A stretch of 64,000 nucleotides of DNA from a virus (IMGVR_UViG_3300050010_000483:1-64000); one strand, 5' to 3'; counted from the stretch's first letter, positions 1 through 64,000 are shown. Translations and numbers: made by a program. Notes: generated by a model from the letters alone, not told the origin.

Positions 1-3
1 ACA

Positions 4-19
4 TCCCCCGCGCGGGGGA
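4..19. repeat. Perfect 16-bp GC-rich palindrome TCCCCCGCGCGGGGGA
   Basis: The sequence equals its own reverse complement; it lies in the non-coding left end of the window. Confidence 0.85.
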
Positions 20-183
20 ATTCCAGCCTGAAGTTTCCCATGACTTTCATTTTTGTTTTTCTGCAAATCGGCTATGGACCGACGCCAGCGGGTTTACCCC
101 CCGCGTTGTGAAGAAAAAATACCATGGAACCGCTTAATTCACCAGCGGATAAACTGTTTTTAATTCAACGCGCGGCGCGATGC

Positions 184-250
184 TGGCACGCTTTAAGCTT
201 GCGCATAGTTGGCATGAAACTAGCTTGCGCATAGTTGGCATACAACTCGT
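184..250 (+). repeat. Tandem 26-bp-period repeat containing sigma54-like -24/-12 boxes
   Basis: AGCTTGCGCATAGTTGGCAT occurs identically at 196-215 and 222-241. TGGCA boxes with GG-N10-GC spacing lie at 185/197 and 211/223, and a degenerate GG-N10-GT at 237/249. Confidence 0.7.
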
Positions 251-380
251 ATACCAAATTGCAAGGGGTATTATTTGAAATTATTCTAATGAATATCATT
301 AGAAAAACTCATACTGGGTTATATGTAGATAGCCTTTTTAAATGAAATCAAAATTAAATTACCTTTCCTTATCATCACAA

Positions 381-514
381 AAACCTTCAGGTCAAAAATC
401 CGAACGGGTCATTTTAACCAAAACAAAAAAGGTAAAAAATCCTTCTTCGCTTACTATTAAAAATCAATTTCAATATGGGAAAGCCCATTCATCTATAAAC
501 CTTCAGGTCAAAAA
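381..514 (+). repeat. 18-bp direct repeat AAACCTTCAGGTCAAAAA (381-398 and 497-514)
   Basis: Two identical copies 116 bp apart in an A-rich, apparently non-coding stretch. Confidence 0.75.
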
Positions 515-555
515 ATACCCGAAGACATTTTCGTGAAAAGTAAATCTGCGGTTAT

Positions 556-756
556 TTAGAAGTACAGCCCCGTCTGTGGCGTATTCAATTGGGTGAATTT
601 TAAATTTGCTTCGGTTTGAAGTTTCACCTGGGTATTCGCATCATACGTGGACCAATATCCACTCGCTTCTGTTTTAAAATTGGCCAGATCACCCGTGGTC
701 GTGGCTAGCTGATGAAGTCTTGATGCAAAATCAATTATTGTTCCTGTTATGTACAT
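556..756 (-). CDS. Small hypothetical protein (66 aa)
   Basis: Plausible protein composition; a minus-strand GTGTAAT motif (766-772) lies 9 nt upstream of the ATG. Confidence 0.6.
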   Translation of the reverse strand: MYITGTIIDFASRLHQLATTTGDLANFKTEASGYWSTYDANTQVKLQTEANLKFTQLNTPQTGLYF

Positions 757-765
757 ATATTTTAA

Positions 766-786
766 ATTACACGAATTGAGTGTAAT
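766..786. promoter_or_regulatory. Back-to-back putative late promoter motifs (ATTACAC 766-772 / GTGTAAT 780-786)
   Basis: The motif found before many structural genes occurs here once on each strand, facing the divergent genes 556..756 and phoH. Confidence 0.6.
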
Positions 787-806
787 ATGGTTTGTAGTTC
801 TTTGCT

Positions 807-2612
807 ATGAAACCTAAAAAAGATACGTCTGAGCGTATCCAACAACGGGATAAAATTAAGAATACGTTCGATCTTAAACCATTAGCATGGACTGATCGCC
901 AAAAAGAGTTCCTCAAACTCGCTTTGGATAAATCAACCAGAATTATATTTGTCAACGGCCCTGCTGGCAGTACCAAAACTATCATGGCAGTCTTTGCCGC
1001 ATTGGAATTGCTTAACCAGCGTCGGGTTTCCGATATAATTTATCTTCGGTCGGCTGTTGAAAGCTCTTCTGAGAGTTTGGGATTTCTTCCAGGTTCAGTT
1101 GACGAAAAAATGATGAACTATGGCTATCCTCTCATGGAAAAGCTGGAAGAGCTGCTCACCAAACCTGAAATCAAAGCATTGTTGGCTGATGAACGAGTGC
1201 ATCTTCGTCCATTGAATTATATTCGTGGACAAAGTTGGAACGCCCGAGTGGCGATCGCCGACGAATGTTTGACTGGAGACAGTCAAATTGTTCTGGAAAA
1301 TGGCACCAAAACTATTTCAAATTTAAAAAAAGATCATAATTTGGGAAAACAATTGCCCTTGGTTAAAACTTTTAACGAAACCACAAGACAATTTGAATTT
1401 AAAAAAATCAAAAATATCATTTGCAATGGGCGACGGGAAACTGTCATTATTAGAGCGGGGAATCGAAAGATTCAATGCACTGATAATCATAAATTTTTAA
1501 CCAGCAAAGGATGGGTTGAGGCGCGAAACCTTCAAAAAGGAGACATTTTACTGGCCAATGATGAACATCGTCATCAGGTTTTAAATGCCCTTAACGACGA
1601 TCAAAAACAAGTTTTTCTTGGCAGCTTTTTGGGGGATGGAGGCGTTAGCAATCATGGGATTAATCGAAACCGATTAAGAATTATCCATGGAATCAAACAA
1701 CAGGAATATTGCCAGTGGAAAGCCAGCATGTTTGGTTCTTCCACTTCCATTATTGAGAAAAATGGTTACAGTCAAAAACCAGCCATAAAATTCGCCACTA
1801 AGTGTTTTGCATTTGACCAAAAAGATTTCGCTCATCATAAAAAGTCTCATTGTCCGCAATGGGTTTTGGATGAATTGGACTGGCGGGGCATAGGAATATG
1901 GTTTATGGATGACGGAAGTATTTTCGCTGGAAAAAACGGGGCAAAAATCTATACTTGTTCTTTTTCGGAGGAATCTCAACAAAAATTTGTGGAAAAATTT
2001 GAAAATCTTGGAATAAAATGCAAATATCATCTTGATCTGTATCCAAAAAGAGGAAAGGCATGTTTTAGTCTGGTTTTTGACAAGGAAAATACAATAAAAC
2101 TATTGGATAAAATCTCCCCATATATTCATGAATCCATGGATTATAAAAACATAAATTCACATACAAAGTACAAATGGAATAATATTTTTTTACCCTATAA
2201 TCATGTTATTTTTGACTCTATTAGTCCAGCCTCCGTTGAAAATGTATTTGACTTGGAAGTGGAGGATAATCATAATTTTATTATTGCTTCAAAAACAAGG
2301 GGAATGTTAAAAAATAATTCAGGAGTTATTGTCCACAATTGCCAGAACATGACCAAGGATGAAATCTTCACCATCATGACTCGCGTTGGTAAGTTCAGCA
2401 AGCTGTTTATTTTGGCCGACCCAAGACAATCAGACCTAAAAGACTCAAAGAAGCGCGGGGGGTTTACCAAGTTGGCCAAACATTTCACTCAAGAGAAAGG
2501 TCGGGCGGGCGGGATTCACTACTTTGAGTTCACCAGGGCCGACATTATGCGCGATGATTTAACTAAACTGCTTGTGGAACTGATGGAAGATTTGGATGCG
2601 CAGGAGAAGTAA
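807..2612 (+). CDS. phoH: PhoH-family ATPase interrupted by an intein (about 243 aa after splicing)
   Basis: IFVNGPAGSTKT P-loop, LGFLPG, YIRGQSW, Walker B IADE|CQN reconstituted across the intein, TRVGKFSKLFILADPRQSD and DIMR; all are PhoH signature segments. Confidence 0.93.
   Translation: MKPKKDTSERIQQRDKIKNTFDLKPLAWTDRQKEFLKLALDKSTRIIFVNGPAGSTKTIMAVFAALELLNQRRVSDIIYLRSAVESSSESLGFLPGSVDEKMMNYGYPLMEKLEELLTKPEIKALLADERVHLRPLNYIRGQSWNARVAIADECLTGDSQIVLENGTKTISNLKKDHNLGKQLPLVKTFNETTRQFEFKKIKNIICNGRRETVIIRAGNRKIQCTDNHKFLTSKGWVEARNLQKGDILLANDEHRHQVLNALNDDQKQVFLGSFLGDGGVSNHGINRNRLRIIHGIKQQEYCQWKASMFGSSTSIIEKNGYSQKPAIKFATKCFAFDQKDFAHHKKSHCPQWVLDELDWRGIGIWFMDDGSIFAGKNGAKIYTCSFSEESQQKFVEKFENLGIKCKYHLDLYPKRGKACFSLVFDKENTIKLLDKISPYIHESMDYKNINSHTKYKWNNIFLPYNHVIFDSISPASVENVFDLEVEDNHNFIIASKTRGMLKNNSGVIVHNCQNMTKDEIFTIMTRVGKFSKLFILADPRQSDLKDSKKRGGFTKLAKHFTQEKGRAGGIHYFEFTRADIMRDDLTKLLVELMEDLDAQEK
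1266..2339 (+). mobile_element. Intein with LAGLIDADG homing endonuclease in PhoH (358 aa)
   Basis: Starts CLTGDSQI; block B CTDNHKFLT; LAGLIDADG-type motifs LGSFLGDG and IWFMDDG; block F VFDLEVEDNHNF; ends VIVHN followed by Cys+1. Confidence 0.93.
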
Positions 2613-3069
2613 GGTTGAAAACTTTCTTCATGAGGTCCATTGGCTTGTATATTTGAGGTTTGCCATTTTTGACATAAAGAACGTGCTGGATGCGTTGCTC
2701 GTGATAACGCTTACACCATTCGGCGCAGTCCTTCAATTTTCGGAACACCACGAAGTCAATGCTTACGCCATTATAATTGGCATGGGGCGGCTTGAACTTT
2801 GATTGGGCCAGGGCCGTTACTGGGTCATTTTCGTCGGCGACATAAATTTTATTGAATAGGATGCAGATATTATCATCTTTGTAGGTTAAACCTTGATATT
2901 GGGCCGCCAATACTTTCAAATGTTCCATGCGTTCATTTAGAGTATGTTTGTGGATGACAAATGGGCTATTTGGGTGAAATTCCAATAGTAACTTCTGGCC
3001 CTGTAAAAAGAACTCGACCCTTTCCTCGTTTGTGAGTGTCTGAAATGCGCGTACTTCTGGCTGATTCAT
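2563..3069 (-). CDS. Hypothetical protein (168 aa)
   Basis: Longest ORF in the gap, with a natural-looking composition; its 3' end overlaps the phoH 3' end by 50 bp. Confidence 0.7.
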   Translation of the reverse strand: MNQPEVRAFQTLTNEERVEFFLQGQKLLLEFHPNSPFVIHKHTLNERMEHLKVLAAQYQGLTYKDDNICILFNKIYVADENDPVTALAQSKFKPPHANYNGVSIDFVVFRKLKDCAEWCKRYHEQRIQHVLYVKNGKPQIYKPMDLMKKVFNLTSPAHPNLPSVPQAV

Positions 3070-3116
3070 ATAATTATTTTAAGAAAGATTTAGTATTTCT
3101 TATAACATTAATAGAT

Positions 3117-3515
3117 ATGAGTCAACAATTGTTTTGTCATAACTGTGGAAAACCATACGCCCTTGGGAATAATTTCTGCCAGAAGTGCGGTACTAATCTC
3201 ACTTCGCTGGCATCGCGTCCCGCTTCCGAAATCCAACCTGTCGCTCTGAATAGACGGGGTAATCGCTATGAAGAACCAGATGAAGATGATGAACCAGAGG
3301 GTCATTTTGTAATAACCCAAACGGCCTTGGCAGTTGAGATTGTGAAAGATCGCCCGCTGGGAGAAGAATTTTCCAGTGTGCTTCAACAGGGTGCCCTTGG
3401 TATGAGAGAGGACGGGCGTAAGTTTGGCATTTATAATGGTGCGGAAGACCCGAAGAGTATTTTATCAGATTTCAAGAATGAGGCGGGCAAAACTCCCAAG
3501 ATCGAAATCGAGTAA
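3117..3515 (+). CDS. Zinc-ribbon protein
   Basis: FCHNCG...FCQKCG double CxxC at the N-terminus. The start is moved to ATG 3117 to avoid overlap with the divergent gene. Confidence 0.75.
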   Translation: MSQQLFCHNCGKPYALGNNFCQKCGTNLTSLASRPASEIQPVALNRRGNRYEEPDEDDEPEGHFVITQTALAVEIVKDRPLGEEFSSVLQQGALGMREDGRKFGIYNGAEDPKSILSDFKNEAGKTPKIEIE

Positions 3516-3518
3516 TAC

Positions 3519-4193
3519 ATGAAAGCCACATTTGAAGAAAGTATCAAGATCATTGATGAAGAAATTGCCAAGCGAAAACACAAATGGAACTTGACTTCTT
3601 TAACTTGGATGGACTATGACGATGTATCTCAGATCATTAGAATTCACATTTACAACAAATGGGCGCAATATGATGAAAGCAAACCCCTGGCCCCCTGGCT
3701 TAACATCATCATTACCAATCAGATTAGAAATCTCATTCGCAACCATTATTCAAATTTTGCCCGTCCGTGTCTCAAGTGCGGGGCTGCCAAAGACATGACG
3801 GGCTGCGTTATTTATGGGACGCAGTGCGTCGCTTGTCCATTGTATGCTCATTGGGTGAAACGGAAAATGCCCGCCACCCAAATCAAAATACCCGTCTCCA
3901 TTGAAAATCATCAAAATGAAGTCAGGAGTATTTTTGATGATTCCACTGATGTATCCAGACATGCCGATAAATTGCATGATCGCATGAAGGAGATTTTAAA
4001 GCCAACCGAGTGGCGGGTCTATGAGGGATTATTCATTTTAAATCTGGATGAGGATGAAGTTGCAAAGCGTCTGGGTTACAGTTCCAATGAGAAGGATAGA
4101 AAGCCGCGCTATAAACAGATTCGTAACATACGTAAAATCATCATGGTTAAAGTAAAAAAATGCCTGGCGAACGGCGATATTGATATTATATGA
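3519..4193 (+). CDS. Phage sigma70/ECF-like sigma factor with a Cys-rich (Zn?) insert
   Basis: Region-2-like DYDDVSQ...YDESKPLAPWLNIIITNQIRNLIR; region-4-like LKPTEWRVYEGLFILNLDEDEVAKRLG; CLKC...C...CVAC between them. Confidence 0.75.
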   Translation: MKATFEESIKIIDEEIAKRKHKWNLTSLTWMDYDDVSQIIRIHIYNKWAQYDESKPLAPWLNIIITNQIRNLIRNHYSNFARPCLKCGAAKDMTGCVIYGTQCVACPLYAHWVKRKMPATQIKIPVSIENHQNEVRSIFDDSTDVSRHADKLHDRMKEILKPTEWRVYEGLFILNLDEDEVAKRLGYSSNEKDRKPRYKQIRNIRKIIMVKVKKCLANGDIDII

Positions 4194-5284
4194 CTGACCT
4201 GACGTTAACTCCCGCCCAGGAACAACAAGTGGTTGATCTCTGGAATGCCAATCCTGAAACTCCACCCGCTTTGAAGGATTTGACTATTTCCGTGTTTGGT
4301 GATGGCCATGATGGCCGTACTAATGAGGCGAAGGCAATCAAAAAGTTTCTTTCGAGCCGAAATCTCAAAGCTCAAACCACTTCTGAGTATCAACGTGTTT
4401 CCGATCTGATTGAGCTTAGTGATGAGCAGAAACTTTACATTGCCAATAATGTTCAGTCAATGAATAGTGCTCAAATTTCCCGTGTTCTATTTAATAACCC
4501 AAATCTCAGTAATCTGGCCGCCGAGGCCCTGGCCGTCAATAAATACATTAAAACTTTGAATATTCGCGTGCGTCATGCCGAGGATATGGACATCCCCGAT
4601 GGCAAGTATTTTCCACCCAAAACACCAGAGGCGGTTTTGCGGGTGGTCAATCGTTACATTAATCCGCCCATGGAACAGGATAAACTGACGGCGGCTTGGA
4701 AAAAGAATCTTGACACGTTGATTGGTTACATGCACACCTATCGTTATACTGCTCAGATGAACAATTATGAATCGGTGAGCGACCGTTCCCTGTGTGAGGA
4801 CGCATTTGTCCGCGCCACCTATGACAAGCCTGATTTGGCGCAAACCGAAGTTGACCAATACATCGAATATGCCAATCAAGTTGTTGAGGGTTTCAAAATT
4901 CAACGACGAAAAGAAATACTCCAGCACCAGCAGGAAGAAATGGCTGATGCCAGTGACCCCGATAGCCGAAAATACTGCATGGGTCTGGTTGAAGCCATTG
5001 GCAAGGCCAGTACTGAATTCAATTTGTGCAAAAAGCGCGAACAAGACCTGCTTGATACTTTGTCAGTGTCTCGTAGCGAGCGCATTTCCAAACAACGCGA
5101 GGGGGCCTCAAGTATTTTGGATTTGGTTAATCACTGGAAGACTGAAGAGGGCCGCAAGGAATGGTTGAAACATGCCGAGAAAGAACAGGAGGCCATGAAG
5201 ACCGAAGTGGCCCGCTTAAGTTCATTGCCCGATTTTAAGGCCCGCATATTGGGTTTAAGCAAGGAGGGTATTATCAATGGCTAA
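4190..5284 (+). CDS. Helical/coiled-coil protein, possibly terminase small subunit-like
   Basis: Overlaps both neighbours and lies upstream of terL. The function is inferred from position only. Confidence 0.45.
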   Translation: MTDLTLTPAQEQQVVDLWNANPETPPALKDLTISVFGDGHDGRTNEAKAIKKFLSSRNLKAQTTSEYQRVSDLIELSDEQKLYIANNVQSMNSAQISRVLFNNPNLSNLAAEALAVNKYIKTLNIRVRHAEDMDIPDGKYFPPKTPEAVLRVVNRYINPPMEQDKLTAAWKKNLDTLIGYMHTYRYTAQMNNYESVSDRSLCEDAFVRATYDKPDLAQTEVDQYIEYANQVVEGFKIQRRKEILQHQQEEMADASDPDSRKYCMGLVEAIGKASTEFNLCKKREQDLLDTLSVSRSERISKQREGASSILDLVNHWKTEEGRKEWLKHAEKEQEAMKTEVARLSSLPDFKARILGLSKEGIING

Positions 5285-6212
5285 TGTCCAATGTCGAGCC
5301 TGTTTTAAGGAATTTGGTTCAGATTCCTCTTTGCATCGTCACTTAAAAGCCCATAAGATGACGCAGGCTTATTATTATCAAAAATACGAACCTCGTTACG
5401 ATAAGTTTGATGGCAAGATTATTTTATTTAAAAACAGGGATTATTATTTTTCAAATGATTTTAATTCAAAACAAAATCTTAATAAATGGTTAAATCGGGT
5501 CTCTCGGGACGAGGCGAAAGATTACATTCGTGGTTATCTTTCGCAGAGAAAGTTGCAAAAAAATCTAAAATACGCCCTTTGTCAGGTTGAATTGCGTTCT
5601 TTGATGTTGCCTGGCATGGTTTACTTGAATAAACTTTTTGGAAATTATTATAAGGAATGTCAGGCCCTGGGATTAAGTGCGCGTTTTGTCGGCGGTAAAC
5701 TCAGTGACACTCCCAGGAGTTTTTTGCCTCATCACGGGATTTACTGTGACAGCCGAGAACAACAACCTTTGAAATTTAACATTAAGTCTATATTGCAAGG
5801 ATTGACCTTCGGGGATTATCGCCTGAACGATGACGAATTTACTCAAAATTGTTGTATTGAACGCAAGGCTTTGACTGATTTATTTGGCACATTATCAACA
5901 GGTTATGAACGTTTTTGCCGAGAAATTGAGCGTGCCCAGGCCGCTGGATTTTACCTGGTGGTCGTGGTCGAAAGTTCCATGCAATCTATCAATGATCATA
6001 TCAAGATGCTCAGAAGTAAATTTGTCTATATTTCTCCTGAATATGTCTTCCATAATCTTAGAGCCATCTGTCAGAACTACGATAACGTTCAATTTCTCTT
6101 TGTGAACGACCGAGCAGAAGCCGTTGAAGCTATTGAGCGCATCTTTCAATCCAATGGAGAGTTCAAGAGGGTTGATTTGCAATTCTGTTATGATACGGGA
6201 AAATTAATTTAG
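5277..6212 (+). CDS. C2H2 zinc finger + ERCC4/XPF-type nuclease
   Basis: CRACFKEFGSDSSLHRHLKAH matches C-x2-C-x3-F-x5-L-x2-H-x3-H. The C-terminal DSRE...GDY...IERKALTDL is the ERCC4 GD/ERKxxxD motif set. Confidence 0.85.
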   Translation: MANVQCRACFKEFGSDSSLHRHLKAHKMTQAYYYQKYEPRYDKFDGKIILFKNRDYYFSNDFNSKQNLNKWLNRVSRDEAKDYIRGYLSQRKLQKNLKYALCQVELRSLMLPGMVYLNKLFGNYYKECQALGLSARFVGGKLSDTPRSFLPHHGIYCDSREQQPLKFNIKSILQGLTFGDYRLNDDEFTQNCCIERKALTDLFGTLSTGYERFCREIERAQAAGFYLVVVVESSMQSINDHIKMLRSKFVYISPEYVFHNLRAICQNYDNVQFLFVNDRAEAVEAIERIFQSNGEFKRVDLQFCYDTGKLI

Positions 6213-6242
6213 AGATTGTGGTAAATAAAAATAAAATATATC

Positions 6243-6791
6243 ATGCAGGAGATTTGGAAAAATATTAAAGGCTACGAAGGACATTATCAAGTATCAAATA
6301 CTGGCAAAGTTAAATCTTTGGAACGTACTGAGATTTGTGGCGGTCGCGCCAAACAAAGAATTAGACGAGAAAGAATTTTAAAACCTGGGAAAGATTCAGA
6401 TGGTTATTTAAAAGTAATTTTATGTTTACATGGAAAACCCAATGGTAAAACAGTTCATAGACTCGTTTTAGAGACATTTTTTCCTGAAACTCAACCATCT
6501 ATTAATCATAAAGATGGAAATAAAGCGAATAATAACATCAATAATTTAGAATGGTGTTCAGTTTCTTATAATGTAATTCATGCTTATGATAATGGTTTAC
6601 ACCCAATCGGCGAACAACATTATAAGGCAAAACTAAAAAATGAAGATGTGACAATTATTAAAAATTTACTTTTTGATGGTTCTCGTCATTCAACAATTGC
6701 CAGAAAATTTAATGTGAGTATTTCTACCATTCAAGATATTTTAAAAGGAAGGAGTTGGAAACGTCATGTGGCACAGTCCTACGAAGTATAG
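6243..6791 (+). CDS. NUMOD4-HNH homing endonuclease with C-terminal HTH
   Basis: EIWKNIKGYEGHYQVSNTGKVKS (NUMOD4), VHRLV...INHKDGNKANNNINNLEW (HNH), TIARKFNVSISTI (HTH). The gene is AT-rich and overlaps the terL start. Confidence 0.92.
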   Translation: MQEIWKNIKGYEGHYQVSNTGKVKSLERTEICGGRAKQRIRRERILKPGKDSDGYLKVILCLHGKPNGKTVHRLVLETFFPETQPSINHKDGNKANNNINNLEWCSVSYNVIHAYDNGLHPIGEQHYKAKLKNEDVTIIKNLLFDGSRHSTIARKFNVSISTIQDILKGRSWKRHVAQSYEV

Positions 6792-9700
6792 TAAAGAAGT
6801 CCTAGATTTCAACATTGAGGCCAAGGCTCTCAAGGGGGAATTGGACGACATACAAGCCAAGATTACCCTGGCCAAGTTCCTTTATCGCAACCTGGGTATT
6901 ACCACCAATTTCTTGACGGGAATTGATCTTTACCCTGATCAAATTATCACTATTAAAGGAATGCTTCAAAGCAATTATACCTTGTGTGTTTGGGGGCGCG
7001 GCGTATCAAAATCGGTAAGTTATTCTAATACATGGGTTATTGATCAAGAAAAAGGTCTGCTACTTCTTAAAGACCTTTTCCCTAATTTAGACTTTTCAAA
7101 AGATCAAGAGGTTAATATTCCAACTAGAAAATTCTGGAACGGTTCTGGATGGCAGGCAACATCTAAACTATTTATTCAACCCAAAAAAGATTCTTTAAGA
7201 ATTAAAACCAAACGAGGCTATAGTTTAGAGGGGGCCAAAACTCATATTATAAAAGTTTGGGATAAAACTCAATGCAAAGTGGTTTGGAAAAAATATCCAG
7301 AAATTACCAAAGACGATTATATTTGTATTAATAGAAATCGTCAGAATGAATGGGGAGAAGCAACCGATGCAAATGAATCTTATTTAATTGGTTTAATATT
7401 GGGAGACGGTTGTATTTCTTCCCACAACCCCTCAACAGAAATTACTACGGCAGATGAAGAAATATCTGATTTTTGTCTAAAATATGGGGCGAATATTCAT
7501 CTTAAAAAAAATACAAGGGCATGGGATTTATATTTTCCCAAAGACATAATTGATAAATTTCTTGGAAAATATCAAGTAAAACGCGGACTTTCATATGATA
7601 AAATAATCCCTCAAACAATATTTTCTTCAAAACAAATGCTAAAGGCTTGTCTTCAAGGTTTGTTTGACACGGATGGATGCGTTACTTCGTCGCAGTTGAC
7701 TGTGGAATATTGTTCCACCTCCATTGAAATGGCAAGACAGGTTCATTTCGCCCTTTTAACTTTTGGAATTGTTTCCCATTTAATGGAATATAAAATCCCA
7801 TCACCATTTGGCCATGCATGGAAAGTTATCATTACTGGTCAAGATTGCCGAATATTTTCGGAACAAATTGGTTTTCGTCTCTCACGAAAACAGAATATTT
7901 TAAATCAGCATCTTTTAAATGGCAATTATAATACCAACATAGATGTTATCCCAGGTCTTAAAGAATACTGCCAACGAGAAATTAAGTCTAAGGCTCGTCT
8001 TCCAAAAATCTTATCTGATGAATGGCGTAACAAAATTCGCCGTAAAGACAATCAACTAAATCTAACTTATGATACTTTAGACTCTTATTTAGAGTTCTTC
8101 GTTCGGGCTGGTATCACAGGAGAACATATAGAAAATCTTAAATCTATTAAAAACGAACATTTCTTTTTTGATCAGGTAGAATCAATTGAAGATATTGGTG
8201 GTCGGGATTGTTTGGATTTTAATATTCCAGATGGAGAAATGTATTGGTCAAATGGTTTTATCTCTCATAATACCTGGACGGCGGCAGTCTATTGCATCTT
8301 GCAGATGATCTTCTTTCCCAAGTCGTCTATATTAATTGCTGGCCCCACCTTCCGTACAGCCCGTTTCATTTTTAACCATATTGAAAAGATTGTCAATCAA
8401 CCTGAAGCTCAGATGTTGGCCGCCGCTTTTAATGTTGATTTTAAGGTACGTCGTAATGACGAGTTCCGTTGGAGTATCAATGGTGGGGAAATTGTGGCCA
8501 TTCCCCTAAACGGCGAAAAGATTCGTGGTTTCCGCGCCAACGTACTTCTGATTGACGAGTTTCTTTTGATGTCTGAGGATTTGGTGGAAAAAGTCTTAAT
8601 TCCTTATCTTGTATCACCCACTTCGGCTGAGGTTAAACGTCGTAAGCAAATTCGTGACAAGGAAAGTGACTTGATTCAGAGGGGAATCATCACCGAAACG
8701 GAACGCACCAAATTTACTGGCAATGCCAAACTAATAGCCCTGTCATCAGCCAGTTATACCTGTGAATATTTGTACAAAAAGTACGACGATTACGTAAAAA
8801 AAATTTACAGCCCCGACTTGCCTGACGAAGGGGCCAAGTACTTTGTATCACAGTTATCCTGGGATGCCATTCCAGAGGATCGTATGGATAAAAGTATCAT
8901 TGAAATGGCCCAGACTAACGAGTCTAATATGGCCACTTTCAAACGAGAATACTGTGCCCAATTTTTGGACGGCTCCGACAGTTACTTTTCCATGCAAAAA
9001 ATGATTGCATGTACTGTGCCAGATGGGGAAAAACCCACATTACTTGTGCGTGGTAAACGGGATAAAAAATACATTTTGGCCATTGACCCCGACTTTTCAA
9101 ACTCACCAACGGGTGACGATTTTGCCATGTGCGTAGTGGAATTGGATGATAACGGCAAAGGGGGAACCGTGGCTCATACTTATGCCGAATCAGGAAAAGA
9201 CTTGAAAGATCACATTCGTTATTTGCATTATATCCTGACCAACTTCGGCATTGATATGATTATTATTGACTATGCTGGTTATCAATTTATTGAAGCTGCC
9301 AATGAGAGTCAATTGTTCCGTGATGCCAATATGAATTTGAGTATTTTTGATTTTACTTCTGAGAAAGACGGGGAAGAATACAATGAAGAATTGCGCAAGG
9401 CCCGCAATTCATACAACAAGCAGATTGGACGCATAGTTTTCAATCAATACTTCACGAGCGACTTTATTCGCAAGGCCAACGAATGGTTGCAGGGATGTTT
9501 TGATTACAAACGTCTTTGGTTCGGCGGCAGTATCAAGGGATGTCCAGAAGTGTTTAATGAGATTGCTTCTTTGCCAATTGATTTCAAACAAGTTTTTGCA
9601 AACAAAGATTTGGACGATAAAAATGAAACCCCCATGGGTTATATGATTGATCGTCAGGAAATTTTATGCAAACAAACAAAATATCAGTGTGCCTCCATTG

Positions 9701-9894
9701 AAGTAAAGACTTCCCAGCGCGGAGTTCAGAGTTTTGATCTTCCCCTGGTGATGAAACGGGATAATACGGCAAGTAGAATGCGACGAGATAGTTATACCGC
9801 ATGTATGTTGGCAGCTTGGTGTATGAAGTCATATAACGATATCATGGCCTTCCAACCCACGAGTTTAGAAACATTTGAACCCATGATGATTTGA
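6766..9894 (+). CDS. terL: Terminase large subunit with intein (about 622 aa after splicing)
   Basis: LYPDQ adenine motif, Walker A WGRGVSK|T across the intein, IRGFRANVLLIDE Walker B, FKREYCAQF, and an RNase H-like nuclease ILAIDP...DDFA...RRDSY. Confidence 0.9.
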   Translation: MWHSPTKYSKEVLDFNIEAKALKGELDDIQAKITLAKFLYRNLGITTNFLTGIDLYPDQIITIKGMLQSNYTLCVWGRGVSKSVSYSNTWVIDQEKGLLLLKDLFPNLDFSKDQEVNIPTRKFWNGSGWQATSKLFIQPKKDSLRIKTKRGYSLEGAKTHIIKVWDKTQCKVVWKKYPEITKDDYICINRNRQNEWGEATDANESYLIGLILGDGCISSHNPSTEITTADEEISDFCLKYGANIHLKKNTRAWDLYFPKDIIDKFLGKYQVKRGLSYDKIIPQTIFSSKQMLKACLQGLFDTDGCVTSSQLTVEYCSTSIEMARQVHFALLTFGIVSHLMEYKIPSPFGHAWKVIITGQDCRIFSEQIGFRLSRKQNILNQHLLNGNYNTNIDVIPGLKEYCQREIKSKARLPKILSDEWRNKIRRKDNQLNLTYDTLDSYLEFFVRAGITGEHIENLKSIKNEHFFFDQVESIEDIGGRDCLDFNIPDGEMYWSNGFISHNTWTAAVYCILQMIFFPKSSILIAGPTFRTARFIFNHIEKIVNQPEAQMLAAAFNVDFKVRRNDEFRWSINGGEIVAIPLNGEKIRGFRANVLLIDEFLLMSEDLVEKVLIPYLVSPTSAEVKRRKQIRDKESDLIQRGIITETERTKFTGNAKLIALSSASYTCEYLYKKYDDYVKKIYSPDLPDEGAKYFVSQLSWDAIPEDRMDKSIIEMAQTNESNMATFKREYCAQFLDGSDSYFSMQKMIACTVPDGEKPTLLVRGKRDKKYILAIDPDFSNSPTGDDFAMCVVELDDNGKGGTVAHTYAESGKDLKDHIRYLHYILTNFGIDMIIIDYAGYQFIEAANESQLFRDANMNLSIFDFTSEKDGEEYNEELRKARNSYNKQIGRIVFNQYFTSDFIRKANEWLQGCFDYKRLWFGGSIKGCPEVFNEIASLPIDFKQVFANKDLDDKNETPMGYMIDRQEILCKQTKYQCASIEVKTSQRGVQSFDLPLVMKRDNTASRMRRDSYTACMLAAWCMKSYNDIMAFQPTSLETFEPMMI
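7012..8271 (+). mobile_element. Intein with LAGLIDADG homing endonuclease in terL (420 aa)
   Basis: Begins at Ser (SVSYSNT); motifs LIGLILGDG and LQGLFDTDG; ends CLDFNIPDGEMYWSNGFISHN followed by Thr+1, which restores the P-loop KT. Confidence 0.9.
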
Positions 9895-9899
9895 AATGA

Positions 9900-9906
9900 G
9901 TGTAAT
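9900..9906 (+). promoter_or_regulatory. Putative late promoter GTGTAAT
   Basis: 14 nt upstream of ATG 9921; recurring motif. Confidence 0.6.
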
Positions 9907-9920
9907 ACAAATATAGGTTT

Positions 9921-12164
9921 ATGGACAGCAGCATACGCATCAGACAACTTAATCAGGCCGATCTATCTGGATTTATTGGGGGAGTCATTAATCCCATCCT
10001 TCAGAGCAACGGTATAGGGTTCAGTGGAAAGACTCTCTCTCCAACTGGGTCGGGGTCTTTTGCGCTTGGGTCTCCATTATTGCCTTTCAGCCAGGTTGCC
10101 ACAAACAGTCTATTTCTTCCATCTGGCAGTGGTATTTTCTTTGGCCCAAATGTTTTTTTGACTTCAACCGTCAGTGGTAATACAGCATACCTTAACATCA
10201 ATGGTTATCTCATTTCATCTACGGCCCAGGGATTATCAATTATCGGCCCACAGGGACCAGTGGGAGCAACAGGACCAGTGGGGGCAACGGGACGCAGCAT
10301 TACAGGAGCATACGCCCTTAACGGCAATATGGTCCTGCAATACTCGGATGCCACGCAAAGCAATCCAATTTCACTTCCGTCAGGTGCCACGGGAGTAATG
10401 GGACCAACAGGAGCTTCACTATCCCGTTTTAATCAAAGCGGCAATTATGTTCAGCCCGTGTTTTCAAATGGAACGAGCGGAACATTCATTCTTTTAGCAA
10501 GCGGGGCGCAGGGACAACAGGGCGTGGCTGGGGGTATTTTTATTGATTGTAGTCAGATTACTGGCGTGATGGAGCATCAAATTGCCCCCGCCATTGACAT
10601 TTATAACGTCAATCCCAGTACAAACATAAATCCTGATTTAAATTTCATCAAAGGCATGAGATATACCATTGGTCAAAGTGGTTTAAATCTCAGTACCGTC
10701 ACTGTTTCTGGAACACCTTATAATACCAATTTCTTTATTGATGAATATGGTACGACTGGTTATCTTCGTTTTACTGTTTGGGGTATTGCTGTTCCAGATT
10801 CCACATATACGGGTCGGGTTGTCTATCCAGAAGTAAGTTTTAATCCAATAAACTATATTGATGATAGTTCTGTTTTGCAGAATATTGTTGAAGACCCATA
10901 CAAACGTTCGATTTCATTCAATATCTCTTTGGGGGCCAGTTCGGCATACTATTATGGTTTTGCCCGATATAATCTTAATGGCCAACTTTTTGGGACTAAC
11001 GGAGAACAAACCTATGGTGGTGTGGTTCTTGGTAATTTATATTGTGATTACTTTGGTCCAGTGGGTCCAGCAGGACCAGCAGGAACAATGGGTGTTCCTG
11101 GCCCACAAGGAGACATTGGACCAGCGGGTAACGGAGGAAACCCTGGGGTTGGCATCACAGGAGCCACTAGTAATGGGTCGCAAATGCAATTGTTTTACTC
11201 TGATGGTTCGACCAGTCCTTTATTGACATTACCAATGGGTGGTGCAGTGGGGCCAATGGGTCCTACGGGTCCGATGGGACTTACTGGACCACAAGGTCCA
11301 AATGGTGTGGCGGGTCAGGCTGGCGCGCCAGGTTTTGCAGATACATATGTATGTTATTTTGCCACTAATACCATTAATGCCACATCGGGTATTTCCCCAT
11401 CACTAAACAAAATGTCTAATGGTAGCAGTACATGGACATATTGTACTGGAAATCAAATGTATTTTCAAGGTGGGGACGCCATTCAATTTCAACATAATGA
11501 TCTCATTGGTAAGGCTTATTCTCCCTGGCAAAGTGTTATTATTGCGGATAATGACTATCCTGGTGCAAGATATTTTTATTCCTTTGTTGAATCTTTTAAT
11601 GCAACCGCTGGAAGTATAAGTTTACTTGTACAAAACACTCCTTATGCTCCCGTGGGATTAAATGGTTCTTATATGTATTGGAATCAATTTAACAGTATTG
11701 CCATGAACTTGGGTGGTCTTGGTTCTCCTGGACCCGCTGGTCCCATTGGCCCACAAGGAATACAGGGTCCAGCCAGTAATCCAAACCCAATATTTACCAT
11801 GAGTCCCTCTATCAATGTAAGCTCTCAAACCTCAAATACCGTAAATATTAATGGTAATACCTACAGTGCCTGGGTGCTTACTTTTAACAATTATGGCAAT
11901 ACGGTTAATTTTTTGTCTGCTGATTTTGCCGTTGGTGAAACAGTGCAACTCAATATAACTAACAATTCATCATATTCCAATACGGAATATCCTTTGATGG
12001 CTTGGACTATTGACGGAAATCCTGGAATTCATTTTCCCTATGGTGTGTCTGCGCCCGCACCAGAACCAAATACAACATCAATCTACACATTTGTAAGATA
12101 CCCAAACGATCCTATCGACGATTCTCCACGAATTTATTGTACATATACTTTGAATTATTCATAA
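9921..12164 (+). CDS. Collagen-like (Gly-X-Y) virion fibre protein
   Basis: Several GPxGPx tracts separated by beta-rich S/T/N/G domains. Confidence 0.8.
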   Translation: MDSSIRIRQLNQADLSGFIGGVINPILQSNGIGFSGKTLSPTGSGSFALGSPLLPFSQVATNSLFLPSGSGIFFGPNVFLTSTVSGNTAYLNINGYLISSTAQGLSIIGPQGPVGATGPVGATGRSITGAYALNGNMVLQYSDATQSNPISLPSGATGVMGPTGASLSRFNQSGNYVQPVFSNGTSGTFILLASGAQGQQGVAGGIFIDCSQITGVMEHQIAPAIDIYNVNPSTNINPDLNFIKGMRYTIGQSGLNLSTVTVSGTPYNTNFFIDEYGTTGYLRFTVWGIAVPDSTYTGRVVYPEVSFNPINYIDDSSVLQNIVEDPYKRSISFNISLGASSAYYYGFARYNLNGQLFGTNGEQTYGGVVLGNLYCDYFGPVGPAGPAGTMGVPGPQGDIGPAGNGGNPGVGITGATSNGSQMQLFYSDGSTSPLLTLPMGGAVGPMGPTGPMGLTGPQGPNGVAGQAGAPGFADTYVCYFATNTINATSGISPSLNKMSNGSSTWTYCTGNQMYFQGGDAIQFQHNDLIGKAYSPWQSVIIADNDYPGARYFYSFVESFNATAGSISLLVQNTPYAPVGLNGSYMYWNQFNSIAMNLGGLGSPGPAGPIGPQGIQGPASNPNPIFTMSPSINVSSQTSNTVNINGNTYSAWVLTFNNYGNTVNFLSADFAVGETVQLNITNNSSYSNTEYPLMAWTIDGNPGIHFPYGVSAPAPEPNTTSIYTFVRYPNDPIDDSPRIYCTYTLNYS

Positions 12165-12174
12165 TAGGTAGATT

Positions 12175-14226
12175 ATGGCACGCAAAAAACTAACAATCGC
12201 CAAGGGTGATGATGGTCAAGGAAACTTGACAAATCTCAAACCAACTAAAAAAGTTGAAAAGATGGAATTAACCCAACCATACATGGAATCAATCGCCAGT
12301 GACTTTCAAGGCGACCAACATAACCATGACACACGCCGCAATGTGGCGGGTATCATCGAACGCACGAATCGCTTTGCCAACATTGACAATGGACTTGTGC
12401 CTTTTCGTTATTCAAGCTCGATTTATGGGGCCAACCGTTCTTCAATTGATGTTCGTGATGCCGTAGTTTTGTGTCAGAAGTGTTATTACAATTTTGCGTT
12501 GTTCCGAAATGTCATTGATTTGATGACGGAATTCTCGGTTGGACGTTTAATTTTGCGCGGGGGTAGTCAACAATCCAGGGATTTTTTCCATGCTTTATGG
12601 AGAAAAATTAACATGGAAGATTTTCAAGAAAGATGGTATCGGGAGTATTATCGCTCAGGAAACGTATTTACCTATCGTTTCGATGCGATCATCAAGCCTG
12701 CTGATGTTCAAAAGATCATCCAAGCCTTCGCCGCCGAAAATAATTATGACGCTGGACAACAAAAAGCAGCCAGTTACATTGCCGAGGACACTATTGTCAT
12801 TAAACCCGACAAGTTGACCATTGAACCCTTTTCCATTCCCGCCCGTTATCTCATTTTGAACCCTGCCGATATTCAAATGATGTCAACCTTGAATTTTGCA
12901 TATGGCATCTACTTCAAAATATTAACCGATTATGAAATAGCTCGTCTTCGTAATCCCGTCACTGAGGAAGACATCGCCGTCTTCAAAGACTTGCCAGATC
13001 AAGTTCAAAAACAGATCAAAACAGGTAGTCGGGTGGTTGCCATTCCATTGGACCCAACGAAGGTATCCATGGTCTTTTATAAAAAGCAAGACTATGAACC
13101 TTTCGCCGTACCAATGGGTTATCCCGTTTTGGAAGATATTGATGCAAAAGCAGAAATGAAGAAAATTGACATGGCCGTCGCACGAACCATGCAACAAATC
13201 ATTCTTTTAGTGACCAGTGGTACTGAACCTGTAAAGGGCGGCGTTAATCAGAAGTATGTTGATTCTTTGCGTAAACTATTTGCCAATCAATCAGTCGGGC
13301 GCGTTCTTATTGCTGATTATACCACGAAGGCTGAATTCAAAGTTCCAGCAATTGCCGAATTGCTTGACCCAAAGAAATACGAAATTATCAATGATGATAT
13401 TAACATTGGTTTGAACAACGTTTTTGCTGGTGGGGATAAATTTGCCAACCAACAACAGAAGGTTGAACTATTTATCGCCCGTTTGGAACGGGGCCGCCGA
13501 TCTTTCATCAACAACTTTTTATTGCCAGAAATGCGTCGGATTGCCAAGTCATTGAATTTCAAAAACTATCCCGAAATTACCTACGAAGACATAAAACTCA
13601 AGGATGACTCAACCATGAACAGGATTTATGGTCGTTTGATTGAAGTCGGAGTGCTGACTCCCGAGCAAGGATTCAAGGCCCTCACCAATGGTATTCTTCC
13701 CGACCCCACACTGATGCAACAAGAGCAGGAAGATTATAAAACAGATCGGGATAATGGTTTATATGTGCCGCTGGTAGGCGGGGCTGGTGTGGGAGCGGGT
13801 TCAACGGATGACCCTGGAAGTCCAGGAGGGGCAACGGGTCCACAATCAGTGCCTAAAACTGTTGGCCCAATCGGAAGCAAAGCCTCGATTGACGAAACAA
13901 AATTCAGTATGGTCAAAGTACGTGATTATTTGGCGCTTGCTCAAGACCTTGATAAAGCTGTCATGGAACACTTGCGTAAAACTCATGGAATTAAAGCCAA
14001 ACGTCTGACGAAACTTCAACGAGAAGTTGCAGATAGTATGGTCGAATTAATTATTGCAAACGAAACTCCTGATAAGTGGATTGAAACATCTGCTAGTTAC
14101 GTGGAATCGCCCGAAGACAAGAATCACAAGCGAGTGTTGGAAGTAAACAAAATTGCCACAATCCATCAACTCGACAACTTCTTGGCTGGTATTCTACTTG
14201 CCAGCAAAATAGAAGCAAATGGGTAA
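12175..14226 (+). CDS. Portal protein
   Basis: Lies after terL. Portal-like segments LFRNVIDLMTEF, REYYRSGNVF and PMGYPVLEDI...D; helical; low-complexity region near the C-terminus. Confidence 0.8.
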   Translation: MARKKLTIAKGDDGQGNLTNLKPTKKVEKMELTQPYMESIASDFQGDQHNHDTRRNVAGIIERTNRFANIDNGLVPFRYSSSIYGANRSSIDVRDAVVLCQKCYYNFALFRNVIDLMTEFSVGRLILRGGSQQSRDFFHALWRKINMEDFQERWYREYYRSGNVFTYRFDAIIKPADVQKIIQAFAAENNYDAGQQKAASYIAEDTIVIKPDKLTIEPFSIPARYLILNPADIQMMSTLNFAYGIYFKILTDYEIARLRNPVTEEDIAVFKDLPDQVQKQIKTGSRVVAIPLDPTKVSMVFYKKQDYEPFAVPMGYPVLEDIDAKAEMKKIDMAVARTMQQIILLVTSGTEPVKGGVNQKYVDSLRKLFANQSVGRVLIADYTTKAEFKVPAIAELLDPKKYEIINDDINIGLNNVFAGGDKFANQQQKVELFIARLERGRRSFINNFLLPEMRRIAKSLNFKNYPEITYEDIKLKDDSTMNRIYGRLIEVGVLTPEQGFKALTNGILPDPTLMQQEQEDYKTDRDNGLYVPLVGGAGVGAGSTDDPGSPGGATGPQSVPKTVGPIGSKASIDETKFSMVKVRDYLALAQDLDKAVMEHLRKTHGIKAKRLTKLQREVADSMVELIIANETPDKWIETSASYVESPEDKNHKRVLEVNKIATIHQLDNFLAGILLASKIEANG

Positions 14227-14965
14227 TCAATTTAGTTTTTATCAGTATGACGGTCTTGTACCTGGTGCTACAACGATAACGCCCTTTGCTTATACGGGGG
14301 CAAATGGAAATCGTGTAGTTGTTTGGAGCGGGGCGGTCACTCCTGTTACGGCCCCCTACTACAATAGTTTCATTGGTTATTATATCACGCCTTCTCTATT
14401 GGAAGGTGGAGTGGCTGGTTTTCTTTGGGAATTATTTAATGATTCTTCCACATATCCTTCAACTTTTAAGGCAAAAATTAGTGGAGAAGCAAATTCCAGT
14501 AATCTTCATCAAGTTTCTTTTAATAATAATATCTATGGATTTTTGTATCCTCTGCTTAAAGAATCAGGACAAATGGGTATTAATCTATCAGGGGAAGTAA
14601 AACAAGATAACAATCAGAGTCCATTTGCCTTTTCATATTCGGGCATTATTCCTTCTGGAACGAAAGACTTCCCCGTTAATGCAGTTAATTATTCTGGTCA
14701 AACCATCTCTGGAGCGAAGGATTTTTTTGCTATTGGAAACTTTATCTCGGGATCAATTATAAGCAACAATAATGATCGTCCCGTTTATGTCATAAACTTT
14801 TCAGGCAGCATAAATCATAATAATCGTGATGTTGGAGACATGAGTTGTAATTTTAATTCGGTTTCTTATTCACTTTATGTGGTGAACGCTATTATAATCA
14901 GTACAGGAGACACTACAAATATGAACACTCAATTTTCAACTGTTAAATACGAATATCATCCTTAA
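14219..14965 (+). CDS. Putative virion structural protein (SG/N-rich)
   Basis: Beta-rich S/G/N composition; coupled to the portal gene. Confidence 0.6.
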   Translation: MGNQFSFYQYDGLVPGATTITPFAYTGANGNRVVVWSGAVTPVTAPYYNSFIGYYITPSLLEGGVAGFLWELFNDSSTYPSTFKAKISGEANSSNLHQVSFNNNIYGFLYPLLKESGQMGINLSGEVKQDNNQSPFAFSYSGIIPSGTKDFPVNAVNYSGQTISGAKDFFAIGNFISGSIISNNNDRPVYVINFSGSINHNNRDVGDMSCNFNSVSYSLYVVNAIIISTGDTTNMNTQFSTVKYEYHP

Positions 14966-14968
14966 TTT

Positions 14969-17344
14969 ATGCACGCACAAGTAAAATATTCGCTGCACGG
15001 GGCGTTCAAATTCGACCTGTACAGCGGAACAACCATGGTTTCAACGACTGATTGGTTTGATAATTTCATTACTCATACTGGTTTATCTTATCCAACAATT
15101 TATCCGTTCGCCGATTGTTTTCGTTTCCTTTCTTTGGGTGGAAGCGAGGGTAATAACGTGCCTAATTCTGGTTATATTGCTGGTTCAGGTCAATATGCCA
15201 CAACGGGTCTTGCATATCCAATTACTGGTTATGGAACCTCAGAAGGTTATTCACAGACTCCACAATATATTGGATGGCAGGGATATGCCATCGGAAGTAC
15301 GAATCAATCCTCCGTGTGTGGGACTAATTTAGACGAACGAGGCCTTTCATTATATCGGGGCTGGACAATTCCCACGGGAGACGTTGGTTGTACAATGAAT
15401 CAAGGTTCAAATGGTTTGCAAATCGGAGAGTTTATGGTCTCCCCTTCCTCTGGCTCAGACCCATCTGGACAATTTGCGTTCAGTCGTATTACTCGCTCTC
15501 TTTCAATTCCAAATGGTTACAAAGCCACTATCAGCTATCAACTGAGAATCGTTTTTCAAAATACAGGACTAACCCTGTTGCCTTCGGGGTCTTTCCAAAC
15601 AGGAAATGCTGATATTTCCGAGGATTTTGATTTGGTTTCTGGATGGAATTCTCTTTCTGGATACTATCGTCAAGTTTGTCCGTCTTTGTGTGTTGTAGAT
15701 GCTTGGGGAGCCTCATATACTCCAGCCTGGGGTAATTTAATGGAGCCATGCAATAAAGATTTATCAGCCATGACGTTTTATCTTTCTCCTGATAATGCCC
15801 AATTTGATGTAAATAATGTTGATGGATATGGACAATCAAATATAGATTTGGCTTATACTTCTGATGGTTTAATGCAACAGGTGGCTTTATCTGATATTAG
15901 TTTCCCTCCAACAGCACATGGTGTTAATCCTGGAAATCCGCCTTCAAATCCAGCGACTTGGTATCAAAATCCGACGTTGGGGACACCTGCTAATGATGTT
16001 CCTTCTTTAGTAGCATCAAACACAAGATTAACCAATATACGTTTAGGAAGTGCATTAAACGGACTGGTTACTCCTTTATTGTCTAATTATTTTAATGCTC
16101 CTGTAATGTCTCCTGCAACTTTTAATTATCAATCAGAAGAAGATTCAACCGTTCAACCAATTAGTTATGCTTCTCCTGGTATCTTGAATTTCAAAAAAGG
16201 AATTGCTAATTATGGACAGCAAGCTGTTTTTTCTTCAACCGTATTTGCATTACCAGCCATTAATCCAACTGGACGGGCAAAAAAAAGAACTTGCCGAACA
16301 ACTTTCGCGCCAATTTCCAGTCTGGGTTATAATACTAGATTTGGTTCATTGGTAGCCGCATACAATACAGATGATACACAGACCCCGCCAAAATTAATTA
16401 CTTTTCCAATTATTGACTGTCTGTTTTTTGATACTGCTGGTCGTTCAACCATGCAACACTATCGCCAAATTAGCGGTATCTATTTGACAAATCGTGGTAC
16501 TGGCGTTGCAGATGCGTACTTTACTATTCAACCAACGGGCGATACAAATATTCAACGTTTCTTAACCTGCAAAACAATGCAGGGCGCGATTTCTTCCAAC
16601 GGTACAATTGTGGATAATGGTTTCTTTTCTCTCAATGGTGGACTGAACAGCGGATATTGGTTGGACGGTGTTAATACACCAACTACTGGTAATAGTACTT
16701 TCGGGGCGGCTTATGGTTGTTCTGGATGGGGTGCTGTTATCGGGGTTGTAGGACCGACAAATGGAGCAGACTATACTGGATTGCCTTATGATCTTGGATT
16801 AGCTGATCACAACGTTTCTATGTACGGAGGGGGACTAATGGTCACGGCATTTAATCCTGATCCTAATCCCCTTATAAATGGAAGTGCTCCAATTATGGGC
16901 GCACCATCTAATTCTTCTAATTTATACTGGCCAGCACCAGTGCAAAGTAATATTTTAACTCTTTCCGTAACGAATGTTTCTTACTATTCTAGCCAATCAT
17001 GCTTTAGTCCTAATACGACTCCTTTAACAGGTATTCCTGGAGTCGTAGGGCAACCAGGATATAACTGGATAGGTAATCCATGTCATTTCTGTCCTCCAAC
17101 AGGATATATTTCTCATTACGACGGAATTGGCGGAACAGGGTATCGTTTATTACCGAATTGCGGGTATCCGAATAATGACATCAGTGATACATATTTGCCA
17201 ACAACAGGCGGTCAATATCCCGCGTTAAGTCGTGATAATGGTTTGGATTTGTACTTGGACATAATGTGGACTGCACCATGCGGTGGCAGTGCAACAAAAA
17301 ACTGTATTGATGTTCCATTAGTGGCCAGTAATATTACATACTAA
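14969..17344 (+). CDS. Putative virion structural protein, paralogue of 17346..18914
   Basis: Shares NFIT.TGLSYP..Y.FADCFRF.SLG, RGW.(I/V)PT, EFMVSP, F(A/S)R, WG..MEP and a C-terminal W..PC with the next gene. Confidence 0.7.
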   Translation: MHAQVKYSLHGAFKFDLYSGTTMVSTTDWFDNFITHTGLSYPTIYPFADCFRFLSLGGSEGNNVPNSGYIAGSGQYATTGLAYPITGYGTSEGYSQTPQYIGWQGYAIGSTNQSSVCGTNLDERGLSLYRGWTIPTGDVGCTMNQGSNGLQIGEFMVSPSSGSDPSGQFAFSRITRSLSIPNGYKATISYQLRIVFQNTGLTLLPSGSFQTGNADISEDFDLVSGWNSLSGYYRQVCPSLCVVDAWGASYTPAWGNLMEPCNKDLSAMTFYLSPDNAQFDVNNVDGYGQSNIDLAYTSDGLMQQVALSDISFPPTAHGVNPGNPPSNPATWYQNPTLGTPANDVPSLVASNTRLTNIRLGSALNGLVTPLLSNYFNAPVMSPATFNYQSEEDSTVQPISYASPGILNFKKGIANYGQQAVFSSTVFALPAINPTGRAKKRTCRTTFAPISSLGYNTRFGSLVAAYNTDDTQTPPKLITFPIIDCLFFDTAGRSTMQHYRQISGIYLTNRGTGVADAYFTIQPTGDTNIQRFLTCKTMQGAISSNGTIVDNGFFSLNGGLNSGYWLDGVNTPTTGNSTFGAAYGCSGWGAVIGVVGPTNGADYTGLPYDLGLADHNVSMYGGGLMVTAFNPDPNPLINGSAPIMGAPSNSSNLYWPAPVQSNILTLSVTNVSYYSSQSCFSPNTTPLTGIPGVVGQPGYNWIGNPCHFCPPTGYISHYDGIGGTGYRLLPNCGYPNNDISDTYLPTTGGQYPALSRDNGLDLYLDIMWTAPCGGSATKNCIDVPLVASNITY

Positions 17345-17345
17345 T

Positions 17346-18914
17346 ATGTTTTTACAGAAAAATATTGGCGTCAAGGGTAAGTTTAAATTTCAAGTTTTTA
17401 ACGAGAGCAGTTTGTGTTATGAGACTGAAAAAGAGAACTTTATTACTTCAACAGGATTAAGCTATCCATCTCAATACGCTTTTGCAGATTGTTTTCGTTT
17501 TGTTTCTCTTGGAATAGGGACGACACCAAATACTGTGGTGGGTTTAGGAACAACGGGTTTATCCACTGGTGTATCTTCATTTTCTTATATTGGTGGGTAT
17601 GATTGCAGTCAAGACCAAAATGGTTATTATGCCTCTCAATATTGTGGATTTGAAGAAGAGGGTAATATAGTATCATTAAGTCGGGGATGGCGCGTACCAA
17701 CAACGGGGACATTCGACTCTGACTATACTTTTCAAGAATTTATGGTTAGTCCTGGATACCCAGGAGTAAAAGCCATCGCTGGCGATGTAGCCTGTGGTTG
17801 TGGCGATTCTAACACTGATGGAAATGTTGGAACAGATGGTTCTCCCGTAGCTCAGAGTGCTTCTAATCCTTATACAATTTCTATCTGTTCTGGTTATCAT
17901 GCTTTTGCACGAGTATTAGTGCCCATCTCAGTCAATCAAAGTAATTATATCGTTGTCTCTTATAAACTGGAATTATCATTTGATTCTGGTGTTCAAACTT
18001 TCAATATCCCGATTGATCTTAATAATCTTCCATCAACGAATTTTTTCGGTCATCTTACTGGTAGGGCAAATCAAGTACATCATGGTTTAAAATTGGTTTG
18101 GGATGAAAAGACTTATGATGGAGGTAGTCAACAGAATATTGATGGTGATTTTTATGGAGAATCTTTTGTTGGTCCTTGGGGGGCGCCGATGGAACCGAGT
18201 TGTCCAGCTTCGAGTACGTCACCGTCTTTTGGCAATTTGACTGCATTTGTCAGTACAGATAATATTCAATTTCTCGTTAATAGAGAAGAAGGGGGGAATG
18301 TTTCGGATAAATCTTCGGCAGCGGCGAATGGATTAGGATTAATGGACTGGCATCCGACACCAACAGAAGAAAATGGAGGCGCATTCCTAGGAAATTTTTA
18401 CGCTGTTCGTCAAGGTGGAGGAGGCAATAGTTATTATCCTCTTGATACTGATTATACTCTAAATACCACATCGGATCAATTAACATCAGATCAACAAAAT
18501 TTTATTGTAAACGCCAAACAGTGCGATAGTGTAAGTAAATTACCAATGAACAACTTTACACCAAGTGATAGAAGTAGATCAATAAATTTTTCTTTTCAAT
18601 TTAATGGAATTAATTGGGCGGATGGCACAAACGTGTCATTTGTCAATAATCCTATTAGAGCTTTAACCCTTTCATATTATGATTCAAACTCTAATTATAT
18701 TCCTTTTTACGATATTATTTTTGCTGATTTGATTGGACTTTATCCATCAATCAACACTTCCGCAGGAACGTATCAATTGCCTAATGAATCTTATTCGGAT
18801 TTTCAACCTCCTACGGGATATTTTTATGGTCAGGATGGAGGAACGCTCACCGTAGGTTTTCTCACTACTTGGTCTTCTCCCTGCGACCCAAGTGTAATTG
18901 GTTGCCCAAGTTGA
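17346..18914 (+). CDS. Putative virion structural protein, paralogue of 14969..17344
   Basis: Shared motifs as listed for 14969..17344; TAATATG junction. Confidence 0.7.
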   Translation: MFLQKNIGVKGKFKFQVFNESSLCYETEKENFITSTGLSYPSQYAFADCFRFVSLGIGTTPNTVVGLGTTGLSTGVSSFSYIGGYDCSQDQNGYYASQYCGFEEEGNIVSLSRGWRVPTTGTFDSDYTFQEFMVSPGYPGVKAIAGDVACGCGDSNTDGNVGTDGSPVAQSASNPYTISICSGYHAFARVLVPISVNQSNYIVVSYKLELSFDSGVQTFNIPIDLNNLPSTNFFGHLTGRANQVHHGLKLVWDEKTYDGGSQQNIDGDFYGESFVGPWGAPMEPSCPASSTSPSFGNLTAFVSTDNIQFLVNREEGGNVSDKSSAAANGLGLMDWHPTPTEENGGAFLGNFYAVRQGGGGNSYYPLDTDYTLNTTSDQLTSDQQNFIVNAKQCDSVSKLPMNNFTPSDRSRSINFSFQFNGINWADGTNVSFVNNPIRALTLSYYDSNSNYIPFYDIIFADLIGLYPSINTSAGTYQLPNESYSDFQPPTGYFYGQDGGTLTVGFLTTWSSPCDPSVIGCPS

Positions 18915-18957
18915 TTTTTGATGTATCAATCAAGAATTTCCAAAAAAAGCAAAAAAT

Positions 18958-18964
18958 GTGTAAA
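18958..18964 (+). promoter_or_regulatory. Putative late promoter GTGTAAA
   Basis: 9 nt upstream of ATG 18974. Confidence 0.55.
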
Positions 18965-18973
18965 ACAATTAAG

Positions 18974-20680
18974 ATGAAGAATTTCCCATATACCACATCA
19001 TTTTCTTCGACGGTCAGATGCATGACCTCGAATGAAAAGGATAAGTATCTTTCTTTGGCTTCTTTGACAACTTTACGTCAATTTATTCCCAATATTGATA
19101 CTGCCAGCAATGCTGATTTACTTCCCGTTTCTTTTAATGCCTGTGTGGTTAATAGAGTCAATCGTAATACCGATGTCATTGATACGGCGACGGCTTTGGG
19201 AATGTACAAAAATTTTGTCAACAAACCAATTAATGTCGAACATTCTCGACAGAAGAATATTGGTGTTATTCTTTCGGCGGGTTTTAGTGAATTTGGTTCC
19301 GATAAACCATTAAGTGAATTAGAAGTCTCCAAGATGGATGGGCCGTTTAATATAACATTGGGAGGGGTAATCTGGAAGATAGTTTCTCCTGATTTGGCCG
19401 ATTTAATTGAGGAAGCCAGCGACCCGACCTCTCAAAACTATATGTCTGTTTCAGCCAGTTGGGAACTTGGTTTTACGGGTTATCGTATTGCTCTTTTGGA
19501 GGGTGGAAAGAAAAATCTTAGTGATGCTTCAAAAATTTTGACGGATGAAAAAGAAGTTGAAGCCGCTCAGAATAACCTGATTTCATTGGGTGGAACGGGT
19601 AAATTTCAAGATATGTTTGCTTATCGAATGCCGTCTTATGATGTACTTCCTCTTGGTATTGGATTTACTGAAAAACCAGCCGCCGAAGTAAAAGGCGTTG
19701 CCACAAAAGCCAAAGAAAAAGTGGGTATTGTCGAAAAACCAGCCATCGGTCGTCCATCTGAAAATGATGATGTGGAAAAACCCGCAATTATTCCCGTTTC
19801 TCCTGTTAAAAATGAAGTTGGCATTGTCGAAAAACCAGCCATCGGACGCCCTTCTCAAGAAGCAGGATTAGCTTCTATGACCGAAGAACAAAATAAAATT
19901 TCCCGAACATCACAATTAAATGTAAATCAAGAAAGAAGATTAACTACTATGAAATTCACGTCCATCAAAGACATCACTGATGAAAATTTGAAGCAGGCTA
20001 ATGCGTCCGTTGTCGCCGAGTTTATTGAGTCCGAGCTTACCAAAAGTAGCAAGACGTGGGAAATTCAAAAGGATGCACTTAATACTCAAGTTGCAGAAGC
20101 GACTCGTCAGTCGCAAGAAGCTATAGCGAATCTTATCAAGGTTCAGGGGGAAATGACCGAAGTTAAAAAGCAACTTGATTCTCTTGCGAAAGAAAAGGCA
20201 AACCGCGAAGCTGTTGATAAGTTCAATGCCCGCATGACTCAAGTAGTTGCAAGTTTCGATCTTTCTGACGACGTTCGTGAAGCTTTGGTTGAAGAAATCA
20301 AAGACTTGAAGGATGATGCCTCCTTTGAGAAGTGGTTCTCCAAAGCAAAAGTTATTTTGAAGGGCTATGCCAAGAAAGCTGCTCCCAAGAAAGATGACGG
20401 CAAAGACGGAAAAGACGGCAAAGACGGCAAAGACGGAAAAGATGACAAAGACCAGGATGCCGATGCTGATGACATGGGCAATGACGCCGAAGCCAAAAAG
20501 AAAAAGAAGGATGCCAAAGCCGCCAAAGCCGCCGAAGCAATTGCCGCCGTTGAAAATGCTTTGGATGATGCCGATACTTCCAAGGGCGGTCTACCAAATG
20601 GTGGAGCTTCCGAGAAACCAACATTGAGGCAGCTTGCCGCTCAAGCTTTTGCACACGAAAACATTATCGTCAACCGATAA
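18974..20680 (+). CDS. Prohead protease fused to a scaffold region
   Basis: NRNTD, KPINVEH (His) and SASWE (Ser) motifs of HK97/herpes-type maturation proteases; C-terminal coiled coil with K/D/A low complexity; lies upstream of the capsid genes. The start is taken at ATG 18974, after the promoter motif. Confidence 0.78.
   Translation: MKNFPYTTSFSSTVRCMTSNEKDKYLSLASLTTLRQFIPNIDTASNADLLPVSFNACVVNRVNRNTDVIDTATALGMYKNFVNKPINVEHSRQKNIGVILSAGFSEFGSDKPLSELEVSKMDGPFNITLGGVIWKIVSPDLADLIEEASDPTSQNYMSVSASWELGFTGYRIALLEGGKKNLSDASKILTDEKEVEAAQNNLISLGGTGKFQDMFAYRMPSYDVLPLGIGFTEKPAAEVKGVATKAKEKVGIVEKPAIGRPSENDDVEKPAIIPVSPVKNEVGIVEKPAIGRPSQEAGLASMTEEQNKISRTSQLNVNQERRLTTMKFTSIKDITDENLKQANASVVAEFIESELTKSSKTWEIQKDALNTQVAEATRQSQEAIANLIKVQGEMTEVKKQLDSLAKEKANREAVDKFNARMTQVVASFDLSDDVREALVEEIKDLKDDASFEKWFSKAKVILKGYAKKAAPKKDDGKDGKDGKDGKDGKDDKDQDADADDMGNDAEAKKKKKDAKAAKAAEAIAAVENALDDADTSKGGLPNGGASEKPTLRQLAAQAFAHENIIVNR
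19949..20680 (+). CDS. Putative nested in-frame scaffold protein (MKFTSIKDITD..., 243 aa)
   Basis: In-frame ATG at the start of the coiled-coil region, preceded by TGTAAAT (19921-19927) and an A-rich leader. Confidence 0.5.
   Translation: MKFTSIKDITDENLKQANASVVAEFIESELTKSSKTWEIQKDALNTQVAEATRQSQEAIANLIKVQGEMTEVKKQLDSLAKEKANREAVDKFNARMTQVVASFDLSDDVREALVEEIKDLKDDASFEKWFSKAKVILKGYAKKAAPKKDDGKDGKDGKDGKDGKDDKDQDADADDMGNDAEAKKKKKDAKAAKAAEAIAAVENALDDADTSKGGLPNGGASEKPTLRQLAAQAFAHENIIVNR
20396..20443 (+). repeat. 9-bp coding repeat GACGG(C/A)AAA encoding (DGK)n
   Basis: Five tandem units in the scaffold region. Confidence 0.8.
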
Positions 20681-20710
20681 TACAAACAAAACAAATTTTA
20701 GGATAAAACT

Positions 20711-21313
20711 ATGCCAACACTAAGACCATTCAGAGATTATGATGAAAAAGATGTTCTCAATTTCTTTGCCTACTCAGGTAACGTAATTGATTCAAACTAT
20801 CTTATTTTAGCAAACAAAGGAACTATCTGTACCATTACTGGTATTGGTTTTACTCCTTCAGTCAACGAGCCAATCCAGATGCTCGGTAACTTTGGTTCAT
20901 TTAGCGTCAACAACTTTGTTGCTCAACGTTATGGTGCTACTGCTTTCGTAACAGCCGCCAACCCAGGAACAATTCCTGTCGGCATGACGTTGTTTGATGT
21001 TCGCGAATTGGATGAAAATCAATTGCCTCTCAAATACAACCCCCGCAAAGCTGCTGAAATGGAAGTCGTTATTTCTGGTCAGGTTGTTCCTCTCGTCACT
21101 CGTGGTACATTCATGTACAGCGGTATCCGTGTCTCAGGTAGTGTCCCTGTTACTGCGGGTGCCCCTGCTTATTTGGGTTACAACGGTGAAATCGCAACCT
21201 CTGGTTCTACTGTTATTGGTAAGTTTTTGGGAACGACTGGTGCTTATAGTACGGGTCTTTTCACCGCTTCCGATCAGAGTGCTATCGCTCTTGTCTGGTT
21301 GAACTTGCAATAA
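20711..21313 (+). CDS. Probable capsid decoration/minor head protein
   Basis: 200-aa beta-rich protein between scaffold and major capsid; AGGA RBS; codon style like the capsid gene. Confidence 0.6.
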   Translation: MPTLRPFRDYDEKDVLNFFAYSGNVIDSNYLILANKGTICTITGIGFTPSVNEPIQMLGNFGSFSVNNFVAQRYGATAFVTAANPGTIPVGMTLFDVRELDENQLPLKYNPRKAAEMEVVISGQVVPLVTRGTFMYSGIRVSGSVPVTAGAPAYLGYNGEIATSGSTVIGKFLGTTGAYSTGLFTASDQSAIALVWLNLQ

Positions 21314-21350
21314 TCTGTATTTAATAAAACACAAAAGGAAAAAATAATTT

Positions 21351-22475
21351 ATGCAAATCAAACTAAAGAATACTCAGGAGCAGGTTGAATTGATTAAGGC
21401 CATCGCCTCAAAGGACACTTCAATCGCCCGTCAGGCCACCGAAGCTGTTGCGGCTTTTCTTGGACCAGTCATCCATGAAGTCTTGATGACCGCTGGTACT
21501 GTTTCCAAGATTTACAACGATGTTCCTTATGACGAGGATAGTGACCCATCCATCCCATTGGATTTGTTCTACAATGAAACCTCTGGTTACATTACCGTCT
21601 GGTCTCAGAACATGGCTGGTGGTATGCCAACTTCACAGATTGAAGGCGTTAAGGAACTCAAGTTCGGTTCCTACCGCATTGACTCTGGTGTTTCTTTCAA
21701 CAAAAAATATGCTCGCAAGAGCCGCTTGGATGTCATTTCCAAGGCTATTGAACGCATGGTCAACGAAGTTTTGATTAAGCAGGAACGTAACGGTTGGGCC
21801 GTTGTTCTAAAAGCTCTTGCTGAAGCCAAGACAGCCAACGTTGCTTATGGTCAATTGGGCCACATCATCAACGCTACATCTGCTGGAAATTTCTTGCTTG
21901 CTGACTTGAACGCTCTCTTGGTTCGTATCAAGCGGATCAACGAATCCTACTCTGGTAACACGGCTGTTCAGCCCTACACCAACGGAATTACGGAAATGTA
22001 TATTTCCCCTGAAATTAAGCAGGCTATCCGTGCATTTGCTTACAATCCAATCAATACCTCATCATCTGATTCTAGTGCCGTCGGCGGTATCCGTGGTCAG
22101 TTCTTGTCTGAGAATCTCCGAGATGAGATTTACAAGAATGCTGGGTTGCAGAACATCTATGGTGTCAATTTGATCGAGTTGATCGAATTCGGTGTCAATC
22201 AGAAGTATAATGCGTTGTTCAGCTTGTTCTATAACAACGCTGGTGGGTCCTTTACTCCTGCTACACAACAGATTGCTGTTGGTATTGACAATACTCGCGG
22301 TGCTTTCCTTCGCCCAGTTGCTCGTCAGTCTGAATCGGGTGGTACTTTCAGTGTCATTCCTGATGGTCAGTATGACATGTACGGTAGCCGAGTTGAGAAG
22401 GTTGGCTTCTACGGATTCCTTGATGAATCTCGTGTTTGTTTGGATGCCCGCGCGGTCGCTGGAATAGTAGTTTGA
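21351..22475 (+). CDS. Major capsid protein
   Basis: 374 aa, in the canonical position; strongly biased codons (GCT/GGT/CGT/AAC); AAGGA RBS; followed by an intrinsic terminator. Confidence 0.8.
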   Translation: MQIKLKNTQEQVELIKAIASKDTSIARQATEAVAAFLGPVIHEVLMTAGTVSKIYNDVPYDEDSDPSIPLDLFYNETSGYITVWSQNMAGGMPTSQIEGVKELKFGSYRIDSGVSFNKKYARKSRLDVISKAIERMVNEVLIKQERNGWAVVLKALAEAKTANVAYGQLGHIINATSAGNFLLADLNALLVRIKRINESYSGNTAVQPYTNGITEMYISPEIKQAIRAFAYNPINTSSSDSSAVGGIRGQFLSENLRDEIYKNAGLQNIYGVNLIELIEFGVNQKYNALFSLFYNNAGGSFTPATQQIAVGIDNTRGAFLRPVARQSESGGTFSVIPDGQYDMYGSRVEKVGFYGFLDESRVCLDARAVAGIVV

Positions 22476-22495
22476 AATTAGTTTTACTAATCATA

Positions 22496-22521
22496 GCCCC
22501 ACAGAAATGTGGGGTTTTTTT
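22496..22521 (+). terminator. Rho-independent terminator
   Basis: GCCCCACA-GAAA-TGTGGGGT hairpin plus T-run after the capsid gene. Confidence 0.88.
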
Positions 22522-22541
22522 ATTCACATGAGTTTAATCTT

Positions 22542-22548
22542 GTGTAAT
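22542..22548 (+). promoter_or_regulatory. Putative late promoter GTGTAAT
   Basis: Immediately after the terminator, 10 nt before ATG 22559. Confidence 0.65.
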
Positions 22549-22558
22549 ATATGTCAAT

Positions 22559-23029
22559 ATGAGCGATACAATTCAATTTACATCAACGGTATCTTTAACA
22601 GCAACCCAGTCGGGCCAGTTGGGTGTTAATAATAACAACCCCCAATTTACATTGGACGTTTTTGGCTCAGCAAATGTTAGTGCAAACGAAAATGTTTCTG
22701 GAGCTTTGACTGTTGGAGGAGGAATCATTAATGCTGGTAGTTATATTAATCCCCCACTAATTTTGACTGGTGGCGTAAGTGGTAATGTTGGCGGATATTC
22801 TTATGTGGTAAGTAGCGGTATTGCTGCAAACACTGGATATTTTCCAAATATTGCAACAACTGTTGGTCAAGAAATTTGTATGACAAACAAGGGTGGAACA
22901 TTGCAAGTGACAGGTATTAGTCCAGGAAATCAATTCTTTAATACAGGAATAATTACAAATGGTTTCAATGTAATATCAGGAACCACCCGTTTCTTCTTTA
23001 ATGACGGTACTCACTGGAACGTCCAATAA
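22559..23029 (+). CDS. Small fibre-like virion protein
   Basis: GQLGVNNNNPQFTLDVFGSANVS matches the GxVGIGTxxPxxxLDVxG fibre-shaft motif; ends in DGTHW; monocistronic unit. Confidence 0.65.
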   Translation: MSDTIQFTSTVSLTATQSGQLGVNNNNPQFTLDVFGSANVSANENVSGALTVGGGIINAGSYINPPLILTGGVSGNVGGYSYVVSSGIAANTGYFPNIATTVGQEICMTNKGGTLQVTGISPGNQFFNTGIITNGFNVISGTTRFFFNDGTHWNVQ

Positions 23030-23045
23030 AAAAGTTTTGAAAAAT

Positions 23046-23072
23046 AAACCTCACAGAAATGTGAGGTTTTTT
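23046..23072 (+). terminator. Rho-independent terminator
   Basis: AAACCTCACA-GAAA-TGTGAGGTTT plus T-run; same CACAGAAATGTG core as 22496. Confidence 0.88.
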
Positions 23073-23104
23073 ATTATTTATATCTAAAATCCATATAATA
23101 ATAT

Positions 23105-23455
23105 ATGAAAGCAAAAAAACAGGCAATAGAATGTCACGGCAAAGTTGAAAATTTTGAAGCCACTACTTTGGAACAAGTTTGGGCTGGCAACAATGAACTT
23201 TCTCGTTACGGTACAACTGACGCCTCTGTTTACGAAGAACGGTTGAACAACATGACTCGTGTTGATCTTGAACATGAGGCGCGTATGAAAGGCAGTATTA
23301 TCGTTGCCGAAACAACGCGTATCAAGGATCGTTTGATGGCTGATTTCCGTTCTTATGTTTCTCTTTTGAGAAAACCAGTATCTCAGGCTGTTACAATGCG
23401 GGCTGATCATGCCATGCAAGCTGCCGCCCTGAAAGTTTTGTCCGAAGGACGTTAA
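23105..23455 (+). CDS. Hypothetical protein (116 aa)
   Basis: Clean ORF filling the gap; helical and charged. Confidence 0.75.
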   Translation: MKAKKQAIECHGKVENFEATTLEQVWAGNNELSRYGTTDASVYEERLNNMTRVDLEHEARMKGSIIVAETTRIKDRLMADFRSYVSLLRKPVSQAVTMRADHAMQAAALKVLSEGR

Positions 23456-23471
23456 CTACTGCCATGAAAGC

Positions 23472-23478
23472 GTGTAAT
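23472..23478 (+). promoter_or_regulatory. Putative late promoter GTGTAAT
   Basis: 7 nt upstream of ATG 23486. Confidence 0.6.
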
Positions 23479-23485
23479 TCATGGT

Positions 23486-25606
23486 ATGTCACAGGAAAGT
23501 CTTGTACGGCTAAAGCAGATTAATAATCCAGAACTCTCTGGATATATCCTGAGTGTTGTTACACAGGGCAGTCAAGCTGCTGGGCTACAATATTTTCGAC
23601 TCAGCAGCCCATCTGCTGGAACGTTCTTATACGATTCTACCAATAATTTCTACGAGCAGGGATTTCAATTTGGTTATCCTTCAAATATCTTTCTTATAGA
23701 TTTTTATGGTACGAGTAATATTGCTCCTGTTCCATATGGAAAACCATATATTTACGGATTTGACATCTACGGTGGAGCAATTTTTTCAAGTGGTAATCGG
23801 GTAATTACCACTGTTGACACGGGAAATTTTATTTCCTATGGACAATTGTTACGTACGAGTGGCAGTCTTGTCAATACCCTTTTAAAGTACTGTTACCCTA
23901 ATTTACCGACGAGTGTTACCAACGGAAATATTGAAAATACTTTTCTTCCCTATGGAATTGATCTTAATAATGAGTGGTTGATTGGCGACGATACAATTCC
24001 TTCTATTGACTGGCAAAATAGAGTATTGTCGGGTGACTGGAATGTCCAGTCTCTTACAATTGGTGGACAGCCCGTTACAACTGGTGGACAAAATATCACT
24101 GGTGATTTTATTACAACGGGACAAACGGGAATTTTCGCACCAGAAAATATTGGTCTACCAACTGTGGGATACTATGGTTCTCAGTCTAATGGTTCGACCG
24201 CGGGACTCACCGCTGGTCTTCGTCACGAAGATGCCCTTGATCAGATTGATTTGATTTTGGGACTATTGGCTCCTGCGAAACCATTAAATCTTTCTCAATC
24301 AACGTTTTTGCTAACGGGCAGAACTTACTCGGCATACATGCAGGGCTCAAATACTTTAGTTAGTAATGTTGTGAATAATTTCCGTTTTACGGGATATGCG
24401 ACGGGTTTCTATAATGGCGCAGCGGGCACACTATCGGGTTTCATTAATGGAATTTTGACGGGGCAGGATATTCTGACTACTGGAAATGATGTCGGTAATT
24501 ATACGGGCCTGACTATTACTACTGATGCTGATTATTGGGGTGGAACATTTGGTAAGGCTGGATTTTGGTATTATTTGAATGCTCAAGTTAGTCCCATTTC
24601 ACCATTAAACAGCGGTATGTTTACAACTCAATTAGTTCATTCTCAGACTGGACCCACAAACATTATCACTGGTTATTGTGATTTTTCTCAAACAGCAAAA
24701 ACAGTTTTGAATACTTTTAACACGGGAACGGCAACAACCCGCATGACTGATGGGGTAATTTCACTGGCCCCAAATGATCAAGTTCTAATTAATTTCAATG
24801 TATTAAGCGGGGTTGGAGCTTTTTATGCAAATCCAATTGCCCAAGCCTCTTGTTCTCAATTGTCAACAGTTAACGTCGCTCCAACAGGGGCACCTGCAAG
24901 TGGAACAACTTTAGTTTTATCCACAGTTTTAACGGCGGCCAATAATGCCTACACAACTGGTGCGACTATTAATTTGACGGCATATAATTCCGCTGGTCAA
25001 TCTTTTTCCATTGCAAATCAAACAAATGTCCGTGTTGATACAGTTTCCAATCAACAGGCTCAAAGAACAACCGCTGGTTCAGGATTGTATCCTACTATTG
25101 GATTTAATGCATTATACAACAACAATATCAGTATAAGCGGCAATGAAGAACTTCAAATGATTAATGGGGCTTTACAATATCCTCCATCAGTTGACTATAG
25201 AATTTATCTTCCATCAGGAGTAAACTATACCAATTTACCAGCGGGTACCTACTTGGGATATCGTTGGGCCATGTTTAACATGGGTCAAGTTACAAACGCT
25301 TCAAACGTCCAAGTAACATTCAATAATGCAAATAATTTTGGAAGTTCTGCCATCGTCAGTGATCTTTTGTTGTACGTACAAGTTTCAGGACAAACGGCTG
25401 GATGGATTAATGGTAATTCTGCTTATCCTGGGGTTGGTAATCCAACTAACAATGGAGATTCAGCTTTGGTAGTTGCTTTAAGCTTAAGTACCGTTAAACT
25501 GATTACGTTTGGTTCAGTTTCATTGACTGGTCCCGTGTATATTAGAGTTGGAATTCCAAGCGGTAGTAATAAGAATTTTTCATCTATAAGTTTAGTACAA
25601 GTATAA
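23486..25606 (+). CDS. Virion fibre/structural protein
   Basis: S/T/N/G-rich. The N-terminus resembles that of 9921..12164, and about 105 aa are shared with the next gene. Confidence 0.7.
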   Translation: MSQESLVRLKQINNPELSGYILSVVTQGSQAAGLQYFRLSSPSAGTFLYDSTNNFYEQGFQFGYPSNIFLIDFYGTSNIAPVPYGKPYIYGFDIYGGAIFSSGNRVITTVDTGNFISYGQLLRTSGSLVNTLLKYCYPNLPTSVTNGNIENTFLPYGIDLNNEWLIGDDTIPSIDWQNRVLSGDWNVQSLTIGGQPVTTGGQNITGDFITTGQTGIFAPENIGLPTVGYYGSQSNGSTAGLTAGLRHEDALDQIDLILGLLAPAKPLNLSQSTFLLTGRTYSAYMQGSNTLVSNVVNNFRFTGYATGFYNGAAGTLSGFINGILTGQDILTTGNDVGNYTGLTITTDADYWGGTFGKAGFWYYLNAQVSPISPLNSGMFTTQLVHSQTGPTNIITGYCDFSQTAKTVLNTFNTGTATTRMTDGVISLAPNDQVLINFNVLSGVGAFYANPIAQASCSQLSTVNVAPTGAPASGTTLVLSTVLTAANNAYTTGATINLTAYNSAGQSFSIANQTNVRVDTVSNQQAQRTTAGSGLYPTIGFNALYNNNISISGNEELQMINGALQYPPSVDYRIYLPSGVNYTNLPAGTYLGYRWAMFNMGQVTNASNVQVTFNNANNFGSSAIVSDLLLYVQVSGQTAGWINGNSAYPGVGNPTNNGDSALVVALSLSTVKLITFGSVSLTGPVYIRVGIPSGSNKNFSSISLVQV

Positions 25607-25607
25607 T

Positions 25608-26687
25608 ATGCCCAGTATCACACAAATTGCCGACATTTTATTCAAAAAATGGATGGGCCTTGGCGACACTCAATCGGGAAGACAGTTCTTTAATGAACCG
25701 ATTCGTGGACGTGTGTTCGTGGTTAATTCACAAATTTGGGGACAATCTAACCAAATTCCAAATACCGCTCCAACAAGTTCGTCTGGTATTGTTCAATATG
25801 TCACGGAATATCCGCTAACTGCTGTAGTTGGCACCACAAACTCTTTTTCTGGCGCATTGTTACAAAATACAATTCCATTCAACTGGGGTGATGGAACAAG
25901 CTACAATTACAAACTTTACGATAGCACTTATTCCCAAATTGCTTTTGGCGTAAATGATTGGACGGTAGACACGGAGGCGGGAATTTTAATGTTTAACAAT
26001 GGTGTGCCGCCAAACATGCCTCCATTGATAACGTTTTATCGTTACAGTGGAGTTATAGGCATAAACACTGGCAACTTTATAACAACAGAACAAACAGGAA
26101 ATTTCATTTCATCTGGACAATTATTAAGTGCAAGCGGCGATCTTGTCAATACTATTTCAATGTATGGTAACTCTAGTTTGCCGATAGGTTGCGTTACTAG
26201 TGGAAATCTTGAAAACACTTTTCTTCCCTATGGAATTAATCTTAATAATGAGTGGTTGATTGGTAACAATACACTTCCTTCTGTTGACTGGCAAAATAGA
26301 ATATTATCGGGCGACTGGAACGCCCAGTCTCTTACCGTTGGTGGACAACCAATTACAACTGGTGGACAAAATATCACTGGTGATTTTATAACATCGGCAC
26401 AAACAGGTCAATTTTATTCTTCAGCTAATCCATCAGGATTTTTAACAAAGAACAATGTGTACTCATTCAAAACAACACTAATAAGCGGGATTAATAGTCA
26501 AACCATTTCATACGGGCAGACTTTTGTCACTCCACCATTGGAAGTTTCATGTACGTTTCAAAATGACGTGGACAATTATGTTTACAGCTACGCTATTTCC
26601 AGTGTAAATACAAGTGGATTTATTATCGGATTTTCCGATTATTTGTCGAATGGCGGATATATCCTTAATACTCAAATCAACTTTTAA
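25608..26687 (+). CDS. Virion fibre/structural protein
   Basis: Contains the duplicated ENTFLPYGI.LNNEWLIG...DWQNR.LSGDWN module; the C-terminal domain resembles small fibre-tip beta domains. Confidence 0.7.
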   Translation: MPSITQIADILFKKWMGLGDTQSGRQFFNEPIRGRVFVVNSQIWGQSNQIPNTAPTSSSGIVQYVTEYPLTAVVGTTNSFSGALLQNTIPFNWGDGTSYNYKLYDSTYSQIAFGVNDWTVDTEAGILMFNNGVPPNMPPLITFYRYSGVIGINTGNFITTEQTGNFISSGQLLSASGDLVNTISMYGNSSLPIGCVTSGNLENTFLPYGINLNNEWLIGNNTLPSVDWQNRILSGDWNAQSLTVGGQPITTGGQNITGDFITSAQTGQFYSSANPSGFLTKNNVYSFKTTLISGINSQTISYGQTFVTPPLEVSCTFQNDVDNYVYSYAISSVNTSGFIIGFSDYLSNGGYILNTQINF

Positions 26688-26693
26688 TAAATT

Positions 26694-29321
26694 ATGATTC
26701 AATCATTTGATCAGATAAGACTCTCTAACCAGTTAATGAACGCAATGGGTGGCCAATTGGTCGTCGCTGGTCAAAACGTTGTCTATTCAGGGCTATTGGC
26801 AAGCAGTTGTAATTTCCTGCAAAACGAAATTACATCGCTTTCAGGGATGTTGACAAGCACACTGCAAAACGAAATTCTATTGTCGAGTTCAAATTTCCTT
26901 GGTAATAACGCTGGTGCTTTGGCCAACAATTCAGCTTTCAGCAACTGTATTGGTAATAATGCTGGTACTTTAGCCAACAATTCAGCTTTCAGTAACTTCA
27001 TTGGTAATAATGCTGGTACTTTGACTAACAATTCATTTTTCAGCAACTTCATGGGTTATAATGCTGGTTCTTTGGCCAACAATTCAGCCTTTAGTAACTT
27101 CATGGGTTATAACGCTGGCGCTAATGCTACAAATGCAAATTCCAGCATTTTCATTGGTAATAACGCTGGTGGGGCCGCAATTGGCAATAATACCACTGGA
27201 TTAAACAATGTTATTGCGATTGGATGTAATTCTGCTTACCAGGATAATGTTTGTAACGCCTCAGGTTATTCATCAATTTTAATTGGTGACTATACGCAGA
27301 CTTCTGGTTTTAGCAACAGTATCACCATCGGTCGCGGAACCGCCAACAGCAATAGTGGCCAGTTTAACATTGGCAACCTACTGTTTGGCAATGGTATTTA
27401 TACTGGTACGGGAAATTCCAATCAGGCACAGATTGGTCAGGTTGGTATCGGTACCAACAATCCTGCGGCAACTTTGGACGTCAATGGCAGTGGTAACTTC
27501 AGCAGTGGTTTGTATATCAGTGGTGTAAACATCACATCATATTTTGGTACATCCACGGTTTCGGACGCCACTGGTATATTCTTACAGGGTGAAATTACTT
27601 CATTATCGGGTCACGTTATAACTCTAGTAAGTCTCGTGGCCGCCAATCTAGCAATCACTATTGGGGAGTCTACCCAATTGCAGATTAACAATTTGTCTGG
27701 TTCATTGTCTGGTTTATTAAATGATTCTGGTGTATTTTTACAAAATGAAATTACATCTCTATCTGGAACTCTCACTGATTCACTTGGTATCGTTACCTAT
27801 GACGATCAAGTTGTTCACACTTCTGGTAACGAAATTATTTCTGGTATCAAACTGTTTACAGGATTTATTATCGCAAGGGAAATCGTTGCAGATTCTGGAC
27901 AAATTGGTACATTCAATATTTCTATTGGTACATCTGCTGGTTCGACTACTTCTGGACCAATAGGTACATATAATATTTATTTTGGTAATTATGCTGGATT
28001 TGACAATACTGGGGCTGGAAACAACGTGGGTATCGGTTATGGTGTTCTGGGAAACTCATCAACTTATTTATCTGTTGCTATTGGTTCCGATGCTGGTGAC
28101 AAGACCACTGATTCAACTCGCTGTAACTTCATTGGTAATGGCGCTGGTTCTCAAACTTATACTACAGATTCAAGTAACTTTATTGGTTGTAATGCTGGCG
28201 CTAATGCCTCAAATGTAAATTCAAGTAACTTCATTGGTGATACCGCTGGTTCTAGTGCCACAAATGCAAATTCAAGCAACTTCATGGGTTATGATGCTGG
28301 TTCTTTGGCCAACAATTCAGCTTTCAGCAACTTCATTGGTTATACTGCTGGTGCTCAAACTCATAATTTATCTGCCTGTAACTTCATTGGTTATGGCGCT
28401 GGTCTTCAAACTTATAATTCAGATTCAAGTAACTTCATTGGTAATAACGCTGGTGCTTTTTCCTCAAATGCAAATTCAAGTAACTTCATTGGTCATAATG
28501 CTGGTGGGGCAGCGTATGGTTACAATACCACTGGATTGAACAACGTTATTGCAATTGGATATAATTCTGCCTATCAGGATACTGCTAATAATGCCTCGGG
28601 TTATTCATCAATTTTAATTGGTGATTATACTCAGACTTCTGGTTTTAGCAACAGTATCACCATTGGTCGCGGAACCGCCAATAGTAACAGTGGTCAGTTT
28701 AACATCGGTAACTTACTGTTCGGTAATGGTATTTATACTGGCACGGATACTTCCAATCAGGCACAGATTGGTCAGGTTGGTATCGGTACCAACAATCCTG
28801 CGGCAACTTTGGACGTCAATGGCAGTGGTAACTTCAGCAGTGGTTTGTATATCAGTGGTGTAAACATCACATCATATTTTGGTACATCCACGGTTTCGGA
28901 CGCCACTGGTATATTTTTACAAAATGAAATTACGTCTCTATCTGGAACTCTCATTAGTTTATCTTTAGGAACGACAACTATATTGACAGGAGCGATAAGT
29001 ACATATTCTACCCTGAATTCTTCTAGTCGTTTAATTAACTGTGATTTTAATTTACCAAAATCATTTGTCACTTTGACGGATGGGATGGGACCATTCGTAT
29101 GGACATTTACAGGTGTCAATGTTCCTGCTGGAAACAATTATGCTGCTACATCTTTGTTTGTGAATAATAATGTTACTAGTACCACTGGTTCTCTTGTATT
29201 TCCTTCTGGATGGATTTGGCTTGGGTTGATGCCAATATACCTTGCCGCTGGAAAATCGGCTTATTTAAATTTGGAATCATTTGGTGAAAACATTGTAGCA
29301 GCCTGGGGTACTCAATATTGA
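26694..29321 (+). CDS. Adhesin-like fibre protein with 17-aa beta-solenoid repeats and an internal duplication
   Basis: Repeats of SNFIGxxAGxxxxNxxx, resembling trimeric-autotransporter head repeats; GQVGIGTNNPAATLDVNG shaft motif twice; LQNEITSLSG-type helices several times. Confidence 0.8.
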   Translation: MIQSFDQIRLSNQLMNAMGGQLVVAGQNVVYSGLLASSCNFLQNEITSLSGMLTSTLQNEILLSSSNFLGNNAGALANNSAFSNCIGNNAGTLANNSAFSNFIGNNAGTLTNNSFFSNFMGYNAGSLANNSAFSNFMGYNAGANATNANSSIFIGNNAGGAAIGNNTTGLNNVIAIGCNSAYQDNVCNASGYSSILIGDYTQTSGFSNSITIGRGTANSNSGQFNIGNLLFGNGIYTGTGNSNQAQIGQVGIGTNNPAATLDVNGSGNFSSGLYISGVNITSYFGTSTVSDATGIFLQGEITSLSGHVITLVSLVAANLAITIGESTQLQINNLSGSLSGLLNDSGVFLQNEITSLSGTLTDSLGIVTYDDQVVHTSGNEIISGIKLFTGFIIAREIVADSGQIGTFNISIGTSAGSTTSGPIGTYNIYFGNYAGFDNTGAGNNVGIGYGVLGNSSTYLSVAIGSDAGDKTTDSTRCNFIGNGAGSQTYTTDSSNFIGCNAGANASNVNSSNFIGDTAGSSATNANSSNFMGYDAGSLANNSAFSNFIGYTAGAQTHNLSACNFIGYGAGLQTYNSDSSNFIGNNAGAFSSNANSSNFIGHNAGGAAYGYNTTGLNNVIAIGYNSAYQDTANNASGYSSILIGDYTQTSGFSNSITIGRGTANSNSGQFNIGNLLFGNGIYTGTDTSNQAQIGQVGIGTNNPAATLDVNGSGNFSSGLYISGVNITSYFGTSTVSDATGIFLQNEITSLSGTLISLSLGTTTILTGAISTYSTLNSSSRLINCDFNLPKSFVTLTDGMGPFVWTFTGVNVPAGNNYAATSLFVNNNVTSTTGSLVFPSGWIWLGLMPIYLAAGKSAYLNLESFGENIVAAWGTQY
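27150..28945 (+). repeat. About 460-bp intragenic duplication (27150-27610 / 28485-28945)
   Basis: Offset is 1335 bp; 27416-27580 and 28751-28915 are identical, while the 5' part is diverged. Confidence 0.85.
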
Positions 29322-29388
29322 TAAATTACGCATCTATAATAGAATCTTATTATTGGGAGAAATTGCTGTTCTTTACGCCAGCTATTAA
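29317..29388 (+). pseudogene. Orphan C-terminal fragment of a LamG/concanavalin-like domain gene
   Basis: The +1 frame reads IDKLRIYNRILLLGEIAVLYASY*, matching the LamG-3 terminal motif IDELRIYNRALSxxEIxxLY; there is no start codon. Confidence 0.65.
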
Positions 29389-29393
29389 AAAAC

Positions 29394-29400
29394 GTGTAAT
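29394..29400 (+). promoter_or_regulatory. Putative late promoter GTGTAAT
   Basis: 12 nt upstream of ATG 29413, at the head of the neck operon. Confidence 0.62.
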
Positions 29401-29412
29401 TTAGGTTGTATT

Positions 29413-29742
29413 ATGATTACTTACGATTTAAACATTATTCAGGGTGATTCGTTCGCCACAACGGTGCCCGTTACCGATGTGAGTGGGAATCCCTTGAATT
29501 TAAATAACTACCAAATGAGTGGTTTTTATCGTAATTGGTTTTCAGCATCTGGTATCACAAGTCTAAACCCAAGCGGAGACGGAATAACAAGCGGATTGCT
29601 TTATCTCAACATTCCTTCAACAGGAACAGCGGCTTTACCCGTTGGTATTGGAGTCTACGATGTCAAGTTCACGGATTCTGGCAATAATTCATTCAGAGTC
29701 TATGGTGGCCATGTTTACGTTTCACCACAAGTAACTTATTAA
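29413..29742 (+). CDS. Small Ig-like/BppU-N-like virion protein
   Basis: YDLNIIQGDSF...PLNL...T.AL..G..VYDV...G...VSPQVT pattern common in phage structural modules. Confidence 0.6.
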   Translation: MITYDLNIIQGDSFATTVPVTDVSGNPLNLNNYQMSGFYRNWFSASGITSLNPSGDGITSGLLYLNIPSTGTAALPVGIGVYDVKFTDSGNNSFRVYGGHVYVSPQVTY

Positions 29743-29743
29743 C

Positions 29744-30325
29744 ATGAAAATTACCGACATTGCCAATGAAATTTTTTTAATTAATGGTTCCCCCACAACC
29801 ACAAGCATACCAGCAATTGCCTTTTGGGTTCGTCATCAAATCGGACGACTAAGCACATTGCTCTATGAAAATTTTCAATTTAATCCGAATACTCTTGAAA
29901 TTTGTCATGAGGACTGGAAGCAGGGAACTTGCTATCATTGTGAACCCTGGAATATGAATTGTCCCCCAAACAGTCCACTAACACCCGTTTATGAGGGTTT
30001 GGGTTTTCCCGTGGTCGCAATCATTAATCAAATGTATCGAGTTTATGACCTTGAAGTTCAGATTCGTACTCAGATGAATTTCATAAATAATCAAAGCGAT
30101 ATTATCAGTGTTGAAGATCAACATACGGTTATCATGAAAATTAATCGTAATTCTCTAAGCCAAACTCTCAATAATATTCGCAAAGACGAAATCAAAATGC
30201 TTGACGAGCTAGTTATGCACTATCGTTTAAACAAAAATCGCCCAGCCGATGTTTCTGGTGATGATACAGTACCAGGATTTTACGATGCCTATTGGTCAGC
30301 CTATCCAGCTTATATTAGACGATAA
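29744..30325 (+). CDS. Putative head-tail adaptor
   Basis: Helical; first of four coupled genes before the tail tube; inferred from synteny. Confidence 0.5.
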   Translation: MKITDIANEIFLINGSPTTTSIPAIAFWVRHQIGRLSTLLYENFQFNPNTLEICHEDWKQGTCYHCEPWNMNCPPNSPLTPVYEGLGFPVVAIINQMYRVYDLEVQIRTQMNFINNQSDIISVEDQHTVIMKINRNSLSQTLNNIRKDEIKMLDELVMHYRLNKNRPADVSGDDTVPGFYDAYWSAYPAYIRR

Positions 30326-30777
30326 TGCAAAATCTTCTTACATCTTCTCAATTGGCAATTTTGAGTGGGGACTTTGATACCGTTTTTACAACCATGTGTC
30401 GTGGTAAAACCGTCACGGTGGTAAAAGAACCGCTTAAAACAACAGTTTCCAGTCCAATCACACAAAATAATGTGTTTGGTTTTGGAGAAATGCAGGCAAA
30501 TTCTGTTTATGACTATACTCCTGTTACTGGTGTTTTTCCAGCTTTTATAATTTATCCCAGAGATTATCAGACATCTTTGAATTCAGAAATTGATATTCGT
30601 GTGGGTTCTGAACCAATAAAAATTAAAGTACAACAGGATTGTCGAGACTTTATTTATAATGGTCGAACATTACATCTGATTGCCGATAATAAAACTTTTT
30701 ATCTGGATGGAGAAGCCAGATTGCAATTATTTTTAAATGGTAATTACTATTTCTTTAATTTAAAGGAAACCAAGTAA
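30325..30777 (+). CDS. Putative head closure/stopper protein
   Basis: 150 aa, beta-rich, TAATG-coupled; inferred from synteny. Confidence 0.5.
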   Translation: MQNLLTSSQLAILSGDFDTVFTTMCRGKTVTVVKEPLKTTVSSPITQNNVFGFGEMQANSVYDYTPVTGVFPAFIIYPRDYQTSLNSEIDIRVGSEPIKIKVQQDCRDFIYNGRTLHLIADNKTFYLDGEARLQLFLNGNYYFFNLKETK

Positions 30778-31394
30778 TGACAACTTTTACCTTTAAAATT
30801 AACAGAGAAAAAATGAAGCTCATTGCTGACAAGGCCATGGGTAAGGCTCCTGCTATTAAACAGGCTGCTGAAAAAGTTTTCTTCGCCGCTTTTCTCAAAG
30901 CTAAAAAGGGAATGTTACAAGCTTTTGATCGTCACCCTGTTACACAGGAACTTTTAAATGGACCAACCGCCGAAAATATTAGTGATACTCTTGGTGGTGG
31001 CTATGGAAATCTTTTTGCATTTATTGGTTTTGATGTTGGTGATACCCCAACGGCCCCATTGAAAGAATTACTGGATGTCGGCACTTCCTATCGTATTTCT
31101 GTTTATAAAAATCGAACTTGGTATTTCAAGGTTAAGTTTCCCAGCAGGGGAAGTATTGAAAAAGCCACGCCCATGCCGTGGGAAGTGGGTAATAGTTGGG
31201 CCGAAGGCATCGAAAAGGGTATTAGTGGTTTGAGTAATTTCATGTATAAACATTGGGAGGGTGGACGCTCTCAAGAGGGTTTTCAATTAAAATATCTAAA
31301 CTTAAGTAATATTGGTTTTAAACCACAACCATATTTATCAGAAATTTTGAACAGTTTTCGTAAAAGCATGAACGACAATAAAGGAATTGCCTAA
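30777..31394 (+). CDS. Putative neck/tail-completion protein (HK97 gp10-like position)
   Basis: Basic protein ending in the FKPQPYLSEIL motif typical of gp10-like proteins; synteny. Confidence 0.5.
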   Translation: MTTFTFKINREKMKLIADKAMGKAPAIKQAAEKVFFAAFLKAKKGMLQAFDRHPVTQELLNGPTAENISDTLGGGYGNLFAFIGFDVGDTPTAPLKELLDVGTSYRISVYKNRTWYFKVKFPSRGSIEKATPMPWEVGNSWAEGIEKGISGLSNFMYKHWEGGRSQEGFQLKYLNLSNIGFKPQPYLSEILNSFRKSMNDNKGIA

Positions 31395-32221
31395 TGTTAC
31401 CAGCCCTGGAAAATAGAATAATGAGCAATTTAATGTTGTTTCTTGACAACCGCCTTCAAAACGTGGGTCAAGGATACAATAATTATAGTAGCTTGTTCTA
31501 TTCGATTCCCAGCAATGTTAATGGATGGTATGCTTATGCCGCACCCTTCAAACAGCTTTGCAATGACACTTCTGTATCTGGCGTAACGGTTATGTCGGGT
31601 GTTTATGTTAATGGGACATACACACCAGTTGGTTCTGGACATTTGGCTGCGATAAATCATTATGATGGAGTTGTGTATTTCAATACTCCGCTGCCAAGTA
31701 CAACCACAATTAGTGGAAATTATGCTATCAAAGAATTCAGCATCGAGATTACAGATCAACAAGAGTGGAAGTTACTTTTTGAAACCAAGTATGTTTCAAA
31801 TAATAGGTTTAATCAAACTTTGAGCGGACTTCCCTTGGATACTAAAACTTCGCCAATCATTTTTTTGATGCTTCAAAATAACGATAGTATTCCTTTTGGA
31901 TTTCATCGTATAAATAACGCCCAGACTTCAATTCGTGCAATTGTAATCGCTGATACAGAATATCAGAGAATCGCTGCTTGTGGCCTTTTACAGACGGTAA
32001 ATCAGTATTATTTGCCCATGGTATCAGGACTGCCATTCGATGTACTTGGGAATATTACAGGAACTAATTATAACTATACGGGTTTGGGGCAAGACCCAAC
32101 CTATTCCCCTTGGATTCAGAAGGCAAAAGGGGTAGATATTAATCAAAAAGGCGATTACCAGAACATTTATAAAAAAATGGGTATGGTTGATTTCGTTATA
32201 AGCACAGTGACCCAGAATTAA
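31394..32221 (+). CDS. Putative tail terminator
   Basis: Directly upstream of the tail tube; synteny. Confidence 0.5.
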   Translation: MLPALENRIMSNLMLFLDNRLQNVGQGYNNYSSLFYSIPSNVNGWYAYAAPFKQLCNDTSVSGVTVMSGVYVNGTYTPVGSGHLAAINHYDGVVYFNTPLPSTTTISGNYAIKEFSIEITDQQEWKLLFETKYVSNNRFNQTLSGLPLDTKTSPIIFLMLQNNDSIPFGFHRINNAQTSIRAIVIADTEYQRIAACGLLQTVNQYYLPMVSGLPFDVLGNITGTNYNYTGLGQDPTYSPWIQKAKGVDINQKGDYQNIYKKMGMVDFVISTVTQN

Positions 32222-32273
32222 CTTCCCAATTAATAAAAATCACTGTAAATAATCAAGAAGGATAATAATCTAT

Positions 32274-33155
32274 ATGCCAATTTCAAGAGCACTTTATGTA
32301 GGTCAACAAGTCGCGATCACCTGTAACAGCGGTCAGAATACCGTTTATTTGCCGATTTCATCCGCTTCTTGCGAAGTAAGTGAACCAGTTGACTCAATCA
32401 GTTCATTCGGTCATTTAATGTCTCTCGCAACCGCGCAGACTAACTTGACCACTTGTAAGTCTACTCTCAAAACATATCTTTTGAGCGGTGCAAATGTCGA
32501 AACGACTGGTAGTGGACCAATCACAACTGGACTTTCTACACAAATTATCCAATGGCTTACGGGCGATGCAATCAACGGAAATTTTACTCAGATTTCTGTT
32601 TCTCCAAATGGTTTTACGATGTCTGGAATTTTAGCTTCTCTTTCTGCTGATATTGCATTGGGTGGGTTTGGTATGAGCGATTTGACTTTTCATGGAGTTG
32701 GGCAACCATTTTTTTCTCCCGCTCCAAGTTCATCAACCTCTGTTGAACAGTCTAACATGCCAACATCCATTACCCCTTTGACAACAATTAGTATTGGTGG
32801 TTCTGTTACTGGGGCTGGTTGTGCTTCTTCATTCAAATTCTCTTTAGACATGCCAACTGATAATTTGGCCTGTTTGGGTTCTGACCCCAACCAAGTTCAA
32901 GGTGCAACTCAAAGTTCATTGATCGCTACAAAGCCTCCTTACAAGGCGACGATTACCGTTGAGGGTTACGGTGTTGACGTTAGCTCTGCTCAGACAATGT
33001 TGAGTGCAGCTATTACTGGTGTGTATAACTTGGGCAGCGTAAACATTCAATTGCCTCACCCACACGTTACTAGCAAGAGCTTTAATAACGCTGTTGGTAC
33101 AGCCGCTGCGAGCTATTCCTACGTTTGTGAGGATACCATAGCGTTCTTCTCTTAA
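32274..33155 (+). CDS. Probable tail tube (major tail) protein
   Basis: S/T-rich beta protein with high-expression codon style; preceded by CTGTAAAT and AAGGA, followed by a terminator; upstream of the chaperones and tape measure. Confidence 0.7.
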   Translation: MPISRALYVGQQVAITCNSGQNTVYLPISSASCEVSEPVDSISSFGHLMSLATAQTNLTTCKSTLKTYLLSGANVETTGSGPITTGLSTQIIQWLTGDAINGNFTQISVSPNGFTMSGILASLSADIALGGFGMSDLTFHGVGQPFFSPAPSSSTSVEQSNMPTSITPLTTISIGGSVTGAGCASSFKFSLDMPTDNLACLGSDPNQVQGATQSSLIATKPPYKATITVEGYGVDVSSAQTMLSAAITGVYNLGSVNIQLPHPHVTSKSFNNAVGTAAASYSYVCEDTIAFFS

Positions 33156-33175
33156 TCAACAACTTACAACAATTT

Positions 33176-33203
33176 AAGCCACCGAATTTTCGGTGGCTTT
33201 TTT
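33176..33203 (+). terminator. Rho-independent terminator
   Basis: AAGCCACCGAA-TT-TTCGGTGGCTT hairpin plus T-run. Confidence 0.88.
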
Positions 33204-33244
33204 GTGTTTATTTTGCACAAAGTGATATTATTCTCTTGAATTTA

Positions 33245-33251
33245 GTGTAAA
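33245..33251 (+). promoter_or_regulatory. Putative late promoter GTGTAAA
   Basis: After the terminator, 5 nt before ATG 33257 (a second in-frame ATG lies at 33269). Confidence 0.55.
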
Positions 33252-33256
33252 AGATA

Positions 33257-33628
33257 ATGGACAAAGGCATGAATTCGCCCGAAAACAATCTCATTACTGT
33301 CTTTACAGCCAAGGAAATCACGTCTCTGTATAAGTTATTCTTGGAGATCATTGAAGACCTTGAGGCAGATAATCGGGCAATGCTTGGTAAAATCGCTGAA
33401 AAGACCTCTCCACAAGTCGCTGCTGACATCAATTACTTCACCCGAGAAAAATACGAACAAATTAGAAAGAGGGTCTTGGATAATGGTAACGAAACCTCTC
33501 GTAAACTTCTTTCATTCTTAGACTTTTTTGAATTTACCATCAATGCTCAAAAAGTTGAAGATGCGGCAAAACTAAAACGGAGTATCGTAAAAAAGATTAT
33601 TATTTCCTCACCCATTTCAGTAGAATAG
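33257..33628 (+). CDS. Hypothetical helical protein
   Basis: Clean ORF between the tail tube and the chaperone-like genes. Confidence 0.7.
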   Translation: MDKGMNSPENNLITVFTAKEITSLYKLFLEIIEDLEADNRAMLGKIAEKTSPQVAADINYFTREKYEQIRKRVLDNGNETSRKLLSFLDFFEFTINAQKVEDAAKLKRSIVKKIIISSPISVE

Positions 33629-33647
33629 TTTGGTTAAAGGCATTATT

Positions 33648-34475
33648 ATGGAAAAGACTCTAAAGTTTTTATATGAAACCTTCGTAAAGAAGCAAGTAAA
33701 CGAATCCGTTACTGAACCTCGTCAGGAAGGCAGTGAAACGGTTCAAATTACCCGAACCGTCAAAAAAGTCAAACCAGTAAAGTTCGCAATTCTCAAACCA
33801 GATCGCCGTCTCTATAAGGATGCTGAAATTTTCTACGCAAGAACACTCGCCGATTATCTCAAAAAGGGCCTCCTGCCTTATTCTCTTGTCGCCAAACGTT
33901 ATTCCAATGATGGTGGCCCCTTAACTGATAGTGAAAAGAAACATATTGACACCCTCACTGATGAATTGGGTAAACTTCAAGTGGAATTTTATGGTCTCGC
34001 TAACACCGAAGACCTGAATCTTCAAAAACGCAAAAATGAAATTTTGATTCGCATTAATCGTATTAACACGGAAGTCAGTAACATTCAAAACGCCTATACT
34101 GATATTTTTGACAGTACCGCGGAAATGAAGGCCCGCAACGATTCGATTGAGTGGTGGGTTATGTATCTGATGTATGGAGAAAATGAAAAGGGGGAATTAG
34201 TTCCCACTTTTAGCGCGGGCGATTATGAAGAGCGCATCAAAACACTTGAAAATATTGAAGATGAAGCGGACCCGTTCAAACTTGAGGCAATTAAAAAACT
34301 ATCTTATTTGATTAGTTTTTGGTTCACTGCCCGTAATGCAATTTCCGACAATGATTTCAAGTCCATGGATCGTTTGTACAGCGACACCATGACAATCTAC
34401 AAAGTTGAGGAAAGCGGTGAATCAGTGAAAGTTGATGAAGTAAGTCCTCCAATCACACAAGTTCCGCCCGTATAA
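33648..34475 (+). CDS. Putative tail assembly chaperone
   Basis: Acidic coiled-coil protein between tube and tape measure; start placed at ATG 33648. Confidence 0.55.
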   Translation: MEKTLKFLYETFVKKQVNESVTEPRQEGSETVQITRTVKKVKPVKFAILKPDRRLYKDAEIFYARTLADYLKKGLLPYSLVAKRYSNDGGPLTDSEKKHIDTLTDELGKLQVEFYGLANTEDLNLQKRKNEILIRINRINTEVSNIQNAYTDIFDSTAEMKARNDSIEWWVMYLMYGENEKGELVPTFSAGDYEERIKTLENIEDEADPFKLEAIKKLSYLISFWFTARNAISDNDFKSMDRLYSDTMTIYKVEESGESVKVDEVSPPITQVPPV

Positions 34476-34476
34476 T

Positions 34477-35355
34477 ATGGCGTCTGATGGTATCTCAAAT
34501 TTTGAAGAACTAAAACTTCTGTATCAAGAAATTGTTGATGGATACTCTCCCTCGGAAAAGGGGGAGTATTTTTTTAAACATTTTTCTGATCTTGATACAA
34601 TAGACATTTTGCGCCATAAACACGCCCTCTACAATGGATATATTCGTAGTGGAATCCCATCACAAAAAGAACGTCTTGCCCAGTTGATTAAACAAGAAGA
34701 ATGGAATCAAAACAAAGAAGATAGAATAACCAGCCTTCGTTTTATTATTGGAGACAATGAAAAAAACATGGAATCTACTATTCCACAAATGCAGGCTGGA
34801 TTGAAAATGGCCCTTGATCGAGACAAGGAAGAATTGGTTTCTTTACTCACGGAGAAATATATGTTATTGGGTACAACTGCTGATGAACTTAGTAATCAAG
34901 AAGTTACTCTATTTCAAATTTTTTATAGTCTTCGTAAAAATAAGGCGGGCGATCCTCTTTATTCTTGGCCAGACTATGAAAGTTTACCTGTCGAAACTCA
35001 AGAAAAATATGCTAAAGAATTTGAGGCAACACTTAGTAGATTTGCTGATAACCGCATTAGAGAGTTAGCAGTAATGCCATTTTTCATAAATTCTTTCTCG
35101 TATTCAAAGGAAAACATCTACTTTTTCTTTGGTAAACCCTTATCTCAACTCACTCAATATCAAAGTTTTCTTCTCTCTCTTGGACAACGTAATCTGAGTA
35201 TTCTTGAACGGGGAGAGGGTAGTCCTCCTGATCTTATTGGTAATATCACTCCCAATGATATTGTCAAATGGTATGATGTGCAGTATTCTGTAATATTAGG
35301 GAGAAGAAATACACAACATATTGATAAATCAAATACCAAAAGAAGGGAAGTTTAA
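34477..35355 (+). CDS. Putative tail assembly chaperone 2
   Basis: Helical; directly upstream of the tape measure; FFGKPLSQLTQYQ segment. Confidence 0.55.
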   Translation: MASDGISNFEELKLLYQEIVDGYSPSEKGEYFFKHFSDLDTIDILRHKHALYNGYIRSGIPSQKERLAQLIKQEEWNQNKEDRITSLRFIIGDNEKNMESTIPQMQAGLKMALDRDKEELVSLLTEKYMLLGTTADELSNQEVTLFQIFYSLRKNKAGDPLYSWPDYESLPVETQEKYAKEFEATLSRFADNRIRELAVMPFFINSFSYSKENIYFFFGKPLSQLTQYQSFLLSLGQRNLSILERGEGSPPDLIGNITPNDIVKWYDVQYSVILGRRNTQHIDKSNTKRREV

Positions 35356-35406
35356 GAGCCCCAATCATAAATACCTATTTTCGGTCATCTCTGAATGTCT
35401 ATATCC

Positions 35407-35413
35407 GTGTAAT
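35407..35413 (+). promoter_or_regulatory. Putative late promoter GTGTAAT
   Basis: 21 nt upstream of the tape measure ATG. Confidence 0.6.
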
Positions 35414-35434
35414 CATAGATAATAGGGAAAAGTT

Positions 35435-38400
35435 ATGTCAGAATATGCCGCAGAAGTAGGAGTTTTATTTAAACCAGATATGTCGCTCGTTGATCGGGCG
35501 GTCATGGAATCTGCATCAAAATGGGGCAGAGCTACAAATGGTCTTGGTAAAAACTTTCCACTTGGAAAACTAACGGGGGACGCAAGCGAATTCCACAAGT
35601 CAATGGATGCCGCTAACGCTCGTGTTTTGGCTTTCGGCGCTTCAATGGGTTCCATCATGGTGGTCAAAAAAGCTTTTGACCTCTTGGTTGATTCTACCAT
35701 CAATGTTGAAAAACAACTCGCAGAAGTAAACTCTCTATTTAATTTGGGACCACAAGGTCTACAAAACTTTTCATCTTCATTATTTAAGATCGCCAATCAA
35801 ATGAGCGTCAGTTTCTCGGACGCCGCCAAAGCCGCAAGTATTTTTGCCCACCACGGTTTGTCAATGGAAGAAACCTTGAAACGTACTTCTGCCGCTCTTG
35901 AACTTTCAAAACTTTCTGGCATGAGCATGGAAGAGTCTGTTCTTTCGTTGACATCCACAATCAACAGCTTTACCAAAGAAGCTTTGGATGCCCAAGACGT
36001 TGTTGATCGTCTTACTGCTGTTGGGGGTAAATATGCCGCCAGTTCTGATGAAATTGCCGAGGCTTTGAAACGTGTCGGTGCATCTGCAAACGACGCGAAT
36101 GTAACTTTCAATCAGACCATTGGTTTGATTACCGCCGCTCAACAGATTACTGCTCGTGGTGGTAGTGTTATTGGCAACTCTTTCAAGAGTATCTTTACTC
36201 GTTTGCAACGTCCTGCTGTTTTGGACGATTTGGCCGCCGCTGGTGTTCAAATCCGCGATCTACAAGGTAAGATTTTGCCAATAGTTTCAATTTTGAAGAA
36301 TTTAGCTGTCTCTTACGACACGCTTTCTTCTTCTCAGAAATCTTTTGTTTCTGAAACCGTTGGTGGCGTCTATCAAGTGAACGTCCTCAAAGCTTCTTTA
36401 AGCGACATAAAGGGTGGAGCTAGTATTTTTGAAGGAGCGATGGATACAGCAGCCAACTCGGCTGGTGTTGCTCAAAAACGTATTGCTATTTTGAATGAAA
36501 CTTTAGCGAGTTCAATGGTTCGTACTCAAAACGAAATGACTCGTTTGGCTGCAAACACTGGTAATATTTCTCTTACCCCAGGTTTAAAAAGCGGTGTTGG
36601 TGGTTTGAAATCTGGTGTTTCATGGATGGCTGATATGATGGACTCCAATAAAGCATCAAGTGGCAGCACTGGTCAACAAATAGGGGCAAATTTATTTCAA
36701 GGCATTGCTCGTGGTATTGGTAACGTACTTGCGGGTCCAGGTATCCAGTTCATTACAACTGTTTTTGCAAAATTAATGACCCGTCTGGCTAAATTCATTA
36801 GTGATTCTTCCAAAGACCTGCTTGGTGTTAATTCCAAGGAACAAGAACGAGAAGCCATTAATGCGAACATCGCAAAGTGGCTTGGAAATCAAGAAGGCAT
36901 TTTGGAAAAAATTGCCAGCGGTGAAATGACAATTGTTGAGGCTACTCAGCTTCGACAAAAACATCTTGAAATCATCCTAAGAACCTATCAGGACATTGCT
37001 ACGATTTCTGGGGCAATAACTCCAGGCAATAACCCAACAATTAGTATGGGTGGGGAAGGACACGCCTCTGGATTTATTCCAGATGTTCGTGGTGAGGTAG
37101 CCGCCGCAAGCCAAGGTGGATATGCGGCTGGTAGAGTTGTCGGTACTACTATTCGTAATGGTAGTAGTTCGTTTAACTCAACAGTAAATACTGCTGAAAC
37201 AAAGTCTACTATTAATGTGGGTGGTACTGGTAGAATGGCTGATTTTATTAATCCGCCACTAAACAGTCAGGCGGGCCAACAACATCGTGCGAAAGCCATT
37301 AAGGTTTTGGGTGTAGACCCTTACTCTTTACCACAACGTTCAGTTAATGCTGAAGGTTTTATTCCTTCTAAACCATTTGCAATGTGGGAGATTAACAGCG
37401 GTAATCTTCTTGGAAAATATAAAACTAGGACTGGTGCTATGAAGGCAGCAGATCGTTATAAAAATTATGACGGTGATTCTTATACTTATGGCAATGTAGT
37501 AGGAACATTTTCTTCTGGAAGAATTGAAGATTATCAAGCATTCATTAAATATAGAAACTCAATTCCTAGTCCATTTGCTTTGGGTCCATTAAATTCTGCT
37601 AGTGGGTATGTTCCTAATTTATCTTTGGATGATATGCAGGCCAGACTCAAGGCCATCGGTATCAATGACTGGCGATCTCTGAAACGTCCTTTTGCAACGC
37701 AGTATAATAAAGCCGCCAACAAAGACTATCCAACTGTGCCAGATTTTGATCTGTCAATGTTACCAGAGAGTTATTTGGGTGCCGTTACAAAACATTTCAC
37801 AAACCATGATGACGTGGCAGCTTTATTACGTTTTGCTCAGACGCAAATCTTTAAAAAGAAACTTATCATTCAGACGAGTAGCGGACAAAAGCGTCTGCCT
37901 TCATCTATTGGTGCTGATGCACTAAAATCTACTTTCTGGAACAATGCTGAGATAGCTGATACTAATGACGGTCTTTGGGGGGCCTTGCGTGGAAGTCTGG
38001 CCAACTCTGATACTGCAAATGTATTACCATTTTTACGCAAAGGTACAGGAATTCACAAAGACAATCTTGCTAGTTTTATTAGTTCTATTCTTGGACAAGG
38101 TTTTGAATCTCCAAATACAGATGAAGGTGAAGATGTTAACATGGATGTTGCGACGGCCCAACGTCTCTTGAGTCGTTATTCAGGAACATTTCCAACAGTG
38201 GTTGGTTATGATTCTATTAATAATCTTTCCCCAGCGGGTGATTTGCCAGACTTTGTAGGTAAACTAAAAATTGGTAATACAAAATTTGATATAAACACTC
38301 CAATTTTTGGACACAAGACTTTCGTACAAAGGAACTTGGCGGAGGCTAAAAACATTGCATCTTTGATCGGTGGGGGTGATTTTGACAATGATACTTTAGC

Positions 38401-41400
38401 AACAGTCTTAGGTAAGATGTTTGACAAACGCAGCAAGAAGGAAGCGGAAAGTGCTGGAATATTCATGGGTTCTGCAAATGCAGCAATTGATATTCCCGCT
38501 CCACTAAAGTCTATTTTGTCTCAAACCAACATTACTGGTGATGTTTCTGGCATTGAGCTAAAGAGTAGTCTTGAAGAAGCCAAAAGACATGCAGCCAGCA
38601 AAATTTTCCGTAGTTTAATCGGTGGTACAGAAGACAGTAATTGGTCTGGACCTATTGAGGCTCCATATCGTCTAGCTGGTGTTCCAAAATTTGGTACTGG
38701 TAAAACTGGTATTTTGGATTATAATCAGTTTGGTTCGTCAAGCAAAAATGAAATGTTGTTGGCTGCTGTTCAAGCGGCTTCTCAAGGAAAAGCCATTAAA
38801 ATTATTCATGGGGCGGGTACGTATGCCACACAACATGCCGCAGACGTTTCCGAAGGTATTGCTCGTGGAAAAAATTACATAAAGTCGGCTGATGATCTTT
38901 CTCAATACGATCAAATCGTAATGAATAGCTTTATTAGAAAATCCAGTGGTTTGACCAAGGGATATTCTGGTCTTTTGTATTCATTAGCTTCAAATGTACA
39001 GGGTTTGGGTCTTCCAGAAAGTTTGAATGAAAAACAACTTGGTGAATATCAATCTTTAAGGACGTTGATGAGACAACGTTTGGGAGACAGATATTCTGGT
39101 GCGGCTGGGGGTTTTGTACCTGATGGTAATCTATCAGACATGTTGAAAAATATCTTCCATCCATTACATGAATTTCAGGCTTATAAAGAAGTTTCAAGAC
39201 AGGCTCTTGATTTTGTAAACAATAATGGTTCGATTACCACTAAATTACCATCTGGGTTTGATCGTGAATTTTTGGCATCAGCTTTAGCCAACAAGACTGT
39301 CGGAAAACCATACGAGGCTGATTTGGCGAGTCTGCAAAAAGTTGGAGTTTCTTCAAGTTATTTTGATGTTGTTCATGACATGTTCGGCCAAAAAGTCAAC
39401 TATAAAGAGTTAATGTCTCGTGTTAAATCTGGTGAATATGCCAGTGGTTATATTCCTGCTGTTCTTTCTGCTTTAAAAGCAGAAGACAAAGCAACAGGGG
39501 GAAACGCCATATTATCAGCGAGTTATAAATTGGCTAGTAGTTCAAACCCTCTGGGTTTTGCGGCTATTGACAGTCGTTCTCAACGTAATGCTGATGAAGC
39601 AATTAGACAACATCAATCTTTGGGTCAGAGTTTGGCTTCGATTAAATCTGTGCCTCATTTGGCTCTTGATGATGGTTCAACTGGTTTTGCTGGATCAAGT
39701 ATTTTCAACTCTATAGCCTTGGCCGTCGGGTCTTTTGCAAATAGTAATCGCACAGAATATCATTCTCTTGGTGATATTATCAAGAGCGTTTTTGGTGGTT
39801 TGCCATCAAATCTCAAGACCGTTGTAAATCCATCTTTTGAAGAAGTAGCCAAGAAAGTTTCGTTACTGGATTCGACAATCAAAACAGCACAATCTGAGGT
39901 TCTATCTCCAAAACAGAAGACTACTTTTCAAGGGCAAGAATATAACAATTATAACGCCCTGACGGAGGTTTATAATACTCAACGCAGAGGATTGACTACT
40001 CCTGATTACGAGGCTTATCAAAAAAATAAAGATGATTCTCGTTCAAGCCTCCAGGCCTTGGGTTGGAGACGCTCGATTTTGTCCAGTATGGCTGGTGGAG
40101 TTCTTACTCAAGGGGTTGATAGATTCTCTCCAAATGCTGGGGCTGCTGTTCAAGAATTTACTTCTGGTTTGACTCAATCGTATCAAGTTTTAGCTGCATT
40201 CCCTAATGAATTTGGTAAAGCTTTGCGCATGGGTGTGCTGGCTGGTTCGGCATTGAGTGCCATTGATTTGTTTGGTAAAGGTCTCGCCACACAACAGAGG
40301 GCTTTTAATGAATCTCAAACCAAGTATCAAAACTTGGCAGTTCAGATTGATGGACTTTCTAACGTTTTGAATAATTTTGACCAACTGTTGAATGATTCAT
40401 CTGTGAGTTTTGAGACTTTAACCCGCGAGAGTCGCAAATATACAGAATTGCTTGGTCAAATGTCTCAGACACCAGAAGGTTCTTTCGCTGCTGAAAAAGT
40501 CATGAGTGCGGGAAGTAATACTGCGGCTATCGCTGCTTTGCAAGAATACAAGGCTGGTAAATCCCGTGATCTTGATAGACAGGCGGCTTTATTGGGTCTA
40601 AAAGAATATGGAGACAAACGTACATTTGGCGTCGGAAACTATAAGATTGGTAATCCAATGGGATTTTCCAACGACATAGAAAAAACCGAATTAACTCAAA
40701 AAATTAGTGATGCGGCCAAAACTGGTATTGAAGCTCTCAGTGAAAAAGAAAAAGCTAATCTTGTTAGTTCAACTTCTCAGGGATTTGGTAACTTTTCTAC
40801 ACAACTTGGCAACGTGGGACCAGTCGCCTCTAAGTTCATGTCATCAATGAACCCAGGTACTCGGACTGCCGTTTCCCAAGAAATGTTCAATCAACTACTC
40901 ACAGAGAATGTTGTCCAACAGGCTCCAGTTCAAGAAAAACTCAAGGATTTGCGTGATCGCAATGCAATTCGTCAATTGAATTTGGATTCCGTTCGACGCC
41001 GTGCTGCATCAGAAAAACGTCTATTCATTGACCAAGGTTCCATGATTGCAGGAAATGAACTCGACTTGCGTGGAATTCAGTCTCGTGGCACCTACAATAC
41101 TGCTGAGATTACTTATGGCGTTGGTCAGGCTATGAATCAGTACTATTCTTTAAATACAGGAGAACGAACGATGGCTCAACGTCAGGCCATCATGGATACA
41201 ACCCGCCTGCAAGCAGAGGGTCAATTCAAATCACAAAGTATCAAGGCACAAGCCACAAGAACTGTCGCTTCTGGTTTGACTCAAAACTTTGAAGAATATT
41301 TGGGTCATACTGATTTAACTAAACTTTTACAAGCTCCAGGTCAAGCTCCTATTGGTGATATTGAACAATTCAAAGCAAACTTAATTGATGCCACCAACAA

Positions 41401-44400
41401 AGGTATTGCATCCACGGTTAAGAGTGGAAATTTCGATCAATTCAACAATAATGGTGTTTTTGATATTGAAGCGATGAAGAAAGCTATTGCTGCAAATGGA
41501 GTCAACGGTAGTACACCAGAGGGACAAAAAATGCAGAAAGCTATTTCTGACTTTCTAAGTAATAAAGACACTGAGGAAATTCTCAAGGCGATGCAAACGG
41601 CATCACTTGACCTGGTAAATTTGGGACAAGATCAAAAACTCGAACTGGAAAAGATTCAGTCCAATACATTTGCGACAACAAAAGTTTTCGATTTCAAACA
41701 ACTTAGTTCTTTTCTTGGTGGTACAAAAAACTTGACAGATCGAAGCTTCCGCCGTGAAGAAGAAAGAAAAGTTGAGCGTGGTGCTTTCTTGTTAAATCAT
41801 GGAAGAACCGCAGAAGCTCGCGGACAAGGTGGTCATGACGTTCTTGAATTCTTTAAAGACAACAATGTTCCGATAGACTTAAAGGGCAACTCTTCCACGT
41901 CTAAGTTGATGCAACAAGCATGGAATGCCGCCCAAACAGGTCTTTCAACGACGTTATCACAATCAATCGGAAGAATCACTGATAGTGATAATCGCCTGAA
42001 TGGCGGACAATCGAACTTTGGTTCAATTTTTGGAAGTTATGATGTAAATGCCGCTGCCAATGCAGGTTTGTCTGCTGAGTTCAAACCTGAAAATCCCGCC
42101 ATTACTAGTGGAACTGCCGCCACAGTACCAAACGCCATGAAAACGTTTGATGATAATTTAGACAGTTCGATTCAATCAATTAAGAATTTTGGAGAGTCTT
42201 TAAATCAGACTGCCGCCAATTTCCTACAGGCTCAACAAGATATTAAAAAGGCCGCAGAAGAAATAGATACCGTTACTAAAACAGACACAAATAATTTCCA
42301 AACATTCATAAATAATTGGACAGCTAATAATCAGTCTCAATCATTACAAACAAATCTTTCTCAAGAAAAGAAAGGGATTAACTGGGGTGGACTTGGAAGT
42401 GCTGCTATTACCACAGTAGCTACTGCCATTCTTTGGACTCTTTCGAGTCGTATTTCGAGTGGTTTCTTGGGTGGAATCTCAGCAAAAATGGGAATTGGTG
42501 GCTCGAAGAAAGTCGAAGAAGATATTGCTAAAATAGCTACGACTGTTGAAAGCAAAGGTTCATCAGTTATTCGTGAAAGTTCTGATTTAATTAAAAATGG
42601 AATTCCAAGTTCTTGGAAAAAAGAACAAGAAAATCCATTGATACAAAAACCCGTCGCTTCTATGGCTCCTGTAGCTAATCAAAAAATAGGTCCATTAAAT
42701 GCAAACAAAACAACCACTGGGGCATCAGATGCTTCAAAGGTAAATGAAATTTTGTCTGCTAATCATTCTGAAACTATTGGACTTGTTGGTAAACAAGAAA
42801 TACTTCACAATGATTTGGTATCTTCTTATTCCAAAATCGAAAAGTTCCGTGAAGAAACTTTAAAAAAAGCCTCTCAACAAATAAAATTGGGACGATATAC
42901 AGGTATTGCATCTATTGATTCTAAGATTCAAGCACATGAATTTGGTAATATTAACAAACAAGAAATTTATCAACTACTTGACAAGACAATAAAAACTTCT
43001 GAACTTCCAGGAGGAAAAAAACTATTAAAAACTCATTCGGACATACAAAAACAATTTAACGAAAATCAAGGAAGACAAAGAATTTTACGAGAGAGAAATG
43101 CCACTATTCAACAACAAGCAGCTAAAACATCTTTGAAAAATACCATTAAAGATACATTTAATCCTGGAGTTTCTTCGGGTGTAGATCATGGTCCTTTCCA
43201 CCCAAACGATTTCATGGGAACTTCTGATATTAACACGAAATATACAGAAGAACAACTGGCTGAGTTTGCACCATCAGCAAAACCTAGATATTTATCTCGT
43301 ATTGGAACATCTGTAAGTAATTTTGTTGGTTTTAAACCATATCCTGGAAAATGGTGGAAAACTTCTTGGAAACCTTCTGGAAAATCAACTCTTTTTGGCA
43401 ATCCTTTTAGTGTCGCTGGTTTTAATGCAGCCTCTAAATTGGGTAAAAGTGTAAAAATTGGTGGAGCAGGATTGGGAATTTTGGGCGCGGCTTTATCAGC
43501 TAAAGAAGCTTATAATGATTTTAGTACAGCACATGACACAGCAGATTACACTCGCGCTGGCGGTCACTTGGCTTTAAATGCCCTTTCATTTGCTGGTCCA
43601 GTAGGATTAGCGGCCTCGTTAGGAGTAAGAGCGTTAGATAATACTATGCATGAACGTTGGGATTCTCAGCAAGATGTTGCAGATGCAGAAAATAGAGGAA
43701 AACAAATTGATATGAGAATACGTTTGTTACCTCGTGAATTAGCTCAACGCAAGCGCAAAAAAGCTTTAGCTGTACAAGCTGGCATTCAAGAACAAAATGA
43801 ACAACAAGATGCGATTACTGCTCAAGCTGAAATGAACCCTGCTTATGCTCAGGGTGCGGCCAATCTTGGTTTGGGTCATCTCCAAAATGATCTTGGCCAC
43901 GCAAGGGGACGCAATGGTATTGACTTCACAAAACTCTCTCCTGAGAGTATGAAAAACCTTGACATGATCTGGCACTCAGAGCATCCTGATAAAATGATTA
44001 ACGGTAAGTATGTTCGTTCTATGCCAACAGCCGCTACAGGAGGATATTCAGATTTGGCTAACAGTTTGTTTGATGGTACAGACAACAACAAACATCGTCA
44101 AGCTTTAACGACAGCTTATGGTCGTTCCCTTCCAACATTATTAGATGGTGGTTATGGAACATCTAATTATGATCGTACTAAAAATAGAGTTACTCAAGAC
44201 AATGTTCAATCATCTGTGGAAAATAAAGCCCTGCAAAATATAATGATGGAACAAAGACAATTAAAAGAAGATTCGGCGCAAAATAAAGTAAACAATTCTA
44301 ATAATACTCCAGATAATACCCAAGAGCGTTTGATTTCCGTTTTGGATAAACTTGCTAATGCTGCTAATGGTTCCAACAGTACACCAGCTAAAGTTGATTC

Positions 44401-44557
44401 TAATATTACAGTACAAATTTCTTTGGCTGATGCCGATAAGATTCCTGATACATTGATGAAGCAATTAATTGCTCCTTTACAGAAACAATTGTCTGATTTG
44501 CAAAATCAAACTAACATACTAAGCAACAGATTCGCTCCTAAACCAGCGAAGGTATAA
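35435..44557 (+). CDS. Tail tape measure protein (3040 aa) with inserted cassettes
   Basis: The N-terminal core (VEKQLAEVNS, DAAKAA..FA..G, LTAVGGKYAASSDEIAEAL.RVGASA, GSVIGNSFKSIFTRL) is typical of TP901-type tape measures; A/S/G-rich helical body. Confidence 0.92.
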   Translation: MSEYAAEVGVLFKPDMSLVDRAVMESASKWGRATNGLGKNFPLGKLTGDASEFHKSMDAANARVLAFGASMGSIMVVKKAFDLLVDSTINVEKQLAEVNSLFNLGPQGLQNFSSSLFKIANQMSVSFSDAAKAASIFAHHGLSMEETLKRTSAALELSKLSGMSMEESVLSLTSTINSFTKEALDAQDVVDRLTAVGGKYAASSDEIAEALKRVGASANDANVTFNQTIGLITAAQQITARGGSVIGNSFKSIFTRLQRPAVLDDLAAAGVQIRDLQGKILPIVSILKNLAVSYDTLSSSQKSFVSETVGGVYQVNVLKASLSDIKGGASIFEGAMDTAANSAGVAQKRIAILNETLASSMVRTQNEMTRLAANTGNISLTPGLKSGVGGLKSGVSWMADMMDSNKASSGSTGQQIGANLFQGIARGIGNVLAGPGIQFITTVFAKLMTRLAKFISDSSKDLLGVNSKEQEREAINANIAKWLGNQEGILEKIASGEMTIVEATQLRQKHLEIILRTYQDIATISGAITPGNNPTISMGGEGHASGFIPDVRGEVAAASQGGYAAGRVVGTTIRNGSSSFNSTVNTAETKSTINVGGTGRMADFINPPLNSQAGQQHRAKAIKVLGVDPYSLPQRSVNAEGFIPSKPFAMWEINSGNLLGKYKTRTGAMKAADRYKNYDGDSYTYGNVVGTFSSGRIEDYQAFIKYRNSIPSPFALGPLNSASGYVPNLSLDDMQARLKAIGINDWRSLKRPFATQYNKAANKDYPTVPDFDLSMLPESYLGAVTKHFTNHDDVAALLRFAQTQIFKKKLIIQTSSGQKRLPSSIGADALKSTFWNNAEIADTNDGLWGALRGSLANSDTANVLPFLRKGTGIHKDNLASFISSILGQGFESPNTDEGEDVNMDVATAQRLLSRYSGTFPTVVGYDSINNLSPAGDLPDFVGKLKIGNTKFDINTPIFGHKTFVQRNLAEAKNIASLIGGGDFDNDTLATVLGKMFDKRSKKEAESAGIFMGSANAAIDIPAPLKSILSQTNITGDVSGIELKSSLEEAKRHAASKIFRSLIGGTEDSNWSGPIEAPYRLAGVPKFGTGKTGILDYNQFGSSSKNEMLLAAVQAASQGKAIKIIHGAGTYATQHAADVSEGIARGKNYIKSADDLSQYDQIVMNSFIRKSSGLTKGYSGLLYSLASNVQGLGLPESLNEKQLGEYQSLRTLMRQRLGDRYSGAAGGFVPDGNLSDMLKNIFHPLHEFQAYKEVSRQALDFVNNNGSITTKLPSGFDREFLASALANKTVGKPYEADLASLQKVGVSSSYFDVVHDMFGQKVNYKELMSRVKSGEYASGYIPAVLSALKAEDKATGGNAILSASYKLASSSNPLGFAAIDSRSQRNADEAIRQHQSLGQSLASIKSVPHLALDDGSTGFAGSSIFNSIALAVGSFANSNRTEYHSLGDIIKSVFGGLPSNLKTVVNPSFEEVAKKVSLLDSTIKTAQSEVLSPKQKTTFQGQEYNNYNALTEVYNTQRRGLTTPDYEAYQKNKDDSRSSLQALGWRRSILSSMAGGVLTQGVDRFSPNAGAAVQEFTSGLTQSYQVLAAFPNEFGKALRMGVLAGSALSAIDLFGKGLATQQRAFNESQTKYQNLAVQIDGLSNVLNNFDQLLNDSSVSFETLTRESRKYTELLGQMSQTPEGSFAAEKVMSAGSNTAAIAALQEYKAGKSRDLDRQAALLGLKEYGDKRTFGVGNYKIGNPMGFSNDIEKTELTQKISDAAKTGIEALSEKEKANLVSSTSQGFGNFSTQLGNVGPVASKFMSSMNPGTRTAVSQEMFNQLLTENVVQQAPVQEKLKDLRDRNAIRQLNLDSVRRRAASEKRLFIDQGSMIAGNELDLRGIQSRGTYNTAEITYGVGQAMNQYYSLNTGERTMAQRQAIMDTTRLQAEGQFKSQSIKAQATRTVASGLTQNFEEYLGHTDLTKLLQAPGQAPIGDIEQFKANLIDATNKGIASTVKSGNFDQFNNNGVFDIEAMKKAIAANGVNGSTPEGQKMQKAISDFLSNKDTEEILKAMQTASLDLVNLGQDQKLELEKIQSNTFATTKVFDFKQLSSFLGGTKNLTDRSFRREEERKVERGAFLLNHGRTAEARGQGGHDVLEFFKDNNVPIDLKGNSSTSKLMQQAWNAAQTGLSTTLSQSIGRITDSDNRLNGGQSNFGSIFGSYDVNAAANAGLSAEFKPENPAITSGTAATVPNAMKTFDDNLDSSIQSIKNFGESLNQTAANFLQAQQDIKKAAEEIDTVTKTDTNNFQTFINNWTANNQSQSLQTNLSQEKKGINWGGLGSAAITTVATAILWTLSSRISSGFLGGISAKMGIGGSKKVEEDIAKIATTVESKGSSVIRESSDLIKNGIPSSWKKEQENPLIQKPVASMAPVANQKIGPLNANKTTTGASDASKVNEILSANHSETIGLVGKQEILHNDLVSSYSKIEKFREETLKKASQQIKLGRYTGIASIDSKIQAHEFGNINKQEIYQLLDKTIKTSELPGGKKLLKTHSDIQKQFNENQGRQRILRERNATIQQQAAKTSLKNTIKDTFNPGVSSGVDHGPFHPNDFMGTSDINTKYTEEQLAEFAPSAKPRYLSRIGTSVSNFVGFKPYPGKWWKTSWKPSGKSTLFGNPFSVAGFNAASKLGKSVKIGGAGLGILGAALSAKEAYNDFSTAHDTADYTRAGGHLALNALSFAGPVGLAASLGVRALDNTMHERWDSQQDVADAENRGKQIDMRIRLLPRELAQRKRKKALAVQAGIQEQNEQQDAITAQAEMNPAYAQGAANLGLGHLQNDLGHARGRNGIDFTKLSPESMKNLDMIWHSEHPDKMINGKYVRSMPTAATGGYSDLANSLFDGTDNNKHRQALTTAYGRSLPTLLDGGYGTSNYDRTKNRVTQDNVQSSVENKALQNIMMEQRQLKEDSAQNKVNNSNNTPDNTQERLISVLDKLANAANGSNSTPAKVDSNITVQISLADADKIPDTLMKQLIAPLQKQLSDLQNQTNILSNRFAPKPAKV

Positions 44558-44559
44558 TT

Positions 44560-46245
44560 ATGGCCGCTTTTGTTCAACAAGGATTAAACACTGGATTAAT
44601 TGGTTACACACTTCGGAATGAGTTCCTTGGTGAGACGATCTATTACCGTCAAAACCAAATTTTTGATTATGAAATCTACTCTGTTGATAATGTAACCCTA
44701 AGTCCAAATACAATTCAACAGAATTTACTTTCGGCTTTTTCCATTTACTCTGGAAATATTCAGGTTAAGGTTTTTGAGGCCCCCGTCACATATCAGTTCC
44801 CAAATGATGGTATTCGGGCCGCAAAATTCCATGCACGAGTTGAAGTAAAAACTTACGACCCATCAATTACGACTGTTCAGACGGAATTGAACAATACGTA
44901 CTATACGGGGCTGGGCAATTCATTTTGGAGTGGTTTTGGTCCTCAACTAATTGATTTTAAAGAAGAATTCGCTTTTGCAAAACAAGAAGACGGCACGAAC
45001 TCTTACAATCATAGCCTGTCTTTTTCTTTGTTGACAGGAACAAAAGCCGAGGCTGTTTCTCTTGCCTCTGGATTATTTGTCAATGACCCATATACCACAT
45101 TTGGTATTATCGCCAATTCTGGTGGAGCATATATTGCCAATAGCAATAATTACATTGACTATTATCAAGAAAGTTACGATCTAATTCGTCAGAGTTATCG
45201 TTTTAACAAACGTCGTGATGTTTTTCCAACAACTGGTTATAGTGGTTTCTACAACTTCAATCATACCATGGAAATGAAAGAAAACGGTATTGTTGAAGTC
45301 TCTGAACATGGTGCTGTACAAGCCGCATTATCATTCAATCAAGTCTATGCCACAACTGAAGCATTAGTGGGTGGTTCATATTCTCGTTTGAATCCTTTTT
45401 ATCTTACTTATAGTCCTTTGGCTTCTCCGACAAATACGGCTGGATATGGACTTGTAGTAGAGCCAATGAAAATTGTCAAAAATTACAATCAACAAAAATT
45501 CACATCAGAATATGATGTTACCTATACAAATGACCCCGAATATGCCGTCAACGGTGCCAGAAGCGTATCTACGATTGAATTTGATGTAGACCCCATGGGG
45601 ACTACAACAATCAAACATAATTTCGATTTCATGGGTAACAGACGTTTGAGCAATTTGGACTTTTTTTCATTGATTAGTAGTGCCACGGGCTCATCCCCAG
45701 GATTGGTGAGTAATTATTATGCTTCTCAAGGATACGACTATAATTCCAGTCTTCCGATCAACCTGATACGTTCCAATGCCACATGGCCAAACCGTGATAA
45801 TAAAGCCTCAGTCTCAATGGAATATTCATCACATCCAAAGTTTTTTAGAACAGTGAATGGCATTACATTCAATTATCTTGATAGTACAATCGAAAATATG
45901 GTGCCTTCTGACATCATGCAAGAATACAAGATTATCAATCGCCCATCAAAGACAAGTGTATTAAACTATGCTTATCAAACAGACAAAGGACAGATCGTTA
46001 TGAAACTCGAAGGTGGTATTGGTCGAAATCCCAATGAGTTTACGACAGGATTCAGAAATGGATTTGGTGGTTATTTAACGGCCCTATACAAGTATGGTAT
46101 TGGTCTTTTTGCGCAGCAATTTATGACAAATATTCCAACAGCTTTCACATACTATCTTTCTGACATAAAATACTCTTTAAATCAGGATGGAATTCTTACG
46201 ATGACACTGACGTTTACGTATACCATGAAGAAATACGAGTTGTAA
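44560..46245 (+). CDS. Tail tip/distal tail protein
   Basis: Beta-rich; immediately after the tape measure; shares an E(F/Y).F...EDG....H..S/G pattern with the next gene. Confidence 0.6.
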   Translation: MAAFVQQGLNTGLIGYTLRNEFLGETIYYRQNQIFDYEIYSVDNVTLSPNTIQQNLLSAFSIYSGNIQVKVFEAPVTYQFPNDGIRAAKFHARVEVKTYDPSITTVQTELNNTYYTGLGNSFWSGFGPQLIDFKEEFAFAKQEDGTNSYNHSLSFSLLTGTKAEAVSLASGLFVNDPYTTFGIIANSGGAYIANSNNYIDYYQESYDLIRQSYRFNKRRDVFPTTGYSGFYNFNHTMEMKENGIVEVSEHGAVQAALSFNQVYATTEALVGGSYSRLNPFYLTYSPLASPTNTAGYGLVVEPMKIVKNYNQQKFTSEYDVTYTNDPEYAVNGARSVSTIEFDVDPMGTTTIKHNFDFMGNRRLSNLDFFSLISSATGSSPGLVSNYYASQGYDYNSSLPINLIRSNATWPNRDNKASVSMEYSSHPKFFRTVNGITFNYLDSTIENMVPSDIMQEYKIINRPSKTSVLNYAYQTDKGQIVMKLEGGIGRNPNEFTTGFRNGFGGYLTALYKYGIGLFAQQFMTNIPTAFTYYLSDIKYSLNQDGILTMTLTFTYTMKKYEL

Positions 46246-46246
46246 T

Positions 46247-47863
46247 ATGTTTGATATTTTAGTTCAATATAATGGAAATACAATTTATCCAACACCATTG
46301 GTTCAACAGAACTATCGGTTCTTAGATTGTGGGCAACGCTGGGGTAATGTTCTTGAAATTGAACTTCAAGGATATGTCACTGGATTAACATCAACAGGTA
46401 GTATAACTGGTCTGATTAACATTTTTACTGGACAATTTGGAACATTGAATGTTTATCAAACATCTGAGAGTTCGCAGCAACAAATTTACTCTTGGAATAA
46501 TCTAAACATCGAAAGTATCGAATTTCCAAATAACAGTTATTTAGTAAACTCTTTTGTTCCTTATCATATTAAAATGCACCAATATAATGTTCCTAGTGGT
46601 GTATTGGACCCTGTCAATGAGTATTCTTTTAATCAAGGCGAGGATGGCACTGTCACTTTAACTCATAAAATGGGTGCCCGTGGTGTTAAGAACAACATTG
46701 ATGCTTTCGACAATGCCATTGCCTTCATCAAATCAATTTCTGGACGAAACGCCTTTCAAACAGCTTTTATTCCAAGTGGAGTTGGAGCTTTGATGTCTCT
46801 TTCTGAAAATATTAATCGTGCCGAAGGAGCATATTACCTTACAGAAACTTATAAATATACAACGGGCATTAATCAACCTTATTGCACCTGGTTTAATGCA
46901 TCTGTCACAAATAGTCTTGATAATGAATATCTTTTGGTAAATTCCGAGTTAAAAATTCAAGGTTCTCCCGTCCAAAATAATTTATCTCAGATTGAGGCGC
47001 AAATTCCCGCTGGTCTTGATAGTTCGCTAAGTCTATTAAATCAGATGGGAATTAATACTGGACTGCTTTTGACTAATTCTATGTCGGTCGTAAGAGATTC
47101 TGGTTCTGCAACGATTACTATCAAACGAGACTTTATTTCTGGCTATTATGCTTCGGATTTTAACGGATTTTTTGACTATGTAATTTCAATTGATGAAGAT
47201 TGGGTTTTGCCAAAAGAAACATGGAAAGTTGAAGGAGAATTTATTTGCAAAGGTCCATTGGACTATAAAAAACAACAATTGGCTGTATTCAAAAATACAA
47301 TGGGAAACGTCCCAAATTATTTAATGGGATTGATTAGCGGTTCTGAAATTTTTTCAGAGTGGCATAATGATAACAATCTTCCCTCTTCCCTTTATGAACT
47401 ATCGGTGAAAGAGAATACGGGCATTGCAACCTGGCAAGCTTCTTTAACCATGTATGACGGGACATATCCAAGTGGAATTGTAATGCCAAAATATGCTGTT
47501 GATGTGTCTCCATCAAAATGGGCCTTTGATTTACTCCCATCGGCAAATATTGAAGGCCATTATGTAGTCCAAGATTTACAAATGGCCACTCAAGCCCATC
47601 TATCCTTTAACGTTTCATGTGATTCTGATGTTCCTTGGATTGCTGCACCATTAATTTCGGGATACCTTGTTCAATTAGAGGAAATTTATATCAACAGCGG
47701 AGCCATTACAAGTCAAACATTATCCACGGGGCTGGTATCGGCATCAAACACCAGAGAGTGGATTGGCACGGATAATTTGAGTACTGGAATTTTGAACACA
47801 AAAGTTGTTGGTTCTTATGTTTCCAATTATCTTCGTCAACCTGGATATAGCTTTGGATATTAA
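46247..47863 (+). CDS. Tail tip/distal tail protein
   Basis: Beta-rich, TAATATG-coupled; synteny. Confidence 0.6.
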   Translation: MFDILVQYNGNTIYPTPLVQQNYRFLDCGQRWGNVLEIELQGYVTGLTSTGSITGLINIFTGQFGTLNVYQTSESSQQQIYSWNNLNIESIEFPNNSYLVNSFVPYHIKMHQYNVPSGVLDPVNEYSFNQGEDGTVTLTHKMGARGVKNNIDAFDNAIAFIKSISGRNAFQTAFIPSGVGALMSLSENINRAEGAYYLTETYKYTTGINQPYCTWFNASVTNSLDNEYLLVNSELKIQGSPVQNNLSQIEAQIPAGLDSSLSLLNQMGINTGLLLTNSMSVVRDSGSATITIKRDFISGYYASDFNGFFDYVISIDEDWVLPKETWKVEGEFICKGPLDYKKQQLAVFKNTMGNVPNYLMGLISGSEIFSEWHNDNNLPSSLYELSVKENTGIATWQASLTMYDGTYPSGIVMPKYAVDVSPSKWAFDLLPSANIEGHYVVQDLQMATQAHLSFNVSCDSDVPWIAAPLISGYLVQLEEIYINSGAITSQTLSTGLVSASNTREWIGTDNLSTGILNTKVVGSYVSNYLRQPGYSFGY

Positions 47864-47871
47864 GGATTATT

Positions 47872-47878
47872 GTGTAAT
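47872..47878 (+). promoter_or_regulatory. Putative late promoter GTGTAAT
   Basis: 18 nt upstream of ATG 47897. Confidence 0.6.
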
Positions 47879-47896
47879 GATAGATGGATAAAGGTT

Positions 47897-49753
47897 ATGA
47901 ATACTGGGGCATTTTTTACATGTTTGAATCTCTTGGGAATTGAGACGGGTAACTCCGTTCAATTACAAGGGATTTATTCTCCTGCCTCGGGTACTTCTTC
48001 ATACCTTTTCAATCAATTGTATTCAACGGGCTATCATATCTATAATGGAAACTTATTCGCTGGGGCAACACCATTGATTAACGTTTACAACAATCCTGTT
48101 ACTAACAATTATTTTTCTGGAAATAACGGTTTCCGCGCTGGCTATCAACATAACGGTAATTTCAGTGTGTTAATGGACATTCAATACAGTGGATGTAATA
48201 GATTTTCAAATCAATCTTCTTGTATCCAAAACGTATTACTTTCAACTTGCGATACTTCTGCTGGATTTGGTTCTGGTTTCGCCATCGTGATTAATGATGC
48301 CAATCGTTTGACATTGAAGTCTCAAAATATCAATTATACTCTCTCGCAAGAATTGAGTGTGAGAGATTTTGTTTATGTCTCTCTAACCGAAAATCAGTAT
48401 GTCAACTTTGGCATTTACCGCCCGTCTGATAATTTTCTTTACGTGGAAAATGTCAGTGTACCTTATGGTTCGTTGAACACAAATGCCATTTATTTTGGCA
48501 ACTTTCTAAGCGGTAGTGATTCAAGATTCACGGGATTTTTTGGAAATATCAACACTATTCTCTTATTCAGCGACGATCTCTCAATGGGAGATGTGACAAC
48601 TTGCGCCACTTGTAATATGGTTTCTGGATACACTTCTGTGGCGACAAATCAAACTTTTTCTGGATTTCAATTGACTGGCATGGCGTATTCTGGTGTTCAA
48701 TATTATGTTCAAACGGGTTCATCTTACGTTACAGGATATGTGACCAGTCATACTGGTGGACAAATTCCAATAGTCTATCCGTCTGGATTGATGACTTTTT
48801 TGACATCTGGTGAAGTGACAAGCCCTCTTTTTAATCAAGTGGCCCTGCAAACCAGTGGACAGACCATTCAATTTCAATTTGACCCAACAATCTTGGCTGG
48901 ATTTAGTACATATCAAGTTCAATTTCAATTACCTTTGACATCGGGTGACGTTTTAGAAATCTCAACTTATCCTCAATATAATAGTAACGTTGCTTTGATC
49001 ACCACCAATAATCTATATCCATCAAATACAGGATACATTCAGATTTTTGCCAATGGTCTTGCTGAAACTCTGAATCAAGATTACATTGTTAATCGTAATC
49101 AAATGAGCGGATTCAATGAAAGTGATTTATTGAGTTATGATGTATTGCCCACTAATGGATATGTAACTGCTTATAGTGGTTATTGGCAAAATGAAAAATT
49201 ACTTTTGAGCGATGAAAATTATTTTCCTTCTGAACCCCAGTATTATGAACCTACTGGCTCTCTCTCTGGACAGGTTTTGATTACTGGACTATCAGGGATT
49301 TGCGTTGGGAATCCTTTCTATCCATCTTTTGGTTATGACATTTTCATGAACGGGCAGAAACTTGTATCAGGATTACAGTATGCAATTTCTTTGTCTGGTG
49401 CTGGATTTGTAGTTTCTCTTTCTGGTGATAATCTGGCTCCCGTTGACATGACTCCTCTTTATCCTCCTGCTGGTGGTCTTCCAACAGGAGCATATGCTCA
49501 AGGTAATGAATTATCCTTTTTGCCTTATTGGAATAATGTTCAAAAGCAGATTATTTTTATTAATACTACTGTAGCTACCACAGGTTTAATTGGATTCTCA
49601 GAACAAATTTGGGTAAATGGTATTAGACAAGTACGTAATAATGACTACTTTAGAGTATCACCTTGTTCAACCATTAATGAAACGATTACATTTCCTGCAT
49701 TAAATTTTACCATTTATAATAGCGAAAACGATGGTGGTTATTGGAATTTTTGA
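47897..49753 (+). CDS. Tail protein with an N-terminal LamG-like domain
   Basis: IYFGN...FFGNINTILLFSDDLS resembles a LamG C-terminus; repeated (F/W)xNG...DY motifs; start moved to ATG 47897. Confidence 0.6.
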   Translation: MNTGAFFTCLNLLGIETGNSVQLQGIYSPASGTSSYLFNQLYSTGYHIYNGNLFAGATPLINVYNNPVTNNYFSGNNGFRAGYQHNGNFSVLMDIQYSGCNRFSNQSSCIQNVLLSTCDTSAGFGSGFAIVINDANRLTLKSQNINYTLSQELSVRDFVYVSLTENQYVNFGIYRPSDNFLYVENVSVPYGSLNTNAIYFGNFLSGSDSRFTGFFGNINTILLFSDDLSMGDVTTCATCNMVSGYTSVATNQTFSGFQLTGMAYSGVQYYVQTGSSYVTGYVTSHTGGQIPIVYPSGLMTFLTSGEVTSPLFNQVALQTSGQTIQFQFDPTILAGFSTYQVQFQLPLTSGDVLEISTYPQYNSNVALITTNNLYPSNTGYIQIFANGLAETLNQDYIVNRNQMSGFNESDLLSYDVLPTNGYVTAYSGYWQNEKLLLSDENYFPSEPQYYEPTGSLSGQVLITGLSGICVGNPFYPSFGYDIFMNGQKLVSGLQYAISLSGAGFVVSLSGDNLAPVDMTPLYPPAGGLPTGAYAQGNELSFLPYWNNVQKQIIFINTTVATTGLIGFSEQIWVNGIRQVRNNDYFRVSPCSTINETITFPALNFTIYNSENDGGYWNF

Positions 49754-49789
49754 TATAATAGGAATATGAAAAACTGGAGGAAAAATTAA

Positions 49790-52700
49790 GTGTCGTATCA
49801 ATTACTACAAGGCATAAGTGTTTCACCACAAGGCAATTCAAATCTTGGTAGGTTTAGCAAAACACTGGTAAATGGAACTTGGCCAAGTTCATTTGCATTC
49901 GGTGGGTGGATTTATAATGCGACATCAGAGGTGGGATTTAGCAATCAACCTTCTGAAATCAAACTTAGCATTGTTCTTGAAGTAACTAATCGCGCCCAAC
50001 AATATGCTTTTTTCGACATTAAAGACACAGACCTTCAATGTGGCGCAGGAAATGGCAGCGATGAAAATTGGTACAATATTAATTTTAATGGTGTTCAATT
50101 CAATAACTTTTACTTATATGAGTATGAAATAAACATTGAGAATAACGAAAAAATCCTTTCTGTCACTTTCAAAGACTATTCGTTGATCTTGGATAAGATT
50201 TATGTTGGATTAATTAAACGTCAGGGAGATCAGTTTGTTTATACTGATGAGGCCATTCTTTCCTTTCCTGTTATTTGCCCTGATTGCGTGCTTGCTGGTA
50301 ATAGTATCAATGCTTGGGCAAACGTCAATCGCCCGCTTTCTTATGGTTCCTATGTGGGTATTGGAGGAAACACCTATGACAATTTTGCCAATATACCCGT
50401 TCAAGGAAACATTTATTTGAACTGGCAGCTTCTTTTCTCCCAAGCTCCAATGCAGCCCCACTTCGATTTGAATGGCGGATATCTTATTATTGGTACGGAA
50501 GAAGCCACGGAAGCACGTTGTGGTGATTTAGCGCCTGTTAGTTATAATTTCAATGAATTACTCGCCTCATTGCGTGCCAGAGGAATGCAATTTCAAGGGG
50601 CCTTTCCTGTTTCAATTCAGGATGCCGATTACATTTATCATCAGAACTACGTTGGTTCTTTGCGTGAGGTTTTACAACAGTGGTGTTCGGACTTGGGATA
50701 TGATTTCTATTGTGTTGGCAAGACTTTTGTGGGCATCAACTTAAATCAGGCCTTGGATATTTCGGCTGTGGTTTCAATTGTGGACCCGACCACAACTTTG
50801 GGTAATGCGTTTGCCCTAAACCAAAATGCCGCCATTACAGCTTTTAAAACAACAAGTACTCTGCAAAATACATTTAAACAATCTGTCATCGTTCAGAATA
50901 ATCGTGCCCGCGACGAAAAGGTTTCTTCCAAGGCTCCAAAACGTTACGTTGGAATTTTGCCTTTGCATCCGATTGATTTTAACCGACACTCAAATGACAT
51001 GATAATTCGAGCCAATGCCTTTGGAAACGAATTTATTGACAGTGCTTGGACAAATAATTTTGAACCTGGAAGCAACAATCTAAATCGAACTCTGCCAGAA
51101 TTAGATGGACGTACATTTGGAGATATTGATACTTCGATTGCATTGACTAAATATGATGCAAACCTTCGAGATATTTTTTGTCAAGACCGAGCCATCTATG
51201 GAGAAACAGCTGAAATTCAAGCTTCAAATTTTAGGGCACTGGGAATGGTACCTTTGATTCAATTGACTGGCGATGATGCTGCCATGTGTATTGAAAAATT
51301 GATTCCTGAAAATGGAGATGCAATTTCAAATATTTGTCGAGACAAGAGATTTTATCGTGTCTATTTAGGATACTACTACGATCAATTTAAACAAGACATC
51401 ATTAGTTGGGAACAGCAGGCCGCCGAAGCCATGTATAAGTATGGTTTCATTGCCCGCGGTCTTATTAATGGATTTCCATATTTCCCAATGAATTCTTTGA
51501 ATGACGAAAGTCCTACCAGCGGTTTGTATGGGGATTTGGGAACATCATTGGTGCGTATCCAACACACGGTTGAACCTTCAGCCCAACAATATTATGCTTT
51601 GCGTCAGGCCCCTTTTAAGGATTTGATTCTATATTCAGGCGTTAATACTCCTTCAAATGTTAGTTTGAATATTCCTCTTGTGTCAAACAATTTGACTCGT
51701 ACTGGACTTTTTCCAACTGGTTTATTTTATGCGTCTCTTGATAATGAATGGGGTACAGATGTTGAGCATTTCAAACGAGCCATGACGCTTAACTTGGTTG
51801 ACCCGTGCGTTGCTCAATTCGCACAGTCTCCAAGTTATACTCAGATTACAAATAATATTCCAACAAGAATGCAAGATTGGAAACTAGATTATTTCAAACC
51901 ACTTGCCGATCCAGATTTGGAAAGTCTTGGTCAGTATGCCGTATCTGCTTTGAGTAGTATTTCTGGACAAACTGTTTATGATAAAACCGTAAGAACCTAT
52001 TACGATCAACATTATCTTTTGAATCAAACTTGTTCAAAGTTATGTATCTTGGTTTTGACCGATACGCGTCAACATCCAAATATCTACGCAAAGTTTACCC
52101 CAAAAGGAACTGAATTCACAAACTTCTATGCGCTACAAGCATACAGTGATAAATTACGTCTGGCATTATTACGTCAATTGCAAATTCAAACCCCTGATGA
52201 TTGTTCGTTGCCATTATTGCAAGAAATCTGCCGTAATTATCTTTCTGGTCAATTTCAGATTGGCCCAACTGGTAATCCAATGTATGGTTGTGTAATTGAT
52301 GAAGATAAATTCAATTGGTTGATTGATGGTTTCACCTATGAGTATTTGAGTACCTCAAACTCTCGGGGATTAAATATTCAGATAACAAAAAATCCTATCC
52401 GTAATAGTGATACTGATCTTTTGGTAAATACATTTGCAAATGCAGATATTAATGGAGATTATTATTTTTCGGATGTTGTGAATAATCAGTTACAATATAA
52501 AACTAGAACAATAAACTATAATATCGTCTACCCTGTGACTTGCAATTCTGCTGGTGGTTCGGCATCCCCCACTGGGGATGGAATCTATGGTTATTACAAT
52601 GGTATCTTGACTTCTCAAGTAGATATTGATAATCGTACTCCTGAAATTGTTGATATATTTGGGACGCCAGTAAATGCACTAAATAACAATACAGCTTCGT

Positions 52701-53080
52701 TGAAGATTATTAATGAATCTGTTGACCCCGATTTACAACCACTACTTGACCCATTCAGTTCCCGTTTCTTCTCATACATGACGGTCATTACTGGGACGGG
52801 TTCCATTGTAACAAACGCCCAACAGTACTATCAATTCGTAAAAAATCTCAACAACTACGAAATGACTACGCCCTGGAAAACGGTCGAAATGAGTTTGGCT
52901 GGCTCGCCAAGTTCATTTGGGGCATTTTTGCCGTATCTAAGTCCAAATAGTGGTCTCACTAAAATCTCAATGAGTGTAAATGATAATGGCGTGACGACTA
53001 ACTTAAGTTTTTCTGATAGATCGAAAATTCTTCCCCGCCAGGAGAGCGTGTTAAACAAAATCGTAGCCAGATTGAAATAA
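49790..53080 (+). CDS. Baseplate hub / tail-tip protein
   Basis: GTG start with GGAGG RBS; YVGSLREVLQQWCSDLGYDFY is a hub-like motif; C-terminal ISMSVNDNGVTTNLSF. Confidence 0.6.
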   Translation: MSYQLLQGISVSPQGNSNLGRFSKTLVNGTWPSSFAFGGWIYNATSEVGFSNQPSEIKLSIVLEVTNRAQQYAFFDIKDTDLQCGAGNGSDENWYNINFNGVQFNNFYLYEYEINIENNEKILSVTFKDYSLILDKIYVGLIKRQGDQFVYTDEAILSFPVICPDCVLAGNSINAWANVNRPLSYGSYVGIGGNTYDNFANIPVQGNIYLNWQLLFSQAPMQPHFDLNGGYLIIGTEEATEARCGDLAPVSYNFNELLASLRARGMQFQGAFPVSIQDADYIYHQNYVGSLREVLQQWCSDLGYDFYCVGKTFVGINLNQALDISAVVSIVDPTTTLGNAFALNQNAAITAFKTTSTLQNTFKQSVIVQNNRARDEKVSSKAPKRYVGILPLHPIDFNRHSNDMIIRANAFGNEFIDSAWTNNFEPGSNNLNRTLPELDGRTFGDIDTSIALTKYDANLRDIFCQDRAIYGETAEIQASNFRALGMVPLIQLTGDDAAMCIEKLIPENGDAISNICRDKRFYRVYLGYYYDQFKQDIISWEQQAAEAMYKYGFIARGLINGFPYFPMNSLNDESPTSGLYGDLGTSLVRIQHTVEPSAQQYYALRQAPFKDLILYSGVNTPSNVSLNIPLVSNNLTRTGLFPTGLFYASLDNEWGTDVEHFKRAMTLNLVDPCVAQFAQSPSYTQITNNIPTRMQDWKLDYFKPLADPDLESLGQYAVSALSSISGQTVYDKTVRTYYDQHYLLNQTCSKLCILVLTDTRQHPNIYAKFTPKGTEFTNFYALQAYSDKLRLALLRQLQIQTPDDCSLPLLQEICRNYLSGQFQIGPTGNPMYGCVIDEDKFNWLIDGFTYEYLSTSNSRGLNIQITKNPIRNSDTDLLVNTFANADINGDYYFSDVVNNQLQYKTRTINYNIVYPVTCNSAGGSASPTGDGIYGYYNGILTSQVDIDNRTPEIVDIFGTPVNALNNNTASLKIINESVDPDLQPLLDPFSSRFFSYMTVITGTGSIVTNAQQYYQFVKNLNNYEMTTPWKTVEMSLAGSPSSFGAFLPYLSPNSGLTKISMSVNDNGVTTNLSFSDRSKILPRQESVLNKIVARLK

Positions 53081-53097
53081 ATTATTGGATATTATTA

Positions 53098-55098
53098 ATG
53101 CAGTTCACGGGCACAAATTTTTTGTATTTGCCAATGGTAAACAGGTTTCAGTTTACCTTTGCGGATATTACTGTCTCGGACTGGTCACAATACTCCGTTA
53201 CTCTTGACTGCATCAGTGGTTCTTATCCAACTGGTTATAATACAAACTCATACATTAACCTATTCTTTTTAAGCGGGGGCGACGTTTTCATGAGCGATGG
53301 TACGCTGGGTTTAAATACGAATCGAATTATTGCATCCTATACAACTGGGGTGCCGTTTGACGTGTCTGGCTGGGTCAACATGGCGTCGGGCACTTATATC
53401 AATGTGGATGGAGCAGAAGGATTTCAAAGCAGTCTAATGACCAAATATGGCGGCTCTGGCAGCTTTGGACAACTTAAGATCATAAATAGCGGTAGCGGAA
53501 CATTTGCGTCGAATATTTTTCTCATAGGAGATCAGATAAACTACTCATTTTCAGTACAACCTATTCCAGCCAATGGGGCATCCACGGGGAGTTTGATTAG
53601 TAACTATAATGGTATGATTTTTGACTTGAATTTGTACTTCTATCAGTCAAATCAACCGATCTTGACATTTTCTGGCTCTCAAAACATTTCAGGCGTAAAT
53701 AGTCAAGTAAATAATAGTTATGTGATGTTTGATAATGATGCTGATTTCCGTACAATTGGAGGAAACGCCTTGGCAATCGTTGGAACTTTACAAGGACAAG
53801 TAACCGTACCTTTCAGTTATTTTAAATTTATTAATGATGTGGTGACATTATCAATCACCAGTCAGAATTCTGGTCAAACGACATTTGGAGGACAATTTAA
53901 TGGAATTTGGGAAAACAATCAATTCACATATCAAGATTTCCCAAGTGTTTTGACTTTAAATTACATCGTTTCCAACAACGATACATTTGGTAATCCAAAT
54001 CCATCAACATTTTTCTTGGATATCAATATGGGTTCTGGACTTCCATATTCATACATTTCAGGATTTAACTTGACATCGAATGGGGAATATCTTTATACTC
54101 CAACAGTTTTGTTTACAGGATACTATGGAATTACTGGTATTCAAGAAGCTTTTGCACCACTGTTATTTTCAAGCGGATGTAGTGGAAATCTTCCCATATC
54201 TTTTCTGCCATCAAATGGTAGTGGTTCAGCGGCATCAGGTTTACTATTAACAACGGCTGTACAATTGCAAAATCTTTACTTCGCAGGAATTCAAACCTAT
54301 TATATCGTAAATGGGTATCAGATTTTAAATCAAGGTTCTGGTTACACATTGGCCCCGAAGGCAATTGTAAATACGGGATTTTATGGAAGTACTTGTTATG
54401 ATGTTCCTGCGAAATATCCAAACGTATTTCCTGTGTTTGCCGCTTTCGACACTTCTGGGACCCTGCTGCCTTTAGCAAGTTATTTAACGGGTACGGCCAT
54501 GACAACCACTGGTTTGGTTAGTGAGGGTACAATACCTGGACTAATTGTAACAGGAATTGATATTTCAAACATTGGTTCTGGTTACACGCCATCACAATTT
54601 CCATTCATCAGTTTCATCAGACAACCAGGAGATACACTTACCAAAAATGCTTCTGGAAATTTTGTATTGACAACCTCTGGTTACTCAAATCTAAATCAAT
54701 ATACTACCGTACAACAATTAATTCAAAATCAAGATTTTACGACAGTCACTCAATTTTCTGGAACGTCAATTCAGCTTGATCCTACTCAGCAGATGGTCAC
54801 TTACCAGATTGCTGTATCTGGTTGTCCATTTACACAACCATCATCAGGAGGATATATTGTATTTAGCACAGATGGTGTGAACTATAACATTTCGGAAGAC
54901 CCAATTGTGTTTGCCCGCACTTTCTCAACGGACCCATTAAGCTTAAAAAAAAATAACATAAATTTTACAGGGGTGTATACTCAAGTGGTGCCACTGGGAA
55001 GCGACTTATCATTTTTATTGACACAAAATCAACTAGATATGCTTTATACATCTTATTCAAGTAGTCAAACGCTCGACTTGGGAGATTTAAATTTTTGA
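53098..55098 (+). CDS. Tail/baseplate structural protein
   Basis: Repeated I.N.GSGYT motifs (ILNQGSGYTLAP, ISNIGSGYTPS), as seen in phage baseplate and fibre proteins. Confidence 0.6.
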   Translation: MQFTGTNFLYLPMVNRFQFTFADITVSDWSQYSVTLDCISGSYPTGYNTNSYINLFFLSGGDVFMSDGTLGLNTNRIIASYTTGVPFDVSGWVNMASGTYINVDGAEGFQSSLMTKYGGSGSFGQLKIINSGSGTFASNIFLIGDQINYSFSVQPIPANGASTGSLISNYNGMIFDLNLYFYQSNQPILTFSGSQNISGVNSQVNNSYVMFDNDADFRTIGGNALAIVGTLQGQVTVPFSYFKFINDVVTLSITSQNSGQTTFGGQFNGIWENNQFTYQDFPSVLTLNYIVSNNDTFGNPNPSTFFLDINMGSGLPYSYISGFNLTSNGEYLYTPTVLFTGYYGITGIQEAFAPLLFSSGCSGNLPISFLPSNGSGSAASGLLLTTAVQLQNLYFAGIQTYYIVNGYQILNQGSGYTLAPKAIVNTGFYGSTCYDVPAKYPNVFPVFAAFDTSGTLLPLASYLTGTAMTTTGLVSEGTIPGLIVTGIDISNIGSGYTPSQFPFISFIRQPGDTLTKNASGNFVLTTSGYSNLNQYTTVQQLIQNQDFTTVTQFSGTSIQLDPTQQMVTYQIAVSGCPFTQPSSGGYIVFSTDGVNYNISEDPIVFARTFSTDPLSLKKNNINFTGVYTQVVPLGSDLSFLLTQNQLDMLYTSYSSSQTLDLGDLNF

Positions 55099-55099
55099 T

Positions 55100-56008
55100 A
55101 TGGACGGACTAGACGAAAAAAGAAAAACAGCAACAAACTCTCAATCTGAGATTATTGATGCACGAGTTATTGCAAACTATGGAGACCCAGGCCTGCAAGA
55201 AGACTATCAATTTGATCTATTGAGCCAATATGTCATAGTCATGTCAGAATCTTTCTATCGTGTTCCAACAACTGATCGTTGGTGGAATATGATTGCTGTT
55301 GTTCAGCGGCCAAAACATCTTTGGATTACTACTAACCAAGTAACCACTCCATCCACCCAACAAAGATTGGACGCGGAAGGTAATGTAAATGTCGGTTTGG
55401 CATCTTCATATTCCATTCAAGGAATTCAAGCCATTAATCAACCATATGCACTGGGAGAGCAGATTAAAATTAAACGACTTCAAAGTCCTTATACGCAATA
55501 CAGATTTCCGAGCTTTTTTAATTCACAGTTTCAACAGTGGGGAACAATGTATTCTTCCTATGGGTCTTGGCATACTCAAGGTTCAACTTTACCCTACATA
55601 AATAGCGATAGTAATAAGGTTGCGGCATTGCAAACCAAGACAATAATTCCCGCTGGAAATCAATTGTTTTATTTTAATCTGACGAAGTATCAATATGAAG
55701 CAGCGATATTGACAATTGCCGACCCTTCTGTCGCGCAAAGTATGACATCAATTTTTAATGGGTCATGGAATGGGGCCACCCCTGTTTATACTGCCAATGG
55801 GGGATATTTATTCAACAGTGCAGCGTCCATTGTAATTGCCTCATGCGAGTATGAGGATATTAACATTGGAAATAAATATCGAGTGAATGAAAGTAATTGT
55901 ATACCATTGGCTATTATGACCCCAAACAATTTTCCTAGTCCGAAAACTAGGAATGCGGGAACAATTGCTTATACACCGAGTTATTCGCCTGTTGCGATTG
56001 CGTCTTAA
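55100..56008 (+). CDS. Putative tail structural protein
   Basis: Last gene of the + strand run; overlaps the convergent gene by 4 nt. Confidence 0.6.
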   Translation: MDGLDEKRKTATNSQSEIIDARVIANYGDPGLQEDYQFDLLSQYVIVMSESFYRVPTTDRWWNMIAVVQRPKHLWITTNQVTTPSTQQRLDAEGNVNVGLASSYSIQGIQAINQPYALGEQIKIKRLQSPYTQYRFPSFFNSQFQQWGTMYSSYGSWHTQGSTLPYINSDSNKVAALQTKTIIPAGNQLFYFNLTKYQYEAAILTIADPSVAQSMTSIFNGSWNGATPVYTANGGYLFNSAASIVIASCEYEDINIGNKYRVNESNCIPLAIMTPNNFPSPKTRNAGTIAYTPSYSPVAIAS

Positions 56009-56793
56009 CCTGACGCAGCTTCAGCTTCTTTTTTTAACTTGTCCGCTTCGCGTTCAGCGGCTTTCTGCTTGATACGAGCAACCAACTCTAATTGTTGATA
56101 GCGGGGAATGTCAGACAGGGCGGTAAATTTTTCTGCTCCTTCTACCTTTTCTTCAATTAGTTTGCGTTTGATCGTCTCAAAAGATACTCCAAACTGTGCA
56201 ACAGTGGCTCTCAAAAGACTCAAAACGGAATCTTCCTGTTGGGGGTCATTGGAAGTATCGCCACCAATTTCGTCGGCAGATACAATATTAATGTTCAAGA
56301 AATTACGAACAGCACGGCAAAAAGCACGGTTTTCAGCAATCGCTGCTAAAAAGTTCTTGCCAAGACCATTAACATTGAGATCACACGCATCCCCAGCAGA
56401 TGAAAAAGATACTGCTCTACCTTCTGTTTCATAGTTACCAATCCATGTAATAGTGCAAACGGAAGCTACATAACGATCATTAGGAACTGTGAGAGAATGA
56501 GAAACTTGAGTATAACCACGAGTCTTGGCCAAGTCTTTAATTCCACCAAGAAGAATAAGGATTTCGGTATCTTTGAGGCCATCAGTGGTTTCTGGCACGG
56601 GTAATCCTTTCTTGATGAAATTTTGCTTGTGAGGAACAAGAAATTCTGGTTTAATCATCCTGCGCCAATCAATCGTTCCATCATCACGATAAACATACAC
56701 GACACTGGTATCGCAAATCAAACCATGTTGGTTGCGAGAAAATTGCTTTTTAGGAATACAGGAGGGAACAATTGTTTGGGATTCTGTGGACAT
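56005..56793 (-). CDS. Putative single-strand annealing protein (Rad52/Sak/ERF-like)
   Basis: Beta-beta-beta then AIAENRAFCRAVRNFLNI...SADEI, like the AE.RA..RA.R...DE helix of annealing proteins; helical C-terminal domain. Confidence 0.5.
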   Translation of the reverse strand: MSTESQTIVPSCIPKKQFSRNQHGLICDTSVVYVYRDDGTIDWRRMIKPEFLVPHKQNFIKKGLPVPETTDGLKDTEILILLGGIKDLAKTRGYTQVSHSLTVPNDRYVASVCTITWIGNYETEGRAVSFSSAGDACDLNVNGLGKNFLAAIAENRAFCRAVRNFLNINIVSADEIGGDTSNDPQQEDSVLSLLRATVAQFGVSFETIKRKLIEEKVEGAEKFTALSDIPRYQQLELVARIKQKAAEREADKLKKEAEAASG

Positions 56794-56794
56794 A

Positions 56795-57976
56795 TTATTT
56801 GAGTTTGATGATTGTATAAAAAGATAAATCTTTCCAAAAGGATGGACAATTAATTATCGGGGAATATTCAAATTCGTTCTGTAGCACCACGGTATTTTCT
56901 CGGGCAGCATGGCTTGCAAAAGCCATTCCTTTTGAAAAAATAAATTTATTTGAACGATAGAACAACTGCGTTCCCTTTGAGAGGATAGATTTGATTTTTT
57001 CTTCATCTGGCACGGGAAGAATATTAATTTTTCCAAGTTCATAGTAGTTGATTTTTTTAACATCAATTTCTTGTTGAGATAGTTCTGTAATCAATAGTAC
57101 GTCAATACCAAGATTTTTCACCTGTTTGACAAACTCTGGTTTATCGTCTTGAGTAATACGATATACCAGCATTCCAATTTTAGATTTGAAATGACGCAAC
57201 AGATTAAGATTAATTGGCTTATCTGTTACTACCATTGACTTACCGAAATAATTCAATTGAGCGGTAAAAATGTTTTCGTCATAGTGAAGATCAACTCGTA
57301 ATTCAACAAGTTCATTTGGATTATTAAGGGCCATACCTGAATCAGGAATCAACTCTCTAATCATTTGACAACTGTAACGTTCACCCGTATAGACTGTTTC
57401 AAAAGCGACAACTTCTTTTAACTCTAATAGGTCTAAAACAGCCTGAGCAATTTCTTCTGGTCTAATGGTATTAATGGATTTTGGATTTTCTTGTGGTGAG
57501 TAAGATGGTTTCTTATTACCAACTCGTTCATATGCTTTGAATAAACGATGCTTTTTTGGATTACCAAAGTGAGGACCAGAAATCTCTGGTGTATTATTAC
57601 TATAAATGGAAACGATAGGCTTGTCATACATCGAAGCCAAATGCACTCCAAAACTATCAGGACCGAAATATAGCAAAGAATTTTTCACGACGTATGCGAA
57701 TTGATGAAGTGATGTCTTTCCACGAAGGTCAACAACCTTCTTGTATGGACGTTCTTTATCCAATCCCGCCTGAACAATAGTGACGCCATGTTTCAACAAA
57801 AATGGATACAAGATGTCAAGAACATCCTGCCAATAGTGATAATTACGACTATCGTATAGAGTCTCCGCCTGAAACGTTATGAACTTTTCAATCGGAAGTG
57901 GAATGTAGGTTTCCAAAATGTGCGGGCGATCAATTTTCGCACCACAATTAACTGCGTAGGTATCAAGTAGCCTCAT
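56795..57976 (-). CDS. Glycosyltransferase family 9-like protein (C-terminal GT-B domain at the N-terminus) plus an unknown domain
   Basis: DLRGKTSLHQFAYVVKNSLLYFGPDSFGVHLASMYDKPIVSIY matches the heptosyltransferase DL.GKTSL...DSG..HLA...P motif. Confidence 0.8.
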   Translation of the reverse strand: MRLLDTYAVNCGAKIDRPHILETYIPLPIEKFITFQAETLYDSRNYHYWQDVLDILYPFLLKHGVTIVQAGLDKERPYKKVVDLRGKTSLHQFAYVVKNSLLYFGPDSFGVHLASMYDKPIVSIYSNNTPEISGPHFGNPKKHRLFKAYERVGNKKPSYSPQENPKSINTIRPEEIAQAVLDLLELKEVVAFETVYTGERYSCQMIRELIPDSGMALNNPNELVELRVDLHYDENIFTAQLNYFGKSMVVTDKPINLNLLRHFKSKIGMLVYRITQDDKPEFVKQVKNLGIDVLLITELSQQEIDVKKINYYELGKINILPVPDEEKIKSILSKGTQLFYRSNKFIFSKGMAFASHAARENTVVLQNEFEYSPIINCPSFWKDLSFYTIIKLK

Positions 57977-57994
57977 AATAAATATTTTTTAAAA

Positions 57995-59941
57995 TTAATG
58001 CAAATCAAAATCAATTTTATCGCATCCTCCATGCAAATATGTCAGCATCCTTTGAGTTTGCACATATGGCTGATAGGCGACATTGAAATATCCAGCATGA
58101 GTGGCATTACCCTCAAGCCAGAGTAAATTATCCATCTGAGGATTATATTCCAACCAGACATCCATATATGGATTACCATCAAGTAGTTCTTTGAACTCTT
58201 TTTTAGTGGCCACATAGAACGTCCAATCAGGATAACGGGCCTTAATGGATTTAAACAATGCAGTCACCAAAAAGATGTCACCAGCAGATTCAGGCTGAAC
58301 CAGAATAACGCGCCCTTTATCATCTTTACGAAGGAGAGATTCAAATGAAACTTGTTGTTGATTTTTTTGATTGTCATCAGTGGCAACCTTGCGAAAATAC
58401 TGTTCAATATCAGAACGCTTTATTCCTTCTTTCAACTTTATCATCCAATACTTGAGGCCCTCATCGTTATCAAAAATATCATTCTTGAGGATATTTTTGT
58501 ACATAAACAGCAACCAAGATTTGTCATCAGACATTTCAGGAATTGAACAGAATGGGTCTTTGAATTCATGGTTCTCAACAAAATAATCATCTTGAGCCAA
58601 GGGGGCCGAATCAATAAAAGCCTCCAAAATAGGACCAAGAACTTCAATAGAAAAGTTATCAAGCACCCATCGACGGGCTTTTTTACCCATTTCTCGACGT
58701 TGGGTGAGTTTCATTTTTTCAACTTTGCCAAGTTGCTTGACAATGCTTGATGGATATGTTGAGGCTTTTATAAACTGGCTGCCAGGTTCACGATACTCAG
58801 CCCAGTCTAATGGCAAAGAACCAGCTTCGTCAACACACATATCTTCGCCGCAACTATAATTGGTTACAAGAGTTATGAGTTCAGTAAGTTTAGCTTCCTG
58901 AATCGGAATCTCTTGGCCACCAGAAGTAAAAGGATGACAGTATACATCCATTAAATTATAAACTTCATTAAGTTCACTTTCATCAATACCAATAGTAGGA
59001 TGAGTAGTGACAAACTGTTTTTCAGCTTTACATGTTGGGCAAATATGTTCTGGACCATTAAAAGCTTTAACCTGATAATTGCGACAGTTTTTACATACAT
59101 AAGTTGTCAGTATTTCATCCATGGGTACATTATGTTCCTTACATAGAGTCGGAATATCCCAACCTTCTGTCCAACAAGTATGTAATAGAAGTCTACTGGT
59201 GATATCTGGATGTTCTTGTTTAAAGATTTTATATCCTTGTAGGAGATTCGGAACAGATTTTCTCAACTGATTACGAAATACAAAACCAACTACAAAAGCG
59301 TGATCTGGAATACCGAACTTAGTTCTGAGCGCTTTTCGTTTCTCGTCCGATAGACGGTGAAATGAATGGGTATCAATTGGACCGCGGACAGTTTTAACAT
59401 GCGTATGTCCAAGTTTATGCAGGGCTTTGGTCGCAAAATCGGCCCAAGACCAATAATTTTGAACTTTTGGGGCAAGATCAACAGCTTTGGTTAGGATTGG
59501 CAATGAATCCAAAGTTGTCCAAAGGACGCTAGGAATTTTTTTAAACCATTTTTTATCAACAGCAAAGTCTATACCCCAAATATCTTGCATTCCTATAAAA
59601 ATATCTGGTTTTTCTTGTTTAACTGCTTGATCGAGAGCAAAAGCCCCGTACCCAGCCATACGTTCAATATCGCCCCAGGAACGTGGGTCGTTTTGGCGTT
59701 TAATTTGTTCCAGTTGTTGGGCGTTAACGGAAGCAATCGTTTTCCATGGCATTCTATCTGTGTCATTTACAATTTGAGTATCAATAGAACCAACGGCAAA
59801 ATTAACAAGATCGTATTTTTTCGTTTTAAATAAGTATTCGAGAATAACCCTATTAACTTTTCCAAAACCAGTGAATGCAAGGGGGTGGTCTGATTGTATG
59901 AACACTTTTTTGCGACGATTTATAATGGGCGTTTCTGACAT
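57995..59941 (-). CDS. GT4-type glycosyltransferase with Zn-ribbon insert, DUF4214-like repeat and a GT9 N-terminal-like domain
   Basis: SDHP..FTGFG, VGFVFRNQLRKS, LNEVYNLMDVYCHPFTSGGQEIPIQEA (GT-B/GT4); CKNC...CPTC; MYKNIL...DEGLKYWM..L..G..RSDI; VQPESAGDIFLVTALFKSIKARYP. Confidence 0.85.
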   Translation of the reverse strand: MSETPIINRRKKVFIQSDHPLAFTGFGKVNRVILEYLFKTKKYDLVNFAVGSIDTQIVNDTDRMPWKTIASVNAQQLEQIKRQNDPRSWGDIERMAGYGAFALDQAVKQEKPDIFIGMQDIWGIDFAVDKKWFKKIPSVLWTTLDSLPILTKAVDLAPKVQNYWSWADFATKALHKLGHTHVKTVRGPIDTHSFHRLSDEKRKALRTKFGIPDHAFVVGFVFRNQLRKSVPNLLQGYKIFKQEHPDITSRLLLHTCWTEGWDIPTLCKEHNVPMDEILTTYVCKNCRNYQVKAFNGPEHICPTCKAEKQFVTTHPTIGIDESELNEVYNLMDVYCHPFTSGGQEIPIQEAKLTELITLVTNYSCGEDMCVDEAGSLPLDWAEYREPGSQFIKASTYPSSIVKQLGKVEKMKLTQRREMGKKARRWVLDNFSIEVLGPILEAFIDSAPLAQDDYFVENHEFKDPFCSIPEMSDDKSWLLFMYKNILKNDIFDNDEGLKYWMIKLKEGIKRSDIEQYFRKVATDDNQKNQQQVSFESLLRKDDKGRVILVQPESAGDIFLVTALFKSIKARYPDWTFYVATKKEFKELLDGNPYMDVWLEYNPQMDNLLWLEGNATHAGYFNVAYQPYVQTQRMLTYLHGGCDKIDFDLH

Positions 59942-59986
59942 ATTTGTTTTATTTTTTTTAAAAAATCTTTTACAATTTTCCTAATT

Positions 59987-60574
59987 TTACAGACCCGTTA
60001 ATTCATCCGTGGAAGATTCAACGGCTATTGCTTCATTGGAGGGGGCTTCGGTAACTCCTAAAAGAGTCTCTTCAGGGCGGGAACCAGCATATTCTTTGGC
60101 GCGATTCAAGTCTCTGGCAAAATGCTCATGCATGACAAAAATTAGAAATTCACGAATTTCACGAGCCTCAGCAAATGTCAAACCAATATAAAACGGGTTA
60201 GTGAAAGTGGTGTCTTGTTTGCTTTTCACTGTAATCGAGAAAGAAAAACCCTTTTGAATTGGATTATCTCCATTGGTTAGCCAGGGTTCAAATTTAATGG
60301 TTTTTGGATTTTCTTCATTATCGTGGAAAGCGGAAAACGGACGTTGGCGTTCGATACAATCGAGAATAGCTGCAGCCTCGACAAAGGCAAGTTTAACGTT
60401 AACTTTCTTGGTTGGGTCGGTCAAAGACCCTTTGAAGGTTCCTGTCTTGGATGCGTCATCCCAACCGTGTTGCTTGATAAGGGTTGCAAAAACGGTATCG
60501 TTCCTGTCAGAATACCAAAATGAGGCAGCGAAACCTTTCAACGATTTAGATGGGTGATATACATGAATAGCCAT
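59987..60574 (-). CDS. Whirly/PC4-fold-like ssDNA-binding protein with acidic tail
   Basis: Two beta-sheet-plus-helix units (…KKVNVKLAFVEAAAIL; FSAFHD…KTIKFEP…GFSFSITV…FYIGLTFAEA) aligned by eye to plant Whirly; acidic C-terminus. Confidence 0.55.
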   Translation of the reverse strand: MAIHVYHPSKSLKGFAASFWYSDRNDTVFATLIKQHGWDDASKTGTFKGSLTDPTKKVNVKLAFVEAAAILDCIERQRPFSAFHDNEENPKTIKFEPWLTNGDNPIQKGFSFSITVKSKQDTTFTNPFYIGLTFAEAREIREFLIFVMHEHFARDLNRAKEYAGSRPEETLLGVTEAPSNEAIAVESSTDELTGL

Positions 60575-60583
60575 AATATAGAA

Positions 60584-60590
60584 GTGTAAT
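60584..60590 (+). promoter_or_regulatory. Putative late promoter GTGTAAT
   Basis: Upstream of the large ORF at 60630. Confidence 0.6.
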
Positions 60591-60592
60591 CA

Positions 60593-60621
60593 ATGATAGG
60601 ATAAACTTGGGCAACCGTCAA
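60593..60621 (-). promoter_or_regulatory. Sigma70-type promoter TTGACG-N17-TATCAT for the minus-strand operon
   Basis: -35 at 60616-60621 and -10 at 60593-60598, an exact 17-nt spacer, an upstream A/T tract, and 18 nt from the -10 to ATG 60574. Confidence 0.7.
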
Positions 60622-60629
60622 GAAAAAAA

Positions 60630-63600
60630 ATGGAAATTACAGGACAACCATACGTTGAGGTTCAGAATAATATTTTAAGCGGCTTCTATTATTTAAATTT
60701 TAATAATGGCATCCAACCAAAATTATATGAATTTTCGAGTCCTGCCTACCCCATTAGCAATTTTAATGCACCTTATGATGCAATACTGCCTGCTCCACAG
60801 GGGTCATTAGGTTTATTAACGGCAGTTGGTAAACGTCTTCGTTCTGACGCAGATTATAGCGAAAGAGCTTCTGATAGGGCGGGTAAACTATATTTTTCAG
60901 ACACAGCAACTTTATATGGAACCTGTCATGGTTTTGGACGAGATTTTTTGACATTTTATACTGGATTTAATTTTTACCAGGCATTCTATCCAGCAGGATA
61001 CTTTTCGCCGCCTTATGGAGAATCACTTTCCATTTTTAAAGCAAATTCCAACAGCGCACAGGCAAATTCCAATGCCACACAAGCTTTGAATAATGGTGCG
61101 TGCAGTAATATTAACATTACCGAATATAATGAAACTTTTGGTATTGTTTCAATTACTGATTCTGATGTGGGAGATGTCACAGACAGTCTCTCTGCAAACA
61201 TGTATGCTCCAATTTATAGTGCGGCAGAGGTTTGTCCCCCACCAATTTCAATTACAAGCTATTATGATGAACTTAATTTTAATCAAATTCAAGGTACTAC
61301 CACTCAACTTGGTGCGGGAACCTTTTACAATGGAAATCCTATTCCTACTTCTCTGGATATATTTAACATCAAGTTAAATAGTAGATACAATATTACTGGG
61401 GCTGGGGATGGACGAATGATAGTTTACTATAAGAATGGTACAAATATCTTTAAGCCACAAGAATCATATTCTGCTTCTAATCAGGAAAACCTGCTGAATA
61501 ATGTTTTATGTTTGGCTGGTATCATGGAGAATAATACATCTGCTGGTGCTGGTACAAATGGGGATCAAATGATTCAGGCTCCTGATCAGAATTTAGGTAA
61601 TGCTGGTAGTCAATCATTCATTAATCAGGGTACAGATACGGCCTGGAATTACTGGCACTTCACTTTTAAAGAAAATGCCGACACGCTTCCATTTTCAAAT
61701 AATTTTAGTGCAATCAATGGTGGTGAACCAGTCTCTGCAACGAATGAGGGGGCCAATGAAGGTACTCAATTATTCCTTCCTGTTCTATCTAGTTCAGATG
61801 CTTATTGGCAAAATCGTCAGTGTCCTGACACTGTTGACTTTCTTCCCTGGACATTTGGCGCATCTATTTATGCGTGCCCATCATATCATTTTGATGTTCC
61901 ATATTATGCTGCGATTAAAAAGTTCGGATTCTACGGTACACGTTTCTTAAACACTTGTAATGCCCTAAATCTTACAAATACATGGAATGGCGTGGCTAAT
62001 GCTATTGAATTACCCGCCAGCACAACGAATGTACCCATTGCTGAAAATCTTGCCGAACCAGCGGGAGTTGATGCCAAGGGGTCATGGTCTTTTGCTGTAT
62101 ATGATAACCTACTAAATACCGCGAAAGCTGAAGAAAGATTCTCAAACATGTTTGCTTTAAACAAAGGATTTTTCCTTTGGGCAAACACGGGTAATTATAC
62201 TTCCGACCCAAACTTTTTGACACTGTCTCAGATCAGTGGATTTGGGGCATCGTTCTCTGCATTAATTGGACAATTTTCCGCCATGTTTACTGGCGGACTA
62301 TCTTCGTTTGTTAGTGGAGTTCCAGCCATTATTGTTCAAAAAGTTCAAGCGGGTAATGGTGTAACTGAACTTGCGTCATCAACTTATGTTGGTAATAGTA
62401 ATAGCTATAATGATTTGATGTTTTCAAATCAACCCTATCAAAACTTTCTTACAAACATAGGTAACTTTTTTCCGACAAGCGGCCTTCCATATCTAAATAT
62501 TTTTGCCAATCAATATGGTTCATTTGTCATGGATCAAAATGGTAATCCCAACGAGTCATTTTATTCAGGCATGATTTCTGGTAGAGAGCAAAGAACTCTC
62601 ACTAGATACATGGAAAATACAGTGCAAGGAAACCCGATTGATTTATTTCCAATCAATCATATTTTGTTTTCCTTTGATTCTGCACGAGAATATCTTGAAA
62701 ATACAGGATGGAACCGTGGTTTGGGTGGATTTGCCAATACTCAACTCCCAGTAATCAATCAAAGATTTTTTGAAGGGGCATATGGAAATGCCAGTCAAAT
62801 TACTGGATTGCTTCAAGTATTGGATTCATTGAATTTTATTGACAATACATCGTTCTATCCAGGATTTTTCAATGACATTACTGTCAACAAAGACATTCCA
62901 ACCCCAAGCTATGTTCCTGTTGTAAGCGGAATTATTCTCGATAATCAGGGAAGAAGTTTCTCTTCCAGCGGATGGCTTGCCTTGGGTTATAACGAGATTG
63001 GAAAACTTGATGGCAATTTTTCTTGTTTCACCCCCATTTTTGTTCAACAACCTTTAGATAATGTATTTACAAAGATTGGACAAGCACCAACTTTGCGTGC
63101 GATGGCGGTTGATTACCACTCTATTCCTGATGATAAAATCACGCCACGTTATCCTGAAATTCTTTATTGGGCATATAATTTAAAACTAGTTGATGATAAA
63201 TTCAACAATCTGTATCCAGTACAATATAAATGGCTGCGCGTACCGATTAGCCAATATGCTGGCTGGTTTATGTCGGGAATCTTGACTGGTGATTATGCCA
63301 GTGTAACTGGCGATTGGTCTTGTCTGGAAAATGGTGGATCAAATTGTACGATCTGTCATCTAAATCAAAGTTCTCCAACGGGAGTTTTGGGGACAACCGA
63401 TCAATATACTTTTTTGAAAGGTGTAAACTATGGAATTGATGACCAATACTACTATATGTGTGTTGCGTCGGGAAGATTTGGTGTTCGTATTAGTGAACCT
63501 ACCACGCTGACAATTGAAAACTGGACAAAATTTGATGTATCACTCAAACTGGGTTTGAATCAAAGTAATATGCCTCTTTCGTTAAATTTCATCATCAATG

Positions 63601-64000
63601 ATGTGAATGGGGAAAATCATAGCATCACATTTGCTCCATTGGAACCAACAGTTGCCTATCAGGGTTATCAAGCTGACCCATATGCAATTCCAGAAGCCGT
63701 TATTGAAGAAAAAGTCCCGCCGCCAAATGCTGGTTATGGAGACGTATCAGCTTTTAAATGTGTTGGACCAATTGGATATGTTGGGGCGACTAGAAGTTAT
63801 CAACCAGATACTTTGGAAGATACTCGTGGTGTTCGTGGGGCATGGGGACGTTTCATTGAATACGGTTCTCTTATTTCATTGGGTAAAGCTCTGAGTCAAT
63901 TGGAGGGCGATCTTCTTTATGGATATCAACATTTGCCCAAATGTGTCAATTATGAGATGCCTTATGGTAATCGTGGTGCCATAGTTTCAGCGCAACTAGG
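60630..64000 (+). CDS. Large virion-type protein (>1120 aa, truncated by the window) with an Ig-like domain
   Basis: ATG 60630 (MEITGQPYVEVQ…) is in frame where spot-checked through to the window end; it is missing from the ORF track because there is no stop. PIFVQQP...GQAPTLR...YKW...YYYMCVASGRFG...SEPTTLTI at about 63030-63520. Confidence 0.8.
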   Translation, partial: MEITGQPYVEVQNNILSGFYYLNFNNGIQPKLYEFSSPAYPISNFNAPYDAILPAPQGSLGLLTAVGKRLRSDADYSERASDRAGKLYFSDTATLYGTCHGFGRDFLTFYTGFNFYQAFYPAGYFSPPYGESLSIFKANSNSAQANSNATQALNNGACSNINITEYNETFGIVSITDSDVGDVTDSLSANMYAPIYSAAEVCPPPISITSYYDELNFNQIQGTTTQLGAGTFYNGNPIPTSLDIFNIKLNSRYNITGAGDGRMIVYYKNGTNIFKPQESYSASNQENLLNNVLCLAGIMENNTSAGAGTNGDQMIQAPDQNLGNAGSQSFINQGTDTAWNYWHFTFKENADTLPFSNNFSAINGGEPVSATNEGANEGTQLFLPVLSSSDAYWQNRQCPDTVDFLPWTFGASIYACPSYHFDVPYYAAIKKFGFYGTRFLNTCNALNLTNTWNGVANAIELPASTTNVPIAENLAEPAGVDAKGSWSFAVYDNLLNTAKAEERFSNMFALNKGFFLWANTGNYTSDPNFLTLSQISGFGASFSALIGQFSAMFTGGLSSFVSGVPAIIVQKVQAGNGVTELASSTYVGNSNSYNDLMFSNQPYQNFLTNIGNFFPTSGLPYLNIFANQYGSFVMDQNGNPNESFYSGMISGREQRTLTRYMENTVQGNPIDLFPINHILFSFDSAREYLENTGWNRGLGGFANTQLPVINQRFFEGAYGNASQITGLLQVLDSLNFIDNTSFYPGFFNDITVNKDIPTPSYVPVVSGIILDNQGRSFSSSGWLALGYNEIGKLDGNFSCFTPIFVQQPLDNVFTKIGQAPTLRAMAVDYHSIPDDKITPRYPEILYWAYNLKLVDDKFNNLYPVQYKWLRVPISQYAGWFMSGILTGDYASVTGDWSCLENGGSNCTICHLNQSSPTGVLGTTDQYTFLKGVNYGIDDQYYYMCVASGRFGVRISEPTTLTIENWTKFDVSLKLGLNQSNMPLSLNFIINDVNGENHSITFAPLEPTVAYQGYQADPYAIPEAVIEEKVPPPNAGYGDVSAFKCVGPIGYVGATRSYQPDTLEDTRGVRGAWGRFIEYGSLISLGKALSQLEGDLLYGYQHLPKCVNYEMPYGNRGAIVSAQL

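Follow-up and report, generated by a model that had tools for sequence, protein, structure and literature searches.

A repeated short peptide bounds variable modules in a family of predicted phage tail tape measure proteins

The tape measure gene and its motif copies

Among the structural-size ORFs of a co-oriented block in the window, by which the whole analyzed stretch of 64,000 nucleotides of viral DNA is meant, the longest gene was one single ORF at 35435-44557 on the plus strand. Its product (P0001) comprised 3040 aa. Pfam family PF10145 (PhageMin_Tail) matched aa 120-307 with an E value of 4.5e-30 (105.5 bits vs. a cut-off of 33.2), and 11 PHROG tape measure families matched aa 20-658. 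By its sequence, the product was identified as a phage tail tape measure protein (TMP) of the TP901 type (PF10145), as the first-pass annotation had proposed. The ten neighbors of the TMP gene gave no match (0/10) in the PHROG search. Of ten ORFs farther away in this block two matched PHROGs of unknown function, and only one ORF gave a Pfam match, which was weak and below the cut-off.

All features of the gene described here lie on the plus strand. The conserved N block (aa 1-543; 35435-37063) contained the PhageMin_Tail domain at 35792-36355. In BLASTP searches aa ~42-644 were 43-53% identical to relatives, and the module family of the N block (m1) was found in 105 TMPs by module clustering. 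The C block (aa 1411-3040; 39665-44557) was partly conserved in relatives. In the same searches aa ~1336-2280 exhibited 25-38% identity, and the final 50-140 aa were conserved too. The C block had a single hydrophobic stretch (aa 2712-2731).

The motif A-x-G-[FY]-[IV]-P occurred in five copies at aa 544, 639, 722, 1224 and 1336, with spacings of 95, 83, 502 and 112 aa. All five had been reported by the first-pass annotation and were recovered at the same positions in the one frame of the 3040-aa ORF. Motif 1 (ASGFIP, 37064-37081) is located in a linker of low pLDDT and scored 6.9 with the family position-specific scoring matrix (PSSM). Motif 2 (AEGFIP, 37349-37366) marks the end of the block common to relatives, and motif 5 (ASGYIP, 39440-39457) the start of the common C-terminal region. 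Motif 3 (ASGYVPNLS, 37598-37624) achieved the top score within P0001 (24.2) and was the only copy that fitted the full family consensus, while motif 4 (AGGFVP, 39104-39121) scored 11.7. Only two of the five copies reached a PSSM score of at least 8. A sixth, degenerate copy (SIKSVPHLA, aa 1402-1410, 39638-39664) aligned with the last motif of the family. It matched G-x-[IV]-P-N-L-A of the relatives column by column, with P1407 and L1409 nearly invariant in the alignment. The interval given in the first-pass annotation ended at about 39670 because this degenerate copy sits there.

The five-motif array is no product of chance. When P0001 was shuffled 20,000 times, the pattern A.G[FY][IV]P appeared with a mean of 0.005 per shuffle and at most once, compared to five observed copies; the looser pattern G[FY][IV]P had a mean of 0.05 and a maximum of 2. 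When all 64 kb of the window were translated in six frames, G[FY][IV]P was found only at the five TMP sites and at one minus-strand site (47469).

Folds and matches of the modules

An AlphaFold2 model of P0001 was calculated from a 32-row alignment and had a mean pLDDT of 70; the values given below are means of 10-residue blocks. Folded modules with unstructured motifs between them were seen in this model, the motifs of P0001 themselves being low-confidence linkers. The first-pass annotation had described the segments between the motifs as globular, which held for three of them. The m2 module (aa 550-638; 37082-37348) is a small conserved alpha/beta domain, modeled confidently over aa 551-640 (pLDDT 83-96), and had no match in Pfam, PDB sequences or the Atlas. 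The m5 module (aa 722-1223; 37625-39103), whose length of 502 aa is measured from motif 3, belongs to a family of 22 members. Its N-terminal part is helical and is followed by a confident alpha/beta region at aa 901-1220 (38135-39094), in which most blocks had a pLDDT of 85-98, with dips to about 60-75 around aa 1090-1150. The third confident unit was a small conserved domain (aa 1342-1401; 39458-39637) that aligned with family m3 and was modeled over aa 1343-1410 with a pLDDT of 77-93. The other two segments were of low confidence. The 83-aa segment (aa 639-721; 37367-37597) was a singleton in the module clustering, occurred only in P0001, lacked a confident fold (pLDDT 29-53) and had no Pfam match. 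The 112-aa segment counted from motif 4 (aa 1224-1335; 39122-39439) was helical (pLDDT 37-59) and without a Pfam match; it forms family m18 together with segments of P0005, P0006 and P0013.

The confident region of m5 was compared to known folds. A VIA comparison of aa ~1084-1232 gave MurC (1j6u_A; Z 5.7, rmsd 3.5, 104 aligned residues) and zeta toxin (6epg_B; Z 5.7, rmsd 5.4, 132 aligned residues) as equally good best matches, both weak, followed by many GTPases and kinases with Z values of 4-5. The best matches were thus of the Rossmann or P-loop type. Over all fold searches no match exceeded a Z value of 5.7, and Foldseek with the m5 model of P0001 gave no match at an E value of 0.001 or lower. 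The string G....GK[TSLM] was present in 18 of the 22 m5 modules, and a Walker A site at the aligned column was missing in P0001, P0004, P0013 and the truncated P0010. At aa ~1084-1232 of P0001 the Walker A sequence GxxxxGK[ST] of P-loop NTPases is absent, and HGAGTYAT (38807-38830) occupies its place.

A core of about 75 aa was common to m5, m4, m8 and m11 (hhalign probabilities of 91-97%). In m4 and m8 it has the conserved residues FE ... FD ... D[FA]K and in m11 FE ... FD ... YK; the sites of P0001 that correspond to the m4/m8 pattern read FD ... IDI ... ELK. From this residue pattern one might guess at a nuclease fold of the PD-(D/E)xK type, but no nuclease was found in fold searches with either model.

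No module of the window had a Pfam match at an E value below 0.1, a PDB-sequence match or an Atlas cluster. Conflict-type Pfam families were found neither for the whole of P0001 at E values up to 0.1 nor for its separate modules at E values up to 1. A scan of P0001 for HExxH gave no match, and a zincin metallopeptidase (MPTase) was not found in the window. The array of the window is therefore a weak, degenerate member of its family, with weak motifs, no recognizable enzyme and a P-loop-like module minus its Walker A site.

The motif and the modules among relatives

Relatives of P0001 numbered 43 among the protein representatives, and 569 of 599 candidate IMG/VR stretches were confirmed to encode them. 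Over 111 non-identical TMPs the motif had the form [SA]-x-G-F-[IV]-P-N-[FL]-A and was present in 0-11 copies per protein, amounting to 467 copies at PSSM scores of at least 15.3. Gly and Pro were invariant (467/467 each), Ile or Val was present in 462 copies and Asn in 446, and the flanks were unconserved. Conservation of this Asn did not extend to the window copy, in which it is missing from four of the five motifs and replaced by D, S, D and A in motifs 1, 2, 4 and 5, respectively. The first motif of many relatives likewise had S, D, E, A or T at the Asn position.

Asn residues are known to mediate self-cleavage, as in the C-terminal Asn of inteins and the N|PTH site of FlhB/YscU. The Asn after Pro in 446 of the 467 family copies would fit a chain that breaks after P-N via succinimide formation. 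The substitutions in the window and in the first motifs of relatives argue against such a break, and so does the position of the motif in unstructured linkers beside unrelated modules, which offer no common fold to catalyze it. Self-cleavage is hence considered very improbable.

A search of 80 loci, each taken with flanking DNA of at most 10 kb per side, gave 362 hits within the TMP ORF and five beyond the assumed ORF. Four of the latter were in the true TMP of locus L055, and one was a lone minus-strand hit. The motif is confined to the TMP. This is what would be expected of a TMP-specific assembly contact, and one alternative is that the motif docks the TMP to an assembly partner (tail assembly chaperone, inner wall of the tube or other TMP chains), the modules being assembly or ruler elements of one uncut chain and not cargo. 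The low pLDDT of the linkers, which resembles that of peptides folding upon binding, agrees with docking. The motifs of the window point in the same direction, as a hydrophobic docking core could tolerate the loss of Asn from a retained G-[FY]-[IV]-P.

The relatives had a common plan of N block (m1), m2, 0-8 variable modules, m3 and C block. Clustering of the 236 internal variable segments gave 30 families and 69 singletons. Persistence of the motif with segments varying in number and identity, as suggested by the first-pass annotation, was thus observed. Some modules were near-universal, namely m2 (80 of the 111 TMPs), m3 (79) and the m4/m8/m11/m5 type (78). The last type could be structural rather than cargo, and the wide distribution of all three would suit the docking alternative. 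However, the number of variable modules varies from 0 to 8 and the array is wholly missing from some TMPs (P0032 and P0034), so that it is dispensable for tail making.

The positions at which similarity between relatives ended were determined by BLASTP against P0001. Of 31 relatives, 20 had the end of the first high-scoring segment pair (HSP) at motif 2 (aa 644-650), and in 17 of them all similarity restarted at motif 5 (aa 1330-1342). About half (51%) of the internal HSP ends were located within 5 aa of a motif, compared to 6% for random positions in the same span, although this pile-up may partly reflect that the motif is the last conserved stretch. In these alignments the motif marks homology breaks between relatives. 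Three close pairs of loci (L003 vs. L002, L068 vs. L039 and L013 vs. L025) differed by exactly one module plus one motif, and all three indel junctions fell inside motif codons. Identity over 17 bases was seen between the flanking motif copies of L068 and between those of L013. Whole modules were gained or lost with the junction within motif codons, and the recombination anchor postulated by the first-pass annotation is thereby directly supported in relatives.

These junctions, with their 17 identical bases, raise the alternative that the motif is mainly a recombination site at the DNA level, providing short homology for module shuffling while the peptide has no function. Modules of the same family stood in tandem in 6 TMPs, as such a site would allow, and codons were shared slightly in excess: at positions with identical residues in motif copies of one gene, the same codon was used in 2780 of 4721 cases vs. 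2364 expected from codon usage. On the other hand, 41% of these positions differed synonymously, and synonymous variation at the motif indicates that the peptide itself is under selection. The motif is accordingly regarded as conserved at the amino-acid level, judging from codon comparison. The invariant Gly and Pro and the frequency of Asn form the same pattern of peptide selection, and the five window copies differ from each other in their Gly, Pro and Ala codons. There was also no clear swap of modules between distant backbones, and a motif acting mainly as DNA is considered improbable.

Comparison of modules and N blocks gave further information on module turnover. On average the identity of the modules was 15-30 points lower than that of the N block. 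Where a module exceeded the N block, it did so by at most 12 points for pairs with an N-block identity below 70%, and by at most 18 to 23 points over all pairs. A recent swap between distant backbones was not seen in this comparison. Most of the data are therefore explained by vertical descent accompanied by rapid divergence, duplication and loss. The modules had been called swappable in the first-pass annotation; their number and identity do vary, but such a swap was not detected and one module type occurs in 78 of the 111 TMPs.

Enzyme-type domains were detected in relatives. ART-PolyVal in P0035 (32.1 bits vs. a Pfam cut-off of 31.2), PcfJ in L067 (28.7 bits vs. 25) and SNase in L073 (23.1 bits vs. 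21) were each located within one motif-bounded module. Such domains are characteristic of polyvalent proteins. Conflict-type Pfam domains were present in only 3 of 14 module-rich TMPs, and none were found in P0009 and P0011. HExxH was conserved in the relatives' modules m16 (5/5) and m35 (2/2). A Pfam match to Reprolysin_3 in relatives was weak (E 0.0026) and below the cut-off, and m16 gave no MPTase match in Pfam. The cargo proposed by the first-pass annotation is hence supported in relatives by these three modules, but the modules of the window match no known effector family. The lack of an enzyme match for most modules would be compatible with docking to an assembly partner. The ART-PolyVal, PcfJ and SNase modules have no obvious role in assembly, however, and a partner was not identified, so that this alternative appears possible but rather unlikely.

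Comparison with known systems and proposed function

Polymorphic toxins have short demarcation motifs, such as VENN in CdiA and PxxxxDPxGL in Rhs, at which the border of constant and variable parts is a recombination junction. A short conserved peptide at such a border, coinciding with recombination junctions, was also found here. CdiA and Rhs, however, are toxins of bacteria and have their cassette at the C terminus, whereas the present array is internal, consists of many units and is part of a virion protein. In the MARTX toxins, several effector domains are freed by cuts in the linkers. These toxins resemble the TMP family in having several domains in an array, but possess a built-in cysteine protease, and no protease was identified here.

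Wall-degrading enzymes are embedded in the TMPs of T5 (pb2) and mycobacteriophage TM4. In these, as in the present family, a structural ruler protein would at the same time be the carrier by which a functional domain enters the cell envelope; they differ in that their wall-degrading domains number one or two and are not bounded by a repeated motif. According to the available text of PMC12617516, several phages have TMPs that contain a peptidoglycan hydrolase. The same text describes cleavage of the TMPs of lambda (gpH to gpH* and gpHC) and T5 (pb2), with the cut site and catalyst unknown for lambda; both TMPs are ejected before the DNA, and the maturation cut is in a glycine-rich region. These TMPs are cut only once, close to the C terminus, in contrast to the internal array described here. 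Lambda gpH had no copy of G-F-[IV]-P-N, and its best family PSSM score was 0.0. It contains FATGGF at aa 733 and YATGGY at aa 778, near the expected start of the 14-kDa C-terminal piece; the likeness of these sequences to A-x-G-[FY] would be a loose one only. No motif copy was present in two characterized giant TMPs, that of Lactococcus phage 949 (3276 aa) and that of Bacillus phage PJN02 (3080 aa).

The Sle1-type effector of actinobacterial contractile injection systems (CIS) is related to TMPs and has exchangeable functional domains, as described in the accessible part of PMC13277306. Like the present proteins it is modular and packaged in a tail-like tube, with a functional domain that varies between relatives. 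It has a single variable functional domain, however, and belongs to a bacterial CIS and not to a phage; a repeated fencing motif is not reported in that part of the source.

A close parallel was provided by the polyvalent proteins, for which delivery into the host at invasion and processing into units have been proposed (Iyer, Burroughs, Anand, de Souza and Aravind, 2017; PMC5512222). The proposed processing enzyme, in the text of that source available to us, is a zincin MPTase present in about 36% of the polyvalent set. Polyvalent proteins similarly comprise many unrelated domains along one giant phage polypeptide, include ART-PolyVal, PcfJ-like and nuclease domains, which the present family has in relatives only, and evolve in a fast, mosaic way (PMC5512222, available text). 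P0001, with five motif-bounded segments between conserved blocks and three of these folding confidently, is within their range of 2-15 domains. Four differences were noted. The chassis here is a TMP, and tape measures are mentioned 0 times in the available text of PMC5512222. One conserved nine-residue peptide fences the modules, a feature not noticed in that text. The zincin MPTase was not found in the window, and relatives gave only the HExxH hints in m16 and m35. The modules of the window are without a recognized conflict domain.

The explanation that we favor, with somewhat better than even confidence for the whole of it, is that the TMP carries motif-fenced accessory modules, serves as a polyvalent chassis that brings proteins into the host, and contains a peptide with a job of its own. 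P0001 belongs to a large TMP family of uncultured aquatic phages in which accessory modules are inserted between conserved N and C blocks, and the nine-residue peptide in a flexible linker fences each module. The modules probably travel along with the TMP, which exits the tail before the DNA. It is from this known exit that delivery of the modules into the host at invasion is inferred. The TMP could thus act as a chassis for ready-made proteins, some of them enzymes, on their way into the envelope or cytoplasm of the host. The lumen of the tail tube would hardly accommodate folded domains of 200-600 aa, and this counts against cargo. With less confidence, we suggest that the peptide has a role at the protein level, most likely as a cut or docking site for release or threading of the modules. 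The observation of the first-pass annotation was therefore confirmed, and its interpretation is partly supported. If the favored explanation is true, the phage tail may bring extra proteins into the host.

A peptide motif confined to the tape measure protein

The tape measure protein (TMP) of this phage, P0001, is encoded by a single ORF at 35435-44557 on the plus strand and has a length of 3040 aa. A Pfam search placed PF10145 (PhageMin_Tail) on aa 120-307 (E 4.5e-30), and 11 PHROG tape-measure families matched the first 400-650 residues; by these matches the product is a tape measure protein. The G+C content of the window is about 39%. Twenty ORFs of structural size around the gene, within 17346-35355 and 44560-55098, were compared with PHROGs. 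None of the 10 adjoining ORFs was matched, and two of the 10 more distant ones matched families of unknown function. Pfam gave a single match in 10 surrounding ORFs, BppL_N in 26694-29321, which was weak and below the cut-off. The products of 33257-35355 are putative chaperones. Judged from these searches, the virion module of the phage is unusually distant from anything described.

Five copies of A-x-G-[FY]-[IV]-P were found in P0001, at aa 544, 639, 722, 1224 and 1336, in exact agreement with the positions and spacings reported by the first-pass annotation. Shuffling of P0001 (20,000 trials) yielded a mean of 0.005 copies and never more than one, which rules out a chance or compositional artefact. 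In a six-frame translation of the window, G[FY][IV]P, the core of the motif, was present nowhere else on the plus strand and once on the minus strand. A sixth, degenerate copy (SIKSVPHLA, aa 1402-1410) aligned with the last motif of the relatives.

Relatives were sought in several collections. A megablast search of INPHARED with the TMP gene gave no match. Tblastn with the TMP matched 243 records, and among the 30 matches listed the alignments covered only aa 53-381, the PhageMin_Tail region, at 24.8-27.5% identity. The middle region of the related IMG/VR locus L006 had no match among cultured phages, and exact peptide patterns from the middle region of the window were not present in IMG/VR. 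The motif was absent from two giant TMPs, those of Lactococcus phage 949 and Bacillus phage PJN02. In both of these phages the gene directly upstream of the giant TMP (L109 6086-7078 in 949, L110 6125-7111 in PJN02) carries the annotation of a site-specific recombinase or integrase, an odd placement for such a gene. A profile-free scan of 1.8 billion protein representatives with aa 521-1440 of P0001 retrieved 43 proteins (E <= 0.001), with lengths mostly of 2000-4200 aa. Searching IMG/VR with an alignment of these 43 matched 599 stretches, 569 of which were confirmed by tblastn, and 80 of these loci were kept for analysis. Twenty-eight loci were confirmed in species genomes; nearly all of these are aquatic MAGs, with bins assigned to Flavobacteriales, Proteobacteria, Marinimicrobia and Halobacteriovorax, among others. 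Pooling the proteins that reach 1000 aa with the longest ORF of each locus gave, after removal of one identical duplicate, a set of 111 non-identical TMPs; shorter proteins from the representative scan were excluded from every module count.

A PSSM built from strict matches identified 467 motif copies in the 111 TMPs, all scoring above the 60 shuffled proteins scanned, the PSSM being derived from the same proteins that it was used to score. The family consensus was [SA]-x-G-F-[IV]-P-N-[FL]-A. Glycine and proline were kept in all 467 copies (467/467 each), asparagine in 446/467, and isoleucine or valine in 462/467, while residues further out were not conserved. At a laxer threshold the number of copies per TMP ranged from 0 to 11, with a mode of four (51 of 111 TMPs). 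The lack of flank conservation rules out that the motif is the core of a diverged domain repeat. The same follows from the comparison by hhalign of m2 and m3, the two short modules found in most arrays, as only 11 columns aligned and these were the motif itself.

When the 80 loci were scanned with flanks of up to 10 kb on each side, 362 matches fell inside the TMP ORF. Five lay outside the ORF taken as the TMP; four of these were in the real TMP of locus L055, and one was a lone match on the minus strand. Because the matches fell almost wholly in the TMP, the peptide is considered specific to it. A processing signal common to other virion proteins is ruled out, as the motif is missing from the locus flanks and, in the window, from all other frames. 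Between motif copies within genes, the same codon was used at 2780 of 4721 positions with the same residue, against 2364 expected from codon usage, and 41% of these positions differed synonymously. Since the excess of shared codons is small, synonymous differences are frequent and G, P and N hardly vary, selection acts mainly on the peptide. On this evidence, the DNA identity of the motifs is a by-product that recombination can use.

The five motifs of the window scored 24.2, 11.7, 6.9, -1.6 and -2.7 with the PSSM, and the asparagine was kept in one of the five. By these scores, the array of the window is a degenerate, weak and partly decayed example of its kind. A full-text literature search found no phage paper in which the motif is spelled out; the sole match was a human serum peptide.

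Array architecture and module turnover

In BLASTP comparisons of P0001 with 31 relatives, the N-terminal block ended with motif 2 (aa 644-650) in 20 of the 31, and a second common block began at motif 5 (aa 1330-1342) in 17. In the relatives the span between the two blocks was shortest in P0034 (about 14 aa) and longest in P0009 (about 1930 aa). All TMPs were cut at the motifs, and the resulting 614 pieces were clustered into module families. The five motif positions of P0001 were entered manually, because only two of them pass the PSSM threshold of 8. In the common plan the N block (m1, about 540 aa) comes first, followed by m2, by 0-8 variable modules, by m3 and by a C block. Family m2 (about 65-98 aa) was present in 80 of the 111 TMPs and m3 (about 63-99 aa) in 79. 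The variable modules had a median length of 242 aa and comprised 236 pieces, which fell into 30 families and 69 singletons. The order in the window was m1, m2 (95 aa), a unique piece of 83 aa, m5 (502 aa), m18 (112 aa), an m3-like module and the C block.

The families m4, m8, m11 and m5 had in common a core of roughly 75 aa (hhalign probabilities of 91-97%). This superfamily usually supplied the first variable module and was present in 78 of 111 TMPs, and such a nearly universal module type may be structural. In P0032 (1818 aa) and P0034 (2089 aa) the N block was followed almost directly by an m3-type module, with only degenerate remnants of the motif. As these two TMPs are without variable modules, the array is dispensable in some lineages.

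Inside the arrays, 51% of HSP ends (n=14,853) lay within 5 aa of a motif, compared with 6% of random positions in the same spans, although the conserved motif itself tends to end an HSP and the pairs are not independent. Pairs above 80% identity and HSPs shorter than 80 aa were excluded from this comparison, and in the first test also ends less than 200 aa from a terminus. More direct evidence came from three pairs of closely related TMPs, L003 and L002 (90% identity), L068 and L039 (78%), and L013 and L025 (83%), which differed by exactly one module plus one motif. The shorter protein of each pair has a single motif whose left flank matches that of one copy and whose right flank matches that of the following one. 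The two flanking motif copies had 17 identical bases in L068 and L013, and modules of the same family stood in tandem in six TMPs. Such junctions and tandem modules would be expected from slippage or unequal crossover between motif copies. Recent horizontal swaps of modules between distant backbones were not seen when module identity was compared with N-block identity, using only HSPs that covered at least 60% of the shorter segment; on average the modules were 15-30 identity points below the N block.

Predicted folds and content of the modules

The region aa 521-1440 of P0001 was modelled with AlphaFold2 from a 32-row alignment (mean pLDDT 70). Three domains were predicted with confidence: m2 at aa 551-640, m5 in its second half (aa 901-1220) and m3 at aa 1343-1410. 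Helices of moderate confidence were predicted for aa 730-860, while the 83-aa piece and m18 had low confidence. A second model, of m2-m4-m3 from L006, the commonest array, was obtained from 39 rows with a mean pLDDT of 62. All its motifs lay between folded parts in stretches with a pLDDT below 50, and in this one respect it agreed with the P0001 model.

The modules of the window gave no match in Pfam or in a PDB sequence search, and no usable match in the ESM Atlas. The A4 profile returned three chance-level rows from the PDB sequences (E 0.76-3.1). Foldseek found nothing at E <= 0.001 for these modules in PDB and BFVD. A wide VIA search with the window model gave a best Z of 5.7 over aa ~1084-1232, for MurC and a zeta toxin; many P-loop kinases and GTPases came next, at Z 4-5. 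For the L006 model the best Foldseek E was 1.6, and VIA gave nothing above Z 4.1. Searches with whole models barely probe domains as small as m2 and m3, and for this reason no new folds are claimed for them.

A Walker A string, G....GK[TSLM], was present in 18 of 22 m5 members. At the aligned position P0001 reads HGAGTYAT (38807-38830, aa 1125-1132), and further on it is without a segment, about 20 aa long, found in most relatives. Because of these two changes, the m5 of the window looks like an inactivated P-loop domain, without its nucleotide site, that has been retained in the array. No shorter stand-alone homologues of m5 were found. An E...D...(D/E)xK-like pattern was kept in the core common to m4, m8, m11 and m5; a PD-(D/E)xK nuclease is possible for this core, and the fold searches gave no support for it.

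In the relatives P0009 (11 motifs) and P0011 (8 motifs) Pfam likewise found PF10145 only. Among 14 module-rich TMPs three Pfam families were above the cut-off, each within one module bounded by motifs: ART-PolyVal in P0035 (aa 370-519), PcfJ in the TMP of L067 (aa ~1925-2028) and SNase in that of L073 (aa ~669-763). L034 gave a weaker hint of GNAT. The m16 module of L029 (6047-7774, 576 aa), also present in L030, L032, L043 and P0012, had a near-threshold match to a GHKL ATPase at its start (HATPase_c_3, 24.2 bits; cut-off 25). Near its end a conserved HE..H..NR.EGEAHA overlapped a weak match to the C-terminal domain of gp67 from phage G1, and m16 could possibly be a zinc peptidase or a sigma-factor binder. 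HExxH was conserved in m16 (5 of 5) and m35 (2 of 2). Two tandem m35 modules with LHEIGHS in both copies occupied aa 1043-1402 of P0035, the same TMP that carries the ART-PolyVal module, and one of the copies had a weak match to Reprolysin_3 (E 0.0026). The m35 of P0035 is thus a candidate for a built-in processing peptidase in one relative; Pfam and HExxH scans did not confirm the HExxH modules as processing proteases.

Known systems and significance for the phage family

The polyvalent proteins described by Iyer et al. (PMC5512222) have ART-PolyVal and PcfJ-like domains as hallmarks. These proteins are there proposed to enter the host at invasion and then to be cut into units by zincin peptidases. 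Tape measures are not mentioned in the text of that paper, whereas the chassis here is a TMP. In kind, the array is a polyvalent protein for which a tape measure serves as chassis and a conserved peptide as fence. Full-text literature searches found no description of a motif-fenced array in a TMP, although TMP fusions may be present in the supplementary tables of the polyvalent-protein paper, and they returned nothing relevant on TMPs with linear motifs, insertions or cargo.

Cleavage of TMPs has precedents in lambda and T5, and how and where TMPs are cut is described as open even for lambda (PMC12617516). The glycine-rich region of lambda gpH loses a piece of about 14 kDa at an unknown cut site (PMC12617516). 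Lambda gpH (L111) contains zero copies of the present motif. It has FATGGF at aa 733-738 and YATGGY at aa 778-783, 45 aa apart; both lie in the cleaved glycine-rich region, and their likeness to A-x-G-[FY] is loose. For actinobacterial injection systems, a TMP-related effector with exchangeable functional domains has been described (PMC13277306).

The first-pass annotation had taken the motif for a processing site and/or a recombination anchor of swappable cargo injected at infection. A motif conserved at the peptide level and specific to the TMP lies in the linkers and bounds an array of variable module number, and modules have been gained or lost with junctions inside the motif codons. Conflict-type enzymes, as recognized by their domains, are present among the modules of relatives. 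These results support that interpretation in part; against it stand the lack of recent swaps between distant backbones, the one nearly universal module type and the degenerate array of the window. On leaving the tail, the TMP would take the modules along, and these would act in the host; the motif peptide may be a cutting or docking site. A more far-reaching proposal, which is considered rather doubtful, is that the peptide serves a tail-borne multi-effector delivery system as its dedicated signal for processing or translocation. Once outside the tail, the chain would be cut, or passed on, at every motif, one structural gene would deliver a series of separate proteins, and the motif codons would double as crossover points that rewire the payload. 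Such a payload would consist of ADP-ribosyltransferases, nucleases, kinase-like modules and many unknowns and could be reprogrammed by evolution; the system would be the equivalent in phages of MARTX-type effector arrays.

If the modules are not delivered, the TMP is still an unusual ruler protein that tolerates 0-8 inserted domains. If they are delivered, a core structural gene of widespread aquatic phages would serve as a plug-in slot for proteins that act early; the group comprises at least 569 IMG/VR contigs. The simple and easily recognized grammar, with one peptide fencing each module, would then make dozens of unknown module families easy to find and testable as candidate host-takeover or counter-defence proteins. 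The motif would be a concrete candidate site for studying the cutting of TMPs, and the array a natural design for putting proteins into phage tails.
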